From positions 45,223 to 109,222 of the forward strand of contig CAVTUQ010000029.1 of assembly GCA_963737905.1 (NCBI GenBank): a stretch of DNA of 64,000 nucleotides, read 5' to 3'. Both the position numbers and the translations under genes were made by a program. Below the pieces are notes generated by a model. It was not told the DNA's origin. It ran no database searches and saw only the letters and a list, made by a program, of their open reading frames with translations. This stretch comes from an uncultured delta proteobacterium (lineage in GTDB: Bacteria; Desulfobacterota; Binatia; UBA9968). Shown here piece after piece: positions 1 to 64,000 of the stretch (position 1 is the stretch's first letter; the number at the start of each line of letters is the position of its first letter).

Positions 1-43
1 CTGATCACCTTCTCCGCCCTCGCCAGCACATTAGTCGGGATCC
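1..43 (-). repeat. Orphan copy of the conserved 3' tail of ABC_sub_bind genes (IPTNVLARAEKVI..., runs off the window edge)
   Basis: Reverse complement reads GGATCCCGACTAATGTGCTGGCGAGGGCGGAGAAGGTGATCAG; upstream is a heptamer repeat instead of the expected ...KQIGLT coding sequence. Confidence 0.65.
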
Positions 44-49
44 TATCAG

Positions 50-150
50 CAAATCCGCATTCCGAATATCCAAATCCGCAAGGGGCCGTATAGAATTTTT
101 CCTAATTGAACATTTGAATTCGTTTCGAATTTCGGATTTTTGATTTTGCT
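50..150. repeat. 7-bp-period imperfect repeats in inverted arrangement (AAATCCG/AAATCCA-type vs TTTCGGATTT-type)
   Basis: aaatccgcattccgaatatccaaatccgc ... tttcgaatttcggatttttgattttg. Confidence 0.6.
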
Positions 151-213
151 AGTCACTGCCGCTCAGGATTCAAGCCAAGAAAAGCGCGGTTGGTCGCGCT
201 GCACGGTTACGAA

Positions 214-242
214 TTGACTCGATGTCAACGATCAAATACTCT
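214..242 (+). promoter_or_regulatory. Sigma70-like promoter of the vapBC-like pair with a palindromic operator over -35
   Basis: TTGACT(214-219)-17 bp-TACTCT(237-242); palindrome TTGAC-tcgat-GTCAA at 214-228. Confidence 0.55.
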
Positions 243-266
243 TATTCTTACGCGGAGGGATTTTCC

Positions 267-461
267 ATGAAAGGGATCAAGCGCAAAAACTACTCCCTGG
301 ATGAGGCCAAGGTCAAAAAGTTGAGACGCCTTTTGAAGACCCGCAGCGATACAGAAGCAGTCCATAAGGCTGTCGACTTGGTGCTTTTCCAGCAGGAGGC
401 AGTCAAAGCGTGGATCGAGAACGCGGGGGCGGGCGGCGTCGAAGATCTCTATGCCCGCTAA
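267..461 (+). CDS. Antitoxin, VapB-like (short ribbon-helix-helix type)
   Basis: RBS GGAGGG at 254-259 before ATG 267; 64 aa RKNYSLDEAKVKKLRRLLKTRSDTEAVHKA; overlaps the PIN gene. Confidence 0.75.
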   Translation: MKGIKRKNYSLDEAKVKKLRRLLKTRSDTEAVHKAVDLVLFQQEAVKAWIENAGAGGVEDLYAR

Positions 462-882
462 ATATATTTTTGACACCAACATTTATATTCACTGCCTGCA
501 GGACCGCGCTTTTGCCCTAAGGCACGCCGACCAATATTCTCGCTTTCTGCCATTGACCTATTTTTCAAGCGTTGTGGCCCAAGAGCTCCTCGTAGGCTGC
601 ACCGATGACCTCGCTGTAAGACGGGTGCAAAACTTTTTGTTGCCTTTTGAACGGGTACGGCGCATCGTCAATCCAACCTATCAGAACTGGAAAGACGCCG
701 GGCTGATTGTCGTCAAGATAACTCTGCGCCAGCCTAACTTGAAAAGCAAAAAAATCGCCTTGGTCAACGACACGCTCATCGCCTTGTCATGCCGTGATAT
801 TGGCGCAACGGTTGTGACGCAGAACATAGAAGATTTTCAATTAATCCGGCGGTTTGTTAGCTTTCGCTTTCAAGAATTTTAA
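451..882 (+). CDS. PIN-domain (VapC-like) toxin
   Basis: N-terminal FDTNIYI, SVVAQEL, NDTLIA, VVTQNIEDF PIN acidic motifs; 143 aa. Confidence 0.9.
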   Translation: MPAKYIFDTNIYIHCLQDRAFALRHADQYSRFLPLTYFSSVVAQELLVGCTDDLAVRRVQNFLLPFERVRRIVNPTYQNWKDAGLIVVKITLRQPNLKSKKIALVNDTLIALSCRDIGATVVTQNIEDFQLIRRFVSFRFQEF

Positions 883-937
883 TCGCCAGGCCGCTCAATT
901 GCGCGCACTTCAGCGGCGAAAGCCGCTACTTGCCGTT

Positions 938-1025
938 CCACCGAATCACCTGATTCGCCCGCGCCAGCCCATTCGGGGGATCGCCGATCCATTTTGGATT
1001 TTCGTTTGCGGCGCCGATTGTTCGG
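938..1025 (-). repeat. Heptamer repeat plus orphan duplicate of the ABC_sub_bind 3' tail (PPNGLARANQVIR)
   Basis: On the minus strand after the stop at 1026: ccgaacaatc...gaaaatccaaaatggatcggcgatcccccgaatgggctggcgcgggcgaatcaggtgattcgg. Confidence 0.65.
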
Positions 1026-1625
1026 TCATCGGATCACTTTGTCCGCCCGATATAGTAACGATTGCGGAATGTTACGCCGATTTGCTTCGCTGTCTTAAGA
1101 TTAATGACAAGCTCGAACTTCGTTGGCTGCTCGACCGGCAGATCGGCGGGTTTAGCTCCGTTCAGGATTCTGTCCACATAATAAGCGACGCGCCGGAAGC
1201 TTTCGTCTTGGTCGGCCCCGTAGGACAGGAGCCCGCCGCCACCGACAAATTTCTGTTGCTGTAAGCCGAAGGCAATCGCCTTTTTAACGCGAAGCCCACA
1301 ATCCGTTTCTGGTTAGTAACTATTGTTGGACTGGCGCCGGCCACGTAGAGTCCATCCAGGCGCTGCTTACCCATCGCGGCAAAAACCTTATCGAAATCGT
1401 CCGGAACTCGCACCTCCCAAGGTTGGATAATCAACTTTAGTGCGTGCGCGGCCACTGGGAGAAGCTCTTTTACCTCTCGTACACCGGCCGGATTACCCAA
1501 ATCGTAGAGAACCGCGACACGAGCAAGTTTGGGAACGGCTTCCTTGAGCAGCTCTAGCCCGCTTCCCGCCGAGGTCTCTCGTAAGGTTTGCAATACCGGT
1601 GACGTTGCCGCCGGGGCGGGTGATG
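1026..1625 (-). pseudogene. 5'-truncated, frameshifted ABC_sub_bind (PF04392-like) solute-binding protein
   Basis: Segments RPGGNVTGIANL / LELLKEAVPKLARVAVL / [37 protein letters not shown] / IPQSLLYRADKVIR* lie in different frames; N-terminal part absent; resembles the copy at 44776. Confidence 0.85.
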
Positions 1626-1673
1626 CACCTCTGGGCCCTAACACGACGGAGACAAAACCAAGTAAGAGTGAAT

Positions 1674-1743
1674 CGCGCAAAGGCGCAAAGGCCGCAAAGG
1701 AAAGAATGAATCTCAACTTGGCGTTCTTGGCGTCTTGGCGCGA
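1674..1743. repeat. Inverted repeat of ~8-9-bp-period units (CGCAAAG ... CTTGGCG)
   Basis: cgcgcaaaggcgcaaaggccgcaaag ... cttggcgttcttggcgtcttggcgcg. Confidence 0.7.
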
Positions 1744-1822
1744 GAATAATCCTAAGCGCTCTCAACTAGAGGGCAAAGACTGCCGGTAGACTTGCAGAAG
1801 CCGCGAAAACTTTCACGGCCGA

Positions 1823-2227
1823 TTACTTGGTGCCGAGCCAGCCGTGTTCGGACAGGTCGATCGTGACGCCGTCCGGGCCGCTGAACTTGACCTCGACGTT
1901 GCCTCGCTTCGCCATCTCTTCGGTTCCCGGGTAGGGACGATGCACGGCACCCGCCTTCTCGATTTGCGCCTGAGCCTTCGCCATGTCCTCGACTTCGACA
2001 CCGAAGTGGTGGATGCCGGCGTACCTGAGGGTGCCCTCGGTAGTGGCGGGATCGTCGTATTTGAACTTCAGGATTGCGAGGTTTACGTGGCCGTCGCTCA
2101 GGTAGTAACCCTCGGAAGTTGGCGTGTTGACCTTACCCACCTGCTTCAAGCCGAGGCCCTCAATGTAAAACTGCGTCGTCGCCTCCAGATCCCGGGTGGC
2201 TATTGCGATGTGCCGAATTCGTCCCAT
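1823..2227 (-). CDS. VOC/glyoxalase-family protein
   Basis: RIRHIAI..., GIHHFGVEVED, GPDGVTIDLSE; RBS AGGAGG. Confidence 0.9.
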   Translation of the reverse strand: MGRIRHIAIATRDLEATTQFYIEGLGLKQVGKVNTPTSEGYYLSDGHVNLAILKFKYDDPATTEGTLRYAGIHHFGVEVEDMAKAQAQIEKAGAVHRPYPGTEEMAKRGNVEVKFSGPDGVTIDLSEHGWLGTK

Positions 2228-2286
2228 TGTCTACCTCCTTTTTCTGCCTTCATCCCACACTGGAAAACCTGATTTTCGAACTCCAA

Positions 2287-3840
2287 TTATTTGAACTCCG
2301 CTTTTTTGCTCAGATAGAACTTCCGCATCTGCGGCCGATATTTTTCCATCATCTCCCTGTTGAGATCCAGCGGCGGTTTGGCGTCCGGAGGAAGTAGTGA
2401 AAAATACTTGATATCTTTCGTGTCCTCCTCAAACTGTTTCTTCGCCGCTGCCCGCAGTTCAGGCGAGGTCAATAAGTCTAGGATCGATGCTGCCATCACC
2501 TTCGCGCCGACGACCGCGCCCCTGTGGGCAATCGACATCGTCGGCGTAATTCCTGCCGTCCAGTGGTGCGCTTGCACCCCAGGCACGACAACGGGAAAGC
2601 GAACAGTACCCGTCGGTACGACCCAAGTAACATCGCCGATGTCGTTCGAGGAACTATTCTGCCTTGCAGCTTGGAGTGGCGCTTCCTTTGTTGGGAGGCC
2701 CGCCTCTTTTTTACCCAAGGATTTTTGTAACTCTTTGGCGAACTTGTTCTCTTCCTCGGTCCATTTCGGCATTCCTACCATCTCGATATTCTTTTGCACC
2801 GCTTCAGCGATCGCTTTGTTACCCAGCGACGGCCAGGCCGCACCGAACGGTTCCATCTCCATCGTGGTTCCGGTCATGAGCGCGGCGCCCTGCGCAATGT
2901 TGACCAGCTTATCAAAGTTTTCCTTTGCCCACGGGCCGTTGGCGTCGCGGATGAACCACCAGATCTGGCCCACGTCCGGGATGATGTTGGGTTGCACGCC
3001 GCCCATGGTGATCGCTCGATGACCGCGGTAAGTAGGGCGCAGATGTTCACGCAGTTTATCGAAGCCGATATCCATCAAGACTACAGCATCGACAGCGTCT
3101 TTACCGTCCCAGGGATTCACGGCGCCATGCGCAGTTCTGCCCTTAAAAGTGAACTTGGCGCCGATCAACGCGTAGTTCTGTAATCCATAGCCGGTGGCCA
3201 ATTGGTCGGCGACATGTGTGATGATCGCCGCGTCGACATCCTTGAAATAACCCGCGCGCACCAAATAGGGCCGGCTCATCAGTTGCTCTTCCGCTGGACC
3301 GATCGAGACCACAACGGTGCCAGGAATTTTGAATTGCTCCATCGTCGTTTTAACCGCGTGTGCGGCGCCCACAGCTACCGCCGCCATCACATTGTGGCCT
3401 TCCATGTGGCCCGGGGCGCCCTCGACAAGAGGTTTGCGTGGAATACTTCCCGGCGTTTGTGAACCCTCCGGCAGCGAGTCCATCTCGGTGGCGATTGCAA
3501 TTACTGGCTTACCCGTTCCCCACGTCGCCCAAACGTTCGTGGGTAATCCAGCGCCGCCGACCTCGACTTTGAAGCCGATCTGCTCCAGCGTTTCTTTTAG
3601 ATACTTGGAGCTCTCAACCTCTTGCATGCCAGGTTCGCCGAAATAATAAAGCACGTCGCCGACAGTGGCGATCTGATCCGCATTGCGATCGATCACTTCC
3701 ATAGCAGCTCGTTTGGGTTCGCTTGGAGAATCGGCGGTGGCCACCGGGAAGACAAAGGCCACTAAGGCAACAGCAATCCCGATTGCCAGCATTAGTGTTC
3801 TTGACCAGTAGGCTTTTAGCATCGGCCGGGCGTATGACAT
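2287..3840 (-). CDS. M20-family amidohydrolase (AbgB-like) with N-terminal signal peptide
   Basis: EMDSLP, GHMEGHN, PAEE, GRTAHGA, GGVQPNIIPD, SNDIGDVTW, HHW motifs; hydrophobic N-terminus ending ATA-D. Confidence 0.9.
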   Translation of the reverse strand: MSYARPMLKAYWSRTLMLAIGIAVALVAFVFPVATADSPSEPKRAAMEVIDRNADQIATVGDVLYYFGEPGMQEVESSKYLKETLEQIGFKVEVGGAGLPTNVWATWGTGKPVIAIATEMDSLPEGSQTPGSIPRKPLVEGAPGHMEGHNVMAAVAVGAAHAVKTTMEQFKIPGTVVVSIGPAEEQLMSRPYLVRAGYFKDVDAAIITHVADQLATGYGLQNYALIGAKFTFKGRTAHGAVNPWDGKDAVDAVVLMDIGFDKLREHLRPTYRGHRAITMGGVQPNIIPDVGQIWWFIRDANGPWAKENFDKLVNIAQGAALMTGTTMEMEPFGAAWPSLGNKAIAEAVQKNIEMVGMPKWTEEENKFAKELQKSLGKKEAGLPTKEAPLQAARQNSSSNDIGDVTWVVPTGTVRFPVVVPGVQAHHWTAGITPTMSIAHRGAVVGAKVMAASILDLLTSPELRAAAKKQFEEDTKDIKYFSLLPPDAKPPLDLNREMMEKYRPQMRKFYLSKKAEFK

Positions 3841-3936
3841 CTAACTCCTCCTTTTAGCACCGGCTTATCATGAATTCATTTACAGTTCACGCTAGACCTG
3901 ATTGAGGCAGGGAGCAGTATTTTCCATGAGAACCAA

Positions 3937-4986
3937 CTAGTTTTTCCAGAGCTGCTTGAAAAAACCGCTCTGATCGAGCTCTTGAAGCAGCGAAAGATCG
4001 ACAAAGCTCTCCGGCGCCACGTTCCTTGCCCGTGGCTGTGTTTCAGCCATGCTGTCTAGAATAAACTTTATGCCCTTAAGCGTCGGGTAGGGAATTCTTT
4101 GAACTCTCTGTGAGTAAAAGGCGTAGGCGTCGTCCAGCATTTCTTTTTCATCCACTCGCAAATACTTTTTCAATACTTGAATGGAAAAATCCCGGTCGGT
4201 CACAAAACGATGAAGACCCTCTGAGTAAGCCTGAACAAAGGCCTTGACGATGGGCCGGTGCTCGCGCAGGTATTTAGTAGTGACCGTGATACACGTCTGC
4301 TGCAGCTCGATGCCGAGTGTGTCGATATCGAAAAGCTCTCTCATGCCGAGCTTTTTAGCCCGGCTCGAATTGGGAGGAGAGGCGAAGCCGGCTTGGACGG
4401 CGCCTTTTTCCATCGCCGTGATGATCTCCGGCAGACCGCCTAACTGGATGATGGCCACGTCCGTGCCGCGCTTGAGCCCAACGCGCTCAAGAAAAATCCC
4501 CGAGCCGGTTTCGCTCAAGGCGCCGAATCTCGATATCCCAAGTTTTTTCCCTTTGAGATCCTCCGGCGTCTTAATTTCCGGCCGGACGTAAATAAAGCCG
4601 ACGAGCCGGTTGAGCGTGCTGGCGATGATTCGCACGTCCGCCCCTGCTAAGATAGCCCCGGAAGTAGAGACCCCGGTCACTTGCGCCAATTGAATTTCGC
4701 CGGCGATCAACGCCTGGGTAGCTGCGACCGCGGGAATATAAATGAGCTCCGCTTCTATGCCATACTTTGAGAGATACCCGGCTTCCTTTGCCATCCAAGA
4801 GCCGATTTGGCTTGCTGATAGAGCCGCATAGCCTAGCTTAATGGGTTGAGCAAAGACCTCTGCACTGAAGCCGAACAGGACTACCATCAGGGCCATCGCA
4901 AGAGGTTTGCGGAAAAAGAGCCGGCCTCGTCTCCAAATAAAAATTCGATCTTCGAGCAACGTTCGTGGGCGATCATAAAAATTCAT
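3937..4986 (-). CDS. NitT/TauT (NMT1/SsuA-like) ABC solute-binding protein
   Basis: Signal peptide (VFA-Q); AKEAGYLSKYGIEAE, EDLKGKKLGISRFG, FVDLSLLQELDQSGF. Confidence 0.9.
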   Translation of the reverse strand: MNFYDRPRTLLEDRIFIWRRGRLFFRKPLAMALMVVLFGFSAEVFAQPIKLGYAALSASQIGSWMAKEAGYLSKYGIEAELIYIPAVAATQALIAGEIQLAQVTGVSTSGAILAGADVRIIASTLNRLVGFIYVRPEIKTPEDLKGKKLGISRFGALSETGSGIFLERVGLKRGTDVAIIQLGGLPEIITAMEKGAVQAGFASPPNSSRAKKLGMRELFDIDTLGIELQQTCITVTTKYLREHRPIVKAFVQAYSEGLHRFVTDRDFSIQVLKKYLRVDEKEMLDDAYAFYSQRVQRIPYPTLKGIKFILDSMAETQPRARNVAPESFVDLSLLQELDQSGFFKQLWKN

Positions 4987-5093
4987 TTTTAGATCCTCCT
5001 CTATTTACATTGCTTCACGTTTGCCTGGTCCTTTTAACGTCTAACTCCTCCGGCTTGTTGGGAAATCGAAAATCTAAAATCGGCAATCTAAAA

Positions 5094-6044
5094 TTACTTA
5101 ATCCCCAGCTCCTTCTGCGCTTCTCTGAGAAGCGACAGATCCTCAACTTCATTGATCGACACTTCACGGTTTACCTTGGTGGTTCTCTTTGCCTCTTCAA
5201 TCACAAGACGGAGTCCATCTTGCGGTACGCTGCCGTCGCCATTGAACGCTTTGGAGACGCTGTCATAGGTAGCCGTGGCCATCTCTCGATCGATCTTCAG
5301 CCAGTCCGCTTTCACCTGAATCGTCCCGCCGCGATTCTGCGGGATATATCGATTGGCCTTGATTCCCGCCATGATGACCCGCTTCACTTCATCCGGCTTC
5401 TCTTTGATTTTCTTTACGGTGGCGATCAAGCCGCTAGCGGGGTAGCTGAAAAGTTCGTGGGCGCTGGCAAGCACTACAAACCCCTGCTTCTTGCCTAGGA
5501 AATCTAACGGCGCCGAGCCCAAAGTGGCAGCGGTCAACCCCTGATTCATCGCAGCAAATCGCGACTCGATCATTCCCGTGGTCAGGAACTTTATCTCATT
5601 GTCCGGGTCAATACCGAAGTGTTTGACGATCAGTCTGCCGATGACCTCGAGCGGACTGCCGTAAGTGTTGATCCCAATCGTCTTACCCTTAAGCTCGGGA
5701 ACCGATTTGAATTCCGGCCGGGCGATGATCGCAATCGGAGCGCTGGGAACGTAGCAGGCCACAACTTTAACCGGCAATCCCCGAATGGATGCGGCGACCC
5801 CGGAACCGATTGAAGTGTAATAGTCAATTTCTCCGCTGACTAATGCTGCGATCGCAACGGTTGGCACGATCCGGATGAACTCTGCCTGAAGCCCTTCCTC
5901 TCTAAAGAAGCCTCGCTGTTCTCCCAAAGGGAGCGGGACAAATTGGGCGGCACGGTCCGGGAATCCGATTCTGATCTTGTCTACTGCATGGACTGAGGTC
6001 TGGAGAAATAAGATGGCGAGCAAAATCCCCAAAAGCTTTCTCAT
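5094..6044 (-). CDS. NitT/TauT-type solute-binding protein
   Basis: Signal peptide (VHA-V); GFFREEGLQAE, ELKGKTIGIN; paralogue of 7281-8240. Confidence 0.9.
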   Translation of the reverse strand: MRKLLGILLAILFLQTSVHAVDKIRIGFPDRAAQFVPLPLGEQRGFFREEGLQAEFIRIVPTVAIAALVSGEIDYYTSIGSGVAASIRGLPVKVVACYVPSAPIAIIARPEFKSVPELKGKTIGINTYGSPLEVIGRLIVKHFGIDPDNEIKFLTTGMIESRFAAMNQGLTAATLGSAPLDFLGKKQGFVVLASAHELFSYPASGLIATVKKIKEKPDEVKRVIMAGIKANRYIPQNRGGTIQVKADWLKIDREMATATYDSVSKAFNGDGSVPQDGLRLVIEEAKRTTKVNREVSINEVEDLSLLREAQKELGIK

Positions 6045-6089
6045 AGCCACTCCGTGTTGTGCGCCGACCGCTACAAAACTCCAGTCCGA

Positions 6090-7124
6090 TTAGTTTTTCC
6101 AAAGCTGCTTGAAAAACCCGTTCTGGTCGAGCTCTTGAAGCAGCGAAAGATCGACAAAACTTTCCGGCGCCACGTTCCTTGCCCGCGGCTGCTTCTCGGC
6201 CATTTCATCCAGGATAAATTTTATTCCCTTCATGGTTGGGTAGGGGATCTTTTGCAGTCTTTGCGAGTAGAAGGTATAGGCTTCGTCCAAAATCTCTTTG
6301 TCTTCCACCCGCAAATATTTTTTTAGCACCTGAATGGAAAAATCCCGATCGGTCATAAAACGGTGCAGACCTTCCGCGTAGGCTTGGAGAAAAGACTTCA
6401 CAACCGGCCGCCGCTCGCGCAAGTATTTGGTCGTAACCGTTAGACAGGTCTGTTGCAGCTCTACGCCGAGCGCGTTCAGATCAAAAAGCTCTCTCATGCC
6501 GAGCTGTCTGGCCCGGCTTGTTTGGGGAGGATTGGCAAATCCTGCCTCGACGGCCCCTCGATCCATCGCCGTGATGATCTCCGGCAGACCGCCCAGCTGG
6601 ATGATAGCCACGTCGGTGCCGCGCTTGAGGCCGAAGCGCGCAAGAAACATCGCCACGGCGGTCTCGCTCACCGCGCCAAATCTCGATATCCCAATTTTTT
6701 TTCCTTTGAGATCCTCCGGCGTCTTGATTTCCGGGCGGGCGTAGATCGAGCCGGCTAGCCGATCCTGCACGCTGGCTATGATTCTCACGTCCGCCCCTGC
6801 CAAGATCGCCCCGGCAGTAGAGACCCCGGTGACTTGGGCCAGTTGAATCTCGCCTGCGATCAGCGCCTGGGTAGCTGCGACCGCGGGAATATAGATAAGG
6901 TCGGCGTCGATGCCGTTCTTTGAGAGATAACCGCCTTCCTTTGCAATCCAAACGGCCACCTGACCTGCGACCAGTGCCGCGTAGCCGACCTTGATGGATT
7001 GAGCAGAAGCCTTTGCACTGAAGCCTAACAGGACTCCCGTCAGGAGCAGCGAAAGAAACTTCCGGAAAACGAGCCTATTGCACCGATCTTCGAGTAAAGT
7101 TTGTATGCGAAAAAAAAGGTCCAT
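6090..7124 (-). CDS. NitT/TauT-type solute-binding protein (close paralogue of 3937-4986)
   Basis: RBS GGAGG before ATG 7124; long identical peptides such as LIYIPAVAATQALIAGEIQLAQVTGVST. Confidence 0.9.
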   Translation of the reverse strand: MDLFFRIQTLLEDRCNRLVFRKFLSLLLTGVLLGFSAKASAQSIKVGYAALVAGQVAVWIAKEGGYLSKNGIDADLIYIPAVAATQALIAGEIQLAQVTGVSTAGAILAGADVRIIASVQDRLAGSIYARPEIKTPEDLKGKKIGISRFGAVSETAVAMFLARFGLKRGTDVAIIQLGGLPEIITAMDRGAVEAGFANPPQTSRARQLGMRELFDLNALGVELQQTCLTVTTKYLRERRPVVKSFLQAYAEGLHRFMTDRDFSIQVLKKYLRVEDKEILDEAYTFYSQRLQKIPYPTMKGIKFILDEMAEKQPRARNVAPESFVDLSLLQELDQNGFFKQLWKN

Positions 7125-7217
7125 TTTTAAAAGCCTCCATCGTAACATTGCCTCGCGTTTGCCTGATCCTTCTTACGTCTGAGCCCTCCGATTGTTGGAC
7201 GGAATCGAAAATCCAAA

Positions 7218-7265
7218 ACCTGTGGTGAGCCCTTCGCCTAGGCTCAGGATAAACTCTGTCGATCC
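7218..7265. repeat. REP-like hairpin element(s) inserted into a heptamer repeat
   Basis: CCTGTGGTGAGC-[CCTTCGCCTAGGCTCAGGATAAAC]-TCTGTCGATCC is absent from the paralogous intergenic region at ~5064-5094. Confidence 0.7.
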
Positions 7266-7280
7266 ATCGGCAATCTAAAA

Positions 7281-8240
7281 TTACTTGTTTCCCATCTCCC
7301 TTTGCACCTCTCTAAGAAGCGATAGATCCGCCACTTGATCGATCGAGACCTCGCGGTCCACCTTGGCATTTTTCTTGGCCTCGTCGATCAGGAGCTTAAG
7401 CCCATCCTCAGGAAGGCTTAAGTCGTCGCTATAGGTTTTCACGATGCCATCGTAAGTGGCTGCCGCCGTCTCTCGATCGATCCTCATCCACTCCATCATC
7501 ACTTGAAGCGTGCCCTCGCGATTGTGAGAAATATACCTGTTCGCTTGAATGCCTGCTTTGATCATTCGCTTGATTTCGTCCGGTCTCTCTTTGATCCTTT
7601 TGGCATTTACGATCAACCCGCTTGAAGGGTAAGTGTACAGTTCGTTGGCCCTGGCAAGCACAACAAATCCCAACTTTTTGCCGAAAAACTCGATGGGGGG
7701 CGAGCCCATGGTCGCAACGGTAAAGCCTTGTTTCATGGCCGTGAGGCGAGACTCCATTCCGCCGGTGGGAAGAAGCTTTACGTCCTTTTCCGGGTCCAGA
7801 CCAAAATGCTTGAGCATCAACTTCGTTTGACCCTCAAGACCGCCGCCCAAGCTGTTTAGCCCGATCGTTTTACCTCTCAGGTCCTGGACTGACTTGAACT
7901 CGGGCAAGGCGATGAGGGCAGTGGCTACGCGAGGCGTGAAACAGGCCACGATTTTGACTGGAATGCCGCGCATCGCCGCCGCCACCGCGGGGCCTATCAC
8001 CGTGTGATAATCGAGTTCTCCGCTAACCAGGGCGGTCAGCGCAACGGTCGATCTAATCCTGATGAGCTCTGCTTGAATCCCTTCCTTTTGATAGAAGCCC
8101 CGCCTCTCTCCCACCGGCGGTGAAAGAAACGAGCCGGAGTTGTCCGGATAGCCGATCCTGATTTTATCTGCGGCATGAACCGAGAAGCGGAAAGCAAGAA
8201 TGGCAAGAATAGTGAGGAAAGCTACAAAGATCCGATTCAT
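7281..8240 (-). CDS. NitT/TauT-type solute-binding protein
   Basis: Signal peptide (VHA-ADKIRIGYP); GFYQKEGIQAE, DLRGKTIG. Confidence 0.9.
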   Translation of the reverse strand: MNRIFVAFLTILAILAFRFSVHAADKIRIGYPDNSGSFLSPPVGERRGFYQKEGIQAELIRIRSTVALTALVSGELDYHTVIGPAVAAAMRGIPVKIVACFTPRVATALIALPEFKSVQDLRGKTIGLNSLGGGLEGQTKLMLKHFGLDPEKDVKLLPTGGMESRLTAMKQGFTVATMGSPPIEFFGKKLGFVVLARANELYTYPSSGLIVNAKRIKERPDEIKRMIKAGIQANRYISHNREGTLQVMMEWMRIDRETAAATYDGIVKTYSDDLSLPEDGLKLLIDEAKKNAKVDREVSIDQVADLSLLREVQREMGNK

Positions 8241-8277
8241 CGGACACCCCCCTTATAGCCATTATTCGCTTCACAAA

Positions 8278-8311
8278 CGAAAAAGCCCGGCTGGTACATC
8301 CAGTCCGGGCT
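8278..8311 (-). terminator. Rho-independent terminator
   Basis: Minus strand AGCCCGG-ACTGGATGTACCAG-CCGGGCT followed by TTTT. Confidence 0.75.
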
Positions 8312-8378
8312 CATGTAGTACGAATCAAAAGGGGTGACCGGATCTGAAGACCCAGTTTAACCTGAGAGGTTATGTGGA
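8278..8378 (-). ncRNA. Candidate ~100-nt structured sRNA or attenuator leader
   Basis: Lies between a promoter and a terminator; hairpins TAACCT-CTC-AGGTTA and ACTGGGTCT-TC-AGATCCGGT; no family recognised. Confidence 0.4.
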
Positions 8379-8381
8379 CGT

Positions 8382-8410
8382 GGTTTATGCCTGGGCAGGC
8401 CAGCTGTCAA
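8382..8410 (-). promoter_or_regulatory. Sigma70-like promoter
   Basis: TTGACA (8410-8405)-17 bp-TAAACC (8387-8382), with an A-tract upstream. Confidence 0.55.
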
Positions 8411-8423
8411 GCGGTTTTTTTGG

Positions 8424-10007
8424 CTAGATCTCTCTTCGGCTTTTGGAGACGAACTGCCGATCATACAGAGCCTGGAGCTCTGTCAGTGTGGTAGATTGCT
8501 CGGGACTTTTATCGTCCCGGATTCTCGTGATCCGCGCAAAGCGCAGCGCGAAGCCCGAGCTGTACTGCGGGCTTCGCTGTATTTCATTGTAGGCGACTTC
8601 GACGACGACCTCCGGCTTTACCGTCACCGTATAGCCGTCGTCGGCAGTTTGTAGCTCACGCAACCGGGCCGTCATCTCAATGAATTCTTTATCGGTCAAG
8701 CCTTTAAAAGTTTTTCCCACCGGAGCAAATCCATCCGCGCCGTCGGCAACGGCGAGATGATAGTTAGAGAGCCAGCCGCGCCGTCTTCCCGAACCGCGAT
8801 CGGCGGCCGTGATCACGCAATCCACCGTTTCCGCGGGCTTGATTTTAAACCAAAGCTTTCCTCGGTTGCCTGGCATGTAGGGGCTATCCAAGGCCTTGGC
8901 CATCAGCCCTTCATGACCTGCGGCGAGGGCCTCGTTCAGAAAAACTTCGGCTTCGGCGATATCGGTCGTGATTTTTCGGTGCGCGACGTTTTTGCCTCTG
9001 GAAATAGCGCTCAGTTTCAACCAGCGCGCTTCATAAGGCTCGTCGATGAGCGAACGAGCTTCGAAAAAGAGGCAATCGAAGAGGTGAAGAGAAAGAGGGA
9101 TCTCGCTGGCCGCGGATTCAATTCCATGAATCCGCTTGAAGCGGCGCATGAGCTCCTGAAAAGGAAACGGCCGTCCGTCTTTGCCTACGGCCACAACCTC
9201 CGCGTCGAGAATGAAAGAATTCCCTTGAAGATCTTTGCGCACAATCTCAACGATTTCCGGTAGACTCCAAGTTACCTCAGAAAGGCGCCGGCTCCAGATG
9301 CGCACCTGCTCTCTCTCTTTATGAATCTGAACCCTCGCCCCATCGTACTTGAACTCAAGCGCTGTCTTTCCTCCATGAGCCGTGAAAATTTCGTTGAAGT
9401 CCTGAGATAGCTCGGAGAGCATGGGCAGCAGAGGAACGAAAAGTTTGATATCGACCTGTTGCAGACCAGCCATTCCGTCCGTAAGAGCAATTGTGGCAAC
9501 CTCGGCGAGGTCCGAAAGAAAAAGAGCCGCGCGGCGGACGGTTTTCAAATCCGTGTTGGAAGCGCGAGCGATCGCTTCTTGAATGAGGCCGTCGTGTAGA
9601 CCGATGCGCAGTTCGTTGTGGAGCAGGCGAAATAGAATGGGCCGTTCATGGGAATCGGCTCTTTCGACAAGCTCCGTGAGCCGAGCCAATTTTTCTCGGC
9701 GCGAGCCTTTGCCGCCGGCCTCGGCGATTTTGCCGAAACTGTCCGCGACATCTTTGAGCGTGAGCGACGTTGAGGATAGATTCTCGACTGCGGGGATTTT
9801 CGATGCTTCGAAAAAAGCCCCTGCCCCAATGTCGAGGGTCCGGGGATCGGAGACCGGAAATGGCCGGCCGGACAAGAACGCAATGCCGTACCGGATCTCA
9901 TCGGGCTGAAGCCGCTTGAGATAGGCCGCCGCCGACGCAATCTTCGCAAGCCGGCTCGGCGTTTTCTCGAGCTCGTAGCAGAGAGCGGCGAAGTCAGAAA
10001 ACTTCAT
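8424..10007 (-). CDS. ATP-dependent DNA ligase (LigB/archaeal-type, with N-terminal DNA-binding domain)
   Basis: Motif I EFKYDGARVQIHK, ILDAEVV, FDCL, EGLMAK, WFKIK, ALRFARITRIRDDK. Confidence 0.95.
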   Translation of the reverse strand: MKFSDFAALCYELEKTPSRLAKIASAAAYLKRLQPDEIRYGIAFLSGRPFPVSDPRTLDIGAGAFFEASKIPAVENLSSTSLTLKDVADSFGKIAEAGGKGSRREKLARLTELVERADSHERPILFRLLHNELRIGLHDGLIQEAIARASNTDLKTVRRAALFLSDLAEVATIALTDGMAGLQQVDIKLFVPLLPMLSELSQDFNEIFTAHGGKTALEFKYDGARVQIHKEREQVRIWSRRLSEVTWSLPEIVEIVRKDLQGNSFILDAEVVAVGKDGRPFPFQELMRRFKRIHGIESAASEIPLSLHLFDCLFFEARSLIDEPYEARWLKLSAISRGKNVAHRKITTDIAEAEVFLNEALAAGHEGLMAKALDSPYMPGNRGKLWFKIKPAETVDCVITAADRGSGRRRGWLSNYHLAVADGADGFAPVGKTFKGLTDKEFIEMTARLRELQTADDGYTVTVKPEVVVEVAYNEIQRSPQYSSGFALRFARITRIRDDKSPEQSTTLTELQALYDRQFVSKSRREI

Positions 10008-10174
10008 TGCCTGTATTCTACCACGTCACCTAAAACGGCAAGACAATCCAAGCCCACCCTGCTACGTGAAAGCGCCGCCTTAACCGATATTGGTCGGGCA
10101 GCCAGCTTAGGCGTTCGAGGTCGGTTGGCGGTATCCGCGACGTGTTAGACAGGGGTGTTTGGGTGCAAGGTAAA

Positions 10175-11134
10175 CTATGCGAACAGCGGGAGACCGGCCT
10201 CGAGCCAATGAGGACGAATGCCGGCTATGTTTAGCGACGCGAGGACCCGCTTGGGTTCACCGAGATCGTTCCATCTTACCCCGATGACCTTGAGAACGGC
10301 GAGCCGATCTGGACGGTGGGCGAGTACGTGATGGGAAAAATTTGTTTCCGTGATGCGCTGGTAAAGCTCATCGATGATAATAGATTCCTCGGCCGTGCCG
10401 AGGAATGGAGAGAGACCGATAAACGTTCCGTAGAGTTGCGGAATTGCGCTTTGAATGATTCCGAGTAAAGCTTGCACCGAGGCGACCATCACAAAACTGT
10501 TCCACAGGCACCCGCGAAGCTGTAGCACCTGAGCCAAGAGTTGATTGGGCTTCTCCCAAAAACGCCGCACGCCATAGACTCGCGATTGACCCCGGACCGG
10601 CTCCGACGGTTCGATCCAACCATATTCCACTTCCGGAGTTTCCGGGTCGAATCCAAGTAGGATGACCAAATCCGGTCGTTGGCGGGCGGTGTCCAGTGCA
10701 GCGCGGATATGGCTCATAAATTTTTCGTTGTCTGAAATGTAATGGTCAGAAGGAAGGAAGGCGACCAAAGCCTTAGGATCAACGGCGGCGATCCGCAACA
10801 AACTATAAAGAATTGCCGGTGCGGTGCCACGATTGCTGGGTTGAACCACAAGGTGTCTTCCGGACTCACCGCCCACAATGGGCCCGTAGTAGGGCGCGTG
10901 AACGCGATTGACAACATAGAGGGTTCGTTCGCGCGCCAGTTCCAGGGCGGCGCGAGTTCGTGTTTCTTCGAGAAGCGTTTTCTTGCCAAACACGGAGCAG
11001 AACTGCTTAGGCCGCTCGTCGCCAGCGATCTTTCTGGTGAGAGACTTGAGGCGCGTGCCGTCGCCGCCCGCCAGAATGACTGCCCATTCGCTTTCTCGAT
11101 TGCGGACAGTGCCCGTCAACGTTAGGTAATTCAT
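10175..11134 (-). CDS. Sugar-phosphate nucleotidyltransferase (mannose-1-phosphate guanylyltransferase-like, no isomerase domain)
   Basis: VILAGGDGTRL, RPKQFC, QPSNRGTAPAI, PSDHYI, EYGWIEP, FWEKP, WNDLG. Confidence 0.9.
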   Translation of the reverse strand: MNYLTLTGTVRNRESEWAVILAGGDGTRLKSLTRKIAGDERPKQFCSVFGKKTLLEETRTRAALELARERTLYVVNRVHAPYYGPIVGGESGRHLVVQPSNRGTAPAILYSLLRIAAVDPKALVAFLPSDHYISDNEKFMSHIRAALDTARQRPDLVILLGFDPETPEVEYGWIEPSEPVRGQSRVYGVRRFWEKPNQLLAQVLQLRGCLWNSFVMVASVQALLGIIQSAIPQLYGTFIGLSPFLGTAEESIIIDELYQRITETNFSHHVLAHRPDRLAVLKVIGVRWNDLGEPKRVLASLNIAGIRPHWLEAGLPLFA

Positions 11135-11454
11135 AAGTTTGTCCTTGTTGTCGTTTCTAACGTGTGGCTGTTAAATGCCTGTTTCCTCTATGTTAAATCT
11201 TTGATGACCAGTGGAACAGAAAGGATGCAACAAGGCGGAGTTCAGAAAACAGATTGCCGGTCGAGCCAACTCGTCGACAATAGCGTCCGTGGTAGAGGCC
11301 CATCGACTTCGGTCGGAGGGTTTGCCGCTGCGGTTGACTATCGGAAGAATCCGCGCCTATAGGCAACAATAGTGAAATGGATAACTCCCGGACTAGGGAT
11401 CATTTCTCGTATCTTGTGGCCTGCTCGACAACAACTTGGCAAAGGAGAAGAAAA

Positions 11455-11922
11455 ATGACCAAAAGAACAAATTTGAATCCGCAAGCTCAATCGCAAGAGT
11501 TGGTTAGAGCCGGTATCGAGCAGACGCTGCAAAAATTATCGACAGCATTTCGTGAGCACGACGCAAGTGCTTTGAGCGGCATCTACGTGGAGGATGCTGA
11601 TTGGACAAATGCCTTTGGCACAACCCGACATGGACGTGACGCGATTATCTCCTATCTCAGGGGGCTCTTCGCTGATCCGCACTTTGCTGCCGGTAAGCCA
11701 GTCGGCGCACCGGAACTGGCGGTCCGCTTCGTTACCGACGACGTGGCCCTAGCCAAGACGTACGTGGAAATTCAAGGGCAACAAACGGTCGCAGGTGGCG
11801 TACTCCCAATGCGACGGAATCACTCGCTCAAAGTATTGAGCCGGCAGTCGGATGGACGATGGCTCATCGTTTCAGAAATTTTCATGGATGCTCGTGATGA
11901 CAGCACCTACGTCGAGAGCTAG
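11455..11922 (+). CDS. SgcJ/EcaC-like NTF2/SnoaL-fold protein (DUF4440-like)
   Basis: AFREHDASALSGIYVEDADWTNAFG..GRDAI, VRFVTDDVALA, DGRWLIV; RBS AAGGAG. Confidence 0.8.
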   Translation: MTKRTNLNPQAQSQELVRAGIEQTLQKLSTAFREHDASALSGIYVEDADWTNAFGTTRHGRDAIISYLRGLFADPHFAAGKPVGAPELAVRFVTDDVALAKTYVEIQGQQTVAGGVLPMRRNHSLKVLSRQSDGRWLIVSEIFMDARDDSTYVES

Positions 11923-12092
11923 CCGCCCGGAAAACAAGGCCAACTGATCTGAACCTGACCCTTGGGTTGAAAAAGAAGCGCGCCTCTCACCCACGTCGTT
12001 AGGCGGCAACCCGGGAGAGTCGGCGGACAACATTAAGTTGTAGTATTATAATCCACAGGTGGCAGGTTCCTCCTGGGAGACGAGTTGTACTG

Positions 12093-13070
12093 ATGTCAAA
12101 ACTCAAACTTACCCTCGCATGCTGGGACTATGATCGCACCCGTCCGCTCATCGATGGTCGTGTCCAAGCCGAAGGCATCGATTTGGAGATCAAGATCATG
12201 CGTCCCCGCGAGATCTTTCCCAGGATGCTGGAGAACAAAGAGTTTGAGGTTTCGGAGCTATCGCTTGGCTCTTATGTGATCCTCAAAGGCCGCGACATTT
12301 GCCCTTTCGTGGCGGTGCCTGTCGCGTTGTCTAAGATCTTCCGCCACTCTTGTATTTACATACGGACCGATGCCGGCATCCGGACGCCTGAAGACCTCCG
12401 GGGCAAAAGGGTGGGAACGACTCAGCTCGGTTCTACCGGCGTCGTCTTTATGAATGGGATGCTGCAACACGAGTACGGTGTGACACTGGAGGATATTCAC
12501 TGGTTCGTTGGCGGATTGGCTGACGCGACCCCACGACCCGTGATTCCGTTGAAGCTGCCGGGGAAAATTAAGATTGAGTTTCTGCCGTCGGACCAGACAC
12601 TGGAGGGAATGCTGGAGAACGGGAACCTCGACGCGTTGTTCGCGTTGTATATTCCCTCCATTTTCCAGAAGGGCTCGCCCCGCATAGCGCGCCTGTTTCC
12701 GAACTATTGTGAGGTAGAGCAAGATTATTATCGTCGCACCCGCATCTTCCCGATCATGCATACGGTGGTAGTACGCGATGATGTCTGTCGAGAGCACCCG
12801 TGGGTGACCCGGAGTATATACAAGGCCTTCTGCGAAGCTCGGGATCTAGCGATCGGTGGACTCTATGACACGGACGCGCTACGCCTCTCGCTTCCTTGGC
12901 TCATCAACCATATCGAGGAGACATGGCGGGTCTTAGGGAAGGATTTCTGGGCCTATGGTTTGGAGCCTAACCGGCCGGCGCTACAGGCTATCGGTCAGTA
13001 TGTGTACGAGCAGGGTTTCTCGCCCCGCGCTGTTGGGCCTGAGGAACTGTTCGCCTCGAACGTGGAGTAG
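12093..13070 (+). CDS. 4,5-dihydroxyphthalate decarboxylase-like (PhtD/OphC-like, SBP fold, no signal peptide)
   Basis: LTLACWDYDRTRPLIDG, EVSELSL, FRHSCIY, IFPIMHTVVVR, WAYGLEPNR. Confidence 0.85.
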   Translation: MSKLKLTLACWDYDRTRPLIDGRVQAEGIDLEIKIMRPREIFPRMLENKEFEVSELSLGSYVILKGRDICPFVAVPVALSKIFRHSCIYIRTDAGIRTPEDLRGKRVGTTQLGSTGVVFMNGMLQHEYGVTLEDIHWFVGGLADATPRPVIPLKLPGKIKIEFLPSDQTLEGMLENGNLDALFALYIPSIFQKGSPRIARLFPNYCEVEQDYYRRTRIFPIMHTVVVRDDVCREHPWVTRSIYKAFCEARDLAIGGLYDTDALRLSLPWLINHIEETWRVLGKDFWAYGLEPNRPALQAIGQYVYEQGFSPRAVGPEELFASNVE

Positions 13071-13349
13071 ACAGATAATATGGCCCCTTTACTCTGTTTG
13101 GTGACGATTATTCGTACTGAACACCTCTGGTCCGCTGGCAGTTTGGCTTTCAGTGACGAGGTGAGCTTGGGGTCAAAGCGATGCATCGCGAAGTTGCCGA
13201 GGTAAGCGGGATGTACACACTGCGGGAGCCGTGTGTGTTCAAGGGAAGTCACCCGCATAGGTAGAACGGCAATGCGGAGTTGTATGTCTTTGAAGCCAGC
13301 ATTTTTCATCAGTCCTTCGACTTCTTTTGCGAACTTTTGGGACAGGACA

Positions 13350-14333
13350 CTAGTTGGGTAACCACGCAAGCGCGCCGCGGACTTCGGTAAATTCGCGCGG
13401 CAACTTGACCCACCACTCGCCGCCATCCGAGCTGGCGAAGAGCTGTCCGTAGTGGCTGCACGCGAGAATCAGGTCGGGATCTGCCGGATGGGTCGCGAAG
13501 CACTCCATGTGAGTGTTCGGCGCGATGGGCAGCAGTGGCGTTTCCCAAGTGTGACCGCCGTCCGAAGAGCGCTGTATCGAGCCGAGGCCGCCGAGGGCGT
13601 CGTCGCCGATAGCCGCAAGAATCACTCTCACATCGTCTTGCTTAAAGACTATGCTTCGGCAATACGGCAAAGGAAATTTTCCGCGCACGCCGAGCGCCTG
13701 CCAATTCATTCCGCCATCGTTGCTGATGCAAATCTCGTCGGGGAGAGTGACCACCGCGGCTCCAGATTTGCCGGGCAGCGGTTTGATGTCATGAATATCG
13801 GGTTCATCCATGAGCCCGCCGGACGGGCGCGTCCAGCTCTCACCACCGTCCCGGCTCACGCGGACGCCGTCGACTTCGACTCCCGCCCAGACAAATTTGT
13901 GATCCAGGGGATCCACGACCAGAGCAGTTACGCGGGGCGTGGTAACATTAACGCATTCCGTCGAAAAATCCGCCGGGAGCTTCTCCCAGTGCAAGCCGCT
14001 GTCTCGCGAGCGAAAAATCGCCGGCGGCGCGGTTCCGGCAAACATCGTATTCGGAGCCACCGGATCGATGGCGATGCGCCAAACTTTGTAGCCATCCAAC
14101 GGAGAGTCGATATGCTCGAAGTTGGCGCCGCCGTCCTCGCTGCGATAGATGCCGTCATCGGCGCCGGCATAAATAACGCGGGGATCTTTCGGGTGCACCG
14201 CGAGGCCGAAGACCGACCTGCCGCCCTGGTACCCTTTCCACAATTTGCCTCTAGCCCAACTCATACCTCCATCGGCGCTGCGCCATAGACCCATGCCCAA
14301 AGTGCCGACGCAGATCGTGAAGTTTTTTGCCAT
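13350..14333 (-). CDS. BNR/Asp-box repeat beta-propeller protein (WD40/YVTN/BNR-like)
   Basis: Repeated SxDGGxxW boxes (RSADGGMSW, RSEDGGANF, SRDGGESW, SSDGGHTW). Confidence 0.85.
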   Translation of the reverse strand: MAKNFTICVGTLGMGLWRSADGGMSWARGKLWKGYQGGRSVFGLAVHPKDPRVIYAGADDGIYRSEDGGANFEHIDSPLDGYKVWRIAIDPVAPNTMFAGTAPPAIFRSRDSGLHWEKLPADFSTECVNVTTPRVTALVVDPLDHKFVWAGVEVDGVRVSRDGGESWTRPSGGLMDEPDIHDIKPLPGKSGAAVVTLPDEICISNDGGMNWQALGVRGKFPLPYCRSIVFKQDDVRVILAAIGDDALGGLGSIQRSSDGGHTWETPLLPIAPNTHMECFATHPADPDLILACSHYGQLFASSDGGEWWVKLPREFTEVRGALAWLPN

Positions 14334-14351
14334 AAGAGCCTCCTGTGGTGA

Positions 14352-14598
14352 GCAATGGAATACTGGAACAATGGAGTATTGGATCCCATCACTCCACTAC
14401 TCCAATGGTCCAATCTGGCATTGTGCAGAGCTTTGATCAAGCAGCCTGCGTCGCGCACGCGAGTACATAGTCGCTCGCTGCGCGAAAATGATGCGCGCAT
14501 GACATTGACGATGGTGTCGAGGTTTTGTTATTGCTGCCTCAGAACGGGTTGGATATTGAGTTCCATCACTCCATCATTCCACCACTCCATTACTCCAG
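14352..14598. repeat. 8-bp-period repeats (CATCACTC/CATTACTC type), first block forming a hairpin
   Basis: aatggaatactggaacaatggagtattgg-atc-ccatcactccactactccaat; ttccatcactccatcattccaccactccattactcca. Confidence 0.7.
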
Positions 14599-14614
14599 CC
14601 CAAGGAGGTAACCC

Positions 14615-15778
14615 ATGCCTGGAGCTCTCCAAGACTTGCGCGTGATCGACTTTACCCACGCTTTGAATGGGCCTTTCTGCACGATGCTACTCGGACATCT
14701 GGGAGCGGAGATCATCAAGATCGAGCCGCCGAGCGGCGACCGCTTTCGCCGGTCATGGATGCCGCGGGACGCAAAAAAGGATGGCTACGAGTTTCTTTGG
14801 ATAAATATCAACAAAAAGAGCGTCGTCCTCAATCTGAAGAGCGAACGGGGCGTAGAGCTAGCGCGCCGGTTGATCGCCACTGCCGACGTGCTGGTGGAGA
14901 ATTTTCAGAAAGGGACGATGGAGCGGTTTGGTCTGGACTATGACTCGCTGAAAAGTCTCAACCCGCGGCTGATATATGCTTGCTCGCGCGGTTACGGCGA
15001 ATCGGGGCCCTATTCAGCCTACGGCAACACAGCGCAATCCAACAACAGCATGACCGGATGGACCCACACGTCGTGGGGGTACAGCGGCGCCCCGGGGACG
15101 AAGTCCCTGGGCATCGGCGACGAAGCAGCTGGCGTTAGCATGTGCGTCGGCATTCTCGCAGCGCTGCACGCCCGCGAGCGCACCGGCGAAGGGCAGAAAA
15201 TCGTGGTGTCGATGCAAGAGGCGGTGCTCGGATTCATGATCAGCTCGATGCACGAGTATTTCACCGGCATCGACGTCGGCAACCAGCCGATTCCAGTGGC
15301 CGATGGTTTCTTCACGCTTCGGGTTCCCGAAATAAGCGACGGTGTCTGGGCGAAGCTTGCTCGTCTGATGGGCCAGGCCGAACTCGTGGAAGATCCGCGT
15401 TTTGTCACCGCGGCCGCACGCCGGCAACACCAGGCTGAGCTGGAGAAAATAATCAAAGCATGGGCGCAGGGGAAAACCCGCCAGGAATTATGGAACGGGC
15501 TGCGCGACCTGGACTACTTCGGCGCGCCTGTTTTGTCGACTCGCGAGGTGTTCGAAGATCCGCACATCAAAGCACGGCAAGCATACATTCAGCGCGATCA
15601 TCCGACTGCCGGGCCGACGACACTGCTGGCGCCGTGGATTCACCTGTCCAAGACGCCCGCCAGCATCCGCGACGATGCGCCGGCTATCGGCCAGCACACG
15701 GACGAGGTGCTCGGCGGAATCCTGGGGTTGAGCGGAACAGAGCTGGGAGATCTGCGCGCCACGGGGGTTATCAAGTAG
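14615..15778 (+). CDS. Class III CoA-transferase (CaiB/BaiF family)
   Basis: LRVIDFTHALNGPFCTMLLGHLGAEIIKIEPP, NKKSVVLNLK, ADVLVENF, APAIGQHTDEVL; RBS AAGGAGG. Confidence 0.95.
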   Translation: MPGALQDLRVIDFTHALNGPFCTMLLGHLGAEIIKIEPPSGDRFRRSWMPRDAKKDGYEFLWININKKSVVLNLKSERGVELARRLIATADVLVENFQKGTMERFGLDYDSLKSLNPRLIYACSRGYGESGPYSAYGNTAQSNNSMTGWTHTSWGYSGAPGTKSLGIGDEAAGVSMCVGILAALHARERTGEGQKIVVSMQEAVLGFMISSMHEYFTGIDVGNQPIPVADGFFTLRVPEISDGVWAKLARLMGQAELVEDPRFVTAAARRQHQAELEKIIKAWAQGKTRQELWNGLRDLDYFGAPVLSTREVFEDPHIKARQAYIQRDHPTAGPTTLLAPWIHLSKTPASIRDDAPAIGQHTDEVLGGILGLSGTELGDLRATGVIK

Positions 15779-15790
15779 GGATGGAGTGAC

Positions 15791-15841
15791 TCGCGCAAAG
15801 ACGCAAAGCATGTCCTGAGCGATGTCGAAGGGGTCGCAAAG
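15791..15841. repeat. CGCAAAG-type repeat interrupted by a 24-bp REP-like insert (CATGTCCTGAGCGATGTCGAAGGG, 15809-15832)
   Basis: Comparison with the uninterrupted cgcgcaaaggcgcaaaggccgcaaag at 1674. Confidence 0.65.
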
Positions 15842-15974
15842 AAATTAAACTTCCGTTGGCACTTAAATCTTCAACGGCTAAAGCAAGATTCTCTTGACAG
15901 CCCGTGCTGGCTGTGGTTCGAGAAGGCAGTGGGTTGTTTTCGCCGAGAAAATTCACTGAAGGTGAGATCTTGAT

Positions 15975-17252
15975 ATGATAACGCGAGAAGAAAACCAACT
16001 GCTGACTCATACCGATCGGGGAACGCCTGCTGGAGCGCTGTTGCGGCGCTACTGGCAACCAGTGGCTCTTTCAGAGGAGCTACCTCCGGGAGGCGCGCCA
16101 CTGGCTGTGAAGATTCTGGGCGAAGAACTGGTCTTGTTTCGCGACGATCAGGGGCAGGTTGGGCTTTTAGGGATTCACTGCGCGCACAGAGGAACAAATT
16201 TGAGCTACGGGCGAATCGAAGATGGCGGGTTGCGCTGTCTCTATCATGGTTGGCTCTACGATATTGGCGGCCGGTGCCTGCAGCAACCCGGGGAACCCGG
16301 CGGCGGAGAGCACAGGGATGCAATCCGCCAGCTTGCCTATCCGTGTGAAGAGGCTGGAGGAGTCGTCTTCACTTATATGGGACCAGGAGCACCGCCCTTG
16401 TTTCCCAACTATGATTTTCTCAAAGCATCCCGAGAGCATGTCTGCGTTGAAAAGATCTTTCACGAGTGCAATTACCTCCAGGCCAACGAAGGGAACATCG
16501 ATCCGGTTCACCTCTCTTTTCTGCACCGGTTTCTCGAGAACCGAGAGGAACAATACCGCGGCGTGCGCGGCGCCAACGAGTCGCATTACAATCTGGTGGG
16601 CCGAACGGTCACGCCTACCATCGATGTGGAGCTAGTCGACTTCGGAGTGCGCATCTACACGGTGCGGCAGATGGAAGCGGGCCAATCCTATCTCAGAGTC
16701 TCTTATTTTATCTTGCCCAACTTGAGCGCGTTTCCTGGGCAAACAGGGGGCGAGGGGTATTCAGTGAACTGGCATGTCCCCATCGATAATTCGCAGCACT
16801 GGAAATATACCTTTATCTACAGTTCGGGCGCGCCCCTCGATAAAGCTATTCTTGACCGAGAACGCTCGGAGCTAACCTCAGATTACCGATTGATCCGAAA
16901 CACCGCTAACCGTTTTCTGCAGGATCGCGAAGCCATGAAAACAAAAACCTTCGCGGGCATGGGTCATGGTTTTCAAGCTCACGACGCCTTCGCTACCGCT
17001 AGCCAGGGCACGATCCAGGACCGCACGGATGAGCACCTGGTTTCCTCGGACAAAGCGATCGTTGCGGCACGCAAGCTTCTCGAAAAAGCCATCCGGGATG
17101 TTCAGGAGGGACGAGATCCCGCCCATATCGCCAGGGAGCCCAACCAGAACCGCTTTCCTCAGCTACTGGTGATTTCGGATATGATCCCCGCGACCAGTGA
17201 CTGGAAGGATTACACCAGGGGGTTGGAAGTGGAAGCGACGGCGAAGCTGTAA
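15975..17252 (+). CDS. Rieske non-heme iron oxygenase alpha subunit (phthalate 4,5-dioxygenase-like)
   Basis: CAHRG...CLYHGW Rieske motif; EGNIDPVHLSFLH iron motif; N-terminus MITREENQLLTHTDRGTPAGALLRRYW. Confidence 0.92.
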   Translation: MITREENQLLTHTDRGTPAGALLRRYWQPVALSEELPPGGAPLAVKILGEELVLFRDDQGQVGLLGIHCAHRGTNLSYGRIEDGGLRCLYHGWLYDIGGRCLQQPGEPGGGEHRDAIRQLAYPCEEAGGVVFTYMGPGAPPLFPNYDFLKASREHVCVEKIFHECNYLQANEGNIDPVHLSFLHRFLENREEQYRGVRGANESHYNLVGRTVTPTIDVELVDFGVRIYTVRQMEAGQSYLRVSYFILPNLSAFPGQTGGEGYSVNWHVPIDNSQHWKYTFIYSSGAPLDKAILDRERSELTSDYRLIRNTANRFLQDREAMKTKTFAGMGHGFQAHDAFATASQGTIQDRTDEHLVSSDKAIVAARKLLEKAIRDVQEGRDPAHIAREPNQNRFPQLLVISDMIPATSDWKDYTRGLEVEATAKL

Positions 17253-17284
17253 TTTAGGGTAGGTGGAGATCTCTGAGTAACATC

Positions 17285-17468
17285 ATGGCCGCTATGCTCT
17301 ATCGCGCAGATCAAGTGGGCAGCCTTTTGCGTCCGCCGGAGTTACTTGAAGCTCGCGCCGCTAATGCCGCCGCGCGGATGACCTTAGAGCAATTGCGAGA
17401 GGTCGAGGGACGATCAGCTCCAAAAATTGGAATTGGTGGTCGCCACGGCTGAGAAAGTCTGGGGTTAA
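17285..17468 (+). pseudogene. Internally deleted cobalamin-independent methionine synthase II-family (MetE-like) gene
   Basis: N-terminus YRADQVGSLLRPPELLEAR...LREVE joined out of frame to C-terminus DDQLQKLELVVATAEKVWG*. Confidence 0.8.
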
Positions 17469-17574
17469 TCGGTAACGCTACAAAAAACGTGACCGTCCTT
17501 TCTCCCGCACCGCCTTGAATCAGTTTCTATTTTAGATGGGCACGAATTTCACCTGGAGGAGTTCACATCAAGCC

Positions 17575-18639
17575 ATGAAACTAAGAGTCGGTAATGGTTG
17601 CTGGCATGCGGGCCACGTGCAAGCTGCGATGAACGCCCTGGAGGCGGGTTTCTTCGCGCAGGAGGGTTTGGACGTCGAAGTTGTCCACGCCAAGATCAAC
17701 CCGAAGGGAATGGAGTCCAGCCGTCCTGACGGCGAGCGGTACGACGAAGTCGGCACCGTCGTGCGGGATATGATCGCTTTCAACATCGACATTATTCCCG
17801 ACGTCCATGTGCGCACGCCCTTTGCCGAGCGCGCTCTGGGCAACGACGAGGTGCGCATTATCGGCGGCTGGCGCAACTGGTTTCCCGCCACCCTTGTCAC
17901 AGCGCCGGGAATTAAATCGATCAAAGACCTCAGGGGGAGGCGCATCGGCGATTGGTACAAAGGCGGTATCGCCACTATGTGGATCGAGCATCAGCTACGC
18001 AAAGTCGGTTTGAATCCGGACAAGGATGTGGAGTGGAAAGTCGGCTACAAGTACGGTTCGATGCGCGAAGCGTGGAAACCCCTCCATGCCGGCGAAACGG
18101 ATGCTGCGCTGGTGCGAAATCAGTTTGTTCCCGAGCTCTTAGAAAAAGGATTCAACAAGCTCTATGATTTTGTCGAAGATAGCAAGCCGCACGGCCGGCC
18201 CGACCGCGTGACCGTAGCGCGTAAGTCTTTCATTGACCGCAATCCCGAGTTGATCAAGCGCTACTGGAAGGCGACGATCCGCGGCTATCACTTCATGCGC
18301 ATCGTGCCGGAGAACTATCCTTTTCAGCGCTTCGTGGAAGCCAAGATCCGCGTCAATAATCCTGATCCGTCGGAAAATATGCGTGACCTCCGCCCGATCC
18401 GGATTATGGAAAGCTCTTTTTTTCCGCTCGACGGACAGCTTACCGTTGAAGGAATCTGGCGTATCTTGGAAGAGCATCAGGATGCCGGCGTACTGGCAAA
18501 ATCGATCACGCGGCGAGACGTGGAAGAAGTGGTGCGTCAGGAGCTGGTCCAAGAAGCCTGGCAAGAAATTTCTCAGACGGACGAAGTGAAGCGCAATCTC
18601 GAACGGCTCCAGCCCGTGGTGGAGAAGTATGGGTATTAG
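17575..18639 (+). CDS. NMT1/SsuA-fold protein without signal peptide (CWHxxH N-terminal motif)
   Basis: EAGFFAQEGLDVE, IKSIKDLRGRRIG; no hydrophobic leader; upstream GGAGGA. Confidence 0.75.
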   Translation: MKLRVGNGCWHAGHVQAAMNALEAGFFAQEGLDVEVVHAKINPKGMESSRPDGERYDEVGTVVRDMIAFNIDIIPDVHVRTPFAERALGNDEVRIIGGWRNWFPATLVTAPGIKSIKDLRGRRIGDWYKGGIATMWIEHQLRKVGLNPDKDVEWKVGYKYGSMREAWKPLHAGETDAALVRNQFVPELLEKGFNKLYDFVEDSKPHGRPDRVTVARKSFIDRNPELIKRYWKATIRGYHFMRIVPENYPFQRFVEAKIRVNNPDPSENMRDLRPIRIMESSFFPLDGQLTVEGIWRILEEHQDAGVLAKSITRRDVEEVVRQELVQEAWQEISQTDEVKRNLERLQPVVEKYGY

Positions 18640-18702
18640 CGACTCACAGTGCGGTTCGATGTTTGGCCGGGAGGTCATGACCAACGAAGCTAGGGAGGCC
18701 CG

Positions 18703-19731
18703 ATGATGAAAAAAGTCGTGCCACTCGTAATCTTCACGCTGTGGCACTTAAACCTCCTCGCCCAGGAGCCATTTTACCAGGGGAAAACCGTCAGGGTCGT
18801 AGTGGGCAGCAGCGCGGGCAACACTCAGGATCAAATGAGCCGTCTGATCGCCCGACACTTATCGAAGTACATTCCGGGAAATCCGAATGTGATCGTCGAG
18901 AATCGGGCTGGCGCCAGCTCGATGATCTTGGCCAACTACCTTTTCAAGGTCGCTAAGGACGATGGTTTGACCATCGGAGTGGTCTCGCGAGCGCTCTATT
19001 TCGATCAGCTCGTGGGTCGCAAGGAGGTGCAGTTCGATTGGGCGAAGTTTGCCTGGATCGGCAGCCCGGTTGAAGGGCATGAAGTGCTTTTTGTTGCGGG
19101 TAAGGCACCCTACAGGAGCATCCGCGATGTGGTGAGCTCCGGTGAATCGGTTAAATGCGGTGCTTCGGGGACGACATCGACGGGCTATTACATTCCAAAG
19201 CTCATGAATGAAATTTTCAGCACGAAATTTCATATCGTAACCGGGTATGGCGGTGGCGCGGAACTGGACCTTGCCGTGCAGCGAGGCGAGACCCAATGCC
19301 GCGCCACCAGCGTCTCAGGTTTTACCGGCTTTGGCGCGTTCAAGGATTGGCGTCAAACCGGCTCCGCGCGCGTTCTGGTGCAAACCGGGCGAAAAAGAGA
19401 TCCTAAGTTGTCCGATGTTCCCACGGTTTTCGAACTCATGGATGAATTCAAGACTCCGGAGTGGGGCCGTCGTTTAGCGGCGGTGTTGCTTAGCCCAGGG
19501 GAGTTTGGTTGGCCAATGGTTGGACCGCCGGGTATTTCCGCAGACCGGGTCAAGGTCCTGCGCGGCGCGTTCCAAAAAGCGGTTGCCGACCCTGAGCTGA
19601 TCGCGGAGGCCAAGAAAAGACAGTTGGAGCTCAGCCCCTCTAGCGGTGAAGAGCTAGAGGTCGTGGCGAAGGAAGTGATCGCTCAACCCCCTGATGTTAT
19701 CGAACGAATGAAAAAGCTGCTTGAGAACTAA
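18703..19731 (+). CDS. Tripartite tricarboxylate transporter substrate-binding protein (TctC/Bug family)
   Basis: FYQGKTVRVVVG, KYIPGNPNVIVENRAGA, VTGYGGGAELDLAVQRGE, DVPTVFE. Confidence 0.9.
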   Translation: MMKKVVPLVIFTLWHLNLLAQEPFYQGKTVRVVVGSSAGNTQDQMSRLIARHLSKYIPGNPNVIVENRAGASSMILANYLFKVAKDDGLTIGVVSRALYFDQLVGRKEVQFDWAKFAWIGSPVEGHEVLFVAGKAPYRSIRDVVSSGESVKCGASGTTSTGYYIPKLMNEIFSTKFHIVTGYGGGAELDLAVQRGETQCRATSVSGFTGFGAFKDWRQTGSARVLVQTGRKRDPKLSDVPTVFELMDEFKTPEWGRRLAAVLLSPGEFGWPMVGPPGISADRVKVLRGAFQKAVADPELIAEAKKRQLELSPSSGEELEVVAKEVIAQPPDVIERMKKLLEN

Positions 19732-19798
19732 TCCCGGATGAAGTTGAGCAGCGGGAGTAAGTAATGGGATATGGCGATCAATTGAAAGGAGGGCGGGG

Positions 19799-20860
19799 TT
19801 GAAACTACGAATCGGCAATGCGTGCTGGCATGCTTTTCATGTTCAACATGCCGCATTGGCTCTCGAAGCCGGTTTTTTCTCTCAAGAAGGATTGGATGCG
19901 GAGATCGTGCACGCCAAAATTAATTCCAAGGCGATTGAGTCGAGCCGGCCGGGTGGCGAGCGCTACGACGAGGTCGGCACCGTGGTGCGCGACATGGTCG
20001 CCTTTGGCATCGACATCATTCCCGATGTCCACGTGCGCACGCCGTTTGCCGAGCGCGCGTTGGGCAACGACGAAGTGCGGATCATTGGGGGCTGGCGGAG
20101 CCAGTTTCGCGGCACCTTGGTAGCGGCGCCTGGAATCAAGTCGATGGGAGAACTGCGCGGCAAGCGGATCGGGGACTGGTACAAAGGTGGCATAGCCACG
20201 ATGTGGTATGAGCAGCAGCTTCGTAACGTCGGGATCGATCCGGACCGAGAAATCGACTGGAAGATCGGTTACAGGTATGGATCCCTTCGAGAAGCATGGA
20301 AGCCTTTGTTAGCGGGAGAGACGGATGCGGCCATTGTGCAGAATCCGTTTGTGTCCCAGTTGTTGGAGCGCGGGTTTAACAAGCTCTATGATTTTGTCGA
20401 AGACAACAAACCTCACGGGCGGCCAGACCGAGTGACGGTGGCGCGCAAATCATTCATCGAGCGCAATCCGGAGTTGATCAAGCGCTATTGGAAGGCCTCG
20501 ATTCGCGCCTATCAGTTTATGCGCATCAAAGAAAACTACCCGTTCTTTCGCTTTGTCGAGGCCAAGCTGCGGGTCAACAACCCCGACGAAGCCGAGCGCG
20601 CGCGCGACCTCTTTCCGATGATGCTCATGGATGACCATTTCTTTCCGCTGGATGGCCAGGTCAGCGCTGAAGGGATACGGCGCATCTTGGAAGAACATAA
20701 AGCCGGAGGCGCGCTTTCCCGATCGATCGGTGGCGCGGATATCGAAGAGGTACTGCGGAAAGAGCTCGTGGAGGAAGCCTGGCACGAGGTCTCCCAGACC
20801 GAAGAAGTGAAACGCAATCTCGAGCACCTCCAACCCGTGATTGCTCGGGTAGGGTTCTAG
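19799..20860 (+). CDS. NMT1/SsuA-fold protein without signal peptide; paralogue of 17575-18639
   Basis: TTG start after GGAGG; shares DIIPDVHVRTPFAERALGNDEVRIIGGWR and KPHGRPDRVTVARKSFI. Confidence 0.75.
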   Translation: MKLRIGNACWHAFHVQHAALALEAGFFSQEGLDAEIVHAKINSKAIESSRPGGERYDEVGTVVRDMVAFGIDIIPDVHVRTPFAERALGNDEVRIIGGWRSQFRGTLVAAPGIKSMGELRGKRIGDWYKGGIATMWYEQQLRNVGIDPDREIDWKIGYRYGSLREAWKPLLAGETDAAIVQNPFVSQLLERGFNKLYDFVEDNKPHGRPDRVTVARKSFIERNPELIKRYWKASIRAYQFMRIKENYPFFRFVEAKLRVNNPDEAERARDLFPMMLMDDHFFPLDGQVSAEGIRRILEEHKAGGALSRSIGGADIEEVLRKELVEEAWHEVSQTEEVKRNLEHLQPVIARVGF

Positions 20861-20998
20861 AAGATTGTTTGACACGAATTGTCGAGCGAGGATAGTCTCG
20901 CTTGTGCGTGGAGCGTTAGGATAGCCAATCCGCACTATTCATATTGTTGACCGAGTAAGCATCGTAGCGAGCAGAAACAGGCGGTGGTGGGCGATCCC

Positions 20999-22036
20999 AT
21001 GGCAGAGAAAACCCGAATGTATATCGGCACGGATTCCGGGCTGACCGTGTTGACGAAGGTCGGCGACGTTTGGCGGCACCGTCAAAAGGCTCTCAGCGGA
21101 AAATTCGTGAGAGCCATGACCAGCGTGGCCGGCACCAATAGCGTTTACGCGTGCGTTACCGGCGAGGGGGTTTTCGCGTCGAGAAACGGCGGCAATAGCT
21201 GGGAATTAGTATTTCCGGGAAACGTTCATTCGGTTACCGTAGACCCCAATGACTCGCAGGTTGTCTATGCGGGCACGGAGCCGGTGAGTCTTTTTCGTTC
21301 AAAAAACAGCGGTAGGAGCTGGTGTGAATTACCCGGACTTAAAAATCAGCCGGAAGCAGTGACTGACAAATGGTGGTTTCCCCGCCCACCCCACGAAGGA
21401 CACGTGTTGTCCATCTACGTCGATTGGCATGATCCACGGATACTCTGCGTCGGGCTGGAGCATGGCGGAATACTCAGGTCGGTTGACGGCGGCGAAAATT
21501 GGGAGGATCTATCCACGGGAATCGAATATCTAGACATTCACACGGTTAAAGGCGACCCCAATCACGCGACTCTCTACTATACCGCCACCGCGCGCGGTTT
21601 TTACCGCAGCGATCAATATGGGCGCAATTGGATTTTCTCAGAGGCGGGAATCGATCGGAGCTACTTTCACGATTTGGTGGTGATCCCGGGAGAACCTCCG
21701 ACGTTGCTGTTGACGACAGCTAATGGCACGCCGCCGGCGTGGATGAGGCAAGAAAAAGCCCAGTCCGCGATTTTTCGGAGCTGCGACAGCGGGCAAAGCT
21801 GGCACCAGCTCGCCGGCGGGCTGCCCCAAAGCATGGAGCGCATGGTTTGGAACCTGAGCGTCGATCCAAACGATCCCGATCACCTTTACGCTGGCACCGG
21901 CGAAGCCCAAGACCAACGGATCGAGTCCGCCACCACTCACGGCGCCGTGTGGGTCAGCATCAATCGTGGAGATACATGGCGGCAGATCTACGAAGGACCC
22001 AACACGGTGCGCTCGGTGTGTGTGGGGCTTCCGTAA
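20999..22036 (+). CDS. BNR/Asp-box repeat beta-propeller protein
   Basis: SRNGGNSW, YAGTEP, RSVDGGENW, WWFPRPPHEGHV, SINRGDTW. Confidence 0.85.
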   Translation: MAEKTRMYIGTDSGLTVLTKVGDVWRHRQKALSGKFVRAMTSVAGTNSVYACVTGEGVFASRNGGNSWELVFPGNVHSVTVDPNDSQVVYAGTEPVSLFRSKNSGRSWCELPGLKNQPEAVTDKWWFPRPPHEGHVLSIYVDWHDPRILCVGLEHGGILRSVDGGENWEDLSTGIEYLDIHTVKGDPNHATLYYTATARGFYRSDQYGRNWIFSEAGIDRSYFHDLVVIPGEPPTLLLTTANGTPPAWMRQEKAQSAIFRSCDSGQSWHQLAGGLPQSMERMVWNLSVDPNDPDHLYAGTGEAQDQRIESATTHGAVWVSINRGDTWRQIYEGPNTVRSVCVGLP

Positions 22037-22105
22037 ATAGCGGCCGGCTGTCCGTCACAAGCCGGCGCCGCGAAGACCAAACACGGGATTTTGGGAGATC
22101 TGATC

Positions 22106-22963
22106 GTGAGCCTTGAGGCAACTTCGGAAAAACCATGGGCGCCGCCGCCGGACGAAGAACTCAGCTGGTTTCGCGCCGACCAAAAATTATTCGCTACGCC
22201 GCGACCCCTCGACTGCACATTGGAAATCCATGCTCTGGTGTTCGGCTTGACTTACGCTTTGGAGAGCAATGAGTTTCCCCTTCACGCCCTGCGCTCGCGT
22301 CTGCTCCATGGGCGTATTTACCTTGCTGCGGTGCCGTCCGCGATGGCGGAGAGGGATCTAGGGCAGCGGCTGAAAAATATTCACGATCAGAGCATTCGTT
22401 TTACGAGGAATATCCAACGCGCCTGGGAGCAGCAAATTAAACCCGCGGTTAAAAAGCATAACCAATGGTTTGAAGAGATCGCGAACTTTGCCGGCTCGTC
22501 GTCAGAACTGGCTTGGCAAGTCCGCAAGCTCAGGCGCGAGCGTGGCAACCAGTGGTTTACTATGATTCGCGGAATCGTGGCCCCGGCGGCGCTCTTGCAA
22601 GCCAACGTTCACGAATTCGGGCCGGAGGTCGCCGGGCTCGCCGTCAGCCTCACACGCCAGGGGCTCGAGCGGGTCGCGGATCGCGGACGGGCGCTCGCTA
22701 CATGGGCGCTCACGCGCGTGGGCGAGCGATTGGTTGAAGCCAACGTCATCGACAAAGCCGACGACGTTTTCTGGCTTGAGTGGCAAGAAGTCCGCGAGCT
22801 TTTGCAGACCGGCCAAGATCGCCGTGTTCTTCTAGCGGGGCGGAAGGCGGAGGCAGCGCGCCTAAGTCAATTGGAAGCGCCGGAAACCCTCGGCCCAAAG
22901 TTACCGCCGGATGCGCCGCGAATGTATCTCATTCACGAAATACTGGAGCTCCTTGACTTGTAA
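22106..22963 (+). CDS. Hypothetical protein resembling the central helical region of PEP-utilizer/rifampin-phosphotransferase-like enzymes
   Basis: GRIYL and GERLVEANVIDKADDVFWLEWQEV...R.AE...APETLG signatures; no ATP-grasp or His-swivel domain. Confidence 0.5.
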   Translation: MSLEATSEKPWAPPPDEELSWFRADQKLFATPRPLDCTLEIHALVFGLTYALESNEFPLHALRSRLLHGRIYLAAVPSAMAERDLGQRLKNIHDQSIRFTRNIQRAWEQQIKPAVKKHNQWFEEIANFAGSSSELAWQVRKLRRERGNQWFTMIRGIVAPAALLQANVHEFGPEVAGLAVSLTRQGLERVADRGRALATWALTRVGERLVEANVIDKADDVFWLEWQEVRELLQTGQDRRVLLAGRKAEAARLSQLEAPETLGPKLPPDAPRMYLIHEILELLDL

Positions 22964-23003
22964 ACACGCGGCGTCTGCGATTGACAGCGGACAGAGAAAT
23001 TTC

Positions 23004-23552
23004 ATGAAACGACCGTGTCGCTGCCTTTGCTGGGTTGCGTTCCTTTTGTTCCTGACGATTGTTTCACCGTTGTCGGCCAATCCTCGACCCGGATGTTGGC
23101 TATGGAAACAAAATCCGTGGAAGCCACGATTTTTCCTCCTCCTTGGAACTTTCGACTCAGACAAGAAAGGATTTAAGGAATTGGCATTCGCCGGCGAGCA
23201 TGTCACCGAGCCCTTTGTTGGCATTGCAACCAGCGTCGAAAAAATCCAAAGCAACCCAACCCAGGTCAAAAAAATGTTGCGCGTCTTTCTACATCGTATG
23301 AAAGCGATAACAGAGCGAAAAGAAGCGGCAGGATTTATCGCCCGTAGCTATAGGTTGGAACCGGAAATCGCCGCGGAGATGTACGAAACGACCTTTCGAA
23401 CCTTGACGAAAGACGGCACGTTGGACCAGGGAGTCTTGCGGGATTTCGTGAAGGTCGTCAAAGAAGAGGTCGGGGTCACCAAGAACGTGGCGGTGGCGGA
23501 GGTCGCGGATTTCAGTCTCTTGAGCGAAGCGTTGAAGGAGACGGGAAACTGA
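23004..23552 (+). pseudogene. Internally deleted, frameshifted NitT/TauT-type SBP
   Basis: Signal peptide (PLSA), then RMLAMETKSVEATIFPPPWN in another frame, then KGFKELA...VADFSLLSEALKE; N-terminal lobe missing. Confidence 0.7.
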
Positions 23553-23658
23553 CGCGCTCCTGGCTGCAAGGCCACCATTCAAGAAACCATGGGTCGCTTA
23601 CATAGACGTTTGCTAAGTCCCGCTAGTGGAACGAAGCGTCAAAGAAGTGGAACGGAGA

Positions 23659-24666
23659 ATGTCGAGAAGATTTTGCGGCGATAAGACAAAGAGACTGGCC
23701 GCGCTCTTTCTATGGTTCATTATTTTCCCTGCTCGGCTTCCGGCAGAACCGATCCGTACGGTGGTGCCACAATCGAGCCTCAACTATCTTTCCGTCTATG
23801 TTGCAGAGAGCAAAGGATTCTTTAATCAGGAAGGTCTCGAAAACGAAACCCTCGTGCTGGCGGGACCCGTAGCGGCGGCCGCTCTAATTAGCGGCAGTGT
23901 CGATTTCGGTGGTGGCGGCGGGAGCGCGATGCGTGCTGCGGCGGGCAGCGGAGCGCCGTTGAAGGCGATTTTCTTCCAGACCGACACGGTCACGTTTTAT
24001 CTGGTCACGGACACGAGCATCGTCAAACCGGCCGATCTCAAGGGGAAGAAAATCGGCGTCGGAGGCATTGGCTCCAGCCAGGATCGCATCATCCTTAAAT
24101 ACATCGAACAAGCCGGATTATCATCAAGCGATATTACGCGCATTGCCATGGGCGCTGATGCTGGACGGCGCATTCTTGCGATCAAGACAGGATCGATTCA
24201 CGCCACACTGCTTGACCCCGGCACGCTCAGCTTCGCGGAGCAAGAAGGGCTCAATGTTCTGGCTTTCATGGGCGACTTGTTTCCGTTTCCTTTTCAAGTT
24301 TTTGCAACCACGGACAAAAAACTAAAAGAGAACCCGGAACAGGTGAAGCGGTGGCTCAAGGCGATGGCCAATGCGTTGATGTTTATCCGTGATCGACCGG
24401 AAGAAGCAGCGGAAGTCGGGATCAAACGACTTCGGGTCGGCGCTATCACCAAAGCCGCCATGCTCGGCGGCATCAAACGCTACACCCGGGCCGTGGCATC
24501 GGGCGTGCCAGGGCTGCCGTCCAGCGAAGGGATTAAGAACGTGATCGAATACGAGGTCAAACTTCCTCTGAAGATTGATCGGGAAATAGCGCCAGAGAGC
24601 CTCATGAATCTCAAGCTCATCGCTGAGGTAAAGGCAGAACTGGAAAGCAAGAGAACGCCACGATGA
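23659..24666 (+). CDS. NitT/TauT-type solute-binding protein
   Basis: Signal peptide; KGFFNQEGLENE, DLKGKKIGVGG. Confidence 0.88.
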   Translation: MSRRFCGDKTKRLAALFLWFIIFPARLPAEPIRTVVPQSSLNYLSVYVAESKGFFNQEGLENETLVLAGPVAAAALISGSVDFGGGGGSAMRAAAGSGAPLKAIFFQTDTVTFYLVTDTSIVKPADLKGKKIGVGGIGSSQDRIILKYIEQAGLSSSDITRIAMGADAGRRILAIKTGSIHATLLDPGTLSFAEQEGLNVLAFMGDLFPFPFQVFATTDKKLKENPEQVKRWLKAMANALMFIRDRPEEAAEVGIKRLRVGAITKAAMLGGIKRYTRAVASGVPGLPSSEGIKNVIEYEVKLPLKIDREIAPESLMNLKLIAEVKAELESKRTPR

Positions 24667-24681
24667 GGAGAAGAGAACGTC

Positions 24682-25662
24682 ATGATTTCAAAGATCGCTC
24701 CGCCGCAAATCCGTGCCATCACCGGGCTAGAGCTTGCCGCGGGTGTGTTCACCAAGTGTTCGGATGAACTGGCGAGCCAGCTCACGGTCTCGCTGAGTTC
24801 AGGCAACCGAGAATCCGGGCAAACCCCGTTGCGCATCGGCATTAACGGCGATGTCTATGGCGGCATGAGAGCGCCGGTGGAGGTCGGCACGAGACGCGTG
24901 GATATCGCTTATGTCAATCCGTCCGCGATGGTGACTATGGCTTACCGGGGGAAAGGTTACTACAAACAGAAAATGGCGCTGCGGGTCCTGGGTTCGTTTC
25001 CGTCCTGGGATCGAATCGCCATCGTTGTCTCCAAGGATCTCGGAGTTAAATCGTTGCACGACATCCGGCGGCGAAAGATACCATTGGATGTATCCACGAG
25101 GTTCTCGGGCGTGGACAACGCGACCTATTACACGATCTCGACGATTCTTTCATTCTACGGGCTCTCTTTCGAGAAGATCAAGCGTTGGGGCGGACAAGTG
25201 CAGGAATGCCCGCGACCGTTCGCTCCGGAGCGCCTTAGGGGCATTGCGAAACGTTCTATCAATGCGGTGTTCGATGAAGGGGTGAGCACGGTCGGGGGCT
25301 GGTTGGATCAAGCGCTCGAAAGCGGCTACGAGATTCTTTCGCTGGAACCGGAGATCGTGAAGAAGTTAGAGGAGATGGGCTATAGCAAAGCTCTGCTGCC
25401 AAAGAAGCGCTACCGGCAATTGAGAGAGGACGCTTTGACCATCGACTTTAGCGGCTGGTCTTTGGTGACTCATCGATGGCTGCCAAACCGTGTGGCCTAT
25501 GCGGCGGTGGAAACTATCGACGAGAGGAAAAAAATGATTCCGGTGGATGATGACAAGCCGCTCGATATGAGAAATCTATGTCGCAGCACGGAAAAATGCT
25601 CGTTGCAGATTCCGCTGCATCCGGGCGCGCTCAACTATTACAGGAAAAAAGGGTATCTGTAA
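24682..25662 (+). CDS. TAXI-family (TRAP) solute-binding-like protein lacking a signal peptide
   Basis: VKSLHDI, C-terminal IPLHPGALNYYRKKGYL typical of TAXI. Confidence 0.7.
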   Translation: MISKIAPPQIRAITGLELAAGVFTKCSDELASQLTVSLSSGNRESGQTPLRIGINGDVYGGMRAPVEVGTRRVDIAYVNPSAMVTMAYRGKGYYKQKMALRVLGSFPSWDRIAIVVSKDLGVKSLHDIRRRKIPLDVSTRFSGVDNATYYTISTILSFYGLSFEKIKRWGGQVQECPRPFAPERLRGIAKRSINAVFDEGVSTVGGWLDQALESGYEILSLEPEIVKKLEEMGYSKALLPKKRYRQLREDALTIDFSGWSLVTHRWLPNRVAYAAVETIDERKKMIPVDDDKPLDMRNLCRSTEKCSLQIPLHPGALNYYRKKGYL

Positions 25663-25699
25663 GTTTCGATGAGCGGAGTGAGAGAAAAAGTCACGCGGC

Positions 25700-26755
25700 T
25701 CAGATCAAACGCACCCAGGGTTTCTGAAGCGAGGTCGCATAGCCGACTTCGGTGGCGTCCTTGACGCCAGCGGCGTGAAGTTCTTCGACGAGTTTGGCGG
25801 CTTGCTTTTTTCCAATGGCAATCAGGAGACCGCCTGAGGTTTGGGGGTCGATGGCGACTTCGACCAGGCCTTCGCGGATGGATTTCTCAATGGTGATCTT
25901 GTCTTGCAGATATTCGCGGTTTCTCTTGCAACCGCCCGTGATGTAGCCCTTTTCGGCCAGGCGGGCAGCCCGGTGGAGCAAAGGCAGCTTCGCCGATTCT
26001 ATCACCAGGGTGACGCTGCTGCCGCTCGCCATCCCGAGTGCGTGTCCCAGGATGCCAAAACCGGTCACGTCTGAGCACGCGTGCACAGGAAATTTCCGTG
26101 CGACTTTAGAAGCGGCCGCATTGAGTGTAATCATCGACTGCACCGCAGCGTCGACACTTTCCCTAGCAGCTTTTCCCTTTTTGAGCGCAGTGCTGATGAT
26201 GCCGGTGCCGAGAGGCTTGGTTAAGATTAAGACATCGCTTTCCTGCACGCCCACATTGCGAAAGATCTTGTCGGGATGGATGACTCCCGTGACGGCCATG
26301 CCATACTTGATTTCTTCGTCGATGATGCTGTGCCCGCCGATGATCACAGCGCCGCTTTCTTTTACTTTGTCGGCACCCCCTCGCAGAATCTCCCCGAGGA
26401 TCTCGATGTCCATTTTGCCCTTGGGAAAGCAGACAATGTTCATTGCCGTTTTGGGCTCCCCGCCCATGGCATAGACATCGCTCAGGGAATTGGCGGCGGC
26501 GATTTGGCCAAAAACATAAGGGTCATCGACAATGGGAGTGAAAAAATCGACGGTGTTGACGATGGCGAGGTCGGGACCCAGACGATACACCCCCGCGTCG
26601 TCGGAGGTTTCAGTTCCGACCAGCATATTGGGGTTATCGAACTTAGGCAGGCCGTGCAAAACTTGCACGAGGTCGGCGGGGCCGAGCTTGGCGGCTCAAC
26701 CCGCGGCCTTGACCTCTTGCGTCAGCCGGACTGCTTTGTTTTTCCCGAGCTTCAT
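25700..26755 (-). CDS. selD: Selenide, water dikinase (selenophosphate synthetase); selenoprotein with Sec at codon 20
   Basis: ATG 26755 MKLGKNKAVRLTQEVKAAG-UGA(26698-26696)-AAKLGP; DDAGVY, TVDFFTPIVDDP, DVTGFGILGH, DPQTSGGLL. Confidence 0.95.
26653..26669 (-). promoter_or_regulatory. Candidate bacterial SECIS apical hairpin
   Basis: mRNA CGUGCAA-GUU-UUGCACG; loop begins with G, ~33 nt after the UGA. Confidence 0.65.
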
Positions 26756-26856
26756 AGGATTTGACTCTAATTCTATCGTAACCTGAATTCAATGCGGGGG
26801 TGCTATCCTTTATTCACAGAAGAGTGACCGAGAAAGTGTCTCTGGACCTGTACCTT

Positions 26857-26936
26857 CGTTCAAGGTTCAACGTTCAAAGTTCAATGTGGACGAGACCGCC
26901 TGTCTCCTTGAACCTTGAACCTGGAACTTTGAACTT
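26857..26936. repeat. Inverted 7-bp-period repeat (GTTCAAG/A ... TTGAACC)
   Basis: gttcaaggttcaacgttcaaagttcaatg ... ccttgaaccttgaacctggaactttgaac. Confidence 0.8.
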
Positions 26937-26990
26937 CCGTGCCCGCTCACTCCGATGCTCACTTCTTGGTCTCGGTCCGTGAAATCCGGG

Positions 26991-28910
26991 CTATTTCCCT
27001 GCGCCAGCCGAGGATTTGAGGCGCCGAACATCGCCGATTCTAATGGTCAGGCCCTCGCGATCAAAATATTCCAATAGGGGGATCGTGTACTTGCGGCTGG
27101 AACCGATAAGATCGCGAAATGATGCGGCAGCAATCTCACCTTTTTCAGAGAGAAATTTCTTGAGAACAGCCCTCACCCGATCGACCGTGCTCGATAGATA
27201 ATAGAGATCGCTCGTCACTCGAATTACAGATCCGTCTCGTTCCAATAACCGGATGACCTCAGTCAACTTGTTACGGTTGACGCCGAGCTGCTTTTCGATC
27301 TCCTTCAAGTCCGGCGGTGACATCGGTTGCTCGCCGAGGATCTTCTTGATTCCGTCCATGAGGGATTTTTCCTGGCCGCCGAGCTGGACCCGATGTTCCG
27401 CTGTGCGCAGCAGATTCTCTTCCTTGGCGATGGCCTTGTCCGAAATGAGAGCATCCACGACAGCGCGAAAGATCTTCGCCGAGAGCGTGTACGGGAGTTT
27501 TCCGCGCAATTCCTCCATGTCCATTCCTGGTACAAGAGCATGCGTTTTGTGGAATTCCTTCAATGTGACGAGGATCGTGGCCTTCAACCGCTGCCCTTTG
27601 CTGTCGGTCGTGTAAACTCGTTCGCCCTCTGCATTGAAAGCGCGAAGACTTTCGATCTTATCGAGTTGCGCTTTTACCACCTCTTCGTGCAGGTTTAAGA
27701 ACTGTTGGATCGATTCCATGGGTAGAGCAAAGTCACCGCTTTCGTTTAGAAAGCTCTCGGTGAGTTGCGTCACGTCCCCCAGATGCAGCGATTTCAGACG
27801 GTTTTTTAGGTTAGGCTCTCTGCGTTTATGCTTACTTGCCCAGGGATGGATGACGACCCCGCCGCCGAGTGTTTTTCTCGCCGTCTCGTCGCGGATAATA
27901 AAATGATCGTTGCGCAGAGCCAGCAGAGGCTCGGAAAGCGTGATTTGACAGTACGTCGACTCCTTCGGACCGACCTTGTCCTCGGCGCCCAGAAGGATGA
28001 TCTTGGCAAGCCGTTCTGCGGTGCCAAGGTGCACTCGGATTCGCTGATGATTTTTGATTCCCTTTGCCGCTGCTGGTCTGACTTCCAAAAATGCATCGAA
28101 TCGGTCCGACGTTAGAGTGAGTTTCTCGTGACAGATGACGTGTCCCCGTTCGATTGACGCTCGCTCCGGCCCGCTCAAGTTCAGGGCTACCCGCTGGCCC
28201 CATCCCGCCGTGTCCACCGAACGACCATGCACCTGCAAGCTGCGCACGCGAAAAAGCTCGCCTCCGGGCAAACAACGCACACGATCGCCGGTTTGAACTT
28301 CGCCGCTGAGAGCGGTTCCCGTGACGACGACGCCATGTCCTTGCATTACGAAGGCACGGTCCACGGGGAGTCGAAAGTAGCCGCTCGGGACGGACTTGCC
28401 GGTGCTCTTCAGTGTCCGCGAAAGTAAATCCTTTAACTCCGTGAGTCCCTGTCCGGTCACCGACGATACCGCAACAATCGGAGCATCCTCCAACACAGTG
28501 CCAAGGGTAAGAATTTTGATTTCTTCTTCGATCTCCGGGATTCTCTCGGGAGAAACCAGATCGACTTTGGTAATAGCGAAGATCGCCATCTTCACGCCGA
28601 GCAGGTGGACGATATCCAAGTGTTCTTCGGTCTGGGGCATGACGCCGTCATCGGCGGCGACGGTGAAGAGAACCAAGTCGATGCCGTGCGCCCCGGCGAG
28701 CATGTTTTTGATGAAGCGCTCGTGCCCGGGAACGTCGACGACGCCCGCTTGCGTTCCATCCGGTAGATCGAGATGAGCAAATCCCAGATCGATGGAGATG
28801 CCGCGCTCTTTTTCCTCCTTCAGGCGGTCCGTATCCTGTCCCGTCAGTGCTTTGATCAGGCTGGTTTTTCCGTGATCGATGTGGCCGGCGGTGCCGATGA
28901 TGTAGGGCAT
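26991..28910 (-). CDS. selB: Selenocysteine-specific elongation factor
   Basis: [44 protein letters not shown]-terminal [13 protein letters not shown] winged helix. Confidence 0.97.
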
Positions 28911-28920
28911 CTTTGAGTCA

Positions 28921-29031
28921 GTTCAAAGTTCAGGGTTCAATGTTCAACGTGCCGCCTTTGGCCCGGTTCAAAGTTTTGTGTTCAAGGTTGGGACGTGGGG
29001 ACGTTGAACCTTGAACTTTGAACCTTGAACC
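28921..29031. repeat. Inverted 7-bp-period repeat (GTTCAA ... TTGAAC)
   Basis: gttcaaagttcagggttcaatgttcaacg ... ttgaaccttgaactttgaaccttgaacc. Confidence 0.8.
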
Positions 29032-29067
29032 AGTAAGTCCGGTCATGGTTGCGTAATTCTGAAATCA

Positions 29068-30471
29068 CTACGAGGGCTCGGCCCTGTTTAAATTCGGGAC
29101 CAGCTCCTGAGGATCGAAGATGGTTCTCAAGTCGAGGAGGAAACGGTCGTCCTTGATTCTGCCGATGATCGGGGGATTTGCGTCTCGAAATTTCTTTCCG
29201 ATTGCCGCGGCGGTCAGCTTGGCGTGCCCGATGGCAATGACGACGGTGGGCAGTTCTTCCGTGGGCAAGGCGCCGCTGCCGATCTGAGAAGTGGAGTCTT
29301 CCAGCACAAGACGAAAGCCCTCTCCCAATACGGCTTGAAGCTTTGGCAACATAGCGTCGCCGAACTCGCGGATCTCATCAAGAGGACGGGTGAAGGCCCG
29401 CAAAGTTGGAATCGCCTGAGTGATGTCCGGCGATTGGCGGTAAAGTCTCAGAGTCGCCTCCAACGCGGCTAGAGTCAATTTGCCGCAACGCAAGGCTCGC
29501 TGCAGGTGATTCTTGTTGATTCGCTCGATCCACTCTCGGCGGCCGACCATCAGTCCCGCTTGCGGGCCGCCGAGAATCTTGTCACCGCTAAAGGTAACGA
29601 CGTCGGCGCCGGCGCGAATGCGTTCAGAGACGATCGGTTCTTTCGGCAGGCCATACCTGCTCAAATCGATCAACGCGCCGCTGCCCAGATCTTCCATTAC
29701 CGGAACGTTGTGCTTCTTACCGATGGCGACCAGCTGATCGAGAGTCACTTCGGAGGTGAAGCCCACGACTTTGTAGTTGCTCGCGTGCACTTTTAGCAAT
29801 AGCGCCGTCTGCTCATGAATTGCGTTTTCGTAGTCCGCCGGATGGGTGCGGTTGGTGCTGCCGACTTCTTTCAAAATCGCGCCGCTTTTAGCCATGACCT
29901 CGGGTATGCGAAAAGCGCCGCCGATTTCAATCAACTCGCCCCGGGAAACGATCACTTCCTTACCTTGGGCGAAGGTGTTCAACCCAAGGAGAACCGCCGC
30001 GGCATTGTTGTTGACCACGGTAGCGGCTTCCGCTCCGGTCAGATCCACAAGGAGTTGCTGGATCATTTCTTCACGCCGGCCGCGTTTGCCGGCCGCCAGA
30101 TCATACTCCAGGTTAATCGGGTAGCCGGCCACCGCCGTCATGGCATCGATCGCCGCTTGGGGCAGCAAGGCGCGACCTAAGTTGGTATGGAGGATCGTGC
30201 CGGTCGCGTTGACCACACGAACGTGACCCGGCACACTGTCGGCGCGGATGGCGGCCTCCAGTTTTTGGATGACCGCTTCATCGTCAAGGTCGCCGGGTGG
30301 AAGCCCCGCGTCTTGTCTGATTTCAGCCCGCAGCTGGTCGAGGACCTCGCGACATTTTTGCGTAACGTAATCACGATTGTAGCGAGTTAGGAGAGCTTCA
30401 CAGTGGCCATGCTTGAGAAGACGGTCGACAGATGGAATTTCGCGCAATAAATTTGTCACGGGTTCGGTCAT
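29068..30471 (-). CDS. selA: L-seryl-tRNA(Sec) selenium transferase
   Basis: VNATGTILHTNLGRA, VVNNNAAAV, SRGELIEIGGAFRIP, EDLGSG, FSGDKILGGPQAG. Confidence 0.97.
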   Translation of the reverse strand: MTEPVTNLLREIPSVDRLLKHGHCEALLTRYNRDYVTQKCREVLDQLRAEIRQDAGLPPGDLDDEAVIQKLEAAIRADSVPGHVRVVNATGTILHTNLGRALLPQAAIDAMTAVAGYPINLEYDLAAGKRGRREEMIQQLLVDLTGAEAATVVNNNAAAVLLGLNTFAQGKEVIVSRGELIEIGGAFRIPEVMAKSGAILKEVGSTNRTHPADYENAIHEQTALLLKVHASNYKVVGFTSEVTLDQLVAIGKKHNVPVMEDLGSGALIDLSRYGLPKEPIVSERIRAGADVVTFSGDKILGGPQAGLMVGRREWIERINKNHLQRALRCGKLTLAALEATLRLYRQSPDITQAIPTLRAFTRPLDEIREFGDAMLPKLQAVLGEGFRLVLEDSTSQIGSGALPTEELPTVVIAIGHAKLTAAAIGKKFRDANPPIIGRIKDDRFLLDLRTIFDPQELVPNLNRAEPS

Positions 30472-30560
30472 AAGTTAAATCAAACTTGCACAAGCAACGG
30501 GTGAATTCAACACGAGGGAAAGCGACCCTGGCGACCGTCTGAGCTTCAGCAACGTGTAAG

Positions 30561-30589
30561 TTGACAAGGGGGAGTGGCTAAACTACAGT
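30561..30589 (+). promoter_or_regulatory. Sigma70-like promoter
   Basis: TTGACA-17 bp-TACAGT, 45 bp before the ATG at 30635. Confidence 0.55.
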
Positions 30590-30634
30590 CCGTCCAACGC
30601 GTGTTCAGGCACCGCATGACAAGGAGGGAAATCA

Positions 30635-31612
30635 ATGCGGAGAACAGAACTCTGGACTTCGTTAGCTCTTGTCGGATTTCTATTCATAACCTCTTCGTTG
30701 GCAGCTCAAGAGGGGCTGAGAAAGGTGAGAATCGCCTATCCCAGCAATACGATTTGTTGTCTCCCTTTGTTTGGCGCACTCACTTGGAAGGTCTTCGAGG
30801 CGAACGGCCTGCAAGCGGAAATCATTCAGGTCAGGTCTCAGCTCGCCTACCCGGCAATGAGCAGCGGTGAGGTGCCCTATGTCGCCGGGGTGGGTCCTGC
30901 ATCCATAAGCGCGACCCTGAGAGGGATGCAGTCCAAGGCGGTTTGGTTCGCCACCGAAGAGTTGATCTATTCGGTAATCGCCCGCCCCGAGTTTCAAAAT
31001 ATAAAGGACCTCAGAAACAAGAAAATCGCCCTGACGGGCCTCGGCGGAACTTCACATGTCGCCCTGCAAATCTCCCTGGAGGCCGTGGGTGAAAACCCAA
31101 AAAACTTCGTCTACATCGGCATGGGCGGCGCGCAGTTATTGGCGGCATTGGAGAGTGGCACGGTGGAAGCTGCGCTGCTCAGTCCTCCGATGTTATACTT
31201 CGCGAAGAAAAAGGGGTTTAGAGAATTGCTCGACGTCGGCTCACGAGCTAAAATGCCGCTCGGCGGACTTACGGTGATGAATTCGACGATACGGAACCGG
31301 GGCGACGAGCTGAAAAGGGTGATTAAATCCATGCAGGCGGCGAAGCAGGAAATTCTCAGGTCGAAAGAAAAAAGCGTGGCGATGATCGCAAGCTTTCTAC
31401 AGGTGGATCGAGACGTGGCGGAAGATACCTACCCGATCTACCGAAAAACGGTCAGTGGCAACGGCGTGCCGACGCACGAGGGTATAGACCAGATCATAAA
31501 GTCGCTCCAGGCCGCGGGCCAATTCACGGATCGAAAGGTAACGTTTGATGAGGTCGCCGACGACCGCATCGCTAAAGAGGTTGCGAGGGAGCTTGGATAC
31601 AAAATCCAATAA
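30635..31612 (+). CDS. NitT/TauT-type solute-binding protein
   Basis: RBS AAGGAGG; signal peptide; KVRIAYP, KDLRNKKIALTGLGGTS; paralogue of 58380. Confidence 0.9.
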   Translation: MRRTELWTSLALVGFLFITSSLAAQEGLRKVRIAYPSNTICCLPLFGALTWKVFEANGLQAEIIQVRSQLAYPAMSSGEVPYVAGVGPASISATLRGMQSKAVWFATEELIYSVIARPEFQNIKDLRNKKIALTGLGGTSHVALQISLEAVGENPKNFVYIGMGGAQLLAALESGTVEAALLSPPMLYFAKKKGFRELLDVGSRAKMPLGGLTVMNSTIRNRGDELKRVIKSMQAAKQEILRSKEKSVAMIASFLQVDRDVAEDTYPIYRKTVSGNGVPTHEGIDQIIKSLQAAGQFTDRKVTFDEVADDRIAKEVARELGYKIQ

Positions 31613-31628
31613 TATGCTTCTTCGAGAT

Positions 31629-31812
31629 CCCCACCCTTTCCTCTCCCAGAGCGCGAGGGAAATCGAATAGGGATTGCATTGAGAACGCGATTGTCGTTTT
31701 AATGGGCAAACGTCAGTAATCCAAACGCCGGAAATTTCTACATCCATTTCATGTTGTTTTCGTTTTCTTTTAGTCTCACCCTCTCCGTTGATGGGAGAGG
31801 GAAGGGTGGGGG
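31629..31812. repeat. Pair of CCCTCTCCC/GGGAGAGGG REP-like hairpins in inverted orientation
   Basis: ccccaccctttcctctccc...gaggg and ccctctccgttgatgggagagggaagggtggggg. Confidence 0.65.
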
Positions 31813-31836
31813 TCAAGCGTTAGGGGAAATCGCGTG

Positions 31837-32190
31837 ATGAGTGAACCAACAAACGCCAATATTCGTGATGCCAGGCGGGCGGTCATCGAGCTGCTGCGCA
31901 ATCGAGCGAAAAAGGCGCGCTTCACGACCGAGTTGGCAGTGTCACTGCAGCGCGCAAGAATCGGTAAGGAAGAAATGGAACAAGCGCTAGCCGAGCTCCA
32001 AGCGGACGGCGTAGTGATGATCCGTGATAACTTTTGCGCCGATCCCCATCTGGCCAGCGTCGATCTCCGCGTGGTCGCGCTGGTCGAAAGTATCAATGGT
32101 GTGGATCCGCAACTCAGTGCGATTCGAGCAATCGATGACGCCTGGGACAAGTGGTTGGCTGAATATTTAGCGAATCACAGGTGCGGATAG
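31837..32190 (+). CDS. Hypothetical protein (117 aa)
   Basis: Purine-rich RBS, natural composition, fills the gap; ends WLAEYLANHRCG; no family recognised. Confidence 0.65.
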   Translation: MSEPTNANIRDARRAVIELLRNRAKKARFTTELAVSLQRARIGKEEMEQALAELQADGVVMIRDNFCADPHLASVDLRVVALVESINGVDPQLSAIRAIDDAWDKWLAEYLANHRCG

Positions 32191-32208
32191 CGCGGCAGGC
32201 GCTCGCTG

Positions 32209-32243
32209 CGTTCAAACAGTTCAAAGCGTTCAAAACGTTCAAG
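32209..32243 (+). repeat. 9-bp-period repeat (CGTTCAAnn)
   Basis: cgttcaaacagttcaaagcgttcaaaacgttcaag. Confidence 0.75.
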
Positions 32244-32275
32244 CCGTCCGAGCAGATCTATTGTTAAGGTAAGGA

Positions 32276-33266
32276 ATGAGATAAGAAGAAAAAATTTATT
32301 TGCTTCGCGCTCGCCGTTGGGCTCTTGGCGATCAGCTTTTCGGTCGCGGCGCAGCAACTCGGGAAGATTGCGCGGATAGGCATTCTGCATCCTGAGCGAT
32401 CTGGTGATGCAGGGGTTGAGGTCCTGATCGAGGCATTTCGCACAGGCCTTCGTAAGCTTGGCTACATTGAAGGAAAGAACATTGTTCTTGAACACCGATT
32501 CGCTGAGGGAAAGCTGGATCGGCTCCCCGACCTCATGGCCGACTTGGTCCGCCTTAAACCTGATGTCATTTTTGCGCTGAACACCCCAGCAGCTCGCGCC
32601 GCCAAGAACGGAACAAAGACAATCCCTGTCGTATTTGTCTGGGTTGCCGATCCACTAGACCTTGTCGTTAGCCTCGCGCGGCCGGGCGGGAATGTTACGG
32701 GGCTCACCACTGTTACCGCTGATCTCAGCGGTAAACGGCTGGAGGTGCTCAAGGAGGCGCTTCCCGGCGTCTCTCGAGTGGGCGTGCTCTTGCATTCGGA
32801 TAATCCCATCCCCGTACGGCTCTTCAAAGATATGGAGAATGCAAGCCCACAGTTCGGTATCCGGCTTCACGCCCTGGGTGTCCGAGATCCAGACGACCTC
32901 CAGAAGGCCTTTGAAGCCGTTGCCAAGGAGCATATAGGCGCGCTTTTTGTGATCGAAGAAGCCGTGATCGCTTCCTACCGGAAACGCGTCCTGGAACTGG
33001 CGGCAAAGCATCGGCTGCCGACGGCGTCCCTTTACAAAGAATTTGCAGAGGCCGGGGGTCTGCTCACCTACGGAGCCGACCTACCTGATCTGTTTCGCCG
33101 TGCTGCCACCTATATCGATAAAATTCTCAAAGGTACGAAACCTGCTGATCTGCCGGTTGAGCAGCCGACAAAGTTTGAGTTCGTGATCAACCTGAAAACC
33201 GCCAAGCAGATTGGTCTGACGATTCCGCCGAATGTGCTGGCAAGAGCGGATCGGGTGATCCAGTGA
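32276..33266 (+). CDS. ABC_sub_bind (PF04392-like) solute-binding protein; start region apparently out of frame
   Basis: [65 protein letters not shown]; leader DKKKKFICFALAVGLL is in frame but ATG 32276 is not. Confidence 0.85.
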
Positions 33267-33291
33267 AGCAACAGACCGCGGCTATGCCGCG

Positions 33292-33419
33292 CGTTCAAAC
33301 AGTTCAAAGAGTTCAAGACGTTCAATTCGTCAGACGAGTGTAAGATGCGTTCAACCCACCAGCCGGACCGAATTTATCAAACGGCTTGAACGTTTTGAAC
33401 GACTGGAACGGTTTGAACC
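33292..33419. repeat. Inverted 9-bp-period repeat
   Basis: cgttcaaacagttcaaagagttcaagacgttcaa ... cttgaacgttttgaacgactggaacggtttgaacc. Confidence 0.8.
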
Positions 33420-33457
33420 GGTGAGGTGGGGCGGAAAAGCAAAGGAGGGGTAAAGCT

Positions 33458-35515
33458 TTGAGAGTAGCGGTTGACATCGGCGGCACGTTCACGGACGTCG
33501 TGGTTTTTGACGAAGCGATGAGTTCACTGGCACTGGCGAAAGCGCTCTCTACGCCGGCGGAGCTGGCGCGAGGGGTCGAGGAGGGCTTAAACAAGGCGAG
33601 CGTGCCGCTGGACCAAGTCCTATCCTTGATCCACGGCTCGACCATCGTGGTGAATGCGATCATTGAGCGCCAGGGCGGTAAGACGGCCTTGATTACCACC
33701 AAAGGATTTCGTGACGTTTACGAGATCGGCCGGATCAATCGCCCGGAATCTTTCAACCCGCGCTTCCGTAAGCACCGGCCTCTGGTGCCGCGGGAGAATA
33801 TCTTCGAGGTCACCGAGCGGATGCTCGCCGACGGCTCCGTGCGCACGCCGTTCGACGAGCAAGAGGCGCGCGAGGTGGCGCGGATCATAAAAGAAGAAGG
33901 TTTTGAGGCGGTGGCCGTGCTGTTTCTCCATTCTTACCGCGCTCCCGAACATGAAATCCGCATGTGCGATATACTGCGCGAAACGAATCCAAGCCTGTTT
34001 GTCAGCGCTTCCCATGAGCTATCCCGGGAATACCGCGAATACGAACGCACCTCCACTGTGGCCGCCAACGCCTATGTTGGTCCGAGGGTGAGTCAATACT
34101 TGAGCGACCTCGAACGGCGCCTGCGAAGCAACAAATTCGCTGGCAATCTTCTGATCATGCAGTCCAACGGGGGTCTCTCCGACGTGGAGCTGGCACGACG
34201 GCAGTGCGTGCAAATGATGGAATCGGGACCTGCGGGAGGCGTCGTCGGCACCATGGCCTTGTGCGAATTGCTCGATCTCGAAGCCGCCATCGCTTTCGAC
34301 ATGGGTGGAACAACGGCGAAGGCCAGCGTCATCCGGCGCGGCGAGCCGAGTCTCTCGCCCGATTATTTTATCGGCGGCTACAATGAGGGACTCGCCATCC
34401 GCATTCCCGTCCTCGACATCGTCGAGGTGGGAACCGGCGGTGGCAGTATCGCCTGGCTCGACGAAGGCGGCGGGTTGCACGTCGGCCCGAAGAGCGCTGG
34501 CGCCGAACCGGGGCCGGCGAGTTACGGCCGGGGCGGAACCGAGCCGACGGTCACCGACGCGAACGTTATCCTCGGCCGTCTTTCACCTGAACGTTTTCTT
34601 GGCGGTGAGATGCGCCTTGATCGTAGTGCGGCGGAAAACGCTTTGCGCGGACGGCTTGGCCAGCCACTGGGTGTGTCCCTCGAGCGCGCGGCCTCAGGAA
34701 TGCTTCAGGTTGCCACCTCGGCAATGGCCAACGCGGTGCGTCACGTCACCCTCGAGCGCGGTCTCGACCCGCGCGACTTCACGCTGGTTGCCTACGGCGG
34801 CGGCGGGCCGCTGCATGCAGCGTCTGTAGCCAAAGAGCTTGCCATTCATACGATTATTATCCCCCACGCGCCAGGCCACTTTTCGGCGCTCGGCATGCTG
34901 ATGGCCGATTTGCGCCGCGATTACGTGCAAACCTTATTCGAGCGCATGGATGATCTGGAGATGTTCGAGCTGGAGGATCAATTTAAAAATCTCGAGGCCG
35001 AGGGCCGCCGCGCGCTTGAAGCATCGGGGATCCCGACGGACCGGATCGTTTTCGAGCGCGCCGCTGATATGCGCTATGTCGGCCAGGAGCATGCGGTCGC
35101 TGTGCGCATGCCGGCCAATGTAGGAGATGAAAATGCGCGAGCAGAGATCAAGCGACTGTTCGACCAGGCCCACGACCTGCGCTACAGCCACAGCGCGCCC
35201 GAGGAGTCTGCTGACATTGTCAGTTTGCGTGTATCGGCGATCGGACGCCTAGGAAAGCCGCAGTTCCCGAAGATTCCTCAGGGCGACGCGACTCCTCTGG
35301 CCGCAGCCCGCCGTGGCACGCGGTCGGTGATCTTCGAAGGATCGGGGTCACTCGAAGCGGTGGTGTTTGACCGCACGAAGCTGCTGCACGGGAATGTGAT
35401 CACCGGGCCTGCCATCATCGAAGAGGTTGCTTCCACCACCGTGGTGGAGCCCGGCGACACGGTCACGGTCAATGCCTTCGGACATCTCATTATGAACTTA
35501 GGAGTCGCACCGTGA
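33458..35515 (+). CDS. Hydantoinase A/oxoprolinase family subunit (ATP-dependent)
   Basis: VDIGGTFTD, EYREYERTST, ESGPAGG, DMGGTT, GTGGGSIA, SAGAEPGP, PTVTDAN, YGGGGPLHA. Confidence 0.95.
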   Translation: MRVAVDIGGTFTDVVVFDEAMSSLALAKALSTPAELARGVEEGLNKASVPLDQVLSLIHGSTIVVNAIIERQGGKTALITTKGFRDVYEIGRINRPESFNPRFRKHRPLVPRENIFEVTERMLADGSVRTPFDEQEAREVARIIKEEGFEAVAVLFLHSYRAPEHEIRMCDILRETNPSLFVSASHELSREYREYERTSTVAANAYVGPRVSQYLSDLERRLRSNKFAGNLLIMQSNGGLSDVELARRQCVQMMESGPAGGVVGTMALCELLDLEAAIAFDMGGTTAKASVIRRGEPSLSPDYFIGGYNEGLAIRIPVLDIVEVGTGGGSIAWLDEGGGLHVGPKSAGAEPGPASYGRGGTEPTVTDANVILGRLSPERFLGGEMRLDRSAAENALRGRLGQPLGVSLERAASGMLQVATSAMANAVRHVTLERGLDPRDFTLVAYGGGGPLHAASVAKELAIHTIIIPHAPGHFSALGMLMADLRRDYVQTLFERMDDLEMFELEDQFKNLEAEGRRALEASGIPTDRIVFERAADMRYVGQEHAVAVRMPANVGDENARAEIKRLFDQAHDLRYSHSAPEESADIVSLRVSAIGRLGKPQFPKIPQGDATPLAAARRGTRSVIFEGSGSLEAVVFDRTKLLHGNVITGPAIIEEVASTTVVEPGDTVTVNAFGHLIMNLGVAP

Positions 35516-35527
35516 TGGATCTTACGA

Positions 35528-35601
35528 CTTGAACGTCTTGAACGGTTTGAACTATTTGAACAAACTCGTTCCAGTCGTTCCAGACGTTCAAATCGTTCAA
35601 G
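35528..35601. repeat. Inverted 9-bp-period repeat between hydantoinase subunits
   Basis: cttgaacgtcttgaacggtttgaactatttgaac ... cgttccagtcgttccagacgttcaaatcgttcaag. Confidence 0.8.
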
Positions 35602-35614
35602 ACGTGGGGAAACA

Positions 35615-37375
35615 ATGCGAGAGCCCAGCGAGACAAAAATGAGTAGCGTCGACGCATTTACCGCCGAGGTCATTCGCAGCGCTGTGGTCGCCATCACCGG
35701 TGAGATGAAGACCAACCTGATGCGCACGGCCTATCACACGATTATTTACGAAGCGGAGGATTTCACCGTCGGGCTGTTCGACTCCGACGGCAACACGATC
35801 TCCATCGGCTTGGGTCTACCGATGTTCATCCGCGGCCTGTCGGACTCGATCAAGGCGAAAATCGAATTCTGGGGCAAGGAAAACATCGAGCCGGGTGACA
35901 TTTTGCTCACCAATGACAGTTACACCATGGGGAGCCATCTCAATCACTTGATTTTTACCCTGCCTATTTTCAACGAGGGCGAGCTGGTCGCGTTTTCCTG
36001 CTCGATGGCCCACTGGCAGGATATCGGCGGGCAGCTCGGCGGCGTGACCCGGGATATTTTTTCCGAGGGGCTGCAGATTCCCTTTGTAAAAATCTTCCGC
36101 GCCGGCAAGGAAAATCCCGAGATCACCTCGATCATCCGTGCCAACGTGCGCGTCCCGGAGCGCGCGATGGGAGACATGCGCGCCCAGCTCGCCTCGATCC
36201 GCACCGGCGAGCGGCGGCTCTTACAATTGCTCAAGCGCTACGGCAACCAGGCGTTCAAAGAGAGCATCCACCTGGTTTATGAGCAGAGCGAGAAACTGGC
36301 GCGCGCCGCAGTCCGCCAGATCCCCGACGGCGTTTACGAAGCGGAGTCGTTCATGGACGACGACGGTGTCAATCTCGACAAGCCGATTCCGATCAAGGTC
36401 CGCGTCGAAGTTTGCGGCGACGAGATGACCATCGACCTGAGCGGCGTCAGCCCTCAGGTGGCGGGATTTTATAATTCCGGACCCACCGCTGGACGGTCCG
36501 CCGCCGAGGTGGTTTTCAAATGCGTTACCGCGCCGCTATTGTTGCCGATCAACGAAGGATCGTTCCGGCCGCTGAAAATCATTCTGCCGCCGGGCCGTGT
36601 GGTGAGCGCGACGAAGCCGGCACCGGTGCGCGTCTGGATGACCGTGCCCATGACCGTCTGCGACACGCTCTTTAGAGCTTTGGCTCCGGCGTGCCCCGAA
36701 CGCACCATCGCCGGGCACTACGCCGACCTCTGCACTGTTAACCCGCATGGCTTCGACGCCGAGACCGGACGGTTTTTCTGGTCGCATATCGGCCACCCGG
36801 GCGGAGGTTGGGGCGCGAAGCACGACGAGGATGGGATGAACGCGACGGTGTGCCTCAACGACGGCGACACGCATAACGCCCCCGTGGAAGCGACCGAGGC
36901 GAAAAACCCCATCATTGTCGAACACCGCGCGCTGCGCCCGGACTCCGGCGGCGCGGGAAAATTTCGCGGCGGCCTGGGAGTATCCAACGAAGTGCGCATG
37001 CGCCGGCCGGCGACCATCCACGCGCATGTGGAGCGAACGATCTGCGCTCCGTGGGGGCTCCACGGCGGCAAAGACGCGCTGGCCAACCGGATTTTTATCA
37101 CGCGCGAAGACGGCAAGGTTAAACGATTCCCGACGGGTAAAATCAATCCCACCGAAATCGACCAGGGCGATGGCTTTACGGTAGAGACCGCCGGCGGCGG
37201 GGGATTCTGGAGTCCGCTGGAACGTCCCGCGGAGCGGGTGCTTGCCGACGTGTGTTCTGGTTACGTCTCACTGGAAGCGGCGCGCCGGGATTACGGTGTC
37301 ATCATTCACCAGCAAGGACGCCGCTTCGAGCTCGACGTGGAAGCGACAGCGGCGCTGCGGCGAGATCGCAACTGA
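35615..37375 (+). CDS. Hydantoinase B/oxoprolinase family subunit
   Basis: PGDILLTND, GSHLNH, AHWQDIGG, SEGLQIP, GDMRAQ, DSGGAGKFRGGLG, TAGGGGF. Confidence 0.95.
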   Translation: MREPSETKMSSVDAFTAEVIRSAVVAITGEMKTNLMRTAYHTIIYEAEDFTVGLFDSDGNTISIGLGLPMFIRGLSDSIKAKIEFWGKENIEPGDILLTNDSYTMGSHLNHLIFTLPIFNEGELVAFSCSMAHWQDIGGQLGGVTRDIFSEGLQIPFVKIFRAGKENPEITSIIRANVRVPERAMGDMRAQLASIRTGERRLLQLLKRYGNQAFKESIHLVYEQSEKLARAAVRQIPDGVYEAESFMDDDGVNLDKPIPIKVRVEVCGDEMTIDLSGVSPQVAGFYNSGPTAGRSAAEVVFKCVTAPLLLPINEGSFRPLKIILPPGRVVSATKPAPVRVWMTVPMTVCDTLFRALAPACPERTIAGHYADLCTVNPHGFDAETGRFFWSHIGHPGGGWGAKHDEDGMNATVCLNDGDTHNAPVEATEAKNPIIVEHRALRPDSGGAGKFRGGLGVSNEVRMRRPATIHAHVERTICAPWGLHGGKDALANRIFITREDGKVKRFPTGKINPTEIDQGDGFTVETAGGGGFWSPLERPAERVLADVCSGYVSLEAARRDYGVIIHQQGRRFELDVEATAALRRDRN

Positions 37376-37391
37376 AAGAAACCAGAATTTC

Positions 37392-37550
37392 AGCCGCAAA
37401 GGACGCAAAGGTCACAAAAATAAATTGACCACGGAGGGGACGAAGAGCACGAAGTTTAAGATTACATCTGTTCCAAACTTTTCTTTGTGTTCTATGTGCC
37501 CTTTGCGGTTAAATCTCTTCTTTTCTTGGCGCTCTTTGCGCCTTTGCGCG
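37392..37550. repeat. Compound CGCAAAG/CACGAAG 9-bp-period inverted repeat
   Basis: agccgcaaaggacgcaaaggtcacaaaa ... tttgtgttctatgtgccctttgcggtt ... cttggcgctctttgcgcctttgcgcg. Confidence 0.7.
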
Positions 37551-37564
37551 AGAAGAGGTGATTT

Positions 37565-38419
37565 ATGAAACAGCTAACAGCTAACGTGTTTGTGGAGACC
37601 GGACTCAAGGGCGCCAATCACGGCCTCGTGATGACTTCAGATGGCATTGTCTTGATCGACACGCCGCACAAGCCGAGCGATGCCGTGCGCCTCAGAGGAG
37701 AGATCGAGCGGCGCGGCCGGCTCCGCTACATCATCAACACCGAGCCTCACGGTGATCACTGGACTGGCAACGCGTTTTTCAACGTTCCTGTGGTTGCGCA
37801 CGAAGGCGTGCGGTCCCGAATTCTGGGGACTGATCTGGCCGCGCATATTGCCCGCGTGGCATCGTTCGGACCCGACGAGCCGAAACTTCTGGAAAACTAC
37901 AAACCCAATGCGCCGGTGATCACGTTTCAGAGCGAAATGACCTTGCACGTGGGCAATCACACGTTCCATATGATTCACATGCCCGGCCACACGCCGTACC
38001 AAGCAGCAGTGATCGTGCTGGAAGAGGGCATCGTCTTCACCAGCGACAACATCTTCTGCAAAGTACAGACCTGGCTCCAAGAAGCTAACCCGGACCATTG
38101 GCTGAAAGCGCTCGAATCGCTGCGAGCGCTGCGCGAGGAGACTTTTGTCCCCGGTCATGGACCGGTGTGCGATAAGAAATATCTGGACGAACAAGGCTCG
38201 TTCATTCGCGAATGGGTAGATTATGTGCGCGGCGGGATCGAACGCGGGATGACCAAAGAAGAGTCCGTCGCCAACCTGACGGCGATGACGGACAGGTATC
38301 CAATGGATGTCGGTCAAGACGGCATGTCACCCCACGTGATGCGTCTGAACGTCGCCAATCTTTACGACTACCTGACCGGTGCGGGGATCCACAAACGGGA
38401 CAATAAGGGTGGGCAGTAA
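37565..38419 (+). CDS. Metallo-beta-lactamase-fold hydrolase (cyclase-like)
   Basis: LIDTP, NTEPHGDH, PGHTP, FTSDN, VPGHG; RBS GAGGTG. Confidence 0.9.
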   Translation: MKQLTANVFVETGLKGANHGLVMTSDGIVLIDTPHKPSDAVRLRGEIERRGRLRYIINTEPHGDHWTGNAFFNVPVVAHEGVRSRILGTDLAAHIARVASFGPDEPKLLENYKPNAPVITFQSEMTLHVGNHTFHMIHMPGHTPYQAAVIVLEEGIVFTSDNIFCKVQTWLQEANPDHWLKALESLRALREETFVPGHGPVCDKKYLDEQGSFIREWVDYVRGGIERGMTKEESVANLTAMTDRYPMDVGQDGMSPHVMRLNVANLYDYLTGAGIHKRDNKGGQ

Positions 38420-38455
38420 GCAGAGAGCGGTTAGCGGTAAAAAGGGAGACGACCT

Positions 38456-38746
38456 ATGAGTAAGAGAACGATTTGCCTTGCTCTAAGCGCTTTGCTCTTT
38501 GCACTTTGCTCGTCCGTCGAGGCACAGCAACCAGCGAACGTTCCGCGCATAGGCTTCATCAGTGCTACACCGATTTCCGCTATCCAGGCCCGCATCGAGG
38601 CATTCCGGCAGGGATTGCTCCAGGTCGGGTACCAGCAGGGGAAAAATATCTTCATCGAATATCGAGATGGTGAAGGAAAACCGGATCATATCCCGGTACT
38701 CGCGGCCGAGTTGGTGCGTCTCAAGGTAGACGTTATCGCCAGTTAA
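38456..38746 (+). pseudogene. ABC_sub_bind array unit 1: 3'-truncated
   Basis: Signal peptide-AQQP-RIGF...AAELVRLKVDVI, then a stop inside a CAGTTAA heptamer repeat. Confidence 0.85.
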
Positions 38747-38801
38747 CACTGGACAATGGCCGGTTATCAGTTGGAAGAATAAGAGGAGTGAAAATGATGA
38801 A

Positions 38802-39789
38802 ATGGAAAAATCGCTTATCTGCTTACTGGCAACTCTCTTGCTGATAACTGTTTCGTCCGTCGGAGGCGCAGCAGTTACCGACGAAAGTCGCCCGGATAGG
38901 ATTCCTATCATTGCTGTCATCCCCGTCCGCTGCCGCGGCCCGCACGGAAGCTTTCCGGCAAGGTCTGCGCGAGCTTGGTTACGTTGAGGGGAAAAACATC
39001 GTCATTGAGTCGCGATATGCAGAGGGAAAACTCGATCGCCTTCCAGCGCTCGCGGCCGAATTGGTGCGTCTCAAGGTAGACATCATCGTCACGGCCGGTG
39101 GGCAAGCAACCCGCGCCGCCAAGGAAGCAACCCCTACGATTCCTATTGTCATGACGAACGATCCCGATCCCGTTGGCTCCGGGTTCGTCGCCAGTCTCGC
39201 GCGGCCTGGTGGAAACATTACTGGCTTGTCCACGCTTGCCCCGGAGTTAAGCGGAAAACGACTGGAGCTTCTCAGAGAGGTCGTCCCTAAGCTCTCTCGC
39301 GTGGCCATCGTCGGGACTTCAACCCAACCGGGCCACGCGCAAGCGATAAAAGAGCTGGAACTCGCCGCAAAGTCGTTCAAGGTGCAGATTCAATATTTAG
39401 ATGTTTTAGAGTCCAAGGATATCGAAACTGCATTTCGAGCCGCAGCCAAGGGGCGGGCTGACGGAGTCCTCACGCTAACGAGCCCCATCCTCCGTTCTCA
39501 GCGAGCACAGCTTGCAGACCTTGCGGTAAAGAACCGGATCCCCGCGATATACAACGACATCCAGTTTGTAGAAGCCGGGGGACTTATCTTCTACGGCGTG
39601 AGCTTTCTCGACTTGGACCGCCGCGCCGCCACGTATGTCGACAGAATTTTAAAGGGCGCCAAACCTGCTGATCTCCCCGTGGAGCAACCCACCAAGTTCG
39701 AGTTCATCATCAATCTGAAAGCCGCCAAGCAGATCGGCCTGACGATTCCGCCGAATGTGCTGGCGCGAGCGGACAAGGTCATAAGATGA
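38802..39789 (+). pseudogene. ABC_sub_bind unit 2 (frameshift near 38860; possibly a sequencing error)
   Basis: Leader MEKSLICLLATLLL is out of frame with body ORF 38911-39789, which ends [14 protein letters not shown]. Confidence 0.75.
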
Positions 39790-39837
39790 CGAAGGGCCAA
39801 GCGCAGAGAGCAAAGAGCAAGAAACGGGAGAAACCTG

Positions 39838-40829
39838 ATGCGAAGAAACGATATTGTTTTTACGCTTAGCGCTATGCTCTTTGCGCTTTGCTCATCGCGC
39901 CGAAGCGCAGCAGCCGAAGAAAATCCCTGCGATCGAATACCTAACCGCTATCCCTCGTACCTCGCTCGGCGCAGCTCCCCGCATCGAGGCCTTCCGGCAG
40001 GGGTTGCGCGAGCTTGGTTACCTAGAAGGGAAAAACATTTTCATTGAGTGGCGATGGGCAGCGGGAAAACAAGATAGTCTGCCCGGACTTGCGGCCGAGC
40101 TCGTTGAGTCTCAAGGTAGACATCATCGTCTCAGGTGGTTCGACGGCAACCCAGGCCGCCAAGGATGCGACGAGCACGATTCCCATTGTCATATCGCAGG
40201 ACAACGATCCTTTGGCGAACAGGTTTGTCGCCAGTCTGGCCCGGCCCGGTGGAAACATCACCGGTCTGGCTACACTCAGATCTGAGGTGAGCGGAAAACA
40301 CATGGAGATCCTTAAGGAGATCGTTCCGAAGCTCTCCCGCATCGCCGTGTTGGGAACTTCGAACAATCCGGGCAATGCCCAAGCGCTAAAAGAAATTGAA
40401 CTCGCCGCTGATGCGCTCAATGTGCAGCTGCAAATCCTCGACGTTCTGCTTCCCAAAAACATCGAGGTTGCATTTCGCACCGCAATCAAGGGGCGTGCCG
40501 ACGGCATCCTCGCACTGGCGAGTCCCGTTTTGAATTCCCATCGAACCCAGGTTGTCGATCTCGCGGTCAAGAGCCGCCTTCCGGCGATCTATGACAGGCG
40601 AGAATTTATCGATGCCGGGGGGCTGATGACTTACGGCGTGAGCGTCGTTGATATGGACCGACGCGCTGCGGTCTTTGTCGACAAAATTTTGAAAGGCAGA
40701 ACTCCGGCCGAACTTCCGGTAGAGCAGCCAACGAAGTTTGAATTCATCGTCAATCTCAAAGCCGCGAAAGCGATCGGCTTGATGATCCCGCCGAACGTGT
40801 TGGCGCGTGCGGACAAAGTAATTCGGTGA
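39838..40829 (+). pseudogene. ABC_sub_bind unit 3 (two frameshifts)
   Basis: Homologous segments split over ORFs 39838, 39854 and 40044. Confidence 0.75.
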
Positions 40830-40889
40830 GAAGTAAAAAAATGAGACGTAAATAAAACGGAGAGCGCGGGCAAAATCGGGGGAGCGAAA

Positions 40890-41873
40890 ATGATGCGTAG
40901 ACAAATCTTTGTTTGGTTACTGACCACTTTGTTACTGGCAACTGTTTCCGCCCACGCGCAGCAGCCGGCGAAAATTCCGCGAATTGGCTTTGAGTCCGAC
41001 TCACCGGTGACGTCAATTGCCGCGCGAGTCGATGGATTCCGCCAGGGTCTGCGCGAGCTTGGTTACGTCGAGGGGAAGAACATTTTAATCGAGTGGCGCG
41101 CCGCAGAATTGAAGCCCGAGCGGCGCAGCGAGATCGCTGCCGAGCTGGTGCGTCTGAAAGTCGATCTTATCGTCTCGGCTGGGCCGACGATAACGCGCAC
41201 TCTGAGGGAAGCGACGACGACGATACCGATTATTATGGCGCAAGATACCGATCCAGTTGGCAGCGGCTTCGTTGCAAGCTTGGCGAAACCCGGAGGTAAC
41301 ATTACGGGTTTTTCCGCTCTCTCACCGGAGATGAGCGGCAAACAATTGGAACTCATGAAAGAAATCATCCCCAAAATCTCGCGTGTAGCGGTGATTGGCA
41401 ATTCGACCAATCCCGGTGACGCACAAGCACTGCGTGAGACTGTGCTAGCGGCGGGTGCATACGAAATCTATCTGCGATACCTGGAGGTCCAAGATGCCAA
41501 GGATGTCGAGCCGGTGCTGCGCTCCGCCGTCAAGGGGCGCGCCGACGCACTCATAGTGCTGGGCAATCCGATCCTCAATCGCAATCGTCAACAAGTTGTC
41601 GATCTTGCCGCCAAGCTCCGCTTACAGGCGGCGTACGCGCGACCTGAGTTTGTCGAGGCGGGTGGTCTGATGACTTACGGCACCAACTATCCCGAACTTT
41701 TCCGTCGCGCCGCTACTTATGTCGACAAAATATTAAAGGGCGCCCAGCCCGCCGATCTGCCCGTTGAACAACCGGAGAAGTTTGAGTTCATCGTCAATCT
41801 GAAAGCGGCAAAGCAGATTGGACTTACGATTGAGCCCAACGTGCTGGCGCGGGCGGATCGGGTGATTAGATGA
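40890..41873 (+). CDS. ABC_sub_bind unit 4 (intact)
   Basis: Signal peptide AHA-QQP; full motifs through [13 protein letters not shown]. Confidence 0.92.
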   Translation: MMRRQIFVWLLTTLLLATVSAHAQQPAKIPRIGFESDSPVTSIAARVDGFRQGLRELGYVEGKNILIEWRAAELKPERRSEIAAELVRLKVDLIVSAGPTITRTLREATTTIPIIMAQDTDPVGSGFVASLAKPGGNITGFSALSPEMSGKQLELMKEIIPKISRVAVIGNSTNPGDAQALRETVLAAGAYEIYLRYLEVQDAKDVEPVLRSAVKGRADALIVLGNPILNRNRQQVVDLAAKLRLQAAYARPEFVEAGGLMTYGTNYPELFRRAATYVDKILKGAQPADLPVEQPEKFEFIVNLKAAKQIGLTIEPNVLARADRVIR

Positions 41874-42001
41874 AAGCGCTACGCGTGTTCCAATGGTTTC
41901 AAACGTTCGAATGGTGTTAGTACGGATTGGACAAACGCGTTGCGAGAGCGTGAAGCGGTGAGTGGAGGCCTGTCATTGTAAAGCAAACCCGGAGGGAACC
42001 G

Positions 42002-42982
42002 ATGCCGACACATGTTTTTCTCATTGTTTTAACCTTTGTCATTGCGCTTAGTCTCCCCGCCCAGGCGCAGCAGCCGGCGAAGGTCCCGCGGATCGGATAC
42101 CTGAGTGGCGTTTCCCCTGCCGCAGAAGCCGCGCGCCGCGATGCGTTCAACCAGGGGCTGCGCGAGCTAGGCTATATCGAGGGCAAGAGCGTCGTCGTCG
42201 AATATCGCTATTAGGGGGAAAATCGGATCGCCTCGCTTCGTTGGTGGCGGAGCTGCTGCAGCTCAAGCCGGACATCATCGTCACCGGCGGCAGTCCGTCG
42301 ACGCGCGCCGCCAAGGCGGCGACCGCCACGATCCCTATTGTGATGACGAATGATCCCGATCCCGTAGCCAACGGATTAATCGCTAGCCTGGCGCGACCAG
42401 GTGGCAACATCACGGGATTATCCACTCTCGCTCCGGAGCTGAGCGGCAAAAGATTGGAGAAATTAGGAGAAGTACGTTCCCAATCTTTCTCGCGTCGCCA
42501 TCCTCGGGACCTCGACGAGCCCGGCCTACCGGCCCGTCAAGAAAGAGATCGATCTAGCCGCTAACGCTCTCAAGCTTCAGCTTGACTACCAAGACGTGTT
42601 GGATTTTAAGGATATCGAGTCTGCCTTTCGAGCCGCGGTCAAAGGGCGCGCCGACGCAGTCATGACACTCAACAGCGGGATCCTCAATTCCCAGCGAAGC
42701 CAGATCGTAAACCTCGCGGCAAAGCATCACTTTGCCACGATTTATACCCAGGCCGAATTCGTGGAAGTTGGCGGGCTGATGTTCTACGGCGTGAACCTGG
42801 TCGATCTGTCGCGCCGCGCCGCAACCTATGTCGACAAGATTCTCAAAGGCGCCAGACCTGCCGACATTCCTGTCGAGCAAGCAAAGAGGTTCGAGTTCAT
42901 CATCAATCTAAAGGCAGCGAAGCAGATCGGTCTGACGATCCCGCCCAACGTGCTGGCGAGAGCGGACAAGGTCATAAGATAG
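42002..42982 (+). pseudogene. ABC_sub_bind unit 5 (several indels)
   Basis: Segments in ORFs 42002, 42241 and 42596. Confidence 0.8.
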
Positions 42983-43029
42983 CAAAGGGCCAAGCGCAGA
43001 GAGCAAAGAGCAGAAACGGGAGAAACCTC

Positions 43030-44014
43030 ATGCGAAGAAACGATATTGTTTTTACGCTTAGCGCTATGCTCTTTGCGCTTTGCTTTTCCGCTCAGGCGCA
43101 GCAACCGACGAAAGTCGCCCGGATAGGATTCCTACTTGCTGTCTCCCCGTCTGCTGCCGCGGCCCGCACGGAGGTTTTCCGGCAAGGTCTGCGCGAGCTT
43201 GGGTACGTGGAGGCGAAAAACATCGTCATTGAATCGCGATATGCAGAGGGAAATTTCGATCGCCTCCCGGCGCTCGCGGCCGAACTGGTGCGTCTCAAGG
43301 TAGACATCATCGTCACGGCCGGCGGGCAAGCAACCCGCGTCGCCAAGGAAGCAACCCCTACGATTCCCATTGTCATGACGAACGATCCCGATCCCGTTGG
43401 CTCCGGGTTCGTCGCCAGTCTCGGGCGCCCGGGTGGAAACATTACTGGCTTGTCCACGCTTGCCCCGGAGTTAAGCGGAAAACGACTGGAGCTTCTCAGA
43501 GAGGTCGTTCCTAAGCTCTCCCGCGTTGCCATCGTCGGGACTTCAACCCAAGCGGGCCACGCGCAAGCGATAAAAGAGCTGGAACTCGCCGCAAAGGCGT
43601 TCAAGGTGCAGATTCAATATCTAGATGTTTTAAAGTCCAAGGATATCGAGACTGCATTTCGAGCCGCAGCCAAGGGGCGGGCTGACGGATTGCTCACGCT
43701 AACGAGCCCCATCCTCCGTTCTCAGCGAGCACAGCTTGCAGACCTTGCGGTGAAGAACCGGATCCCCGCGATATACAACGACATCCAATTTGTGGAAGCT
43801 GGGGGACTTATCTTCTACGGCGTGAGCTTTCGCGACTTGGACCGGCGCGCTGCAACTTACGTGGACAAGATTCTCAAAGGGCGCTAAGCCCGCCGATCTT
43901 CCGGTCGAGCAACCGACGAAATTCGAGTTCATCATCAATCTGAAAGCCGCCAAGCAGATTGGCCTGACAATCCCGCCGAATGTGCTGGCGCGGGCGGACA
44001 GAGTCATTCGGTGA
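43030..44014 (+). pseudogene. ABC_sub_bind unit 6 (single +1 frameshift at AAAGGGCGCT, ~43880)
   Basis: ORF to 43887; the conserved tail [16 protein letters not shown]...ADRVIR* continues in another frame to 44014. Confidence 0.75.
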
Positions 44015-44068
44015 GGTGTGAGCCGACAGGATGAGGGGGCTAGGAGAACGAATGATGGGTCGAAATCA

Positions 44069-44467
44069 TCACACAATACCCGACGCAATCGGCTCGAACG
44101 TCACTCTACGGGCGTGGTCGTTGAAACAAACCTCGAACTGGTTGAACACTCCGGTTCGGCCGAGAAGATTAAATCCAACACCGAGCCGCTCAGAGAAACC
44201 GATCGGCGCCGTAATTTGCGTGCCGCCGATTTGGACTGGAAGATCGTGAATAAAAGTAGGAATATAGCTCCCGTCGCCAACCACGATCATCTGATGCCTG
44301 CCCGCGCGCCAATCGATACCGATGCGTGCCGCTTCATCGACGTTCAGCATGCTAAACGTCGCCCCAGAGTCAACAAAAACCCAGAGCCTGTGGGCATGGA
44401 TGGAGATGGGTACAATGGGCATCAAATAGCCCCGGTGACGCGTGTAAGGAAATTCTATAGCAGGCAC
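44069..44467 (-). CDS. Retropepsin-like aspartyl protease
   Basis: FVDSGATFS catalytic motif and LLGR motif; 132 aa. Confidence 0.88.
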   Translation of the reverse strand: MPAIEFPYTRHRGYLMPIVPISIHAHRLWVFVDSGATFSMLNVDEAARIGIDWRAGRHQMIVVGDGSYIPTFIHDLPVQIGGTQITAPIGFSERLGVGFNLLGRTGVFNQFEVCFNDHARRVTFEPIASGIV

Positions 44468-44664
44468 GCCATGTCCTCTTCCCGCGGGACACGAAGCACG
44501 GATGGCATCTTGTTAGGTTCAATCTCACGCGCCTTGCTCTCCACTTCTTTTCCGGAATCCCCAACGGCCACCAAAGTCTCATTTACCACGGCGACATACT
44601 TTCCGGCATATTTCGTCACCAGCTCGCTGAAGTGGTCGACAATCCAAAGATCGTCTTTATCCAT
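44455..44664 (-). CDS. DUF5678-like small protein
   Basis: 69 aa; KYAGKYVAVVNETLVAVGDS; overlaps the protease start; upstream TTGACT-18-TAGAGT (44732-44703). Confidence 0.75.
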   Translation of the reverse strand: MDKDDLWIVDHFSELVTKYAGKYVAVVNETLVAVGDSGKEVESKAREIEPNKMPSVLRVPREEDMACLL

Positions 44665-44775
44665 CGTCTTTTCCCTTCTGCTCCAGACACTTTTCGACCT
44701 TAACTCTAAATTGTCTGCGGTCTGCGAGTCAACCTTATCTCGGGTCAATTGTAGCGATTTGATCGGGGTGAGTCC

Positions 44776-45768
44776 ATGAAGAGAACTATCCTGATTTTGG
44801 CATTCGGTTTTATTCTTATGATCGACTTCGTTTCCGCCGACGCGCAGCAGCCGAAGAAAGTCACCCGAATTGGGTATCTATCGTCGCAAGACCCAGCTTA
44901 TGAGTCTGCCCGTGCCGAGGGGATTCGGCTGGCACTTCGCGAGCTCGGCTACATGGAAGGACAGAACATCGCCATCGAGTATCGGTATTCGGAGGGGAAG
45001 ACCGATCGGGCTTCAGAGCTTGCGGCCGAGTTGGTGCGTCTCAACGTCGATATTATCGTGGTAGCAGGAGGGATCATATGGATCAGGGCGGCCAAGAATG
45101 CAGCCAAGTCGATTCCCGTCGTCATGGCGGGCATTGGAAACGACCCTGTCGAAGCAGGCCTGATTGAAAGCCTTGCCCGTCCAGGCGGCAACGTCACAGG
45201 TCTTACAAACCTTACGGGAAAATTGGCTGGCAAGCGGCTGGATCTCCTCAAAGAAGCTGTTCCCAAGCTTGCCCGTGTCGCGGTTCTTTACCAACCCGCC
45301 ACTCCGGCTAATGTGCTCGAGGTAAACGAGGATCTTCCAGTTGCGTCGCGTGTTCTGAAGTTGACGGTTCAGCCTTGGGAGGTACGAGCTGCGGAGGGTT
45401 TTGACGGGGTATTCGATGCGCTAAACAAGCAGCGCCCGGATGGACTCTACGTGGCGGGCAGCCCGCTCACAAATGCTAACCAAAAACGGATCGCGGGATT
45501 GGCATTAAAGAGCCGGTTACCGTCGGTGTTTGCCGAGAGAGGAGCTGTAGACGCCGGTGGGCTCATGTACTACGGGGCGGACCTCGCAGACAGCTACCGG
45601 CGCGTCGCCTATTACGTGGACAGAATCTTGAAGGGCGCCAAGCCGGCTGATTTGCCTGTTGAGCAGCCAACGAAGTTCGAGTTGGTGATTAACCTCAAGA
45701 CCGCGAAGCAGATCGGCGTAACGATTCCGCCGCAGCTGCTCGCCCGGGCGAGTAGGCTCATCAAGTGA
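44776..45768 (+). CDS. ABC_sub_bind unit 7 (intact)
   Basis: Signal peptide ADA-QQP; family motifs; variant tail IPPQLLARASRLIK. Confidence 0.92.
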   Translation: MKRTILILAFGFILMIDFVSADAQQPKKVTRIGYLSSQDPAYESARAEGIRLALRELGYMEGQNIAIEYRYSEGKTDRASELAAELVRLNVDIIVVAGGIIWIRAAKNAAKSIPVVMAGIGNDPVEAGLIESLARPGGNVTGLTNLTGKLAGKRLDLLKEAVPKLARVAVLYQPATPANVLEVNEDLPVASRVLKLTVQPWEVRAAEGFDGVFDALNKQRPDGLYVAGSPLTNANQKRIAGLALKSRLPSVFAERGAVDAGGLMYYGADLADSYRRVAYYVDRILKGAKPADLPVEQPTKFELVINLKTAKQIGVTIPPQLLARASRLIK

Positions 45769-46786
45769 GAAGGGGTGACAAAGTGGATCGAGGCATAGAA
45801 AAATACACGAAGAAAAAAGTCACGGTCGTTATTCTTTGCGCCATGCTCTTTGCGCTTTGCCCGCCCGCCGAGGCGCAGCAGCCGAAGAAAATCCCACGGA
45901 TAGGTTACTTGGGTGCCTTCACCCCTTCCGCTGGCGCCTCCCTCCTTGAAGCTTTCCGCCAAGGGCTGCGCGAGCTTGGCTACGTGGAGGGCCGGAAGAC
46001 TTCATTGATTACCGCTGGGCGGAGGGAACGCCCGATCGGTTCCCAGCCCTTGCCGACGAGCTGATCAATCTCAGGGTAGACGTGATCGTTACACAGAGCA
46101 ACGCAGCGGTGGCAGCTCTTCAGCAGGCGACCCGAACCGTACCCATCGTCGTGGCGGGTATGGGCGATCCTGTTGAGAGCGGCTTCGTCGGCAGCCTCGC
46201 GCGGCCGGCCGGGAACATTACCGGCTTCTCAAATCAAGCCGAAGAGGTCGCAGGCAAATGGGTGGAGCTACTCAGGGAGGCCGTGCCCAAGATTCCCGCA
46301 TCGCCGTCCTCGCAGTTTCCCAGACCTCGTCCCACCGCACCTATTGGGCACAGATCCAAGCGACGGCCCAAGCGTTGAAGGTGACTCCCCAGCGCCAAGA
46401 GGTGGTGGGACCGGACGAGATCGAGCACGCCTTCGCGAACCTCACCAAGGGCCATCCCCAGGGGCTCATCGTACTGCCGCATGCTGTCACCATCGAACGT
46501 CGAACGCAGATCGTGGACCTGTCAGCAAAGAACCGGCTGCCGGGGATGTACCCCTTTAGCTTGTTGTGGAGTCCGGTGGCCTCATGTCCTACGGGACGAA
46601 CTTGGCTGACCTGCACCGGCGGGCCGCCACCTACGTGGGCAAGATTTTGAAAGGCGCGAAACCCGCAGACCTTCCGGTCGAGCGGCCAATAAGTTCGATT
46701 TCATCATTAATCTGAAAGCGGCCAAGCAGATCGGTCTCACGATCCCACCAAATGTACTGGCCAGAGCTGACAAAGTAATTCGATGA
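45765..46786 (+). pseudogene. ABC_sub_bind unit 8 (multiple indels; ACG at the probable start)
   Basis: Segments in ORFs 45765, 46082 and 46258; tail [26 protein letters not shown] ends at 46786. Confidence 0.8.
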
Positions 46787-47805
46787 AACATCGCAAAGCG
46801 CCTGCGGAGAAACGCCGGAGAAGTCATGGGAGAAAAGTCTTCATTGGCTTAACGCTCGGCGCCTTGCTTTTTGTCTTATGCCCATGCGCCCATGCGCAAC
46901 AGCAAGCCAGGATACCTAAGATCGGCTGGCTCTCAGCCCGCCGCGCTTCAAACACTGGCCAAGAAATTATCGTCCGTATGCTGCGTGACCTCGGCTACGT
47001 TGAAGGCAAGAACGTAGTTTTCGAGTATCGATTCGCGGATGATAAGCTCGACCGGCTTCCCGCCCTTGCCGATGAGTTGGTCCGCCTCAAGGTCGATGTT
47101 CTCCTCACGCCCGGAACTCCCGGCGCCCTAGCTCTAAAAAAAGCTACCCGGACTATCCCCATCGTTTTTTTAGACGCCACGGACCCCGTTGCGGCTGGAC
47201 TGGTTGATAGCTTAGCTCGACCCGGGGGAAACATCACGGGGTTCAGCAGCATCGAGGCAATGTTGGCTGGCAAACGTCTCGAGTTACTCAAGGAAACCGT
47301 TTCGAAAATTTCTCGGGTTGCGGTCCTGTGGGATCCTCGGAATCCAGCCTCTATACAGGAATGGAAAGAGAGCCAACTCGCGGCCCGGGAACTCGGCCTG
47401 CAACTTCATTCTATGGAAGTAAGCAGCGCCGACAAATACCAGGACGCGTTCAAAGAGGCCATCAGGGCGCGTAGCGGCGCTCTTGCCGTGTTGTCGACCC
47501 CATTGGCCTCTTCCAATCAAGACCAGCTCGCGGAGCTGGCGGCGAGAAATCGGTTGCCGGCGATTTACGTCCAGGGAAGTTTTATTATCGATGGAGGTTT
47601 GATGTCCTATGGACCCGACCGCACCGAACGCTACAGGCGCATAGCGGTTTTTGTCGACAAAATTCTCAAAGGTACAAAACCAGCCGATCTCCCGGTGGAG
47701 CAGCCGAACAAGTTCGAGTTCATCATAAATCTCAAAGCCGCAAAGCAGATCGGATTAACAATACCACCGAATGTATTAGCCAGAGCTGACAAAGTAATCC
47801 GATGA
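46783..47805 (+). CDS. ABC_sub_bind unit 9 (open frame; exact start uncertain)
   Basis: AHA-QQQ, GYVEGKN, SLARPGGNITG, conserved tail. Confidence 0.88.
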   Translation: MKHRKAPAEKRRRSHGRKVFIGLTLGALLFVLCPCAHAQQQARIPKIGWLSARRASNTGQEIIVRMLRDLGYVEGKNVVFEYRFADDKLDRLPALADELVRLKVDVLLTPGTPGALALKKATRTIPIVFLDATDPVAAGLVDSLARPGGNITGFSSIEAMLAGKRLELLKETVSKISRVAVLWDPRNPASIQEWKESQLAARELGLQLHSMEVSSADKYQDAFKEAIRARSGALAVLSTPLASSNQDQLAELAARNRLPAIYVQGSFIIDGGLMSYGPDRTERYRRIAVFVDKILKGTKPADLPVEQPNKFEFIINLKAAKQIGLTIPPNVLARADKVIR

Positions 47806-47894
47806 TCGAACAATCTAAAATCCAAAATCGAAAATCTAAAATAGTAGGGATTCCGCCGAACGTGTTGGCGAGGGCGGATCGGGTCATAAGATGA
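47806..47894 (+). repeat. 'Empty' unit: AAAATC heptamer leader joined to a duplicate 3' tail ([15 protein letters not shown])
   Basis: tcgaacaatctaaaatccaaaatcgaaaatctaaaatagtagggattccgccgaacgtgttggcgagggcggatcgggtcataagatga. Confidence 0.8.
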
Positions 47895-47940
47895 AAGTTA
47901 CGATTTTCATTGTCGATTTTAGAGTGAGGGAGACAAAAAC

Positions 47941-48987
47941 ATGACTAAGAAAACTCGAGCGACGATCCGATGGGTTCCATCCGACAATCGGAAATCTAAA
48001 ATCGAAATCGAAAATGGTGGGGATCCTAGGCATCTTTTTCACTGTGTGCTTGTTAGCGCGGGGGTTCAAGCGCAGCAGCCAACCAAAGTGCCCCGGATAG
48101 GATATCTAAGTGGGGCCTCCTCTTCCACAATCGCGGCTCGCATCGAGGCATTCCGGCAAGGGCTGCGCGAGCTTGGTTATATAGAAGGGAAAAACATTAT
48201 CATCGAATGTCGATATGCAGAGGGAAAAGCTCGATCGCCTTCCGGCGCTCGCGGCCGAGCTAGTGCGTCTCAAAGTGGACGTGCATCTGTCTGCCGGGGC
48301 AGCGGTCACCGGTCCTGCTAAGGAACGCCACGGAGACAATCCCTATTGTCATGGCTCAGGATACCGATCCTGTCGGAAACGGGTTCGTCGCCAGCCTTGC
48401 GCGACCTGGCGGAAACATTACCGGACTCTCCTCCTATTCACCGGAGATAAACGGAAAACGAGTAGAGCTTCTTAAGGAGATCGTACCTAAGCTTTCCCGC
48501 TTAGCCGTGCTCGGGCAGTCAACCTATCCAGGCAACTCCCAAGCGTTAAAAGAAACGGAACTCGCCGCAGAAGCGCTGAAGTTACAGCTCCAATACCTAG
48601 ACGTGTAAGATCCAAGGACATCGAGACGGCGTTTCGAGCAGCAAGCAAGACGCGTGCCGGCGGAGTCCTCGTGCTGCAGAACAATGTCCTCAATTCTCAG
48701 CGAAAACAAACTGTTGATCTCGCGATAAAGAACCGACTTCCGACGATCTACCACGTTCCAGAATTTTTGGAAGCGGAGGGCTGATAAGTTACGCGGCGAG
48801 CATCAACGACTTGTACCGGCGCTCCGCCACATACGTGGACAAGATTTTGAAAGGCGCCAAGCCTGCCGACCTCCCGGTGGAGCAGCCGATCAAGTTCGAG
48901 TTCGTCATCAATCTGAAAGCGGCCAAGCAGATTGGATTAACCATTCCACCCAACGTTTTGGCTAGAGCAGACAAAGTCATAAGATGA
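47941..48987 (+). pseudogene. ABC_sub_bind unit 10 (multiple indels); leader contains the AAAATC heptamer repeat
   Basis: Segments in ORFs 47941, 48215 and 48351; tail ends at 48987. Confidence 0.8.
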
Positions 48988-49103
48988 CGGTGAGTAGTGA
49001 GCAGAAAGCGGTGAGCAGCGGAAAACGCGGAAGGCAACCCACAAGTAAGAACGTCTTTTTTACTGGGACTTCAGGCATTCCTGTGAAGTCGGACTCGGAG
49101 ATT

Positions 49104-49190
49104 GCACCGCGAAGGCGCGGAGGACGCGGAGTAAAGAGTTCTTGATTAAAAAATTCTCCGATCTCTGCGAACTCGGCGCCTCTGTGGTGA
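49104..49190. repeat. CACCGCGAAGGCGCGGAGGACGCGGAG ... CTCTGCG..CTCTGTGGTG inverted 9-bp-period repeat
   Basis: Direct reading of the two arms. Confidence 0.7.
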
Positions 49191-49240
49191 ATACTTTTTC
49201 ACAGAAAACCCGGAACAACCTTTTTACTAAGGAGGATCCT

Positions 49241-50233
49241 ATGAAGGCAATGATTTTGGCAATGAGCCTGGTTACCTCGATTTCTTTTTGCACCGCCGTC
49301 TCGGCTCAGCTCACTAAAGTGATCATCGGCAACAACACGCTCAGCACCAACGGTCTTCCCGCGTGGATGGCCAAGGAAGCCGGGATATTTCGCAATAACG
49401 GCCTCGATGTCCAGATCGTCTATTTCCGAGGAGGAACTATTACGGCCATGGCTTTGATCGCCCGCGAGACTCCGATCAGCCAGGTTTCCGGGCCGCCGAT
49501 CGTGAGCGCTGCTCTCAAGGGAGCCGACGCGGTCATGGTTGCAGCCGGCAACGTGGTCTCAGAGTATTGGCTCATGAGCAAGCCCGAGCTCAAGACCGGC
49601 GCGCAGCTCAAGGGAGGCTCGGTTGCCATCGCTACCTTCGGTGGCTTGTCCGATTCTCTCTCTCGGGTTGCGCTTCAGAAGCTTGGATTGAATCCTGTGA
49701 AGGATGTCACCCTCGTGCAGATCGGAACGATCCCGGAGCGCTTGAGCGCGTTAGAGTCGGGAAAGGTTCAGGCCGCGATGCTCAACGCACCCGACAACTT
49801 CCGGGCCCAGAAAAGAGGGCTGTATAAATTAATTGAGGTGCGCCTTCCTTACCAGGGCATCGGGGTGGGAACGACGCGCACATTCATCAGGGAAAATCCC
49901 GACGTTGTCCGGCGCTATGTCAAATCTCAGGTCGAAGCCGTTCACCGCCTCAAGACCGACCGGGAAGGAGGAATCAAGGTATTGGGGAAATATCTCAACA
50001 TACCGGACCGAGAGGTCCTGGAAAGAGCCTACGATGACGCAATTACTGATGAGAAATTTCCCCCAAAACAGTACCCGAGCCTGGAGGGAATCAAAAAGAT
50101 TCTCGAACCGCTGGCGGAGACGGACCCAAAAGCAAAAGCCGCGAAACCCGAGGACTTTGTCGATATGCGCTTCATTAAGGAACTGGACGACAGCGGTTTC
50201 ATCGACGAGCTTTACAAGGGCAGGAAACGTTAG
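49241..50233 (+). CDS. NitT/TauT-type solute-binding protein
   Basis: RBS AAGGAGG; signal peptide; WMAKEAGIFRNNGLDV, PEDFVDMRFIKELDDSGFI. Confidence 0.9.
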   Translation: MKAMILAMSLVTSISFCTAVSAQLTKVIIGNNTLSTNGLPAWMAKEAGIFRNNGLDVQIVYFRGGTITAMALIARETPISQVSGPPIVSAALKGADAVMVAAGNVVSEYWLMSKPELKTGAQLKGGSVAIATFGGLSDSLSRVALQKLGLNPVKDVTLVQIGTIPERLSALESGKVQAAMLNAPDNFRAQKRGLYKLIEVRLPYQGIGVGTTRTFIRENPDVVRRYVKSQVEAVHRLKTDREGGIKVLGKYLNIPDREVLERAYDDAITDEKFPPKQYPSLEGIKKILEPLAETDPKAKAAKPEDFVDMRFIKELDDSGFIDELYKGRKR

Positions 50234-50299
50234 TGAACCGGCGTCCAGCGGTCGCGAGATGCCAAGCGCTCGGTTTGGGCGGCCAGGGTGACCAGTTAA

Positions 50300-50468
50300 C
50301 CCTGTTCCGACATTGATTCGACCATTACGATGATTCTTCCCCTCTGCAACCGAGTGAAGATCTGGCCTTGTCGATGTTTCACCAGGGGTGAGGTTTTGAT
50401 AGCATCGCATTAGCGAACGTTTGGCTATAGTCATTCCAAATTTACGGGTTTTTATTGTCGGAACAGGG
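50300..50468. mobile_element. 169-bp MITE-like element with 13-bp TIRs and TTAA target duplication
   Basis: TTAA-CCCTGTTCCGACA ... TGTCGGAACAGGG-TTAA; removing it restores a 7-bp-period repeat. Confidence 0.8.
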
Positions 50469-50518
50469 TTAACAGTAAGCAGAGAGCAGTGAGCAGTAAA
50501 AACAAGAGGAGCCAAACA

Positions 50519-51481
50519 ATGATGAGAAAGTTTAATGTCCGCTTACTGCTTACTGTCTTCCTGCTTACTGTTTCTTTCGCCGAGGCGCAGCAGCCAACGA
50601 AAATCCCGCGGATAGGTTATGTCGCCACTACTGCTCCCGATACACCTAACAACTTGGCATTCCGACGAGGACTGCGAGACCTCGGTTATATTGAAGGGAA
50701 AAACATCCTGGTTGAGGATCGCTACGCCGCGGGAAAAGCGGACCGCATCCCTAACCTTGTGGCGGAACTGGTGCAAATGAAAGTAGATGTCCTTGTCTCC
50801 CCGGTTGTAGCCGCGATCCGCGCAGCGAAGGAGTCGACCAAGACGATCCCCATTGTCATGGTAATAGCTGATGATCCAGTCGCAACGGGGCTAGTCGATA
50901 GTTTGGCCCGTCCCGGAGGAAATATCACGGGACTCACCAGACTTACTCAGGAGCTGAACGGAAAACGCCTGGAACTTCTTAAGGAAGTGGTCCCGACAGC
51001 AACGCGTGTCGGAGTCCTCTCAGTTGCCGGCTTTACAATCTTTAGAGAGTACGAGGCTGCGGCGCGCGTGCTAAAGATACATCTTCAGTCCCTGGAGGTA
51101 CGAGCTCCGAACCCTGATTTGGAGGGTGCATTTCGAGATGCGGTCAAGGGGCAGGTGAGAGCGCTTATCGTGGCGAGGGCGCTCGTCGGTTACCGAAAGC
51201 AGATTGCCGACCTCGCCATCAAAAACCGCCTGCCTCTCATGTCCGAAGGGAGTGACTTCGTGGACGCTGGTGGTCTCGTGTCTTATGCAGCTATCGATGC
51301 AGAGAATTACCGGCGCGCCGCTTATTACGTCGACAGAATCCTGAAAGGCGCTAAGCCAGCAGACCTGCCCGTAGAGCAGCCAACGAAGTTCGAATTCATC
51401 ATCAATCTCAAAGCGGCCAAGCAGATCGGATTAACGGTACCGCCGAACGTGCTGGCGAGAGCGGATCGGGTTATTCGCTGA
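50519..51481 (+). CDS. ABC_sub_bind unit 11 (intact)
   Basis: RBS GAGGAG; AEA-QQP; conserved tail. Confidence 0.92.
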   Translation: MMRKFNVRLLLTVFLLTVSFAEAQQPTKIPRIGYVATTAPDTPNNLAFRRGLRDLGYIEGKNILVEDRYAAGKADRIPNLVAELVQMKVDVLVSPVVAAIRAAKESTKTIPIVMVIADDPVATGLVDSLARPGGNITGLTRLTQELNGKRLELLKEVVPTATRVGVLSVAGFTIFREYEAAARVLKIHLQSLEVRAPNPDLEGAFRDAVKGQVRALIVARALVGYRKQIADLAIKNRLPLMSEGSDFVDAGGLVSYAAIDAENYRRAAYYVDRILKGAKPADLPVEQPTKFEFIINLKAAKQIGLTVPPNVLARADRVIR

Positions 51482-51528
51482 AGAAGGCAATAGGTATAAG
51501 GCAACAGGCAATAGCAGAAGTGAAAAAC

Positions 51529-52509
51529 ATGACCAAGAGAGTCATCCTCGGTTTCGTGACAACAGTCATGGTAATCGCCCCGTTTGCGCACGCGCAGCAA
51601 CCGGGGAAAATCCCGCGCATCGGATATCTCAATGCTTCTTCGGCTTCCTCAGCCGCATCCCGTGTCGAAGCTTTTCGTCGGGGTATGCGCGAGCTTGGCT
51701 ACGTAGAGGGAAAAAACATTGTCATTGAATATCGCTTTGCCGAGGGCAAACTAGAGCGCTTGAGGCCGCTTACGACCGAACTGGTGCAGCTCAATGTCGA
51801 ACTCATTGTCTCGGGTGGTCCGACAGTAACCCGGCCCCTCAAGGAAGCAACTTCCACGATTCCAATTGTCATGGGGTTTGACGATGACCCCGTCGGCGCG
51901 GGATTTGTCGCTAGCCTGGCGCGGCCGGGCGGAAATATTACGGGATTGTCCACCCTGGCCCCGGAAATAAGCGGAAAACAATTGGAGATTTTGAAAGAGA
52001 TCGTTCCCAAACTCTCTCGCGTGGCCGTCTTCGGAAATTCGACCCGCTCAGGTACGTCACTATCGCTAAAAGAAATGGAGCTCGCCGCGGCAGCGTTCAA
52101 AATACAGATTCAAAATCTGGACATACAGAACCCCAAGGACATTGACACGGCCTTCGGCGCCGCGAGCAAGGGGCATGCTGAGGCCATCGTCGTGCTGGGT
52201 AGTCCTGTGGTCAATCTTCGCCGAACCCAGATTGCAGAGCTTGCAGTGAAACACCGAATGCCGGGGGTGTATGCGCAGCCAGAGTTTCTACAGGCTGGCG
52301 GTCTCATCTATTACGGCGCTAGCTTCACCGATATTTTCCAGCGTGCCGCTACGTACGTCGACAAGATTCTGAAAGGCGCCAAGCCCGCCGAACTTCCCGT
52401 CGAGCAGCCGAAAAAGTTCGAGTTCATGATCAATCTTAAGGCCGCAAAGCAGATCGGATTAACCATCCCACCGAATGTGTTGGCCAGAGCAGACAGGGTG
52501 ATTAAGTAA
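51529..52509 (+). CDS. ABC_sub_bind unit 12 (intact)
   Basis: AHA-QQP; conserved tail. Confidence 0.92.
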   Translation: MTKRVILGFVTTVMVIAPFAHAQQPGKIPRIGYLNASSASSAASRVEAFRRGMRELGYVEGKNIVIEYRFAEGKLERLRPLTTELVQLNVELIVSGGPTVTRPLKEATSTIPIVMGFDDDPVGAGFVASLARPGGNITGLSTLAPEISGKQLEILKEIVPKLSRVAVFGNSTRSGTSLSLKEMELAAAAFKIQIQNLDIQNPKDIDTAFGAASKGHAEAIVVLGSPVVNLRRTQIAELAVKHRMPGVYAQPEFLQAGGLIYYGASFTDIFQRAATYVDKILKGAKPAELPVEQPKKFEFMINLKAAKQIGLTIPPNVLARADRVIK

Positions 52510-52532
52510 TTTGATTTTGGATTGAGGAAGCC

Positions 52533-53507
52533 ATGAATAAAAAGATCAACTCCTTTCTGCTAGCAATTGTTCTTCTGGCGGCTGTCCTACCAGCCGAAGC
52601 CCAGCAGCCAAAGCTCTACCGAATCGGTGTCGTTACTGCAGGCGGCGCATGGTACGAAGTAATTGACGGGCTCCGGGTCGGCCTCAGGCAGCTGGGACTT
52701 GAAGAGGGGAAGCAGTTTGCTTTGGCGATCTAAGATACGAAGGGCAATGCGAAGGTGGCGGAGGAGGCGGCAAGGAATCTCGAAAAAGAGAAAGTCAACC
52801 TGATATATACAACTCAAACCTCAGTCACCTTAGCAACAAAGCGGGCGACGGCAGACATCCCTATCGTCTTCTGTGCCGGGGCCGACCCGGTTGAACTCGG
52901 GCTAGTGGAGAGTTTCGCAAGACCGGGCGGAAGACTTACAGGCGTCTTCTACCGGGACACCGACCTCACCGGAAAGCGTCTGGAACTTCTGAAGGAGATT
53001 GTCCCGAAGCTCCGCCGCGTAGTGACGTTCTATAACCCCAGTAATCCTGTTTCCGTCGACTCCGCCAAGTTGGTGCGGGAAACTGCGGGACAGATGGGAA
53101 TCCAGCTGGTCGAACGGCATGTCGCTTCCGTCGAGGAACTTCGGGCAGGTGTGCAATCGCTCAAGGCCGGGGAAGTGGATGCTGTCTTTGAAGTGTCGGA
53201 CGCCCTGACGGTTATCCAAGATCAACTGATCATCGACACGGCAAGGGTCAAGAGGTTGCCGACGATGTTCGTCAACCACAGTTCTGTCGTCAAAGGAGGT
53301 CTGGCCAGCTACAGCGTAAGCCGGCACGAAGTTGGCCGCCTGTCAGCGAAGTACGTCCAGCGCATTCTTACCGGCGTCAAACCTAAGGACTTGCCGGTGG
53401 AGGGGATCGATAAGATCTCACTTATCATCAATCTCAAGACGGCAAAGGATATCGGCCTGACGATTCCGCAGTCGGTACTGTACCGGGCAGACAAAGTCAT
53501 TAAATGA
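52533..53507 (+). pseudogene. ABC_sub_bind unit 13 (divergent subfamily; in-frame TAA at 52731-52733)
   Basis: ORFs 52533-52733 and 52755-53507 share one frame; tail IPQSVLYRADKVIK. Confidence 0.8.
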
Positions 53508-53557
53508 CAGTGAGCGGTGAGCAGTAAGCAGCAAAAACCGCGGGGAGAAACTCATCA

Positions 53558-54544
53558 ATGGATAAAAAAGTCTTTCACCTTGCTCTTTGCACGATGCTCA
53601 TTGCATTTTGCTGTTCTGCTCAGGCGCAGCAGGCAATGAAAGTCCCCCGGATAGGATTTCTAAGTGCTGCCTCGCCGTCCGCTATCTCGGCTCGCATCGA
53701 GGCATTTCGGCAGGGTCTGCGCGAGCTCGGGTACGTCGAGGGGAAAAACATTATCATTGAGTGGCGATCTGCAGAGGGAAAACTAGATCGGCTTAGTGAG
53801 ATTACGGCCGAACTAGTGCGCCTCAAGGTAGACGTCATCGTCACGGGTGGTCCGATACCAACTCGTGCCGCCAAGGAAGCAACTGTTACGATTCCTATTG
53901 TCATGGCGTTTGATATTGATCCCGTTGGCTTGGGGTTCATCGCCAGCCTAGCGCGACCTGGTGGGAACATTACTGGATTGTCCACGCTTGCCCCGGAGAT
54001 AAGCGGAAAGCGACTGGAGCTTTTGAAGGAGATCGTTCCTAAGCTCTCGCATGTGGCCGTCTTTGGGACTTCGACTTTTCCGGGCAACGCACAAGCGTTA
54101 AAAGAGACGGAACGCGCCGCAGGGGCGCTCGCCGTGCAGCTTCAATACCTCGATTTACGAGGTTCCAAGGGTTTTGAGACCGCATTTCGGGACGCAACCA
54201 AGGGGCGGGCTGATGGGATTCTTATGCTCGTGTGGGGAGTCGCCCTTGATCCTCACCGAAAACAGCTCGTAGAATTGGCAGCAAAGAGCCGGCTCCCTGC
54301 AATATACGCAGATCGGGAACATGTGGAAGCCGGGGGGCTTATGTCCTACGGCGTGAGCATTACCGATTCGTTCCGACGCGCTGCCACATATGTGGACAAG
54401 ATTCTAAAGGGAAGAAAGCCAGCCGATCTTCCAGTGGAACAGCCGAAGAAGTTCGAGTTTATCATCAATCTGAAAGCAGCGAAGCAGATCGGCCTAATAA
54501 TACCGCCGAATGTGCTGGCGCGGGCGGATCAGGTCATCAGATGA
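53558..54544 (+). CDS. ABC_sub_bind unit 14 (intact)
   Basis: AQA-QQ; conserved tail ending ADQVIR. Confidence 0.92.
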   Translation: MDKKVFHLALCTMLIAFCCSAQAQQAMKVPRIGFLSAASPSAISARIEAFRQGLRELGYVEGKNIIIEWRSAEGKLDRLSEITAELVRLKVDVIVTGGPIPTRAAKEATVTIPIVMAFDIDPVGLGFIASLARPGGNITGLSTLAPEISGKRLELLKEIVPKLSHVAVFGTSTFPGNAQALKETERAAGALAVQLQYLDLRGSKGFETAFRDATKGRADGILMLVWGVALDPHRKQLVELAAKSRLPAIYADREHVEAGGLMSYGVSITDSFRRAATYVDKILKGRKPADLPVEQPKKFEFIINLKAAKQIGLIIPPNVLARADQVIR

Positions 54545-54705
54545 GAAGTGTCGAGTGTCAAGTGTCGAGTGACAAGACGAGCGGAACGAAGCCTATCCGC
54601 ACTCAACCTTTCATGGTCCGACTCAAGCGATTATCCACTTGTAGACCTGAAGATGGATCTGGCACAGAAGCAGAGTTTGGGCTATTATCCTCCCGAGGTC
54701 AAATC

Positions 54706-54939
54706 ATGGAACACGCATCGATCCCCGATCCTCCCGGATTTAGCAATCTTTCGAAGGCCGAGCAGATTCGCTATTTGCAAGCACTTTGGGACCGGATCTC
54801 CGAGAACCCGGATGACATTCCTGTCCTGGGGTCTCATCTCAAACTTGCTGAAAAAAGACTCGCGGCTTATCGACGGAATCCGAAGCGAGCTCGCCCCGCC
54901 TATCAGGTTCTGGACCGGTTGCGCAAAAAGTCCGAGTGA
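54706..54939 (+). CDS. Putative addiction-module antitoxin
   Basis: LSKAEQIRYLQALWDRI...HLKLAEKRLAAYRRNP pattern; GTGA overlap with the toxin. Confidence 0.8.
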   Translation: MEHASIPDPPGFSNLSKAEQIRYLQALWDRISENPDDIPVLGSHLKLAEKRLAAYRRNPKRARPAYQVLDRLRKKSE

Positions 54940-55238
54940 CCGCCTATAGACTTGTCTCCGAGCCTCAGGTAGATACCGACATCGAGGCGGCTTTCCGATG
55001 GTACGAGAATGAACAAACTGGCCTGGGGCTAGAATTTCTCGACGAACTGCGCGCCGCATACGATCGTATCGTCGACGGACCCTTTAAGTATTCACAACTC
55101 CGTTCGAAGACGCGACGGGCACTGCTTAAGCGGTTCCCATACGCGGTCTACTTCGTTGTCGAGGACGAGATCATCGTTGTACTTGCAGTTCTACATACGA
55201 GTCGCGACCCCGCAGAGTGGCAGCGACGCTCAAGGTAG
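54936..55238 (+). CDS. RelE/ParE-family toxin
   Basis: DIEAAFRWYE, GLGLEFLDE, RRALLKRFPYAVYF, VLAVLHTSRDP. Confidence 0.9.
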   Translation: MTAYRLVSEPQVDTDIEAAFRWYENEQTGLGLEFLDELRAAYDRIVDGPFKYSQLRSKTRRALLKRFPYAVYFVVEDEIIVVLAVLHTSRDPAEWQRRSR

Positions 55239-55265
55239 CGGGTTTACCGCGATGATACGATTTTT

Positions 55266-57045
55266 ATGAGATCGGAAAGTTTGGATATCCAACGCAGCGA
55301 GGCGGCCGTGGATGCTTTTACCGCGGAGGTCATCCGCAACACGGTGGTGGCGATCACGGATGAGATGAAGACCAATCTCATGCGCACCGCCTACAATATG
55401 ATCATCTATGAGGCCGAGGATTTTACCGTCGGCCTTTTCGACGCCGACGGCAACACGATTTCCATCGGTCTCGGGTTGCCGATGTTCATCCGCGGGCTGT
55501 CGGATGCGATCAAGGCGAAGCTTCGCCACTGGGGCAAAGAAAATATCGAGCCGGGCGACATTCTGCTCACCAACGATCCGCAGGTGATGGGCAGCCATTT
55601 GAACCACATGATTTTCACCTTGCCGGTTTTCCACGCCGGGGAGCTGATCGCCTTCTCTTCTTCGATGGGCCACTGGCAGGACGTTGGGGGCGTGCTTGGC
55701 GCGGTTACACGGGATGTTTTTTCCGAAGGGTTGCAGATGCCTTTCGTGAAGATCTTTAAAGCGGGAAAGCAAGACCCCGAGCTCACCGCGATCATCCGCA
55801 CCAACTGCCGCCTGCCGGAGTTTGCGATGGGCGATTTTCGCGCGCAAATTGCCGCGGTTCGAACCGGGGAACGGCGCATCACCCAATTGCTAAAGCGCTA
55901 CGGCGCGGAGACGTTCAAGGAAAGTATCAAGCTCATCTTCGACCAGAGCGAGCGTCTCGCGCGCGCTGCGGTGCGCGAAATTCCTGACGGCGTCTACGAA
56001 GCTGAATCGTTCATGGATGACGACGGAGTCAATATCGGCAAGCACATTCCAATCAAGGTCCGTGTTCAGGTTAAGGATGACGAGATGACGGTCGACTTGA
56101 GCGGGGTCAGCCCGCAGGTCGCGGGTCCTTACAACTCGGGCGCTACCGCCGGCCGCTCCGCATCCGAAGTGGCGTTTAAGTTTTTGACGACGCCGCTGTT
56201 GCTGCCGATCAACGAAGGCTCGTTCCGACCATTAAAAATCATTCTGCCGCCGGGCCGGGTCGTGAGCGCGACAAAGCCAGCGCCGGTGCGCACCTGGATG
56301 ACTGTGCCGATGACTGTGGCGGATACGATCTTCAAAGCGCTCGCTACCGCCTGCCCCGACAGGGTAATGGCCGGGCAACACGCGGACCTCGCAGCGCCGC
56401 GCACGTTTGGTCTCGATCCCAAGACCGGCCGCGCTTTTCATTTTCCGCCAATGCTTTCCGGTGGCGGTTGGGGCGCCCTTTGTGACAGGGACGGGCAGAA
56501 CGCGACTTTTTGTATCAATGACGGCGACACGCACAATACGCCCGTCGAAGCCGGCGAAGGGCGAGCACCGATCTTCGTGGCTTATCGTAAGCTCAGGCAA
56601 GATTCCGGAGGCCCAGGAAAATTCCGCGGCGGGCTGGGCGTATCACAAGAGGTGCGTCTGCTTTCGCCGGGAAGCGTATTGTCGGCCATGGAGCGATCGC
56701 TGTGTGCACCTTGGGGACTGCACGGCGGCAAAGACGCGCTGGCGAACCGCTTCAGCATCGTTCGCAAAGACGGTTCGATGCAGAAACTTGCGACGGGAAA
56801 AACTGCCGGCCATGTCACACTCGAAGCTAGCGACGGTTTCCTGGTCGAAGTCGGCGGCGGCGGCGGATTCTGGAACCCGTTAGATCGCGATCCAGCAAAA
56901 AGTTCTCGCCGATGTCCGTTCCGGCTATGTTTCGCTCGAAGCGGCCCGGCGGGATTACGGCGTGGTTATCAATCAAGAAGGCCGCCGGTTCGACCTCGAT
57001 GTTGAAGCGACGAAGGAAATGCGGCACAGAATGGCGAGCGATTAA
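55266..57045 (+). CDS. Hydantoinase B/oxoprolinase subunit, paralogue of 35615; +1 frameshift in an A-run near 56897
   Basis: Same motifs; the C-terminus VLADVRSGYVSLEAARRDYGVVI...VEATKEMRHRMASD* continues in another frame to 57045. Confidence 0.85.
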
Positions 57046-57055
57046 GAGCGCTTTA

Positions 57056-57116
57056 TGTTCAATGTTCAACGTGCCACGCTCCCAACCTTGAACTTTGAAC
57101 CCTGGAACCTTGAACC
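57056..57116. repeat. Inverted 7-bp-period GTTCAA/TTGAAC repeat
   Basis: atgttcaatgttcaacg ... ccttgaactttgaaccctggaaccttgaacc. Confidence 0.75.
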
Positions 57117-57138
57117 AAAAAAAGGCAGGAGGACAAAA

Positions 57139-58138
57139 ATGAAGATTGTTCTTTTTGGTCCGGAGCGCCGGATCGGCGCATGGCAAAATGACAAGGTCAT
57201 TGATCTGAACCACGGGTTGGCCAACTATCTGCGCGACCAGCGCGGTGACACCAACGCTCAAGCCCACGCCGACGAGAAGATTCCAGCGCGATTGGAGCGT
57301 TTCATTGCTCTGGGGAAAGCAGCCATCGAAGATGCTGAGCGCGCTATCGAGCATGCGACCAAGCATAGCGGCGAAGCCGTCGTCCACGATGTTAAGAGCG
57401 TTAAGCTCCACGCGCCCTGGCCCGAGCGGCGAATCGCCTGCGTCGGCGGCAACTATGCCGCGCACCTCGCCGGCATGTGGGCCGGTCGTCCGGGTGTCAC
57501 TGGCGACCTGGCGCAGATTACACAGTTGGCCAAAGAGGAAGGGCAATGGGGATTTTGGAAAAATCCCCATGAGGTTGCCGGACCGGACGAAGAGATTCCC
57601 TATCCGAAGCGCACCCGGCGCTTCGACTATGAGGGCGAAGTTGCCATCGTGATCGGCAAGCGCGGCAAAGATATTCCCGCGGACCGGATCGACGAGTACG
57701 TCTGGGGCGTTACGTTGTTCCACGACTGGAGCATTCGTGACGGCGGGTCGAGCGGCCCTCAAGGCCGGCCTATCAGTTACAATCTGGCAAAGAACTTCGA
57801 TGGTTCGACTTCGATGGGGCCTTGCATCGTCGTCGGCGAGCTCGATCACCGCAACGTCAATGTAGAGACGCGGATCAACGGCGAAGTACGGCAAAGTTAT
57901 AATACCAAGGAAATGATCTGGCCGTTTGGCGAAGTGATCGAGTATCTCTCTCGGGATTTTAGTTTTGTTCCGGGCGATGTCATTGCCGGCGGTACTTCGG
58001 CAGGAACCGCCGCCGACATGTCACGCAGAAAAACGGAGAGCGCTCAGTCGCCGAATCTATTTCTCAAGATTGGCGACGTCGTGGAACTCTCGTCGCCGCA
58101 GATAGGTAAACTAGGCGAACCGTATCGTTGCGGCGTGA
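57139..58138 (+). CDS. Fumarylacetoacetate hydrolase-family protein (probable frameshift near 58114)
   Basis: RBS AGGAGG; CVGGNYAAH, DYEGEVAIVIGK, DWSIRD, AKNFDG, PGDVIAGGTSAG; expected end (A)NRIV* is in the shifted frame; uncorrected ORF runs to 58272. Confidence 0.88.
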
Positions 58139-58214
58139 TGCAATCGGATGATGCCATTATTCCCCCCTCATTTCTCTCCCGCGAGAGACTGAGTTGGAAA
58201 TGTTCCACATCGGT

Positions 58215-58269
58215 TGTCATCCCGAGCGAATGCGAGGGATCTAGATTTCTCGCTGCGCTCGAAATGACA
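58215..58269. repeat. REP-like palindrome TGTCATCCCGAGCG ... CGCTCGAAATGACA
   Basis: Imperfect inverted repeat with internal CGAGGGATCT/AGATTTCTCG arms. Confidence 0.75.
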
Positions 58270-58379
58270 TGAAAGGTCAATAGATGCGTCACTTCCGTTA
58301 TTGTGGCTCAGTCTGCGAGGACAGGCATAAGAATAAAGGAGAGGGGGGCGTTCCGTTTGTCAACTATTGCGAGGTTACA

Positions 58380-59377
58380 ATGATTCAGAAGCATAACAGG
58401 GGTCGCTTGATCGGGTCACTTATATTCGGAGTGACAGTTCTAACCATTGCCTTCGTCCGTCCGGCTTTTGCGCAAGAGGGAAGAACAAAGATCAGAATTT
58501 CCTATCCCAGTACATCCATCGCTAACCTGGCCCTCTTTGCCGCGCAGCAATGGAAGATCTTCGAGCAAAACGGGCTTGAGGTAGAAAGCATTCAAATGAG
58601 ATCTCAGGCTGCCAATGCCGCGCTGGCGAGCGGCGATGTTCATTATGTCGCCGGCGTGGGCCCCAACTCGGTTGCCGCCACTCTGCGGGGGTTGCCTTCG
58701 AAGGCCGTCTGGTTCGCCTCGGAGCGACTCGTCTATTCGATCGTCGCGCGGCCGGAATTCAAATCACTGAAAGATTTACGCGGCAAGCGAATCGCCGTCA
58801 CGGGTTAGGAGGAACATCCGAAGTCGTACTGCGAATCGGGCTGGAGGCCGCGGGTGAAAACTCGAAGGATTTCGTCATCGTAGGGCTGGGCGCTGCGCAG
58901 TTGATGAGTGGCCTGGAAAGCGGCAGCATCGAGGCAGCGAACTTTAACCCGCCCTTTCTATACTTCGCGAAGAGAAAAGGGTTTCGCGAGCTTCTCGACG
59001 TCGGCACGCATGCACAGATGCCGCTGGGAGGTCTCACGGCTTCCAACGCTTCGATTCAAAATCGTGCCGCCGAGTTGAAGCGAATCATCCGCTCTATGCA
59101 AATCGCCCGGCGGATGCTGCTTCAGTCAAAAGAGAAAAGCGTCGATTTCATCATGCGAACGATAAAAGTGGACCGAGAAACGGCTGAAGATAGTTACCGC
59201 GACTATCAGAAGACATCCAGCGGTAGCGGTGTTCCCACCCGCGAAGGCATGGAACAGATCGTCAAGTCGCTCCAGATGCTGGGACAGTTCACCGGCAAAA
59301 AAGTTGCCTTCGAAGAGATCGCCGATGCGCGCATTGCGAGAGAAGTCGCCAGGGAACTGGGTTACAAAGTGGACTAG
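58380..59377 (+). pseudogene. NitT/TauT SBP paralogous to 30635, with a single -1 frameshift at ~58805 (possibly an error)
   Basis: ACGGGTTAGGAGGA should encode TGLGG; both halves align with 30635. Confidence 0.75.
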
Positions 59378-59390
59378 GGCAGGCTGCTGC

Positions 59391-59466
59391 CTATGGCATA
59401 TAGCCTATGGCTTATAGCTTATGGTTCGTACAGCCGGCCATACGCTATATGCGATCAGCCATATGC
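59391..59466. repeat. Inverted 7-bp-period repeat (CTATGGC/TATAGC ... CCATA/GCTATA)
   Basis: ctatggcatatagcctatggcttatagcttatgg ... ccatacgctatatgcgatcagccatatg. Confidence 0.7.
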
Positions 59467-59500
59467 GATTTTCGCTCGCGTAGCAAGAAAGGAGAGTGGG

Positions 59501-60490
59501 ATGGCAAACAAAATTAGGCTGGCGTTCGCGGGGGGTGATTACGAGATCATCCGCGCTCTGAAGGAAGGTTCCGTCGACGTTGACGGGATCGAGCTGGTCG
59601 TGTTGACCGCCCATGGGCCGCGCGAGCGTCATTGGCGCATGGCGCGCAACCTCGAATACGACGTTTGTGAATTCAACGTCGGTGCCTATTTCATGGCGCG
59701 GGCCCGGAACGTGGCGATCACTGCGATTCCGGTCTTTCTCCACCGCAGATTTCGTCACGGGTTTGCTTTTGTCAATGTAAACTCCGGCATCAAAACGCCA
59801 AAGGACTTGATCGGCAAAAAAGTGGGCGGCACAAACTTTCAGCCGGCGGGCAACATTTGGCTGCGGGGAATTTTGGAGGAGCACTACGGCGTGCCGCACA
59901 AGGACATAACCTGGGTCGTCGATCGCAGCGAAGACGTCGAATTCACGCCGCCGCCAGGATTGAAGATCGAGATGATTCCGCCCGGCAAGTCGATGGATAC
60001 CATGCTAGCGGAAGGCGAGATCCCGGCGATGATCAATCCTTATATACCGAGGCCCATCGTCAATGGCGATGCGCGGGTCACGCGACTGTTTCCGGAGTAC
60101 AAACAAGTCGAGCGTGAATACTTTCAGCAAACGGGTATCTTTCCGATCATGCATGTGACGGTGATCAAGCAGGAGATCGTCGACAAATATCCCTGGGCCG
60201 CGGTGAGCTTGGTTAAGGCTTTCGAGAAGGCCAAGCAAGTTTGTTATCAGCGGGTGGTCAACCCAAGAATTGTCCCACTCGCGTGGTTTTCGCACCAATG
60301 GAACGAAGAGCGTAAGGTTCTGGGACCCGATCCCTGGGCCTACGGTCTCGGCGAAGCGAACAGAAAAAATCTCGCTACCATTATGCGCTATTGCCATCAA
60401 CAGGGGCTGATCGACAGAGAGAGGTCCATCGAGGAGCTATTTGTCGACACTGATCCAGGCGACGCCGGCGGCGACGAAGGCCACTATTGA
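59501..60490 (+). CDS. 4,5-dihydroxyphthalate decarboxylase-like SBP-fold protein
   Basis: GDYEIIRALKEG, DVCEFN, RRFRHGF, IFPIMHVTVIK, DPWAYGLGEANR; RBS AAGGAG. Confidence 0.85.
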   Translation: MANKIRLAFAGGDYEIIRALKEGSVDVDGIELVVLTAHGPRERHWRMARNLEYDVCEFNVGAYFMARARNVAITAIPVFLHRRFRHGFAFVNVNSGIKTPKDLIGKKVGGTNFQPAGNIWLRGILEEHYGVPHKDITWVVDRSEDVEFTPPPGLKIEMIPPGKSMDTMLAEGEIPAMINPYIPRPIVNGDARVTRLFPEYKQVEREYFQQTGIFPIMHVTVIKQEIVDKYPWAAVSLVKAFEKAKQVCYQRVVNPRIVPLAWFSHQWNEERKVLGPDPWAYGLGEANRKNLATIMRYCHQQGLIDRERSIEELFVDTDPGDAGGDEGHY

Positions 60491-61620
60491 GTAGAACGGT
60501 GATGGATTCTAACGACCTCCTGCCAGCCATACGACGCGACATGGAAGAGCATGGCATCGATTTGCTGCTCGCGTTCCATGACGGCGCGCATTTCATCGAA
60601 AAGCCGAACGCCGTCATGGTGTTGAGTGACTTCAAGTCGCTGGGACACGCCATGGTCCTCCTACCTCGAAGCGACCCAGGCATGCTCGCTGTGACGCCGC
60701 CCTGGGATGCGGAAAGGGCAGCGGAACGTTGCCCGGCCATGCGCACCATTGGAACCGATAATATATTGAATGTGCTTCAGGCCTATCTTGAGCGCCATCA
60801 CGTTTCAATATCCAGAGTCGGCACTGCTGGGCTGGCAGGTATGCCGTGGGGGATCGCCAAACAGGTGAACGCGATGTTGCAAGGGGAAGCGCGGACAATG
60901 GACAGGATGGTATTTGGTAGCGCACGGCGAAAAACATCCGCTCAAGTAAACCGGGCCCGTACGGCAACGCGCATTGCAGAAAAAGGCTACGAGCAGCTGC
61001 TCCAGATCGCGAGGCCTGGCATGCGCGAGGATGAACTCGCGGTGGAGCTTAAATGGCATATGAAGACGCTAGGCGCAGAAGATAACTTTCTTATGCTCTG
61101 CGCCGGCTCTCATAATTCAGCGGTGCAGCCATCCAGCGGCCGGCGCTTGGAAATGGGTGATATTATTCTTGCCGAGATCACGCCGAGCTATATGGGACAG
61201 ATGGCGCAGATTTGCCGGACGGCGGTGATCGGATCGGCGAACGAGGCGCTAAAGCGCGGTTATGAGCTGGTCGTTCGCTCCATGGAAGAAGGCATCGCCG
61301 CGGCGGTGGCGGGTGCAACCGTGTCGGACGTATGTCGCGCCATTGATTCGGTTCTCGAGGCCAAAGGGTATGGTGAATATTGTCATCCGCCGCACATCCG
61401 GCGGCGCGGGCATGGCCTTGGATTTGGTTCGAACATGCCGGGCGACGTGAGTCTGGACAACAAAACGGTCCTGGAGCCCGACATGTTTTTCGTCATCCAT
61501 CCCAATCAGTATCTGCCGGAAACGGGCTATCTCCTGTGCGGTGAACCGGTTCTCATCACCGCGAACAAACCGGAAATCCTGAGCGAGCGGAAGGCGTCCT
61601 TGGCTGAGATTGCACTCTAG
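60487..61620 (+). CDS. M24 (creatinase/aminopeptidase P) fold protein with atypical metal ligands
   Basis: RPGMREDEL, GDIILAEITP, QICRT, GHGLG, VIHPNQY, GEP. Confidence 0.85.
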   Translation: MSRTVMDSNDLLPAIRRDMEEHGIDLLLAFHDGAHFIEKPNAVMVLSDFKSLGHAMVLLPRSDPGMLAVTPPWDAERAAERCPAMRTIGTDNILNVLQAYLERHHVSISRVGTAGLAGMPWGIAKQVNAMLQGEARTMDRMVFGSARRKTSAQVNRARTATRIAEKGYEQLLQIARPGMREDELAVELKWHMKTLGAEDNFLMLCAGSHNSAVQPSSGRRLEMGDIILAEITPSYMGQMAQICRTAVIGSANEALKRGYELVVRSMEEGIAAAVAGATVSDVCRAIDSVLEAKGYGEYCHPPHIRRRGHGLGFGSNMPGDVSLDNKTVLEPDMFFVIHPNQYLPETGYLLCGEPVLITANKPEILSERKASLAEIAL

Positions 61621-61654
61621 CGCGCGCATGGATCGTGTCTCTGGACCGGTAGGG

Positions 61655-61697
61655 TTAACGACTTGAACTGCTTGAACGATTTGAACGGCTTGAACCA
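61655..61697 (+). repeat. 9-bp-period TTGAAC repeat
   Basis: ttaacgacttgaactgcttgaacgatttgaacggcttgaacc. Confidence 0.75.
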
Positions 61698-61772
61698 TGC
61701 GTGCGAGGGGAAAACGTCGAGCGCAACAAAAGAAATAAGCGCCTGTTGCCAAGTAAATTCGGAGATCGCATT

Positions 61773-62919
61773 GTGCTGACAATGCATCCGACATTGCTCA
61801 TCGGGCCCTACGACTGGCAACCCGAACGCCTGCCGAAGCATGAGTTTCTCGCGCGCGGTCAGGCTCTTTGGCAAAAGATTTCGGATCCAACGTGTTCTGC
61901 GGTGATCGTCTATGGAGACAGCCGCAATCATTCCGAGCTCGCCTACCTCAGCAATTTTGTTCCGAAGCTCGGCCCCGCCTTGATGTTTATTCCGAGGGAA
62001 GGTGAGCCGAAGCTGCTCGTTTCGGGTGCTCCAAATATGTTGCCCGCAGCGAAACGACTAACTTGGATGGAAGGGATTGAACCGCTGCGCGATGCTGGAA
62101 AAACTATTGCCCGGTGGCTGAACGGCGGAATCGATTCCGACCCAACCACAGTCAGGCGCCACGCCGCATTGATCGGCGGTGATTACATGCGATCGGCGTT
62201 TTATGGATCGTTCATTGAATCCTTTGATCGTACGAGTTCTTTTCTCGACGCTACACCTTTGCTGCGAACATTAATGCGTTGCAAATCCTCCAGAGAACTC
62301 GGCTTTATCCGCGAAGGGTGTGGAATCTTGGACGCTGCGACGAAATCGCTAGCGGAAGCCAATCGTAGCGGTGCGGGTATCACGGCGGCCGTCCTGGGAG
62401 CCGAACGTTCCGCCGAATCACTTGGGGGCTCAGGATGTAAGGACATTGTTCAGTGTCGATGGCGGCCGGACTCTGAGACCTTTCGAGGAGCCCATCGATG
62501 CTCCCGTCGATTCTCTTCAAATCTATATGGCCGTCCGTCACGTCGGCTATTGGGTAGAGGGCTTTATATCATTGGCTGCTTCGCGGAACTCCGTTGTAAT
62601 CAAAGCCGCCGAGGCGTTGAAGACTGTCATTGCCAAGGCAACGGCCGGCAGGAAATGCAGAGATCTTGTGAATCTGGCAGCGGAGAAAATCAGGCCCTAC
62701 AACGCGCATGCGATTACTGCCGGAAACATTGGGAATGGCATCGGGCTCTCTCTTGAAGAGGAGCCAAAGCTTTCGTCAAACAGTGAAGACGCTCTCGAAG
62801 AGGGCGGAGTCTACGCACTGCGCGTCGGAGCCTCTGATGGGCAAGAACATCATGGCATCGTTTCGGCGATGGTGGCGGTCCATCAAGATCAAAACGAGTT
62901 GCTCTGGAGTGCTATCTAG
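61773..62919 (+). CDS. Degenerate M24/creatinase-fold protein (frameshift ~62420)
   Basis: Creatinase_N-like EFLAR..VYGDSRNHSELAYLSNF, KSSREL; then GAQDVRTL, GYW, GNGIGLSLEE in another frame. Confidence 0.75.
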
Positions 62920-63025
62920 AGTGCTTTGAAGTTTGTCGCTTGTTTGACAGTGTTGATTTGCCCGTGTTAATGGGCCTCGTACCAAACCGAAACCCTAGTT
63001 ATAGAATATGAAAAGGAGATAAAAC

Positions 63026-64000
63026 ATGCGGAGTTGGGTTTGCAAACCTGTTTACAGTTTAGCGGTAGTGATCTTGTCGTTTTCCTTGGGTGTTTTTACC
63101 TCTGACTGGGTTTCTGCTGCTGATAGGCTCACCGGTCTTCAGTCGGCCCAGGTGATGTCGCAATCGATGCCGTGGATCGCTCAGGAAGCGGGGCTCTTTA
63201 AAAAATACGACTTGGACTTCCGGCTGGTTTTTATTCCGTCGTCGCCGGTCGCCACCGCAGCCACGTTGAACGGCGACGCAGAGATTGGTGTCACAGGCGC
63301 GGTCGGCAACGTGCGCGCCTACGTTCAAGGCTTCACCGACCTGGTTTTTGTCGGCGGCATAAAAAACTTTTTGACGCACAGCATTCTTGGCAAGCCGGAT
63401 ATCAAACGGCCCGAGGATCTCAAAGGCAGGACGGTCGCCGTCGGCCGATTCGGCGGCAACACTCATTATTTCACGATTCAGGCGCTCAAAAAGTTCGGCA
63501 TGGACGCGAGCCACGACATTCAGATGATACAAACCGGCGGCGGTCCGGAGACACTGGCCGCACTGCTCGCCGGGAAAGTCGACGCGGCGGGACTGGTTGC
63601 GCCGGGTGACGCCGCCGCGGTGGCCCAGGGATTTCGCTACGTGATCAACGGCTTTGACCTCCGTATTCCGTATGGCGCCACCCAGTTGGTCACACTGCGC
63701 TCGAACATCGCCAAGCGCGGCCCGGTAATCGGAAGGTTTATGCGGGTTATGGCGGAGGCGGCAAAAATCCAGCACACGGATCGGGCCTTCGTCTACAAGG
63801 TGCTCGGCAAATATCTGCGCATCACCGACACAAAGGTTCTCGACTCGGCCTACAAAACGGAGATTCCGGCGCTGGAGCGCAGGTTGGAGATAAGCGAGGC
63901 GGCGCTGCAAGCTTCACTGGACGAAATCGCCCCGACGGATCCCCGGGCAAAGACAATCAAGCCGCAGCAGTTTATCGACCGACGCTATCTCGTCGAGCTG
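63026..64000 (+). CDS. NitT/TauT-type solute-binding protein, runs off the window end (not in ORF track)
   Basis: RBS AAGGAG; MRSWVCKPVYSLAVVILSFSLG...WIAQEAGLFKKYDL...PEDLKGRTVAVGRFGG. Confidence 0.88.
   Translation, partial: MRSWVCKPVYSLAVVILSFSLGVFTSDWVSAADRLTGLQSAQVMSQSMPWIAQEAGLFKKYDLDFRLVFIPSSPVATAATLNGDAEIGVTGAVGNVRAYVQGFTDLVFVGGIKNFLTHSILGKPDIKRPEDLKGRTVAVGRFGGNTHYFTIQALKKFGMDASHDIQMIQTGGGPETLAALLAGKVDAAGLVAPGDAAAVAQGFRYVINGFDLRIPYGATQLVTLRSNIAKRGPVIGRFMRVMAEAAKIQHTDRAFVYKVLGKYLRITDTKVLDSAYKTEIPALERRLEISEAALQASLDEIAPTDPRAKTIKPQQFIDRRYLVEL

Follow-up and report, generated by a model that had tools for sequence, protein, structure and literature searches.

The role of the hundreds of orphan binding proteins encoded by some bacteria is a long-standing question. 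Orphan expansions of the TTT binding proteins (Bug/TctC, PF03401) have been described from Bordetella, Cupriavidus and Rhodoplanes, with tens to hundreds of paralogs per genome, neighbours of low identity, tandem arrays (up to nine genes in Rhodoplanes) and far fewer membrane partners, and sensing has been proposed there as an alternative to transport (PMC5994714, in the part of its text used here). Binding-protein-dependent sensor kinases are represented by LuxP-LuxQ, HptA-HptS, TorT-TorS and XylFII-LytS; the kinase-stimulating binding proteins are encoded near signalling genes, and LuxQ and HptS have dCache-like periplasmic domains (PMC8050422, as far as the excerpted text goes). A full-text search of that review for PF04392 gave no match.

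The locus described here is a tandem array of PF04392 units in a window of 64 kb (the whole stretch of DNA that was analysed) from a soil bacterium. All the above features of the TTT orphans, including a case for sensing, are found again in the PF04392 arrays, which differ in family and fold class (type I), in their greater length (14 units here and about 18 on contig C27), in their many broken copies, in an enrichment of toxin-antitoxin genes and in the linked membrane protein, which is one dCache histidine kinase family and not TctAB. Membership in the TctC family (PF03401) was rejected, the units being PF04392, and the Bug/TTT case is an analogue. The kinase-linked loci of the family resemble the LuxP-LuxQ kind in having a periplasmic binding-protein gene beside a sensor kinase gene with a dCache-like periplasmic domain, whereas the known kinases have one binding protein each and here one kinase gene may have as many as 12 PF04392 paralogs around it, dozens of others are in arrays that lack a kinase gene, and the binding is putative.

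We consider it probable (about 0.6) that the array arose from an old birth-and-death expansion of paralogous PF04392 binding-protein genes, that these are orphans with respect to importers, and that dCache-HAMP-GAF histidine kinases are their likeliest partners. A preliminary description of the window was partly right on the anatomy and right on the orphan status and the toxin-antitoxin link, its idea of a shared partner survives, and its reading of the array as a cassette-like, recombination-maintained repertoire was not supported.

Structure of the array

The array consists of 14 co-oriented PF04392 units (38441..54544) with a period of about 1.0-1.1 kb, as had been proposed. The spacers range from a 4-nt overlap to about 135 nt, and several neighbours overlap by 4 nt or lie 38-64 nt apart. 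The PF04392 profile was matched by all five array units scanned (E 2e-42 to 6e-55, 146-187 bits, cut-off 25.9), and the family profile built in this analysis was matched by all 14. The features were as follows.

225-482, minus strand: ORF adjoining the PIN gene, no family matched
451-882: PIN gene near the outlying PF04392 copy
~1037-1761: outlying PF04392 copy, broken reading frame
32325..33266, plus strand: solitary intact PF04392 gene upstream of the array
38441..38743, plus strand: u1, 96-codon N-terminal PF04392 fragment, profile positions 3-98 only
38848..39789, plus strand: u2, PF04392 unit without in-frame signal peptide, 92.8% identity to u6 over 920 nt
39838..40829, plus strand: u3, PF04392 unit with frameshift(s), first 73 nt with 99% identity to the u6 start
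40890..41873, plus strand: u4, intact PF04392 gene, 327 aa
42002..42982, plus strand: u5, PF04392 unit split into three frame pieces
43030..44014, plus strand: u6, PF04392 unit, tail out of frame near 43885
44069-44467, minus strand: retropepsin-like aspartyl protease gene, with DUF5678 an inserted two-gene module (44069..44748)
44455-44748, minus strand: DUF5678 gene of the same module
44776..45768, plus strand: u7, intact PF04392 gene, 330 aa
45765..46786, plus strand: u8, PF04392 unit in five frame pieces, 92.3% identity to an intact copy on contig C7
46783..47805, plus strand: u9, intact PF04392 gene, 340 aa
47849..47897, plus strand: stray unit-tail remnant, 49 nt
47941..48987, plus strand: u10, PF04392 unit split into five frame pieces
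49064..49222, strand not assigned: dispersed repeat copy, ~158 nt, at least 15 further copies in the genome
49142..50233, plus strand: inserted NMT1-family binding-protein gene (a different family)
50489..51481, plus strand: u11, intact PF04392 gene, 330 aa
51520..52509, plus strand: u12, intact PF04392 gene, 329 aa
52515..53507, plus strand: u13, divergent PF04392 unit, in-frame TAA at 52731-52733
53558..54544, plus strand: u14, intact PF04392 gene, 328 aa
54541-54939, plus strand: Unstab_antitox gene at the array end, 39.1 bits, cut-off 23.3
54936-55238, plus strand: ParE_toxin gene, 38.1 bits, cut-off 23, 4-nt overlap with Unstab_antitox

All 14 units were present, as the preliminary description had it, but they are not all complete genes: six (u4, u7, u9, u11, u12 and u14) were intact as assembled and eight were not, with about 12 frameshifts altogether in u3, u5, u6, u8 and u10 and the one in-frame TAA in u13. 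By inspection of the sequence, the N-termini of the intact units are hydrophobic stretches that end in a conserved A-x-A / QQ motif, and the units would encode paralogous periplasmic ligand-binding proteins. The DUF5678-protease pair within the array was recovered by family matches to DUF5678 and to an aspartyl protease, and the RelE/ParE module said to cap the array proved to be Unstab_antitox and ParE_toxin, so that 54541..55238 holds an adjacent antitoxin and ParE/RelE-fold toxin, both above their family cut-offs, of the ParDE type. For the vapBC-like pair proposed beside the outlying copy, the PIN gene was confirmed; the partner ORF matched no family and the copy itself is broken.

Expansion and turnover of the PF04392 genes

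The genome has 127 PF04392 matches, against four Liv-type permease loci and four kinase matches, and the array is one of about eight such arrays. The search of the genome with our own profile gave 60 near-full single-frame copies among 185 matched pieces, the arrays being located on 8 contigs. The paralogs are old (median terminal branch 0.33 changes per site), and the window units are scattered over the tree, with 11 label changes for 13 rows versus a shuffled mean of 12.2. PF04392 matches were found in all 18 same-family relatives searched, mostly at least 23-53 in each; relatives are non-independent samples in such cross-genome counts.

Comparison of unit order and content, which had been suggested as a check, gave no stable synteny: the nearest long-contig relative (L077) keeps clear counterparts of u3-u4 only (78% nucleotide identity), its flanking HydB and MBL genes are at the same level (76-77%) and stand in a different order. 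The array is part of an old expansion, found throughout the lineage, in which genes duplicate, diverge and decay. The paralogs have diverged in the segment just behind the first strand and in the mid-protein region, which may reflect ligand specificity.

Conservation of the tail

Variation after the RIG motif and in the middle of the protein, with a near-invariant tail, was observed as proposed. Among the 51 full copies in the genome, amino-acid identity was 0.68-0.76 in the tail, the most conserved region, versus 0.38 just after RIG and 0.26-0.33 in mid-protein, and it reached 0.85 over the last 45 codons of seven window-array copies (the six intact units and u2). Synonymous identity, the suggested test, gave the opposite of the low tail dS that concerted evolution predicts. 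With tail amino-acid identity of 0.73-0.85 in this comparison, the identity of four-fold degenerate sites was 0.39-0.40 in the tail and 0.33-0.36 in the body, versus 0.28 expected from codon usage alone; synonymous codons are thoroughly mixed at each tail column, and tail DNA identity between units is only 66-85%. The tail motif is recognisable in the solved Vibrio and Streptococcus homologues (PDB 3LKV and 3LFT), and the units align end to end, tail included, with solved members of the family (3LKV, E 1.9e-35; 3LFT, E 1.1e-25; 6HNI, E 1.6e-22). Conservation of the near-invariant tail is thus confined to the protein level; the tail is an old family-wide feature, not a recombination device. The C-terminal 45-58 residues may be a structural and partner-facing motif common to the family, which would be kept by purifying selection on the protein and not by DNA exchange. 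A conserved gene end is no evidence of DNA exchange unless the synonymous sites are also conserved.

Chromosomal integron cassette arrays are stabilised by toxin-antitoxin cassettes, and the array resembles them in being a long same-strand run of short units that has toxin-antitoxin genes within it and at its end. The preliminary description had proposed that the array may be an integron-like or recombination-maintained repertoire, in which the 3' segment would be a substrate of shuffling or gene conversion and toxin-antitoxin modules would give stability. The toxin-antitoxin association that it had noted is real, as 8 of the 36 toxin-antitoxin genes lie within 1 kb of PF04392 units versus 1.2 expected (8 was reached in none of 5000 random draws). 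The tail has about twice its share by length of the exact inter-unit DNA matches of at least 20 nt (651 of 1744, against 18% of the unit length), u2, u3 and u6 form a recent mosaic (the u2 body and the first 73 nt of u3 being close to u6, at 92.8% and 99%, respectively), and the unit order is not that of L077. Even so, the near-saturated synonymous sites and the low DNA identity of the tail largely refute this explanation, and only two recent duplicate pairs were found genome-wide, and 137 kb of arrays contain just 18 tracts of 40 nt or more at 90% identity or above (same-strand search). The spacers between units, several of them 4-nt overlaps or 38-64 nt gaps, hold no attC-like or recurring inverted repeat, every unit is a paralog, unlike integron cassettes, and the earlier remark that no recombinase is visible extends to the whole contig (C29), which has none of the 12 tyrosine recombinase/integrase (PF00589) matches of the genome. 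Alternative unit joints were absent from three low-depth soil read runs, and the joints in a fourth, with sides of at most 39 nt, fit paralogs. The cassette and recombination-substrate reading is unsupported on account of the near-saturated tail sites and the lack of attC-like sites and of a contig integrase, and we regard it as hardly credible. Gene conversion (concerted evolution) and an integron cassette array were both rejected as classes for the locus, and the array looks like ordinary birth-and-death tandem duplication.

Frame breaks in the array

A further explanation would make the array largely dead DNA, or in part an artefact of assembly, with decaying duplicates whose apparent decay is inflated by indel errors of the assembly. 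Eight of the 14 units are not intact, and a stray tail remnant and a 5' fragment are present. At least four of the roughly 13 frame breaks (three in u8 and one in u10) are missing in near-identical short-read contigs, where each of four single-base insertions restores the frame of u8 or u10. Splits also affect 5 of about 94 ABC ATPase domains elsewhere in the genome (about 0.13 breaks per kb), and records named contig_N hold 95 pieces per 69 full units versus 33 per 149 in the other records. However, the break density of the array, about 0.9 per kb, is about 7 times that baseline, fragments occur in short-read assemblies too, and six units are intact, with the tail and core motifs under strong purifying selection. 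The retention of the expansion in all 18 family relatives argues for function, and an array of mostly dead or artefactual units appears improbable. As a practical warning, apparent gene decay in such arrays of long-contig metagenome assemblies may largely be consensus error.

Search for importer partners

To our knowledge, PF04392 is known only from aromatic amino-acid importers, and the cognate permease is presumably a member of PF02653. The earlier statement that no permease or ATPase gene is present in the 64 kb was confirmed for all 51 window ORFs scanned. The genome-wide count that had been called for gave 99 ABC ATPase (PF00005) and 9 PF02653 permease matches, none of them on the window contig, and no PF02653-like permease was found within up to 10 kb of 79 related loci; a missing cognate permease is possible, as the genome is 87% complete. 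The array thus lacks the permease and ATPase genes that stand beside the binding-protein gene of an ABC importer, and its genes are true orphans in this respect. They share the family and the C-terminal motif with the canonical receptors (3LKV, 3LFT and 6HNI), from which they differ in having no cognate permease or ATPase gene nearby, none evident in the genome, and a massive copy number.

Nutrient scavenging, as proposed for the Bug/TTT orphans, would have many binding proteins feed a few shared importers, with the tail as the transporter docking face; these importers could be, for example, the four PF02653 systems of Liv/Urt type or some transporter that went unrecognised. The PF02653 matches of the genome fall in four loci, of which those on C7, C22 and C2 were scanned and are of the Liv/Urt type and that on C4 is known from its gene layout only. 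Where the function is known, PF04392 proteins act as receptors of ABC importers for Trp, Tyr and Phe (PMC10443332, in the portion available), and the many-to-few idea is the standard one for TTT orphans (PMC5994714, same part). A Liv-type operon on contig C7 is preceded, about 1.7 kb upstream and on the same strand, by a ten-unit array; the window and the related loci are rich in catabolic enzyme genes, including hydantoinases and amidohydrolases, and in other orphan binding proteins (NMT1 in 20 of the 79 related loci). Against this, besides the permease-free flanks of all 79 loci, the Liv-type operons on C7 and C22 carry their own Peripla_BP_6-type receptor gene, and permease counts do not track PF04392 counts: at least 44 PF04392 versus 0 PF02653 matches (E<=1e-10) in relative G013, at least 29 versus 2 in G005, and 0 versus 4-18 in family f3. 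We judge scavenging rather unlikely, and the PF04392 proteins probably serve sensor kinases rather than transporters.

Link to histidine kinases

The recurrent membrane neighbour of the PF04392 genes is a dCache-HAMP-GAF histidine kinase, the second commonest neighbour family (11 of 79 loci), and seven of the eight members scanned have the domain order dCache_1-HAMP-GAF-HisKA-HATPase_c. Its periplasmic domain has four matches in this genome, each no more than 555 nt away from a PF04392 unit. A PF04392 unit is directly upstream of the kinase gene at 24 of 30 kinase loci; two of the other six are cut by contig ends. At four loci (L003, L057, L010 and L044) the kinase gene is bordered by same-strand arrays, and one PF04392 domain is fused straight to HisKA-HATPase_c. 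Kinase and PF04392 co-occur in 17 of 18 genomes of family f1, in three of five of f2 (exactly the three PF04392-rich ones) and in none of seven of f3; relative G003 (82% complete) has at least 32 PF04392 matches and no kinase match. The adjacency is also found in soil genomes labelled as other phyla. Owing to this recurrent adjacency, a shared sensor partner is the best lead, and one sensor kinase family that repeatedly adjoins orphans, with no matching permease in sight, is a directly testable partner.

The shared docking partner of the preliminary description thus survives with a dCache histidine kinase as candidate, with the reservation that the window array lacks the adjoining kinase gene seen elsewhere in the family: the periplasmic-domain query had no match on the window contig, and no promoter signal above chance, sigma-54 or other, connects the array with a regulator. 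The tail motif is not kinase-specific, as it is also present in the canonical transporter-linked homologues. The complex of u14 with the kinase periplasmic domain was modelled in three runs with three controls, and the scores were 0.52, 0.15 and 0.53 (median 0.52), the best control being 0.00; at least 93% of contacts are common to the runs, with partner pLDDT of at least 84. In the calibration, 58 of 80 solved complexes reached the mark, as did 2 of 110 mismatched pairs. Both mismatches, but only 7 of the 80 complexes, scored no higher than 0.60, and without a good prior a score of this size is wrong more often than right. The model weakly suggests that u14 may bind the kinase domain. The score may echo the solved LuxP-LuxQ complex.

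The partners would be a few dCache-HAMP-GAF histidine kinases, whose genes are directly downstream of PF04392 genes elsewhere in the genome and in relatives, and the signals of a large, diversified set of binding proteins would converge on a small number of sensors. We infer ligand binding by these proteins and their docking on the kinase, in which the units of the kinase-less window may share. More tentatively, the whole repertoire might dock on a handful of such kinases via conserved surfaces including the tail, a possible but doubtful many-to-one chemosensory system that would evolve by birth-and-death like the chemoreceptor gene families of animals. If true, proteins annotated as 'ABC transporter substrate-binding protein' in soil bacteria of several phyla would in thousands of cases be sensor subunits.

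Of the 13 window rows, 9 share well-supported clades with kinase-adjacent proteins, which also stand partly in clades of their own (13 label changes versus 17.2 in shuffles, as low in 4 of 500), and from this partial clustering dedicated co-sensors may be a subset. The other members of the u13 clade adjoin sensor kinase genes. The genome has two DUF5678 matches, each with a PF04392 unit no more than 200 nt away.

Array organization and gene state

The window is the final 64 kb of contig C29, and the genome amounts to 6.7 Mb in 46 contigs (87% complete, 6.7% contamination). Fourteen PF04392 (ABC_sub_bind) units, designated u1 to u14, were located on the plus strand at 38441-54541 with a period of ~1.0-1.1 kb, and the Pfam PF04392 model was matched by all five units scanned (5/5; E 2e-42 to 6e-55). 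Unit spacing varied from a 4-nt stop/start overlap (u7/u8 and u8/u9) up to ~135 nt. The preliminary description of a co-oriented array with mostly short spacers and an almost invariant 3' end was largely right, except for the state of the genes: as assembled, only u4, u7, u9, u11, u12 and u14 (6/14) were intact. The remaining units and the other features of the array are as follows.

Features of the array
u1: 96-codon 5' fragment
u2: in-frame signal peptide lost
u3, u5, u6, u8 and u10: ~12 frameshifts altogether
u13: in-frame TAA
44069-44748, minus strand: DUF5678 and retropepsin-like protease pair (family matches), inserted in the array
47849-47897: stray 49-nt tail remnant
49142-50233: NMT1-family binding-protein gene, inserted in the array behind a copy of a dispersed 158-nt repeat
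54541-55238: Unstab_antitox/ParE_toxin pair, closing the array

A recent mosaic was found between 38864-39892 and 43012-44007: u2 was 92.8% identical to u6 in body and tail, and u3 was 99% identical to u6 in its spacer and initial codons. The mosaic records the tandem duplication of a u6-like gene and a subsequent replacement or loss.

Origin of the frame breaks

Contigs from four soil and bog metagenome runs were aligned to the array. Near-identical short contigs carried one extra base at 45999 (in two runs, each of a different study), 46563, 46690 and 48771, and each of these four single-base insertions joined neighbouring frame pieces of u8 or u10. Of the ~13 breaks, at least four are therefore either consensus errors or strain-specific. 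The break density in the array was ~0.9 per kb. For the whole genome, frameshift-split ABC ATPase domains were counted (5 of ~94, ~0.13 breaks per kb) and were located as follows.

Split ABC ATPase domains
C12:193053-193495
C35:38692-39121
C38:5378-5837
C2:45153-45588
C7:432443-432890

Outside the arrays, too, the assembly thus contains indel errors or pseudogenes at a background level. Among 79 related loci, fragments and full units numbered 95 versus 69 in the 19 loci from contig_N records, which we infer to be long-read assemblies, and 33 versus 149 in the remaining 60 loci. It was concluded that the decay is partly real (u1, u2, u13 and the 49-nt remnant) and partly overstated. None of the short contigs of the four runs bridged two units of the near-identical strain, and the joints observed in run X6 had sides of at most 39 nt, coming from paralogs or other organisms.

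Conservation of the C-terminal tail

The tail (the last ~45-58 residues) was analysed by a codon alignment of 51 full-length copies from the whole genome. Amino-acid identity reached 0.68-0.76 in the tail, compared with 0.38 right after the RIG strand and 0.26-0.33 in the middle. Identity at four-fold sites of identical residues was 0.40 in the tail and 0.33 in the body, compared with 0.28 from codon usage alone, and the corresponding tail and body values for the seven window-array copies were 0.39 and 0.36, respectively. Synonymous codons were mixed at every tail column, and the tail DNA of different units was 66-85% identical. In addition, the tail motif aligned residue by residue with the C-termini of solved homologues from Vibrio (3LKV) and Streptococcus (3LFT). 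The low four-fold-site identity, the mixed codons and this alignment together argue for conservation at the protein level, and the tail is an ancient feature of the family rather than a product of concerted evolution. The tail had been proposed as a recombination substrate, with low synonymous divergence as the expected sign; at a four-fold identity of 0.39-0.40 against the 0.28 baseline, this proposal is refuted. Exact matches of at least 20 nt were about twice as dense in the tail (651/1744), in keeping with its being the most constrained peptide. When 137 kb of array DNA from the whole genome was searched for same-strand matches, only 18 tracts reached both 40 nt in length and 90% identity. 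Recent duplicates numbered just two pairs genome-wide, u2/u6 (92.8%) and another on C19.

A separate observation concerns the signal-peptidase site (e.g. 53623-53634), where the alanine before the conserved QQ was encoded by GCG in 41 of 49 copies; the four-fold identity of this stretch (0.51-0.63) was above that of every other part of the gene, including the tail.

Genome-wide distribution and age

The genome contained 127 PF04392 matches, and a custom family profile recovered 60 near-full copies among 185 matched pieces, with arrays on C2, C7, C26, C27, C29, C31, C33 and C37. PF04392 was present in all 18 same-family relatives, mostly with at least 23-53 matches each (16/16 without the unpublished genomes G006 and G012), in 4/5 genomes of a second family and in 0/7 of a third. 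In a tree of 70 copies, the median terminal branch was 0.33, and the window units were dispersed among those of other arrays and of L077, the nearest relative with a long contig (11 label changes over 13 rows, versus a shuffled mean of 12.2). When the window was compared with L077, only u3-u4 (78% nucleotide identity) matched as well as the flanking HydB and MBL genes (76-77%), whose order differs between the two. The contigs of the same-genus genomes G001 and G002 were too short for synteny, and their best array matches were 72-81% identical. This pattern is that of old duplications with ongoing gain, loss and rearrangement, and the array is an ordinary case, though an extreme one, of orphan binding-protein genes that evolve in tandem by birth and death.

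Cassette reading, promoters and RNA structure

The array had been read as cassette-like and as a receptor repertoire maintained by recombination. That interpretation is wrong: an inverted-repeat scan of the array gave no recurring attC-like site between units, by which an integron array was rejected, none of the 12 tyrosine recombinase matches of the genome was on contig C29, all array units are paralogs, and the tail is conserved only as protein. The scan returned only three unit-specific hairpins (u3, u6 and u11), each extending over the spacer and signal-peptide codons. At 50460-50572, the spacer 5' of u11 contains the reverse complement of the signal-peptide codons of u11 itself, and a strong hairpin is predicted around the start codon (z ~-5); u3 and u6 have a similar layout with different sequence, and the arrangement is not family-wide. 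A second-strain 'allelic' copy of the array was also considered as the source of the paralogs and rejected, close copies being found only for u8 (92.3%, on C7) and u13 (86%, on C32), with the flanks not duplicated.

A 5' RNA structure common to the units was likewise rejected, with a mean z of -0.07 versus -0.45 for internal controls (140 nt around the start, 71 units); unusually strong 5' folding was limited to a few units, e.g. u11 (z -5.0). Three one-mismatch sigma-54 promoter matches were found in the window, versus 4.3 expected, the counts of sigma-70-like promoters and terminators were not above those of shuffled sequence, and no Rfam family was found in 37000-56000.

Toxin-antitoxin and small mobile modules

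The proximity of toxin-antitoxin genes to the units, pointed out in the preliminary description, was confirmed as a real association: 8 of the 36 ParE_toxin, PIN and DUF5678 matches in the genome (2/4, 4/30 and 2/2, respectively) were at most 1 kb from a PF04392 unit, while random placement gave a mean of 1.2 and reached 8 in 0/5000 draws. These modules may stabilise the arrays, or may simply land where insertions cost little.

Just one other DUF5678 gene exists in the genome (C8:255251-255352; L098:3004-3330). It adjoins a broken PF04392 unit, and behind it is an ORF that weakly resembles aspartyl proteases, scoring below the Pfam cut-off; DUF5678 and the protease together behave like a small mobile module of two genes. 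The dispersed ~158-nt repeat at 49064-49222 occurred in at least 15 other copies (83-96% identity) spread over many contigs of this genome, and G001 and G002 contained pieces of it with 84-93% identity. It matched no Rfam family and may be a miniature mobile element.

Orphan status and related systems

None of the 99 ABC ATPase matches and none of the nine PF02653 permease matches in the genome was on the contig. PF02653 genes occurred at four loci, of which those on C7, C22 and C2 were scanned and found to be Liv/Urt-type and that on C4 is known from gene layout only; the C7 and C22 loci carry their own Peripla_BP_6-type receptor gene. PF02653-type permeases were found within up to 10 kb in 0/79 related loci, and permease counts did not track PF04392 counts across relatives (in G013, 44 PF04392 versus 0 permeases).

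Other orphans were also present in the window, namely 14 NMT1-clan binding-protein ORFs and one TctC ORF (3937-8240, 12093-13070, 17536-25662, 30635-31612, 58284-60490 and 63026-64000), without transporter genes and set among hydantoinase, amidohydrolase, CoA-transferase and Rieske oxygenase genes. The SelB and SelA selenocysteine machinery genes were located at 26991-30471 on the minus strand.

The closest analogue is the over-represented orphan TTT binding proteins of Rhodoplanes, Bordetella and Cupriavidus; passages of the report on them describe 434 TTT genes in Rhodoplanes, in arrays of up to nine, with Bordetella and Cupriavidus alike, and propose sensing as an alternative to transport for the orphans (PMC5994714). 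According to passages of another report, PF04392 proteins have so far been linked only to the import of Trp, Tyr and Phe (PMC10443332). Full-text searches, which covered few subscription journals, returned no account of PF04392 expansions or of a link between PF04392 and dCache kinases; among these, the searches on orphan expansions in Binatota and on binding proteins with dCache kinases likewise gave no mention of that link.

A sensor kinase as candidate partner

The array stands out from routine cases through the conserved genetic link between the PF04392 family and one sensor kinase, which makes the old question of the role of orphan binding proteins testable here. The neighbours of the units in the 79 related loci were clustered. 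Other orphan NMT1 binding proteins formed the largest cluster (20/79 loci) and a large membrane sensor the second (11/79 loci), and sigma-54 response regulators were near units in 6/79 loci. Seven of the eight sensors scanned had the architecture dCache_1-HAMP-GAF-HisKA-HATPase_c. The kinase gene starts 23-470 nt past a same-strand unit in loci labelled Binatia, Proteobacteria, Syntrophobacteraceae and Verrucomicrobiia, often with more units behind it (in locus L003, six ahead and six after). Over ~800 residues, the dCache kinases of L003, L057, L053, L060, L056, L044, L010 and L031 were 72-77% identical to the kinase encoded on C37; such identity across these four labels points to recent horizontal transfer or to bins with wrong labels.

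In this genome, the periplasmic domain of the kinase had four matches, each at most 555 nt from a PF04392 unit and one of them inside the C37 array. In the kinase encoded on C37, this domain covers residues ~53-306. Across 30 relatives, the kinase domain was found in 17/18 genomes of the own family, within the second family in precisely the three genomes rich in PF04392, and in 0/7 of the PF04392-free third family. With 1.5-kb flanks, a PF04392 unit or piece was directly upstream on the same strand in 24/30 kinase loci (22/28 without this genome, and 20/25 also without G006 and G012); two of the six loci without an upstream unit are cut by contig ends. The kinase-adjacent PF04392 proteins keep the tail motif. 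Some of them form their own clades, and others are placed together with 9 of the 13 window rows in well-supported clades.

Binding-protein-dependent kinases with dCache-like sensor domains are exemplified by LuxPQ and HptAS, and kinase-stimulating binding proteins are encoded beside signalling genes, as described in passages of PMC8050422. A complex of mature u14 and the periplasmic domain of the C37 kinase was modelled, with a median score of 0.52 (runs 0.52, 0.15 and 0.53) against 0.00 for the best of three controls; the runs shared at least 93% of contacts and the partner pLDDT was at least 84. In the calibration of the model, the mark was reached by 58/80 solved complexes and 2/110 mismatches, and scores of at most 0.60 came from just 7 of the 80 solved complexes and from both mismatches. 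The model weakly suggests docking of u14 on the periplasmic domain of the kinase, and the score may reflect likeness to the solved LuxP-LuxQ complex, which is comparable in kind.

C26 encodes a PF04392 domain joined directly to HisKA-HATPase_c (C26:87295-89079; L096:1296-3080), with the gene of a sigma-54 response regulator next in line. The fusion keeps most of the tail motif without a signal peptide, and represents either a genuine cytoplasmic sensor or a chimera produced by a deletion.

Follow-up and report, generated by a model that had tools for sequence, protein, structure and literature searches.

A mosaic gene in a tandem array of PF04392 substrate-binding-protein paralogues joins the leader type of one neighbour to the body type of another

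Recombination between paralogues is a known route of gene-family evolution, and the closest precedent for the locus described here is the lpl (lipoprotein-like) tandem cluster of Staphylococcus aureus (Tsuru and Kobayashi, 2008; PMC2568036). That paper puts forward unequal crossing-over, apparent conversion, and circle excision with reintegration as models. In Firmicutes, homologous recombination is reported to reshape strings of non-identical tandem paralogues among the T7SS immunity genes (Garrett et al., 2022; PMC9484751); these genes differ from those studied here in protein family and in biology (toxin immunity).

The window (the whole stretch of DNA analysed, 64 kb) comes from the genome of a soil-dwelling bacterium; its relatives carry the label Candidatus Binatia. 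The 6.7-Mb genome is a metagenome-type assembly of 46 contigs, with a completeness of 87% and a contamination of 6.7%. Paralogues of the PF04392 ABC substrate-binding protein (SBP) form a tandem array, units A to I of which lie at 38456-47805 of the window. Units B, D, F, G and I scored 135-187 bits with the Pfam PF04392 model (curated cut-off 25.9), and unit D matched the solved structures 3lkv, 3lft and 6hni over nearly the whole mature length (E 1.9e-35 to 1.6e-22). Close homologues carry the public name 'putative tryptophan/tyrosine transport system substrate-binding protein'. The array belongs to a very large family of ABC SBPs that are predicted to be secreted; the translations suggest an export signal composed of a hydrophobic core followed by A-x-A|QQP. 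The whole genome holds 127 PF04392 matches, including 77 near-full units, scattered over many arrays; 48 of the 77 contain an ATG-initiated ORF of at least 300 aa and look intact, while the other 29 lack one. A young body type (80-88% identity) is found across many contigs, mostly inside broken units. The scan of the 30 larger window ORFs lying outside the array gave no transporter permease or ATPase gene beside the units, and the PF02653 permease has only nine matches in the whole genome, with two loci near other arrays on contigs C7 and C22. Dozens of binding-protein genes with very few membrane components are also a feature of the Bordetella Bug/TctC 'orphan' solute receptors; the receptor excess here (127 PF04392 versus 9 PF02653 matches) resembles theirs, although the fold family differs, and we know of no report of leader/body mosaicism in the Bug/TctC family. 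The locus comprises the following features.

38456-38746, plus strand: unit A, 5' fragment only, with leader MSKRTICLALSALLFALC... and about 70 codons, cut off at 38746 (from the ORF list; the nhmmer match covers model positions 75-405 only)
38802-38866, plus strand: unit B leader (MEKSLICLLATLLLITVSS..., MEKSLICLL...), bearing no relation to the leader of C and F; not in frame with the B body
38867-39617, plus strand: unit B body tract, 95% identical to F 43097-43841
39618-39789, plus strand: unit B tail, the conserved C-terminal segment up to the stop codon
39790-39892, plus strand: unit C leader block, a 48-nt spacer and 55 nt of leader coding sequence; near-identical partner of 42983-43084
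39838-40829, plus strand: unit C, with two frameshifts (near 39897 and near 40104)
40890-41873, plus strand: unit D, an intact 327-aa PF04392 protein
42002-42982, plus strand: unit E, broken into three frames; its tail end precedes the F leader block
42983-43084, plus strand: unit F leader block (spacer and leader), near-identical to that of C
43085-43104, plus strand: unit F junction at the putative signal-cleavage codons S-A-Q-A|Q-Q-P; F's own sequence, where C-like switches to B-like
43097-43841, plus strand: unit F body tract, 95% identical to that of B
43842-44014, plus strand: unit F tail, from neither B nor C; nearest paralogues at 0.83
44069-44467, minus strand: retropepsin-like aspartyl protease gene, interrupting the array
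44455-44748, minus strand: DUF5678 protein gene, interrupting the array
44776-45768, plus strand: unit G, intact, 330 aa
45789-46780, plus strand: unit H, broken
46783-47805, plus strand: unit I, intact, 340 aa

Unit F reads as a true recombinant of four parts: a C-type spacer and leader, a body that is sister to that of B, its own junction of about 16 nt, and its own 3' tail. The original prediction held that the spacer-leader blocks of C and F are almost identical and that the mature body of F is nearly that of B, which carries a different leader; the comparisons bear this out. The blocks at 39767-39892 (C) and 42960-43084 (F) agree at 121 of 126 positions (four mismatches and one gap), the next-best match to the F block in the genome being 75-78%. 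Identity is complete over their final 62 nt (39831-39892), which take in all 55 leader-coding bases, and both leaders encode MRRNDIVFTLSAMLFALC, with S as the next residue in unit C and F in unit F. The body of B (38867-39617) and that of F (43097-43841) are 95.0% identical over 744 aligned columns, against 0.60 outside the tract. The next-best match to the F body is 77%, its identity to the C body is 69%, and the leader blocks of B and F are only 0.54 identical. Across 229 B-F body codons, 20 synonymous and 11 non-synonymous differences were counted (dN/dS 0.18, dS 0.124). The spacer, leader and body of C are collinear with an orthologue in the related genome G031 (78% over 2.1 kb); C is thus the native or ancestral arrangement, and F is the mosaic. 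B, C and F all persist in one genome, and the predicted swapping of modules between paralogues holds for F, though probably not as a reciprocal swap; B and C each retain the arrangement native to them.

Unit F changes from C-like to B-like sequence at 43085-43100, within the junction 43085-43104 and at the A|QQP codons where the breakpoint had been placed. The exact match to C ends at 43084 and a 31-nt exact match to B begins at 43104; C-specific sites end at 43091, with the B-like run beginning at 43093. In a triplet test with 330 informative sites, F was B-like at 225 of 241 sites inside 43093-43985 and at 8 of 89 outside, and the maximum chi-square of 223 was reached in none of 300 permutations. 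The B-type body runs from AQQP onward as proposed, but not to the gene end: the B-like tract stops at about 43841-43845, where the conserved tail starts. At 43841-43900 B and F are 0.73-0.77 identical, no closer than other paralogues (family median 0.72-0.76). For the first tail segment of F (43845-43920), no donor above 0.83 was found in the 87%-complete genome. In unit B, leader and body are put out of frame by three small indels at 38880-38921, and the tail shows no B-F-specific similarity at 39617-39690, its last 100 nt being 83-90% identical to the tail of E. The tail of F has one surplus base at about 43870-43881, which causes a frameshift and leads to a stop at 43885-43887. Leader and body trees disagree: B and F group on the body with a support of 100, and C and F on the leader block with 97.9; in AU tests neither competing clade was rejected (body columns: C+F, p 0.18; leader columns: B+F, p 0.125).

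Both boundaries fall at family-wide conservation peaks, which supports the proposed recombination or conversion at two anchors, AQQP and the 3' tail. Mean pairwise identity reaches 0.74 in the AQQP window (43091-43105) and 0.71-0.77 in the tail (43856-44000), while the windows flanking these peaks are mostly at 0.34-0.70. The C-like tract extends from the tail of the previous unit to AQQP, where the B-like tract begins; the latter reaches as far as the beginning of the tail. The junction core, GCGCAGCAG (9 nt), is conserved across the family at silent sites: GCG accounts for 66 of 75 Ala codons versus 36% genome-wide, and its Gln codons are CAG:CAA 65:10 and 58:12 versus 58% CAG genome-wide. 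Third-position identity is 0.47 in the tail versus 0.38 in the body; tail conservation is thus mostly at the amino-acid level, with little sign of homogenisation.

The mosaic and its boundaries recur across the family. Among the 77 units (2926 pairs), leader-block identity was uncorrelated with body identity (Spearman 0.026), versus 0.46 for tail and body. All nine pairs with leader blocks at 0.80 or above have bodies of 0.50-0.74, and all 49 pairs with bodies at 0.80 or above have leaders of at most 0.76, many body pairs at 0.80-0.88 having leaders near 0.5. Eight of nine leader tracts end at -20 to +24 nt from AQQP, and the starts of 6 of 11 body tracts lie at +2 to +19; off the anchors are the tract shared by C2:251818 and C2:255186 (-254 to +221) and body tracts starting at +50, +88, +308 and +480. 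The body of unit H is 95.6% identical to that of a unit on contig C7 (405835-407035) with an unrelated leader (0.56), and the tract limits of this pair match those of B and F. The 47 units of G031 gave similar values (rho 0.04 for leader and body, 0.45 for tail and body), with bodies of 0.59-0.64 in the three leader-sharing pairs. Among 120 environmental homologues of F, proteins with mature parts 85-96% identical bear many unrelated leaders; leaders are unrelated in 75% of pairs with mature parts at 0.90-0.95 (n = 88) and in 36% of those at 0.95 or above (n = 45). In other genomes of the family, 23 of the 50 first non-own matches listed begin within 7 nt of AQQP (hand tally), and across the 89 other genomes of the family DNA identity to unit F reaches at most 84%. 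In the direction expected of the lpl pattern, each body was weakly correlated with the leader of the next unit (rho 0.156, versus -0.05 for its own leader; 561 non-independent pairs from 34 units).

An assembly or consensus artefact, in which repeats were falsely joined or paralogue reads mixed in polishing so that F is not real as written, is unlikely. The assembly is of the metagenome type, contigs C25, C41 and C42 start and C31 ends inside units of the family, at most 10% of the sampled words of the 64-kb stretch occur in any one public run, and the read-derived contigs of public runs are short, none bridging a junction. On the other hand, each of the 41 31-mers that cross the F junction occurs only once in the genome, as do the 21-mers starting at 43065-43103, and the B and C junctions share only 9 nt, so that the assembly graph would have no shared word on which to switch. 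The copies differ by about 5% along the whole tract with the signature of coding sequence, the boundaries coincide with gene landmarks, and the same pattern occurs in the independent genome G031 and in proteins from many other assemblies; short contigs from two soil runs also match the F body with 2-6 differences per piece, though short of the junction. Plain duplication without recombination is strongly disfavoured. B and F would be young duplicates with fast-diverging leaders, the likeness of the C and F leaders being retained ancestry or convergence; signal peptides and spacers do evolve faster than mature parts, and the many leaders near 0.5 on bodies at 0.80-0.88 fit such a course. However, rate differences alone cannot place a 95% body beside a 0.54 leader block, the C-F tract takes in non-coding spacer while the bodies are 69% identical, and the nine leader-sharing pairs have dissimilar bodies.

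A dedicated cassette-exchange system, with the junction core and tail as joints for a specific enzyme or programmed process and the broken units as donors, as in pilin or vls systems, also appears quite improbable. The silent-site conservation of GCGCAGCAG, the recurring tract limits, the 29 units with no long ATG-ORF and the spread of the young body type among broken units would suit it; yet scanning the 30 larger window ORFs that lie outside the array gave no recombinase, transposase or integrase, the units do not share one expression site, most having a start codon and leader of their own, and some tract limits lie off the anchors. The dS of 0.12 between B and F indicates that the exchanges are old rather than ongoing switching. 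Programmed variation of the pilE/pilS or vlsE type was set aside on the same features, namely the units' own starts and leaders, the long ATG-ORF present in 48 of 77, and the lack of a recombinase in the ORFs scanned. A wider proposal remains doubtful: leader block and body would be separately exchangeable cassettes joined at the DNA-level conserved core, an architecture that would be kept for letting export or regulatory modules be combined anew with the binding specificities of about 90 units, the broken units acting as a donor reservoir.

The mosaic of F thus probably arose by recombination between non-allelic paralogues, with tracts bounded by the two homology islands. Interlocus gene conversion or crossing-over would be the molecular route, the spacer and signal peptide of F having been copied from unit C, or into it. 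The variable parts of the paralogues are only about 55% identical, so pairing or re-annealing is confined to the A|QQP codons and the C-terminal tail; since the exchanged tracts are bounded by these islands, leader block and body behave as separate cassettes. Both donor tracts adjoin in B-C, so a single gap repair templated on 38867-39892, about one unit length, may have sufficed; the perfect identity of the 62-nt leader stretch hints at a separate, later event. The homology lengths for RecA-type recombination quoted in PMC2568036 exceed the 9-nt exact match that B and C share at AQQP. With an island this short, resolution exactly there needs microhomology annealing or selection on the products, and the pattern is probably made sharper by selection, since neither part loses its function when the junction falls between leader and mature protein.

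The evolutionary unit in these PF04392 binding-protein genes is not the ORF but two modules meeting at the signal-peptide cleavage site, on the evidence of 77 near-full units here, 47 in G031 and 120 environmental proteins. Untrimmed leaders give misleading trees and orthology calls for a very abundant soil protein family, and clustering by full-length identity separates near-identical mature proteins. With about a third of the units decaying, gene counts overstate transport capacity. The PF04392 units also form a natural data set for asking what minimum length of homology island is enough to delimit recombination tracts.

Compared with the lpl cluster, the present family has two anchors, one of them only about 15 nt long at the signal-cleavage codons, instead of one of 132 nt. 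In lpl the 3' part, the spacer between genes and the next ORF's 5' part form a unit; here that linkage is weak (rho 0.156), and the movement of the leader block is independent of the bodies on both sides. The setting also differs: the family consists of ABC binding proteins, the lineage is free-living in soil, and the 77 near-full units are spread over many arrays. Both systems are nevertheless tandem genes for secreted proteins, with conserved stretches inside each ORF (here AQQP at 0.74 and the tail at 0.71-0.77) and variable parts on either side, and in both the 5' and 3' parts of one ORF have incongruent histories (here with AU alternatives not rejected, p 0.18 and 0.125). The lpl models also fit the circular permutation seen here, in which 38867-39892 of B-C corresponds to 42983-43841 of F.

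Units of ~1.03 kb are arranged head-to-tail on the + strand between 38.4 and 47.8 kb of the window, and each encodes a PF04392 ABC transporter substrate-binding protein (135-187 bits; cut-off 25.9). A short spacer is followed by a ~23-codon leader ending in A-x-A, the mature part starting from QQP, and a strongly conserved C-terminal tail. The successive copies, units A-I, are listed below together with a two-gene pair that lies between units F and G on the - strand (44069-44748), as if inserted into the array.

Features of the array and other binding-protein loci (window positions).
38456-38746, +, unit A, 5' fragment alone
38802-39789, +, unit B, body and leader in different frames
39838-40829, +, unit C, two frameshifts
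40890-41873, +, unit D, intact
42002-42982, +, unit E, split over three frames
43030-44014, +, unit F, one surplus base and a premature stop at 43885-43887
44069-44467, -, small retropepsin-like aspartyl protease, overlaps the DUF5678 gene
44455-44748, -, DUF5678 protein, overlaps the aspartyl protease gene
44776-45768, +, unit G, intact
about 45789-46780, +, unit H, broken
46783-47805, +, unit I, intact
3937-8240, 17536-25662, 30635-31612, 49142-50233 and 59393-60490, other binding-protein families

Unit A breaks off after ~290 nt and the leader of B begins 55 nt further on; the interval 38746-38801 is a deletion junction within the array.

Unit F is a recombinant. As the original prediction stated, its leader block (spacer plus leader; 42960-43084) is nearly identical to that of C (39767-39892), with 121 of 126 positions shared; the next best match in G000, the genome holding the window, reaches 75-78%. 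The body of F (43097-43841) instead matches that of B (38867-39617) with 95.0% identity over 744 columns, falling to 0.60 outside the tract, and its next best match in G000 is 77%. The bodies of C and F are 69% identical and the leader blocks of B and F 0.54, in agreement with the different leader predicted for B. A triplet test on 330 informative sites located the switch where it had been proposed, near the codons of the signal cleavage site A|QQP (the AQQP anchor): F is C-like to 43091 and B-like from 43093. B-like sites accounted for 225 of 241 inside 43093-43985 vs 8 of 89 outside, a result matched by none of 300 permutations. The trees disagree as well, the body tree joining B and F with a support of 100 and the leader-block tree joining C and F with 97.9. 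AU tests of the opposite pairings had little power and rejected neither (p = 0.18 and 0.125), which we attribute to long, poorly placed branches.

Mean pairwise identity over 77 units shows a sharp peak of 0.74 at 43091-43105 and a long plateau of 0.71-0.77 over the tail (43856-44000). The C-like tract extends from the tail or stop codon of the preceding unit to the first peak. The B-like tract extends from this peak to about 43841-43845, where the tail plateau begins and past which B and F are no more alike than random paralogues; the first tail segment of F has no partner above 0.83 in G000. Recombination or gene conversion at two anchors, the AQQP region and the 3' tail, is therefore supported, both being conservation maxima that bound the tracts. 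The Ala-Gln-Gln codons at 43096-43104 are almost always GCG CAG CAG in the 77 units, far above genome-wide usage. This 9-nt junction core is conserved at silent sites (Ala is GCG in 66 of 75 codons vs 36% genome-wide; CAG for the two Gln codons at 65:10 and 58:12 vs 58% genome-wide); possible causes are that conversion tracts have included it repeatedly, or that the DNA or RNA itself is under constraint. The tail is conserved mainly in its amino-acid sequence, third-position identity being 0.47 there and 0.38 in the body.

Leader block and body have separate histories across the family. G000 has 127 PF04392 matches, and a DNA profile search of it gave 139 pieces, 77 of them near-full units. 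Leader-block and body identities were uncorrelated over 2926 pairs (Spearman 0.026), with 0.46 for tail vs body; a body correlated at 0.156 with the leader of the next unit and at -0.05 with its own. All nine pairs with leader blocks of at least 0.80 have bodies of 0.50-0.74, and all 49 pairs with bodies of at least 0.80 have leader blocks of at most 0.76. Tracts were taken from a scan of the multiple alignment; a BLAST listing of tracts at 87% or more missed the C-F leader tract, probably by extending into lower-identity flanks. Leader tracts ended at -20 to +24 nt from the AQQP anchor in 8 of 9 cases, and body tracts started at +2 to +19 in 6 of 11; starts off the anchor lie at -254, +50, +88, +308 and +480. 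Unit H (45789-46780) and a copy on contig C7 (405835-407035) share a body tract of 95.6% identity with limits as in B-F and have unrelated leaders. H is decaying: compared with the C7 unit of which it is a copy, and which is open save near its very end, it has lost single nucleotides at four positions and has one insertion.

The same pattern was observed beyond G000. In the related genome G031, 47 units from 140 kb gave rho values of 0.04 for leader vs body and 0.45 for tail vs body, and three pairs, one including the C orthologue, have a common leader on bodies of 0.59-0.64. Pairwise comparison of 120 public environmental homologues of F showed unrelated leaders in 75% of 88 pairs with mature parts 0.90-0.95 identical and in 36% of 45 pairs at 0.95 or above. 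On proteins at least 0.85 identical to F, well over ten types of leader are seen, and several of these are also joined to different bodies in G000. By hand tally of the first 50 matches to F listed for 89 further family genomes, 23 start within 7 nt of AQQP; three of these rows come from one unpublished genome, G006. One body type of 80-88% identity occurs on many arrays (contigs C2, C7, C8, C19, C27, C29 and C33) with unrelated leaders and mostly in broken units, and seems to be a body cassette that has been spreading recently. No ATG-initiated ORF of 300 aa is found in 29 of the 77 near-full units, some of which use other start codons; the family thus evolves through birth, exchange and decay. 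The G031 orthologue of unit D (3001-3984 of stretch L021) is frameshifted after ~170 codons, so unit decay is not confined to G000.

A false join at F during assembly would also produce a mosaic. The best public read run contained 0.10 of the sampled words, and none yielded spanning reads. Contigs from four runs were short, ending at 43094-43105 and 43843; they stop where family-shared sequence begins and so neither support nor refute the joins. A few lack one base at 39897, 43876 or 43879 and may derive from other paralogues or organisms. Indirect observations speak against such an assembly error: each of the 41 31-mers over 43060-43130 occurs only once in G000, the B and C junctions have only 9 nt in common, and ~16 nt of F's own sequence separate the C-like from the B-like part. 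Codon differences between B and F are 20 synonymous vs 11 non-synonymous (dS 0.124, dN/dS 0.18), as in evolved coding sequence. Sequencing error was rejected as the source of the frameshifts: most indels lie outside homopolymers, and adjacent non-family genes match their Pfam models over the full length, so the breaks in units reflect decay. Four G000 contig ends fall inside family units (the starts of C25, C41 and C42 and the end of C31), indicating that these repeats interrupt the assembly and that further units may be missing. G000 comprises 6.7 Mb in 46 contigs (87% complete, 6.7% contamination).

G031 contains an orthologous C-D pair with 78% identity over 2.1 kb. The alignment begins exactly at the spacer of C (39792) and continues via a homologous leader into the C body; the C arrangement is therefore ancestral and F the mosaic. 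Neither in 30 relatives nor in the 89 other family genomes does any copy of B or F exceed 84% DNA identity, and of the array only the C-D pair has a clear orthologue there. Both the C/F leader type and a B-like type occur on environmental homologues of the B/F body, so a leader resembling that of C may already have been present in F before it was homogenised with C's. The C-F leader block ends in 62 nt without mismatch and the adjacent spacer has 5 differences in 48 nt, which may mark a later, separate conversion. The partner tracts of F adjoin in B-C (38867-39892, about one unit length) and are circularly permuted in F. This fits one repair event templated on the B-C segment, or the routes by unequal crossing-over or via a circle that PMC2568036 (section 19) depicts for the S. 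aureus lpl cluster. A one-crossover circle-reintegration model was rejected because the first tail segments are not B-like in F (0.73-0.77) or E (0.73-0.80). We suggest that paralogues exchange sequence through non-allelic homologous recombination or gene conversion. Tracts would start and stop within the two homology islands, the first very short, since divergence would prevent pairing in the variable parts; joins at the leader/mature boundary would leave functional products, which would survive.

Around the array lie numerous further binding-protein genes (NMT1-like, TctC), together with hydantoinase and selenocysteine genes. Genes of the NMT1/THI5-like family (about eleven), the TctC family (one) and the phosphonate type (one) are interspersed with those for hydantoinase A/B, a CoA-transferase and a Rieske oxygenase; none of the ORFs scanned there encodes a membrane transporter. 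SelB (26991-28910, -) adjoins SelA (29068-30471, -), forming the selenocysteine machinery. A scan of the 30 larger window ORFs lying outside the array showed no permease, ATPase or recombinase gene, and the whole of G000 has only 9 PF02653 permease matches.

The mosaic is confirmed, and its interpretation as recombination is supported. Processes of this type are known already; new here is the protein family, and the scale is striking. There is little support for a dedicated cassette-exchange mechanism. Literature searches covering PF04392, Binatia, solute-binding and gene conversion gave no report of such mosaicism in binding proteins. Tandem T7SS immunity paralogues are also reported to recombine, a second case of the general process (PMC9484751). 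The closest precedent is the lpl cluster of S. aureus, in which, according to PMC2568036, a conserved region within each ORF is the recombination site and the evolving unit covers two ORFs. The window array has two anchors, one of ~15 nt at the cleavage site, whereas that of lpl is given there as 132 nt. Unlike in lpl, the leader cassette is independent of both neighbours, and the PF04392 family is far larger, dispersed, and found in an uncultured soil lineage.

Follow-up and report, generated by a model that had tools for sequence, protein, structure and literature searches.

A heptamer array and an orphan C-terminal tail stranded behind PF04392 substrate-binding protein genes, and their recurrence among related genomes

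The window analysed in this work is a whole stretch of 64,000 nt, and its coordinates are counted from its first letter. According to Pfam, it holds a long tandem run of PF04392 genes plus NMT1-type binding proteins. The genome of the window (G000; 6.7 Mb, 46 contigs) contains on the order of 100 PF04392 loci as judged by tblastn and HMM searches, many of them frameshifted or truncated. Its nearest named records are a Candidatus Binatia MAG, which carries a protein 91% identical in amino acids to gene A described below (L013), and MAGs deposited as 'uncultured delta proteobacterium'. The structure under study is a stump at 47806-47894, located between an intact binding-protein gene and the next gene of the same family:

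46783..47805, plus strand: gene A, an intact PF04392 (ABC_sub_bind) substrate-binding protein (Pfam E 1.5e-51)
46783, plus strand: start of gene A, its own ATG overlapping the TGA of the preceding pseudogene (ATGA)
47710..47805, plus strand: last 96 nt of gene A, including an AT-rich, putative replacement tail (tail1, 47761-47805)
47802..47805, plus strand: junction J1, an ATGA in which the gene A stop overlaps an ATG
47806..47849, plus strand: array remnant (44 nt), with six bases, AATC, four NAAAATC heptamers and then AGTAGGG
47850..47894, plus strand: orphan 15-codon tail (tail2) with its own TGA; its first base is junction J2
47901..47925, plus strand: upstream arm of the gene B leader, with GATTTT-type heptamers complementary to the AAAATC arrays
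47941..48985, plus strand: gene B, a 'full unit' with ATG, array (about 47981-48016), GGTGGGGATC, PF04392 body and tail

The heptamer array was delineated by TRF at 47812-47842 with a period of 7. An earlier note on this DNA had written the repeat as (AAAATC)n; the array is indeed present, although its true unit has seven bases, NAAAATC. The array remnant is homologous to the codons S-(D/N)-N-x-K-S-K-I-E-N-L-K-W-x-G in the signal-peptide n-region of intact paralogs. Tail2 is homologous to the PF04392 C-terminus, being recognized by the tail model in nhmmer (E 1e-12) and by positions 313-327 only of the protein HMM. Altogether, the window contains 14 occurrences of the tail pattern, compared to 0.23 expected from shuffles. 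Tail1 and tail2 share 30/45 bases, with mismatches mainly at third codon positions, where the A+T content equals 0.64 in tail1 vs 0.37 in tail2; the codons of tail2 are GC-type, as in ordinary tails. Because of this low identity and the third-position differences, tail2 is not a fresh duplicate of tail1, and a target-site duplication is ruled out by the differing codon style of the two tails as well as by their identity.

The leader of gene B has the same composition as the stump, CCGACAATC + array + GGTGGGGATC, but continues into a PF04392 body. A full unit had been noticed at this position before, and it is present, though its body is frameshifted several times in the assembly and falls into five HMM pieces in different frames. 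Some of the frameshifts at PF04392 loci may be assembly errors. The proposal that a body was lost between the array end (…GGGAT) and the tail (ATTCCG…) is also consistent with our analysis, in which the stump is what remains.

Three successive ATGA stop/start overlaps were observed in the window at 47802-47944. The ATG at 47802 within the gene A stop opens a 30-aa ORF through the orphan tail; the stop of this ORF overlaps the ATG at 47891 of a 17-aa ORF, which crosses the gene B upstream arm and ribosome site, and the stop of the latter overlaps the gene B ATG at 47941. Such a relay, with short coupled ORFs leading up to the next gene, was found in 1/18 tandem pairs and is therefore treated as chance.

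In intact paralogs, the array is coding sequence. The intact leaders at C27:13482, C27:18815, C29:44073 and C19:87456 read it in frame. For instance, intact paralogs show M-x-K-K-F-R-I-R-F-x-F-S-x-S-D-N-R-K-S-K-I-E-N-L-K-W followed by a hydrophobic core and AQA|QQP, or an n-region such as MHKKFRIRFGFSRSDNRKFKIENLKW… followed by a hydrophobic core and AQAQQP. The 24-nt insert found in some arrays is in frame as well (C29:44073). Since the intact paralogs translate straight through it, the array encodes a long basic n-region of a signal peptide. By treating this segment as a 'leader', the earlier note had overlooked its coding capacity as a signal-peptide n-region, and it had also missed the ATGA stop/start overlap at the junction between stop and array.

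All copies have the same arrangement at J1, namely …ATC CGA TGA, six bases and the AATC-array. An overlapping stop and start codon (ATGA) is a known arrangement of translational coupling. J1 is likewise an ATGA, and in a same-genus genome (G001) its ATG opens a full gene, a 304-aa PF04392 ORF with a signal peptide (L031/L064; MIEQSKIQNLKS, hydrophobic core, AEA|QE…; PF04392 E 8e-35, profile positions 22-248). Unlike in translational coupling, the coupled ORF in the stump has no conserved product. Of 18 tandem pairs in G000, 6 have an [AG]TG that overlaps the TGA of the gene before and from which an open frame leads into the next body, one of the six being the start of gene A. On the evidence of the L031/L064 ORF and of these tandem pairs, we therefore regard J1 as an ordinary coupled gene start. 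If so, a single deletion, joining the array end to I-P-P… at J2, suffices to make a stump. As the array is coding and the J1 ATG opens a full gene elsewhere, the stump can be read as a coupled downstream paralog minus its ~0.9 kb body.

Two ATGA-coupled full genes of genome G001, L005 and L031/L064, differ by one heptamer. With three units (L064), the body lies in the ATG frame; with four units (L005), it lies in the frame of the upstream stop. This difference could mean that the 7-base unit works as a frame switch, or it could reflect an assembly error or a pseudogene.

The fusion of a leader to a duplicate tail had been described at three places of the window. It stands as described at 47806-47894; at 938-1025 it is present in a decayed form, and the segment 1-80 is only loosely alike. 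The features at the latter two places are as follows:

938..982, minus strand: decayed orphan tail of the second copy, frameshifted by one missing base and with its stop lost (nhmmer E 1e-6)
983..1025, minus strand: array remnant belonging to the second copy; it adjoins the stop at 1026-1028
1026..1716, minus strand: 5'-truncated PF04392 pseudogene before the second copy (HMM positions 131-314 only)
1..41, minus strand: third orphan tail (IPTNVLARAEKVIS, stop), running 4 nt beyond the window start (nhmmer E 9e-10)
42..80, minus strand: different heptamer array of the GCGGATTTG type, in opposite orientation, before the third orphan tail; another module

The third orphan tail starts at the same codon as tail2 and is without a preceding binding-protein stop codon. 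It adjoins a PIN-domain (VapC-like) gene at 451-882 (plus strand), upstream of which lies a 64-aa ORF (267-461, plus strand) with no Pfam match. Oriented oppositely, this pair separates the two orphan tails of the minus strand and is preceded by an AAATCC/GGATTT heptamer hairpin at 45-155.

The module occurs at six sites of G000: C29:93116 (gene A), C29:46160 (the copy at window position 938), C7:403614, C7:406930, C42:911 and C2:486522. At C19:98700, an array is joined to a decayed piece of the last 8 codons. Orphan C-terminal fragments in G000 begin 46-167 nt before the stop. They cluster at 46-52 nt, where nine loci were counted (the six module copies and three other contexts), and the rest are scattered; internal deletions are also present among the PF04392 loci. 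The earlier note had expected a constant junction position at orphan tails; these tails in general proved heterogeneous, with the array-linked class alone being uniform. One of the scattered fragments (C37:142449) belongs to another kind of empty unit at C37:142260-142449: after a leader, an ATG opens a complete signal peptide (MKKKITLLLFALCSLRFA) that continues in frame into the 22 C-terminal codons of the family, and the resulting 44-aa ORF is followed by ATGA and an array with two mini-inserts.

Many short tandem arrays with a period of 7-9 bases precede genes, and they frequently form inverted pairs on either side of the ribosome site and the start codon. In the window, such arrays were annotated at 26857-26934, 28920-29031, 33293-33418, 35524-35605, 39799-39893, 42981-43092, 50473-50571, 53508-53605, 57084-57116 and 61657-61695. 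The heptamer differs by gene (GTTCAAA, AGCAAAG, CAGTGAG and others). Where the units are AGCAAAG/CTTTGCG, the signal-peptide hydrophobic core is encoded by the downstream arm. Strong inverted arm pairs were found at no fewer than 10/53 intact PF04392 gene starts by a crude ungapped search; because this search misses imperfect arms, the number is a lower bound. Arrays are not restricted to binding-protein genes: selB (26991-28910, minus strand) and selA (29068-30471, minus strand) are each flanked by GTTCAAA/TTGAACC heptamer arrays. Four-unit AAAATC arrays also lie in frame inside adenylation-domain-like ORFs of G000 (C26:191885 and C26:195152; …ENPKSKIQNPKW…), between conserved blocks, and thus heptamer arrays also occur as in-frame insertions in large enzymes. 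Two kinds of insert were seen within arrays. A mini-insert of ~24 nt (…CCTGT.CTGAGC……GAAG.ATC) recurs in AAAATC arrays and is in frame where the array codes; it was located in G000 at C7:407033, C22:136469, C29:44056 and C37:142461, and in relatives at L036, L063, L004 and L013. A GC-rich palindromic insert of ~14 nt is present in arrays from several other genera (L012, L047, L049, L050, L052, L053 and L061), with 0 copies in G000.

When the J1 pattern was searched in 61 genomes of the family, matches were found in 37, and the reversed control gave 0 in every genome. As read from the rows listed, the strict GATGA form occurs in 23 published genomes, the other matches being arrays elsewhere. 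We collected 52 loci and classified the 47 J1 sites, from 22 genomes and 15 genera, G000 included, that passed the filters. This set excludes the unpublished L003 and L010, in which the same layout was seen, as well as L061 and the window-938 copy, which failed a filter; none of the conclusions depends on the unpublished genomes G012, G006 and G057. The 47 sites were classified by what follows J1:

whole orphan tail (J2): 30/47
last ~8 codons (J2'): 8/47
binding-protein body: 2/47
something else: 7/47

Stumps therefore outnumber full coupled genes by 38 to 2. The expectation of the earlier note that the layout would be met in other assemblies is thus borne out. The leader between the tails measures 30-72 nt among copies, and L004 shows the series tail-array-tail-array-partial tail.

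All of the genomes are MAGs, the tails and arrays are repetitive, and the gene B frameshifts are possibly sequencing errors, which together raise the question of a chimeric join at repeated tails or arrays during assembly. We consider such an artefact extremely improbable. The layout recurs in 22 independently assembled genomes, the J1 control stayed at 0 in all 61, and contigs from public metagenomes of soil, rhizosphere, bog and groundwater (four unrelated runs) bridge J1 over 47710-47840 with ~90% identity, one public-run contig also bridging J2 over 47811-47868 with ~90% identity. No public run with the locus of this particular genome was found (best share 0.11), and the run contigs cover only the family-conserved parts plus J1 and J2.

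The comparison of module-bearing genes with their relatives revealed a mosaic pattern. L013, the ortholog and sister of gene A, is without the module. The two genes agree at 749/810 positions over 46900-47709 vs 73/96 over the last 96 nt (Fisher p 4e-6), and by this measure the 3' end of gene A has a different history from its body. The tail of L013 matches tail2 at 38/45 positions vs 35/45 for tail1, a small difference that concerns gene A only. The genes in front of the module in relatives reach 49-60% identity with gene A, much like its own paralogs (49-55%).

The same tendency was observed when 25 module-bearing copies were compared with 50 ordinary G000 paralogs. Pairwise identity among the former is slightly lower until 60 nt before the stop, and their identity excess is limited to the last 60 nt (+0.04, +0.04, +0.11, +0.19). 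Third-position A+T is raised solely in the last 15 codons of module-bearing genes (0.62/0.60/0.79 vs 0.38/0.32/0.48). Orphan tails and ordinary tails are alike in third-position A+T (0.37 vs 0.37) and equally diverse; the orphan tails include other tail subtypes (IPQSVLF…, IPPEVLARAN…), and 22/28 of them have kept the open frame and stop. Across L002, L046 and L051, which represent three genera, a 46-nt leader is identical at 46/46 positions, with tail1 matching at 35-39/45 and tail2 at 30-35/45. The two C7 copies of G000 share 45/45 positions in tail1 and 68/70 in the leader, including the same 24-nt insert, or 113/115 together; their bodies are 70% identical, their tail2 sequences agree at 30/45, and their downstream flanks are unrelated. 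The unit composed of the AT-rich 15-codon tail, the stop and the array is thus more conserved than the genes that host it.

A maximum-likelihood tree was built for 66 bodies after removal of the signal peptide and the last 42 profile positions. On this tree, in which the relatives' rows were chosen for carrying the module and their non-module genes are absent, the 12 module-bearing genes need 11 changes, compared to 11.2 for shuffled labels. At least 6 of the 11 changes are forced by well-supported branches, which places carriers in at least 6 paralog lineages. To judge from this tree, the same unit sits on unrelated PF04392 lineages. Between the two histories offered by the earlier note, loss of the body 'once, then spread' fits best, given the C7 pair, the 46-nt leader in three genera and the scatter of carriers on the tree.

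We lean, by a little over even odds, toward one or two deletions followed by homologous recombination that copied the unit to the 3' ends of further paralogs. The ancestor would have been a PF04392 paralog that started at an ATGA overlap, was translationally coupled to the gene in front and opened directly with a four-unit AAAATC array as its basic n-region. A deletion of ~0.9 kb would have fused the array end (…K-W/S-x-G) with the 15 C-terminal codons of that gene (I-P-P-N…), and the second class (J2') would stem from a join to the last ~8 codons. The resulting unit would consist of the AT-rich 15-codon tail, the stop and the array, flanked by what every paralog has: conserved C-terminal codons on the left and a tail on the right. 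Because of these common flanks, gene conversion, or recombination anchored in homology and with only a short overlap on the right, could paste the unit before any tail. Copying of this kind would amount to a miniature C-terminal displacement, in which the recipient's own tail remains downstream as an orphan, probably not translated. We infer both the deletion event and recombination as the means of copying from the sequence comparisons above. No evidence of a function for the stump was found.

Several observations complicate the preferred account of copying. The diversity of tail2 would be equally expected if each stump had its own deletion. For recombination of the RecA type, a right-hand crossover limited to the ~10 bases at the start of the tail is short. 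Nor would neutral decay predict that 46 nt of non-coding sequence are identical in three genera. Moreover, the GC-rich palindromic insert is shared by J2 arrays (L047/L049/L050) and J2' arrays (L052/L053/L012); since the same array sub-variants occur with both junctions, either recombination between arrays or repeated deletions are needed.

These points bear on a serious rival, recurrent deletion at hot spots, in which the bodies of ATGA-coupled, array-led paralogs were lost independently in each lineage, with end points set by microhomology or by the small CCGCC…GGCGG hairpin of the tail, and with only ordinary duplication besides. The short arms of this hairpin begin at J2 and J2'. The tail points are also used in other contexts: a TCAG-type heptamer array (C26:287271) runs into the last 8 codons, tails of 46-52 nt border on unrelated sequences at C19:50362 and C42:1079, and the J2' point recurs behind unrelated sequence at C12:104139. 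Such joins at the same tail points hint at breakpoint hot spots. The G000 fragments clustering at 46-52 nt come from four sequence contexts, but by a rough estimate this cluster is not significant when the choice of its limits is allowed for. The occurrence of J2 and J2' with the same array sub-variants and the many other deletions in the family would also suit repeated loss. However, the C7 pair cannot represent two independent deletions, because tail1 and leader agree at 113/115 positions including the same insert. The bases at the array-tail join share states among stumps (…CG-NN-AGGCG) unlike the two full J1 genes (…CGGTGGGGC… and …TGGTGGGGC…), the leader is the same at 46/46 positions in three genera, and a body is retained at just 2/47 junctions. 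On balance, we regard recurrent deletion as a rather unlikely, albeit serious, substitute for copying.

A dedicated small mobile element is a third reading, and one that we doubt more strongly. Here an enzyme acting in trans, perhaps the machinery that disperses heptamer arrays, would insert the 46-nt core, or tail1 plus the core, at a specific site, the first codon of the conserved tail. The insertion point is constant for three or more tail subtypes, an identical core lies between differing flanks in different genera, stumps are far commoner than full genes, and arrays lie in frame inside NRPS-like ORFs. In addition, an exact 31-nt array is present in 2 copies in G000 and in further copies in L040-L043, with non-binding-protein contexts at C3:38249 of G000 and in L040-L043. 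Against such an element, neither terminal inverted repeats nor a target-site duplication, as expected of MITEs or IS-derived elements, were found at the stump. Its left edge is an identity gradient rather than a sharp end, the leader length is variable (30-72 nt), no significant fold was detected at 47795-48030 (z -0.08), and Pfam identified no recombinase or transposase, IntI-type tyrosine recombinases included, among the 41 window ORFs scanned.

The suggestion of the earlier note that the junction marks a defined excision site or an att-like unit is likewise not supported. The leader is a direct heptamer array, no inverted repeat or hairpin-forming boundary of the attC kind was found in the fold of 47795-48030, and no Rfam family matched at 46700-49200, where two sub-threshold chance matches lie elsewhere in the range. 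The stump shares with integron cassettes the same-strand units and their recurring boundary; it differs from them by having neither a hairpin-forming imperfect inverted repeat nor an integrase in the window, and by its units being paralogs of one family.

A related and speculative possibility, which we would not expect to be correct, is a selfish, enzyme-less mini-element of ~90 nt (alternative tail, stop and array). It would invade the last 15 codons of PF04392 genes, remain harmless by bringing its own tail, and spread within genomes, possibly between genera, either by homology or by the process that disperses arrays. The number of heptamers could then set the frame of coupled downstream genes.

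Finally, the array and tail might form an intercistronic device that tunes the translation or mRNA fate of the next gene, e.g. through a coupled mini-ORF or alternative pairing with the leader arm of the next gene. The three consecutive ATGA overlaps at 47802 / 47891 / 47941, the capacity of the array to pair with the gene B upstream arm, the 22/28 intact orphan tails and the high conservation of the leader are compatible with this reading, which we nevertheless judge improbable. Only a minority of the copies with frames listed have the orphan tail in frame with the ATG, and the relay exists in 1/18 tandem pairs. Most copies have no complementary arm behind the module, the next genes using other heptamers, and at the stump the fold (z -0.08), Rfam and terminator searches were all negative.

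Several more specific candidates were rejected. A conserved mini-ORF or peptide through the array is contradicted by its being in frame in a minority of copies and interrupted by stops in most, with 30 aa in the window. Translation continuing into tail2, by stop-codon read-through or ribosome bypass, does not agree with the frames, which differ between copies because the leader varies between 30 and 72 nt. A structured RNA or terminator was discarded in view of the absent Rfam match, the z of -0.08 and the absence of a terminator at the stump. A diversity-generating retroelement is inconsistent with repeats of 45 nt whose differences are of the synonymous type and not adenine-specific, and no reverse transcriptase was seen.

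Among known systems, the e14 and phage 21 elements integrate into the 3' end of E. coli icd and bring a replacement 3' end. As at gene A, the gene stays intact with an alternative tail carrying synonymous differences, and the native tail is left as a pseudo-fragment. In contrast, the icd elements are kilobases long and have an integrase and an att site, whereas the stump has 44-72 nt between the tails and no integrase was found in the window. Cyanobacterial STRR are arrays of heptanucleotide repeats. Further heptamer arrays are the TAACTGA repeats of Beggiatoaceae (MacGregor 2015, PMC4679880) and the GGGAATC repeats of Xanthomonas and Nostoc (Rehm et al. 2015, PMC4692102). All these arrays resemble those reported here in their 7-base period, their intergenic position or location at gene starts, their frequent arrangement as inverted pairs and their large number per genome; the difference is that here the array is translated as an n-region in intact genes and, in the stump, is stranded between two tails.

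The closest likeness is with C-terminal displacement at rhs, CDI and T6SS effector loci, where 3' regions become orphaned. For these, homology-facilitated illegitimate recombination is proposed in Kirchberger et al. 2017 (PMC5361080), which cites Jackson et al. 2009 for rhs. As described there, a new 3' end is acquired by recombination anchored in the conserved upstream part and the old end is orphaned downstream, repeated events giving strings of orphans, to which the series in L004 may be compared. Unlike in that description, the stump brings no new cargo: the 15 residues specified by the replacement tail are nearly unchanged. Moreover, no more than 45 nt are displaced, a heptamer array originating from a signal-peptide coding region serves as the spacer, and the donors are paralogs of the same genome instead of foreign toxin tips. 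No description of this module was found in a limited literature collection covering heptamer repeats, homology-facilitated illegitimate recombination and Binatia/PF04392. We conclude that the structure is real and widespread: a variant of known processes, in which a gene remnant is combined with C-terminal displacement or gene conversion in a setting of heptamer-repeat leaders, and not an integron-like cassette site.

The stump shows how a very large paralog family, with ~100 PF04392 loci of which many are broken, evolves, and that gene junctions, besides genes, can act as heritable and copyable units. For annotation, it explains the duplicate tails behind intact genes. Short ORFs across such arrays are not genes, and a start within an ATGA overlap is genuine in this lineage where an array encodes the n-region of the signal peptide. 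An identical 46-nt non-coding core amid differing coding flanks also offers a handle on the heptamer-repeat phenomenon. If it is true that the copying exceeds ordinary recombination, the module would represent a new kind of target-specific mini-element.
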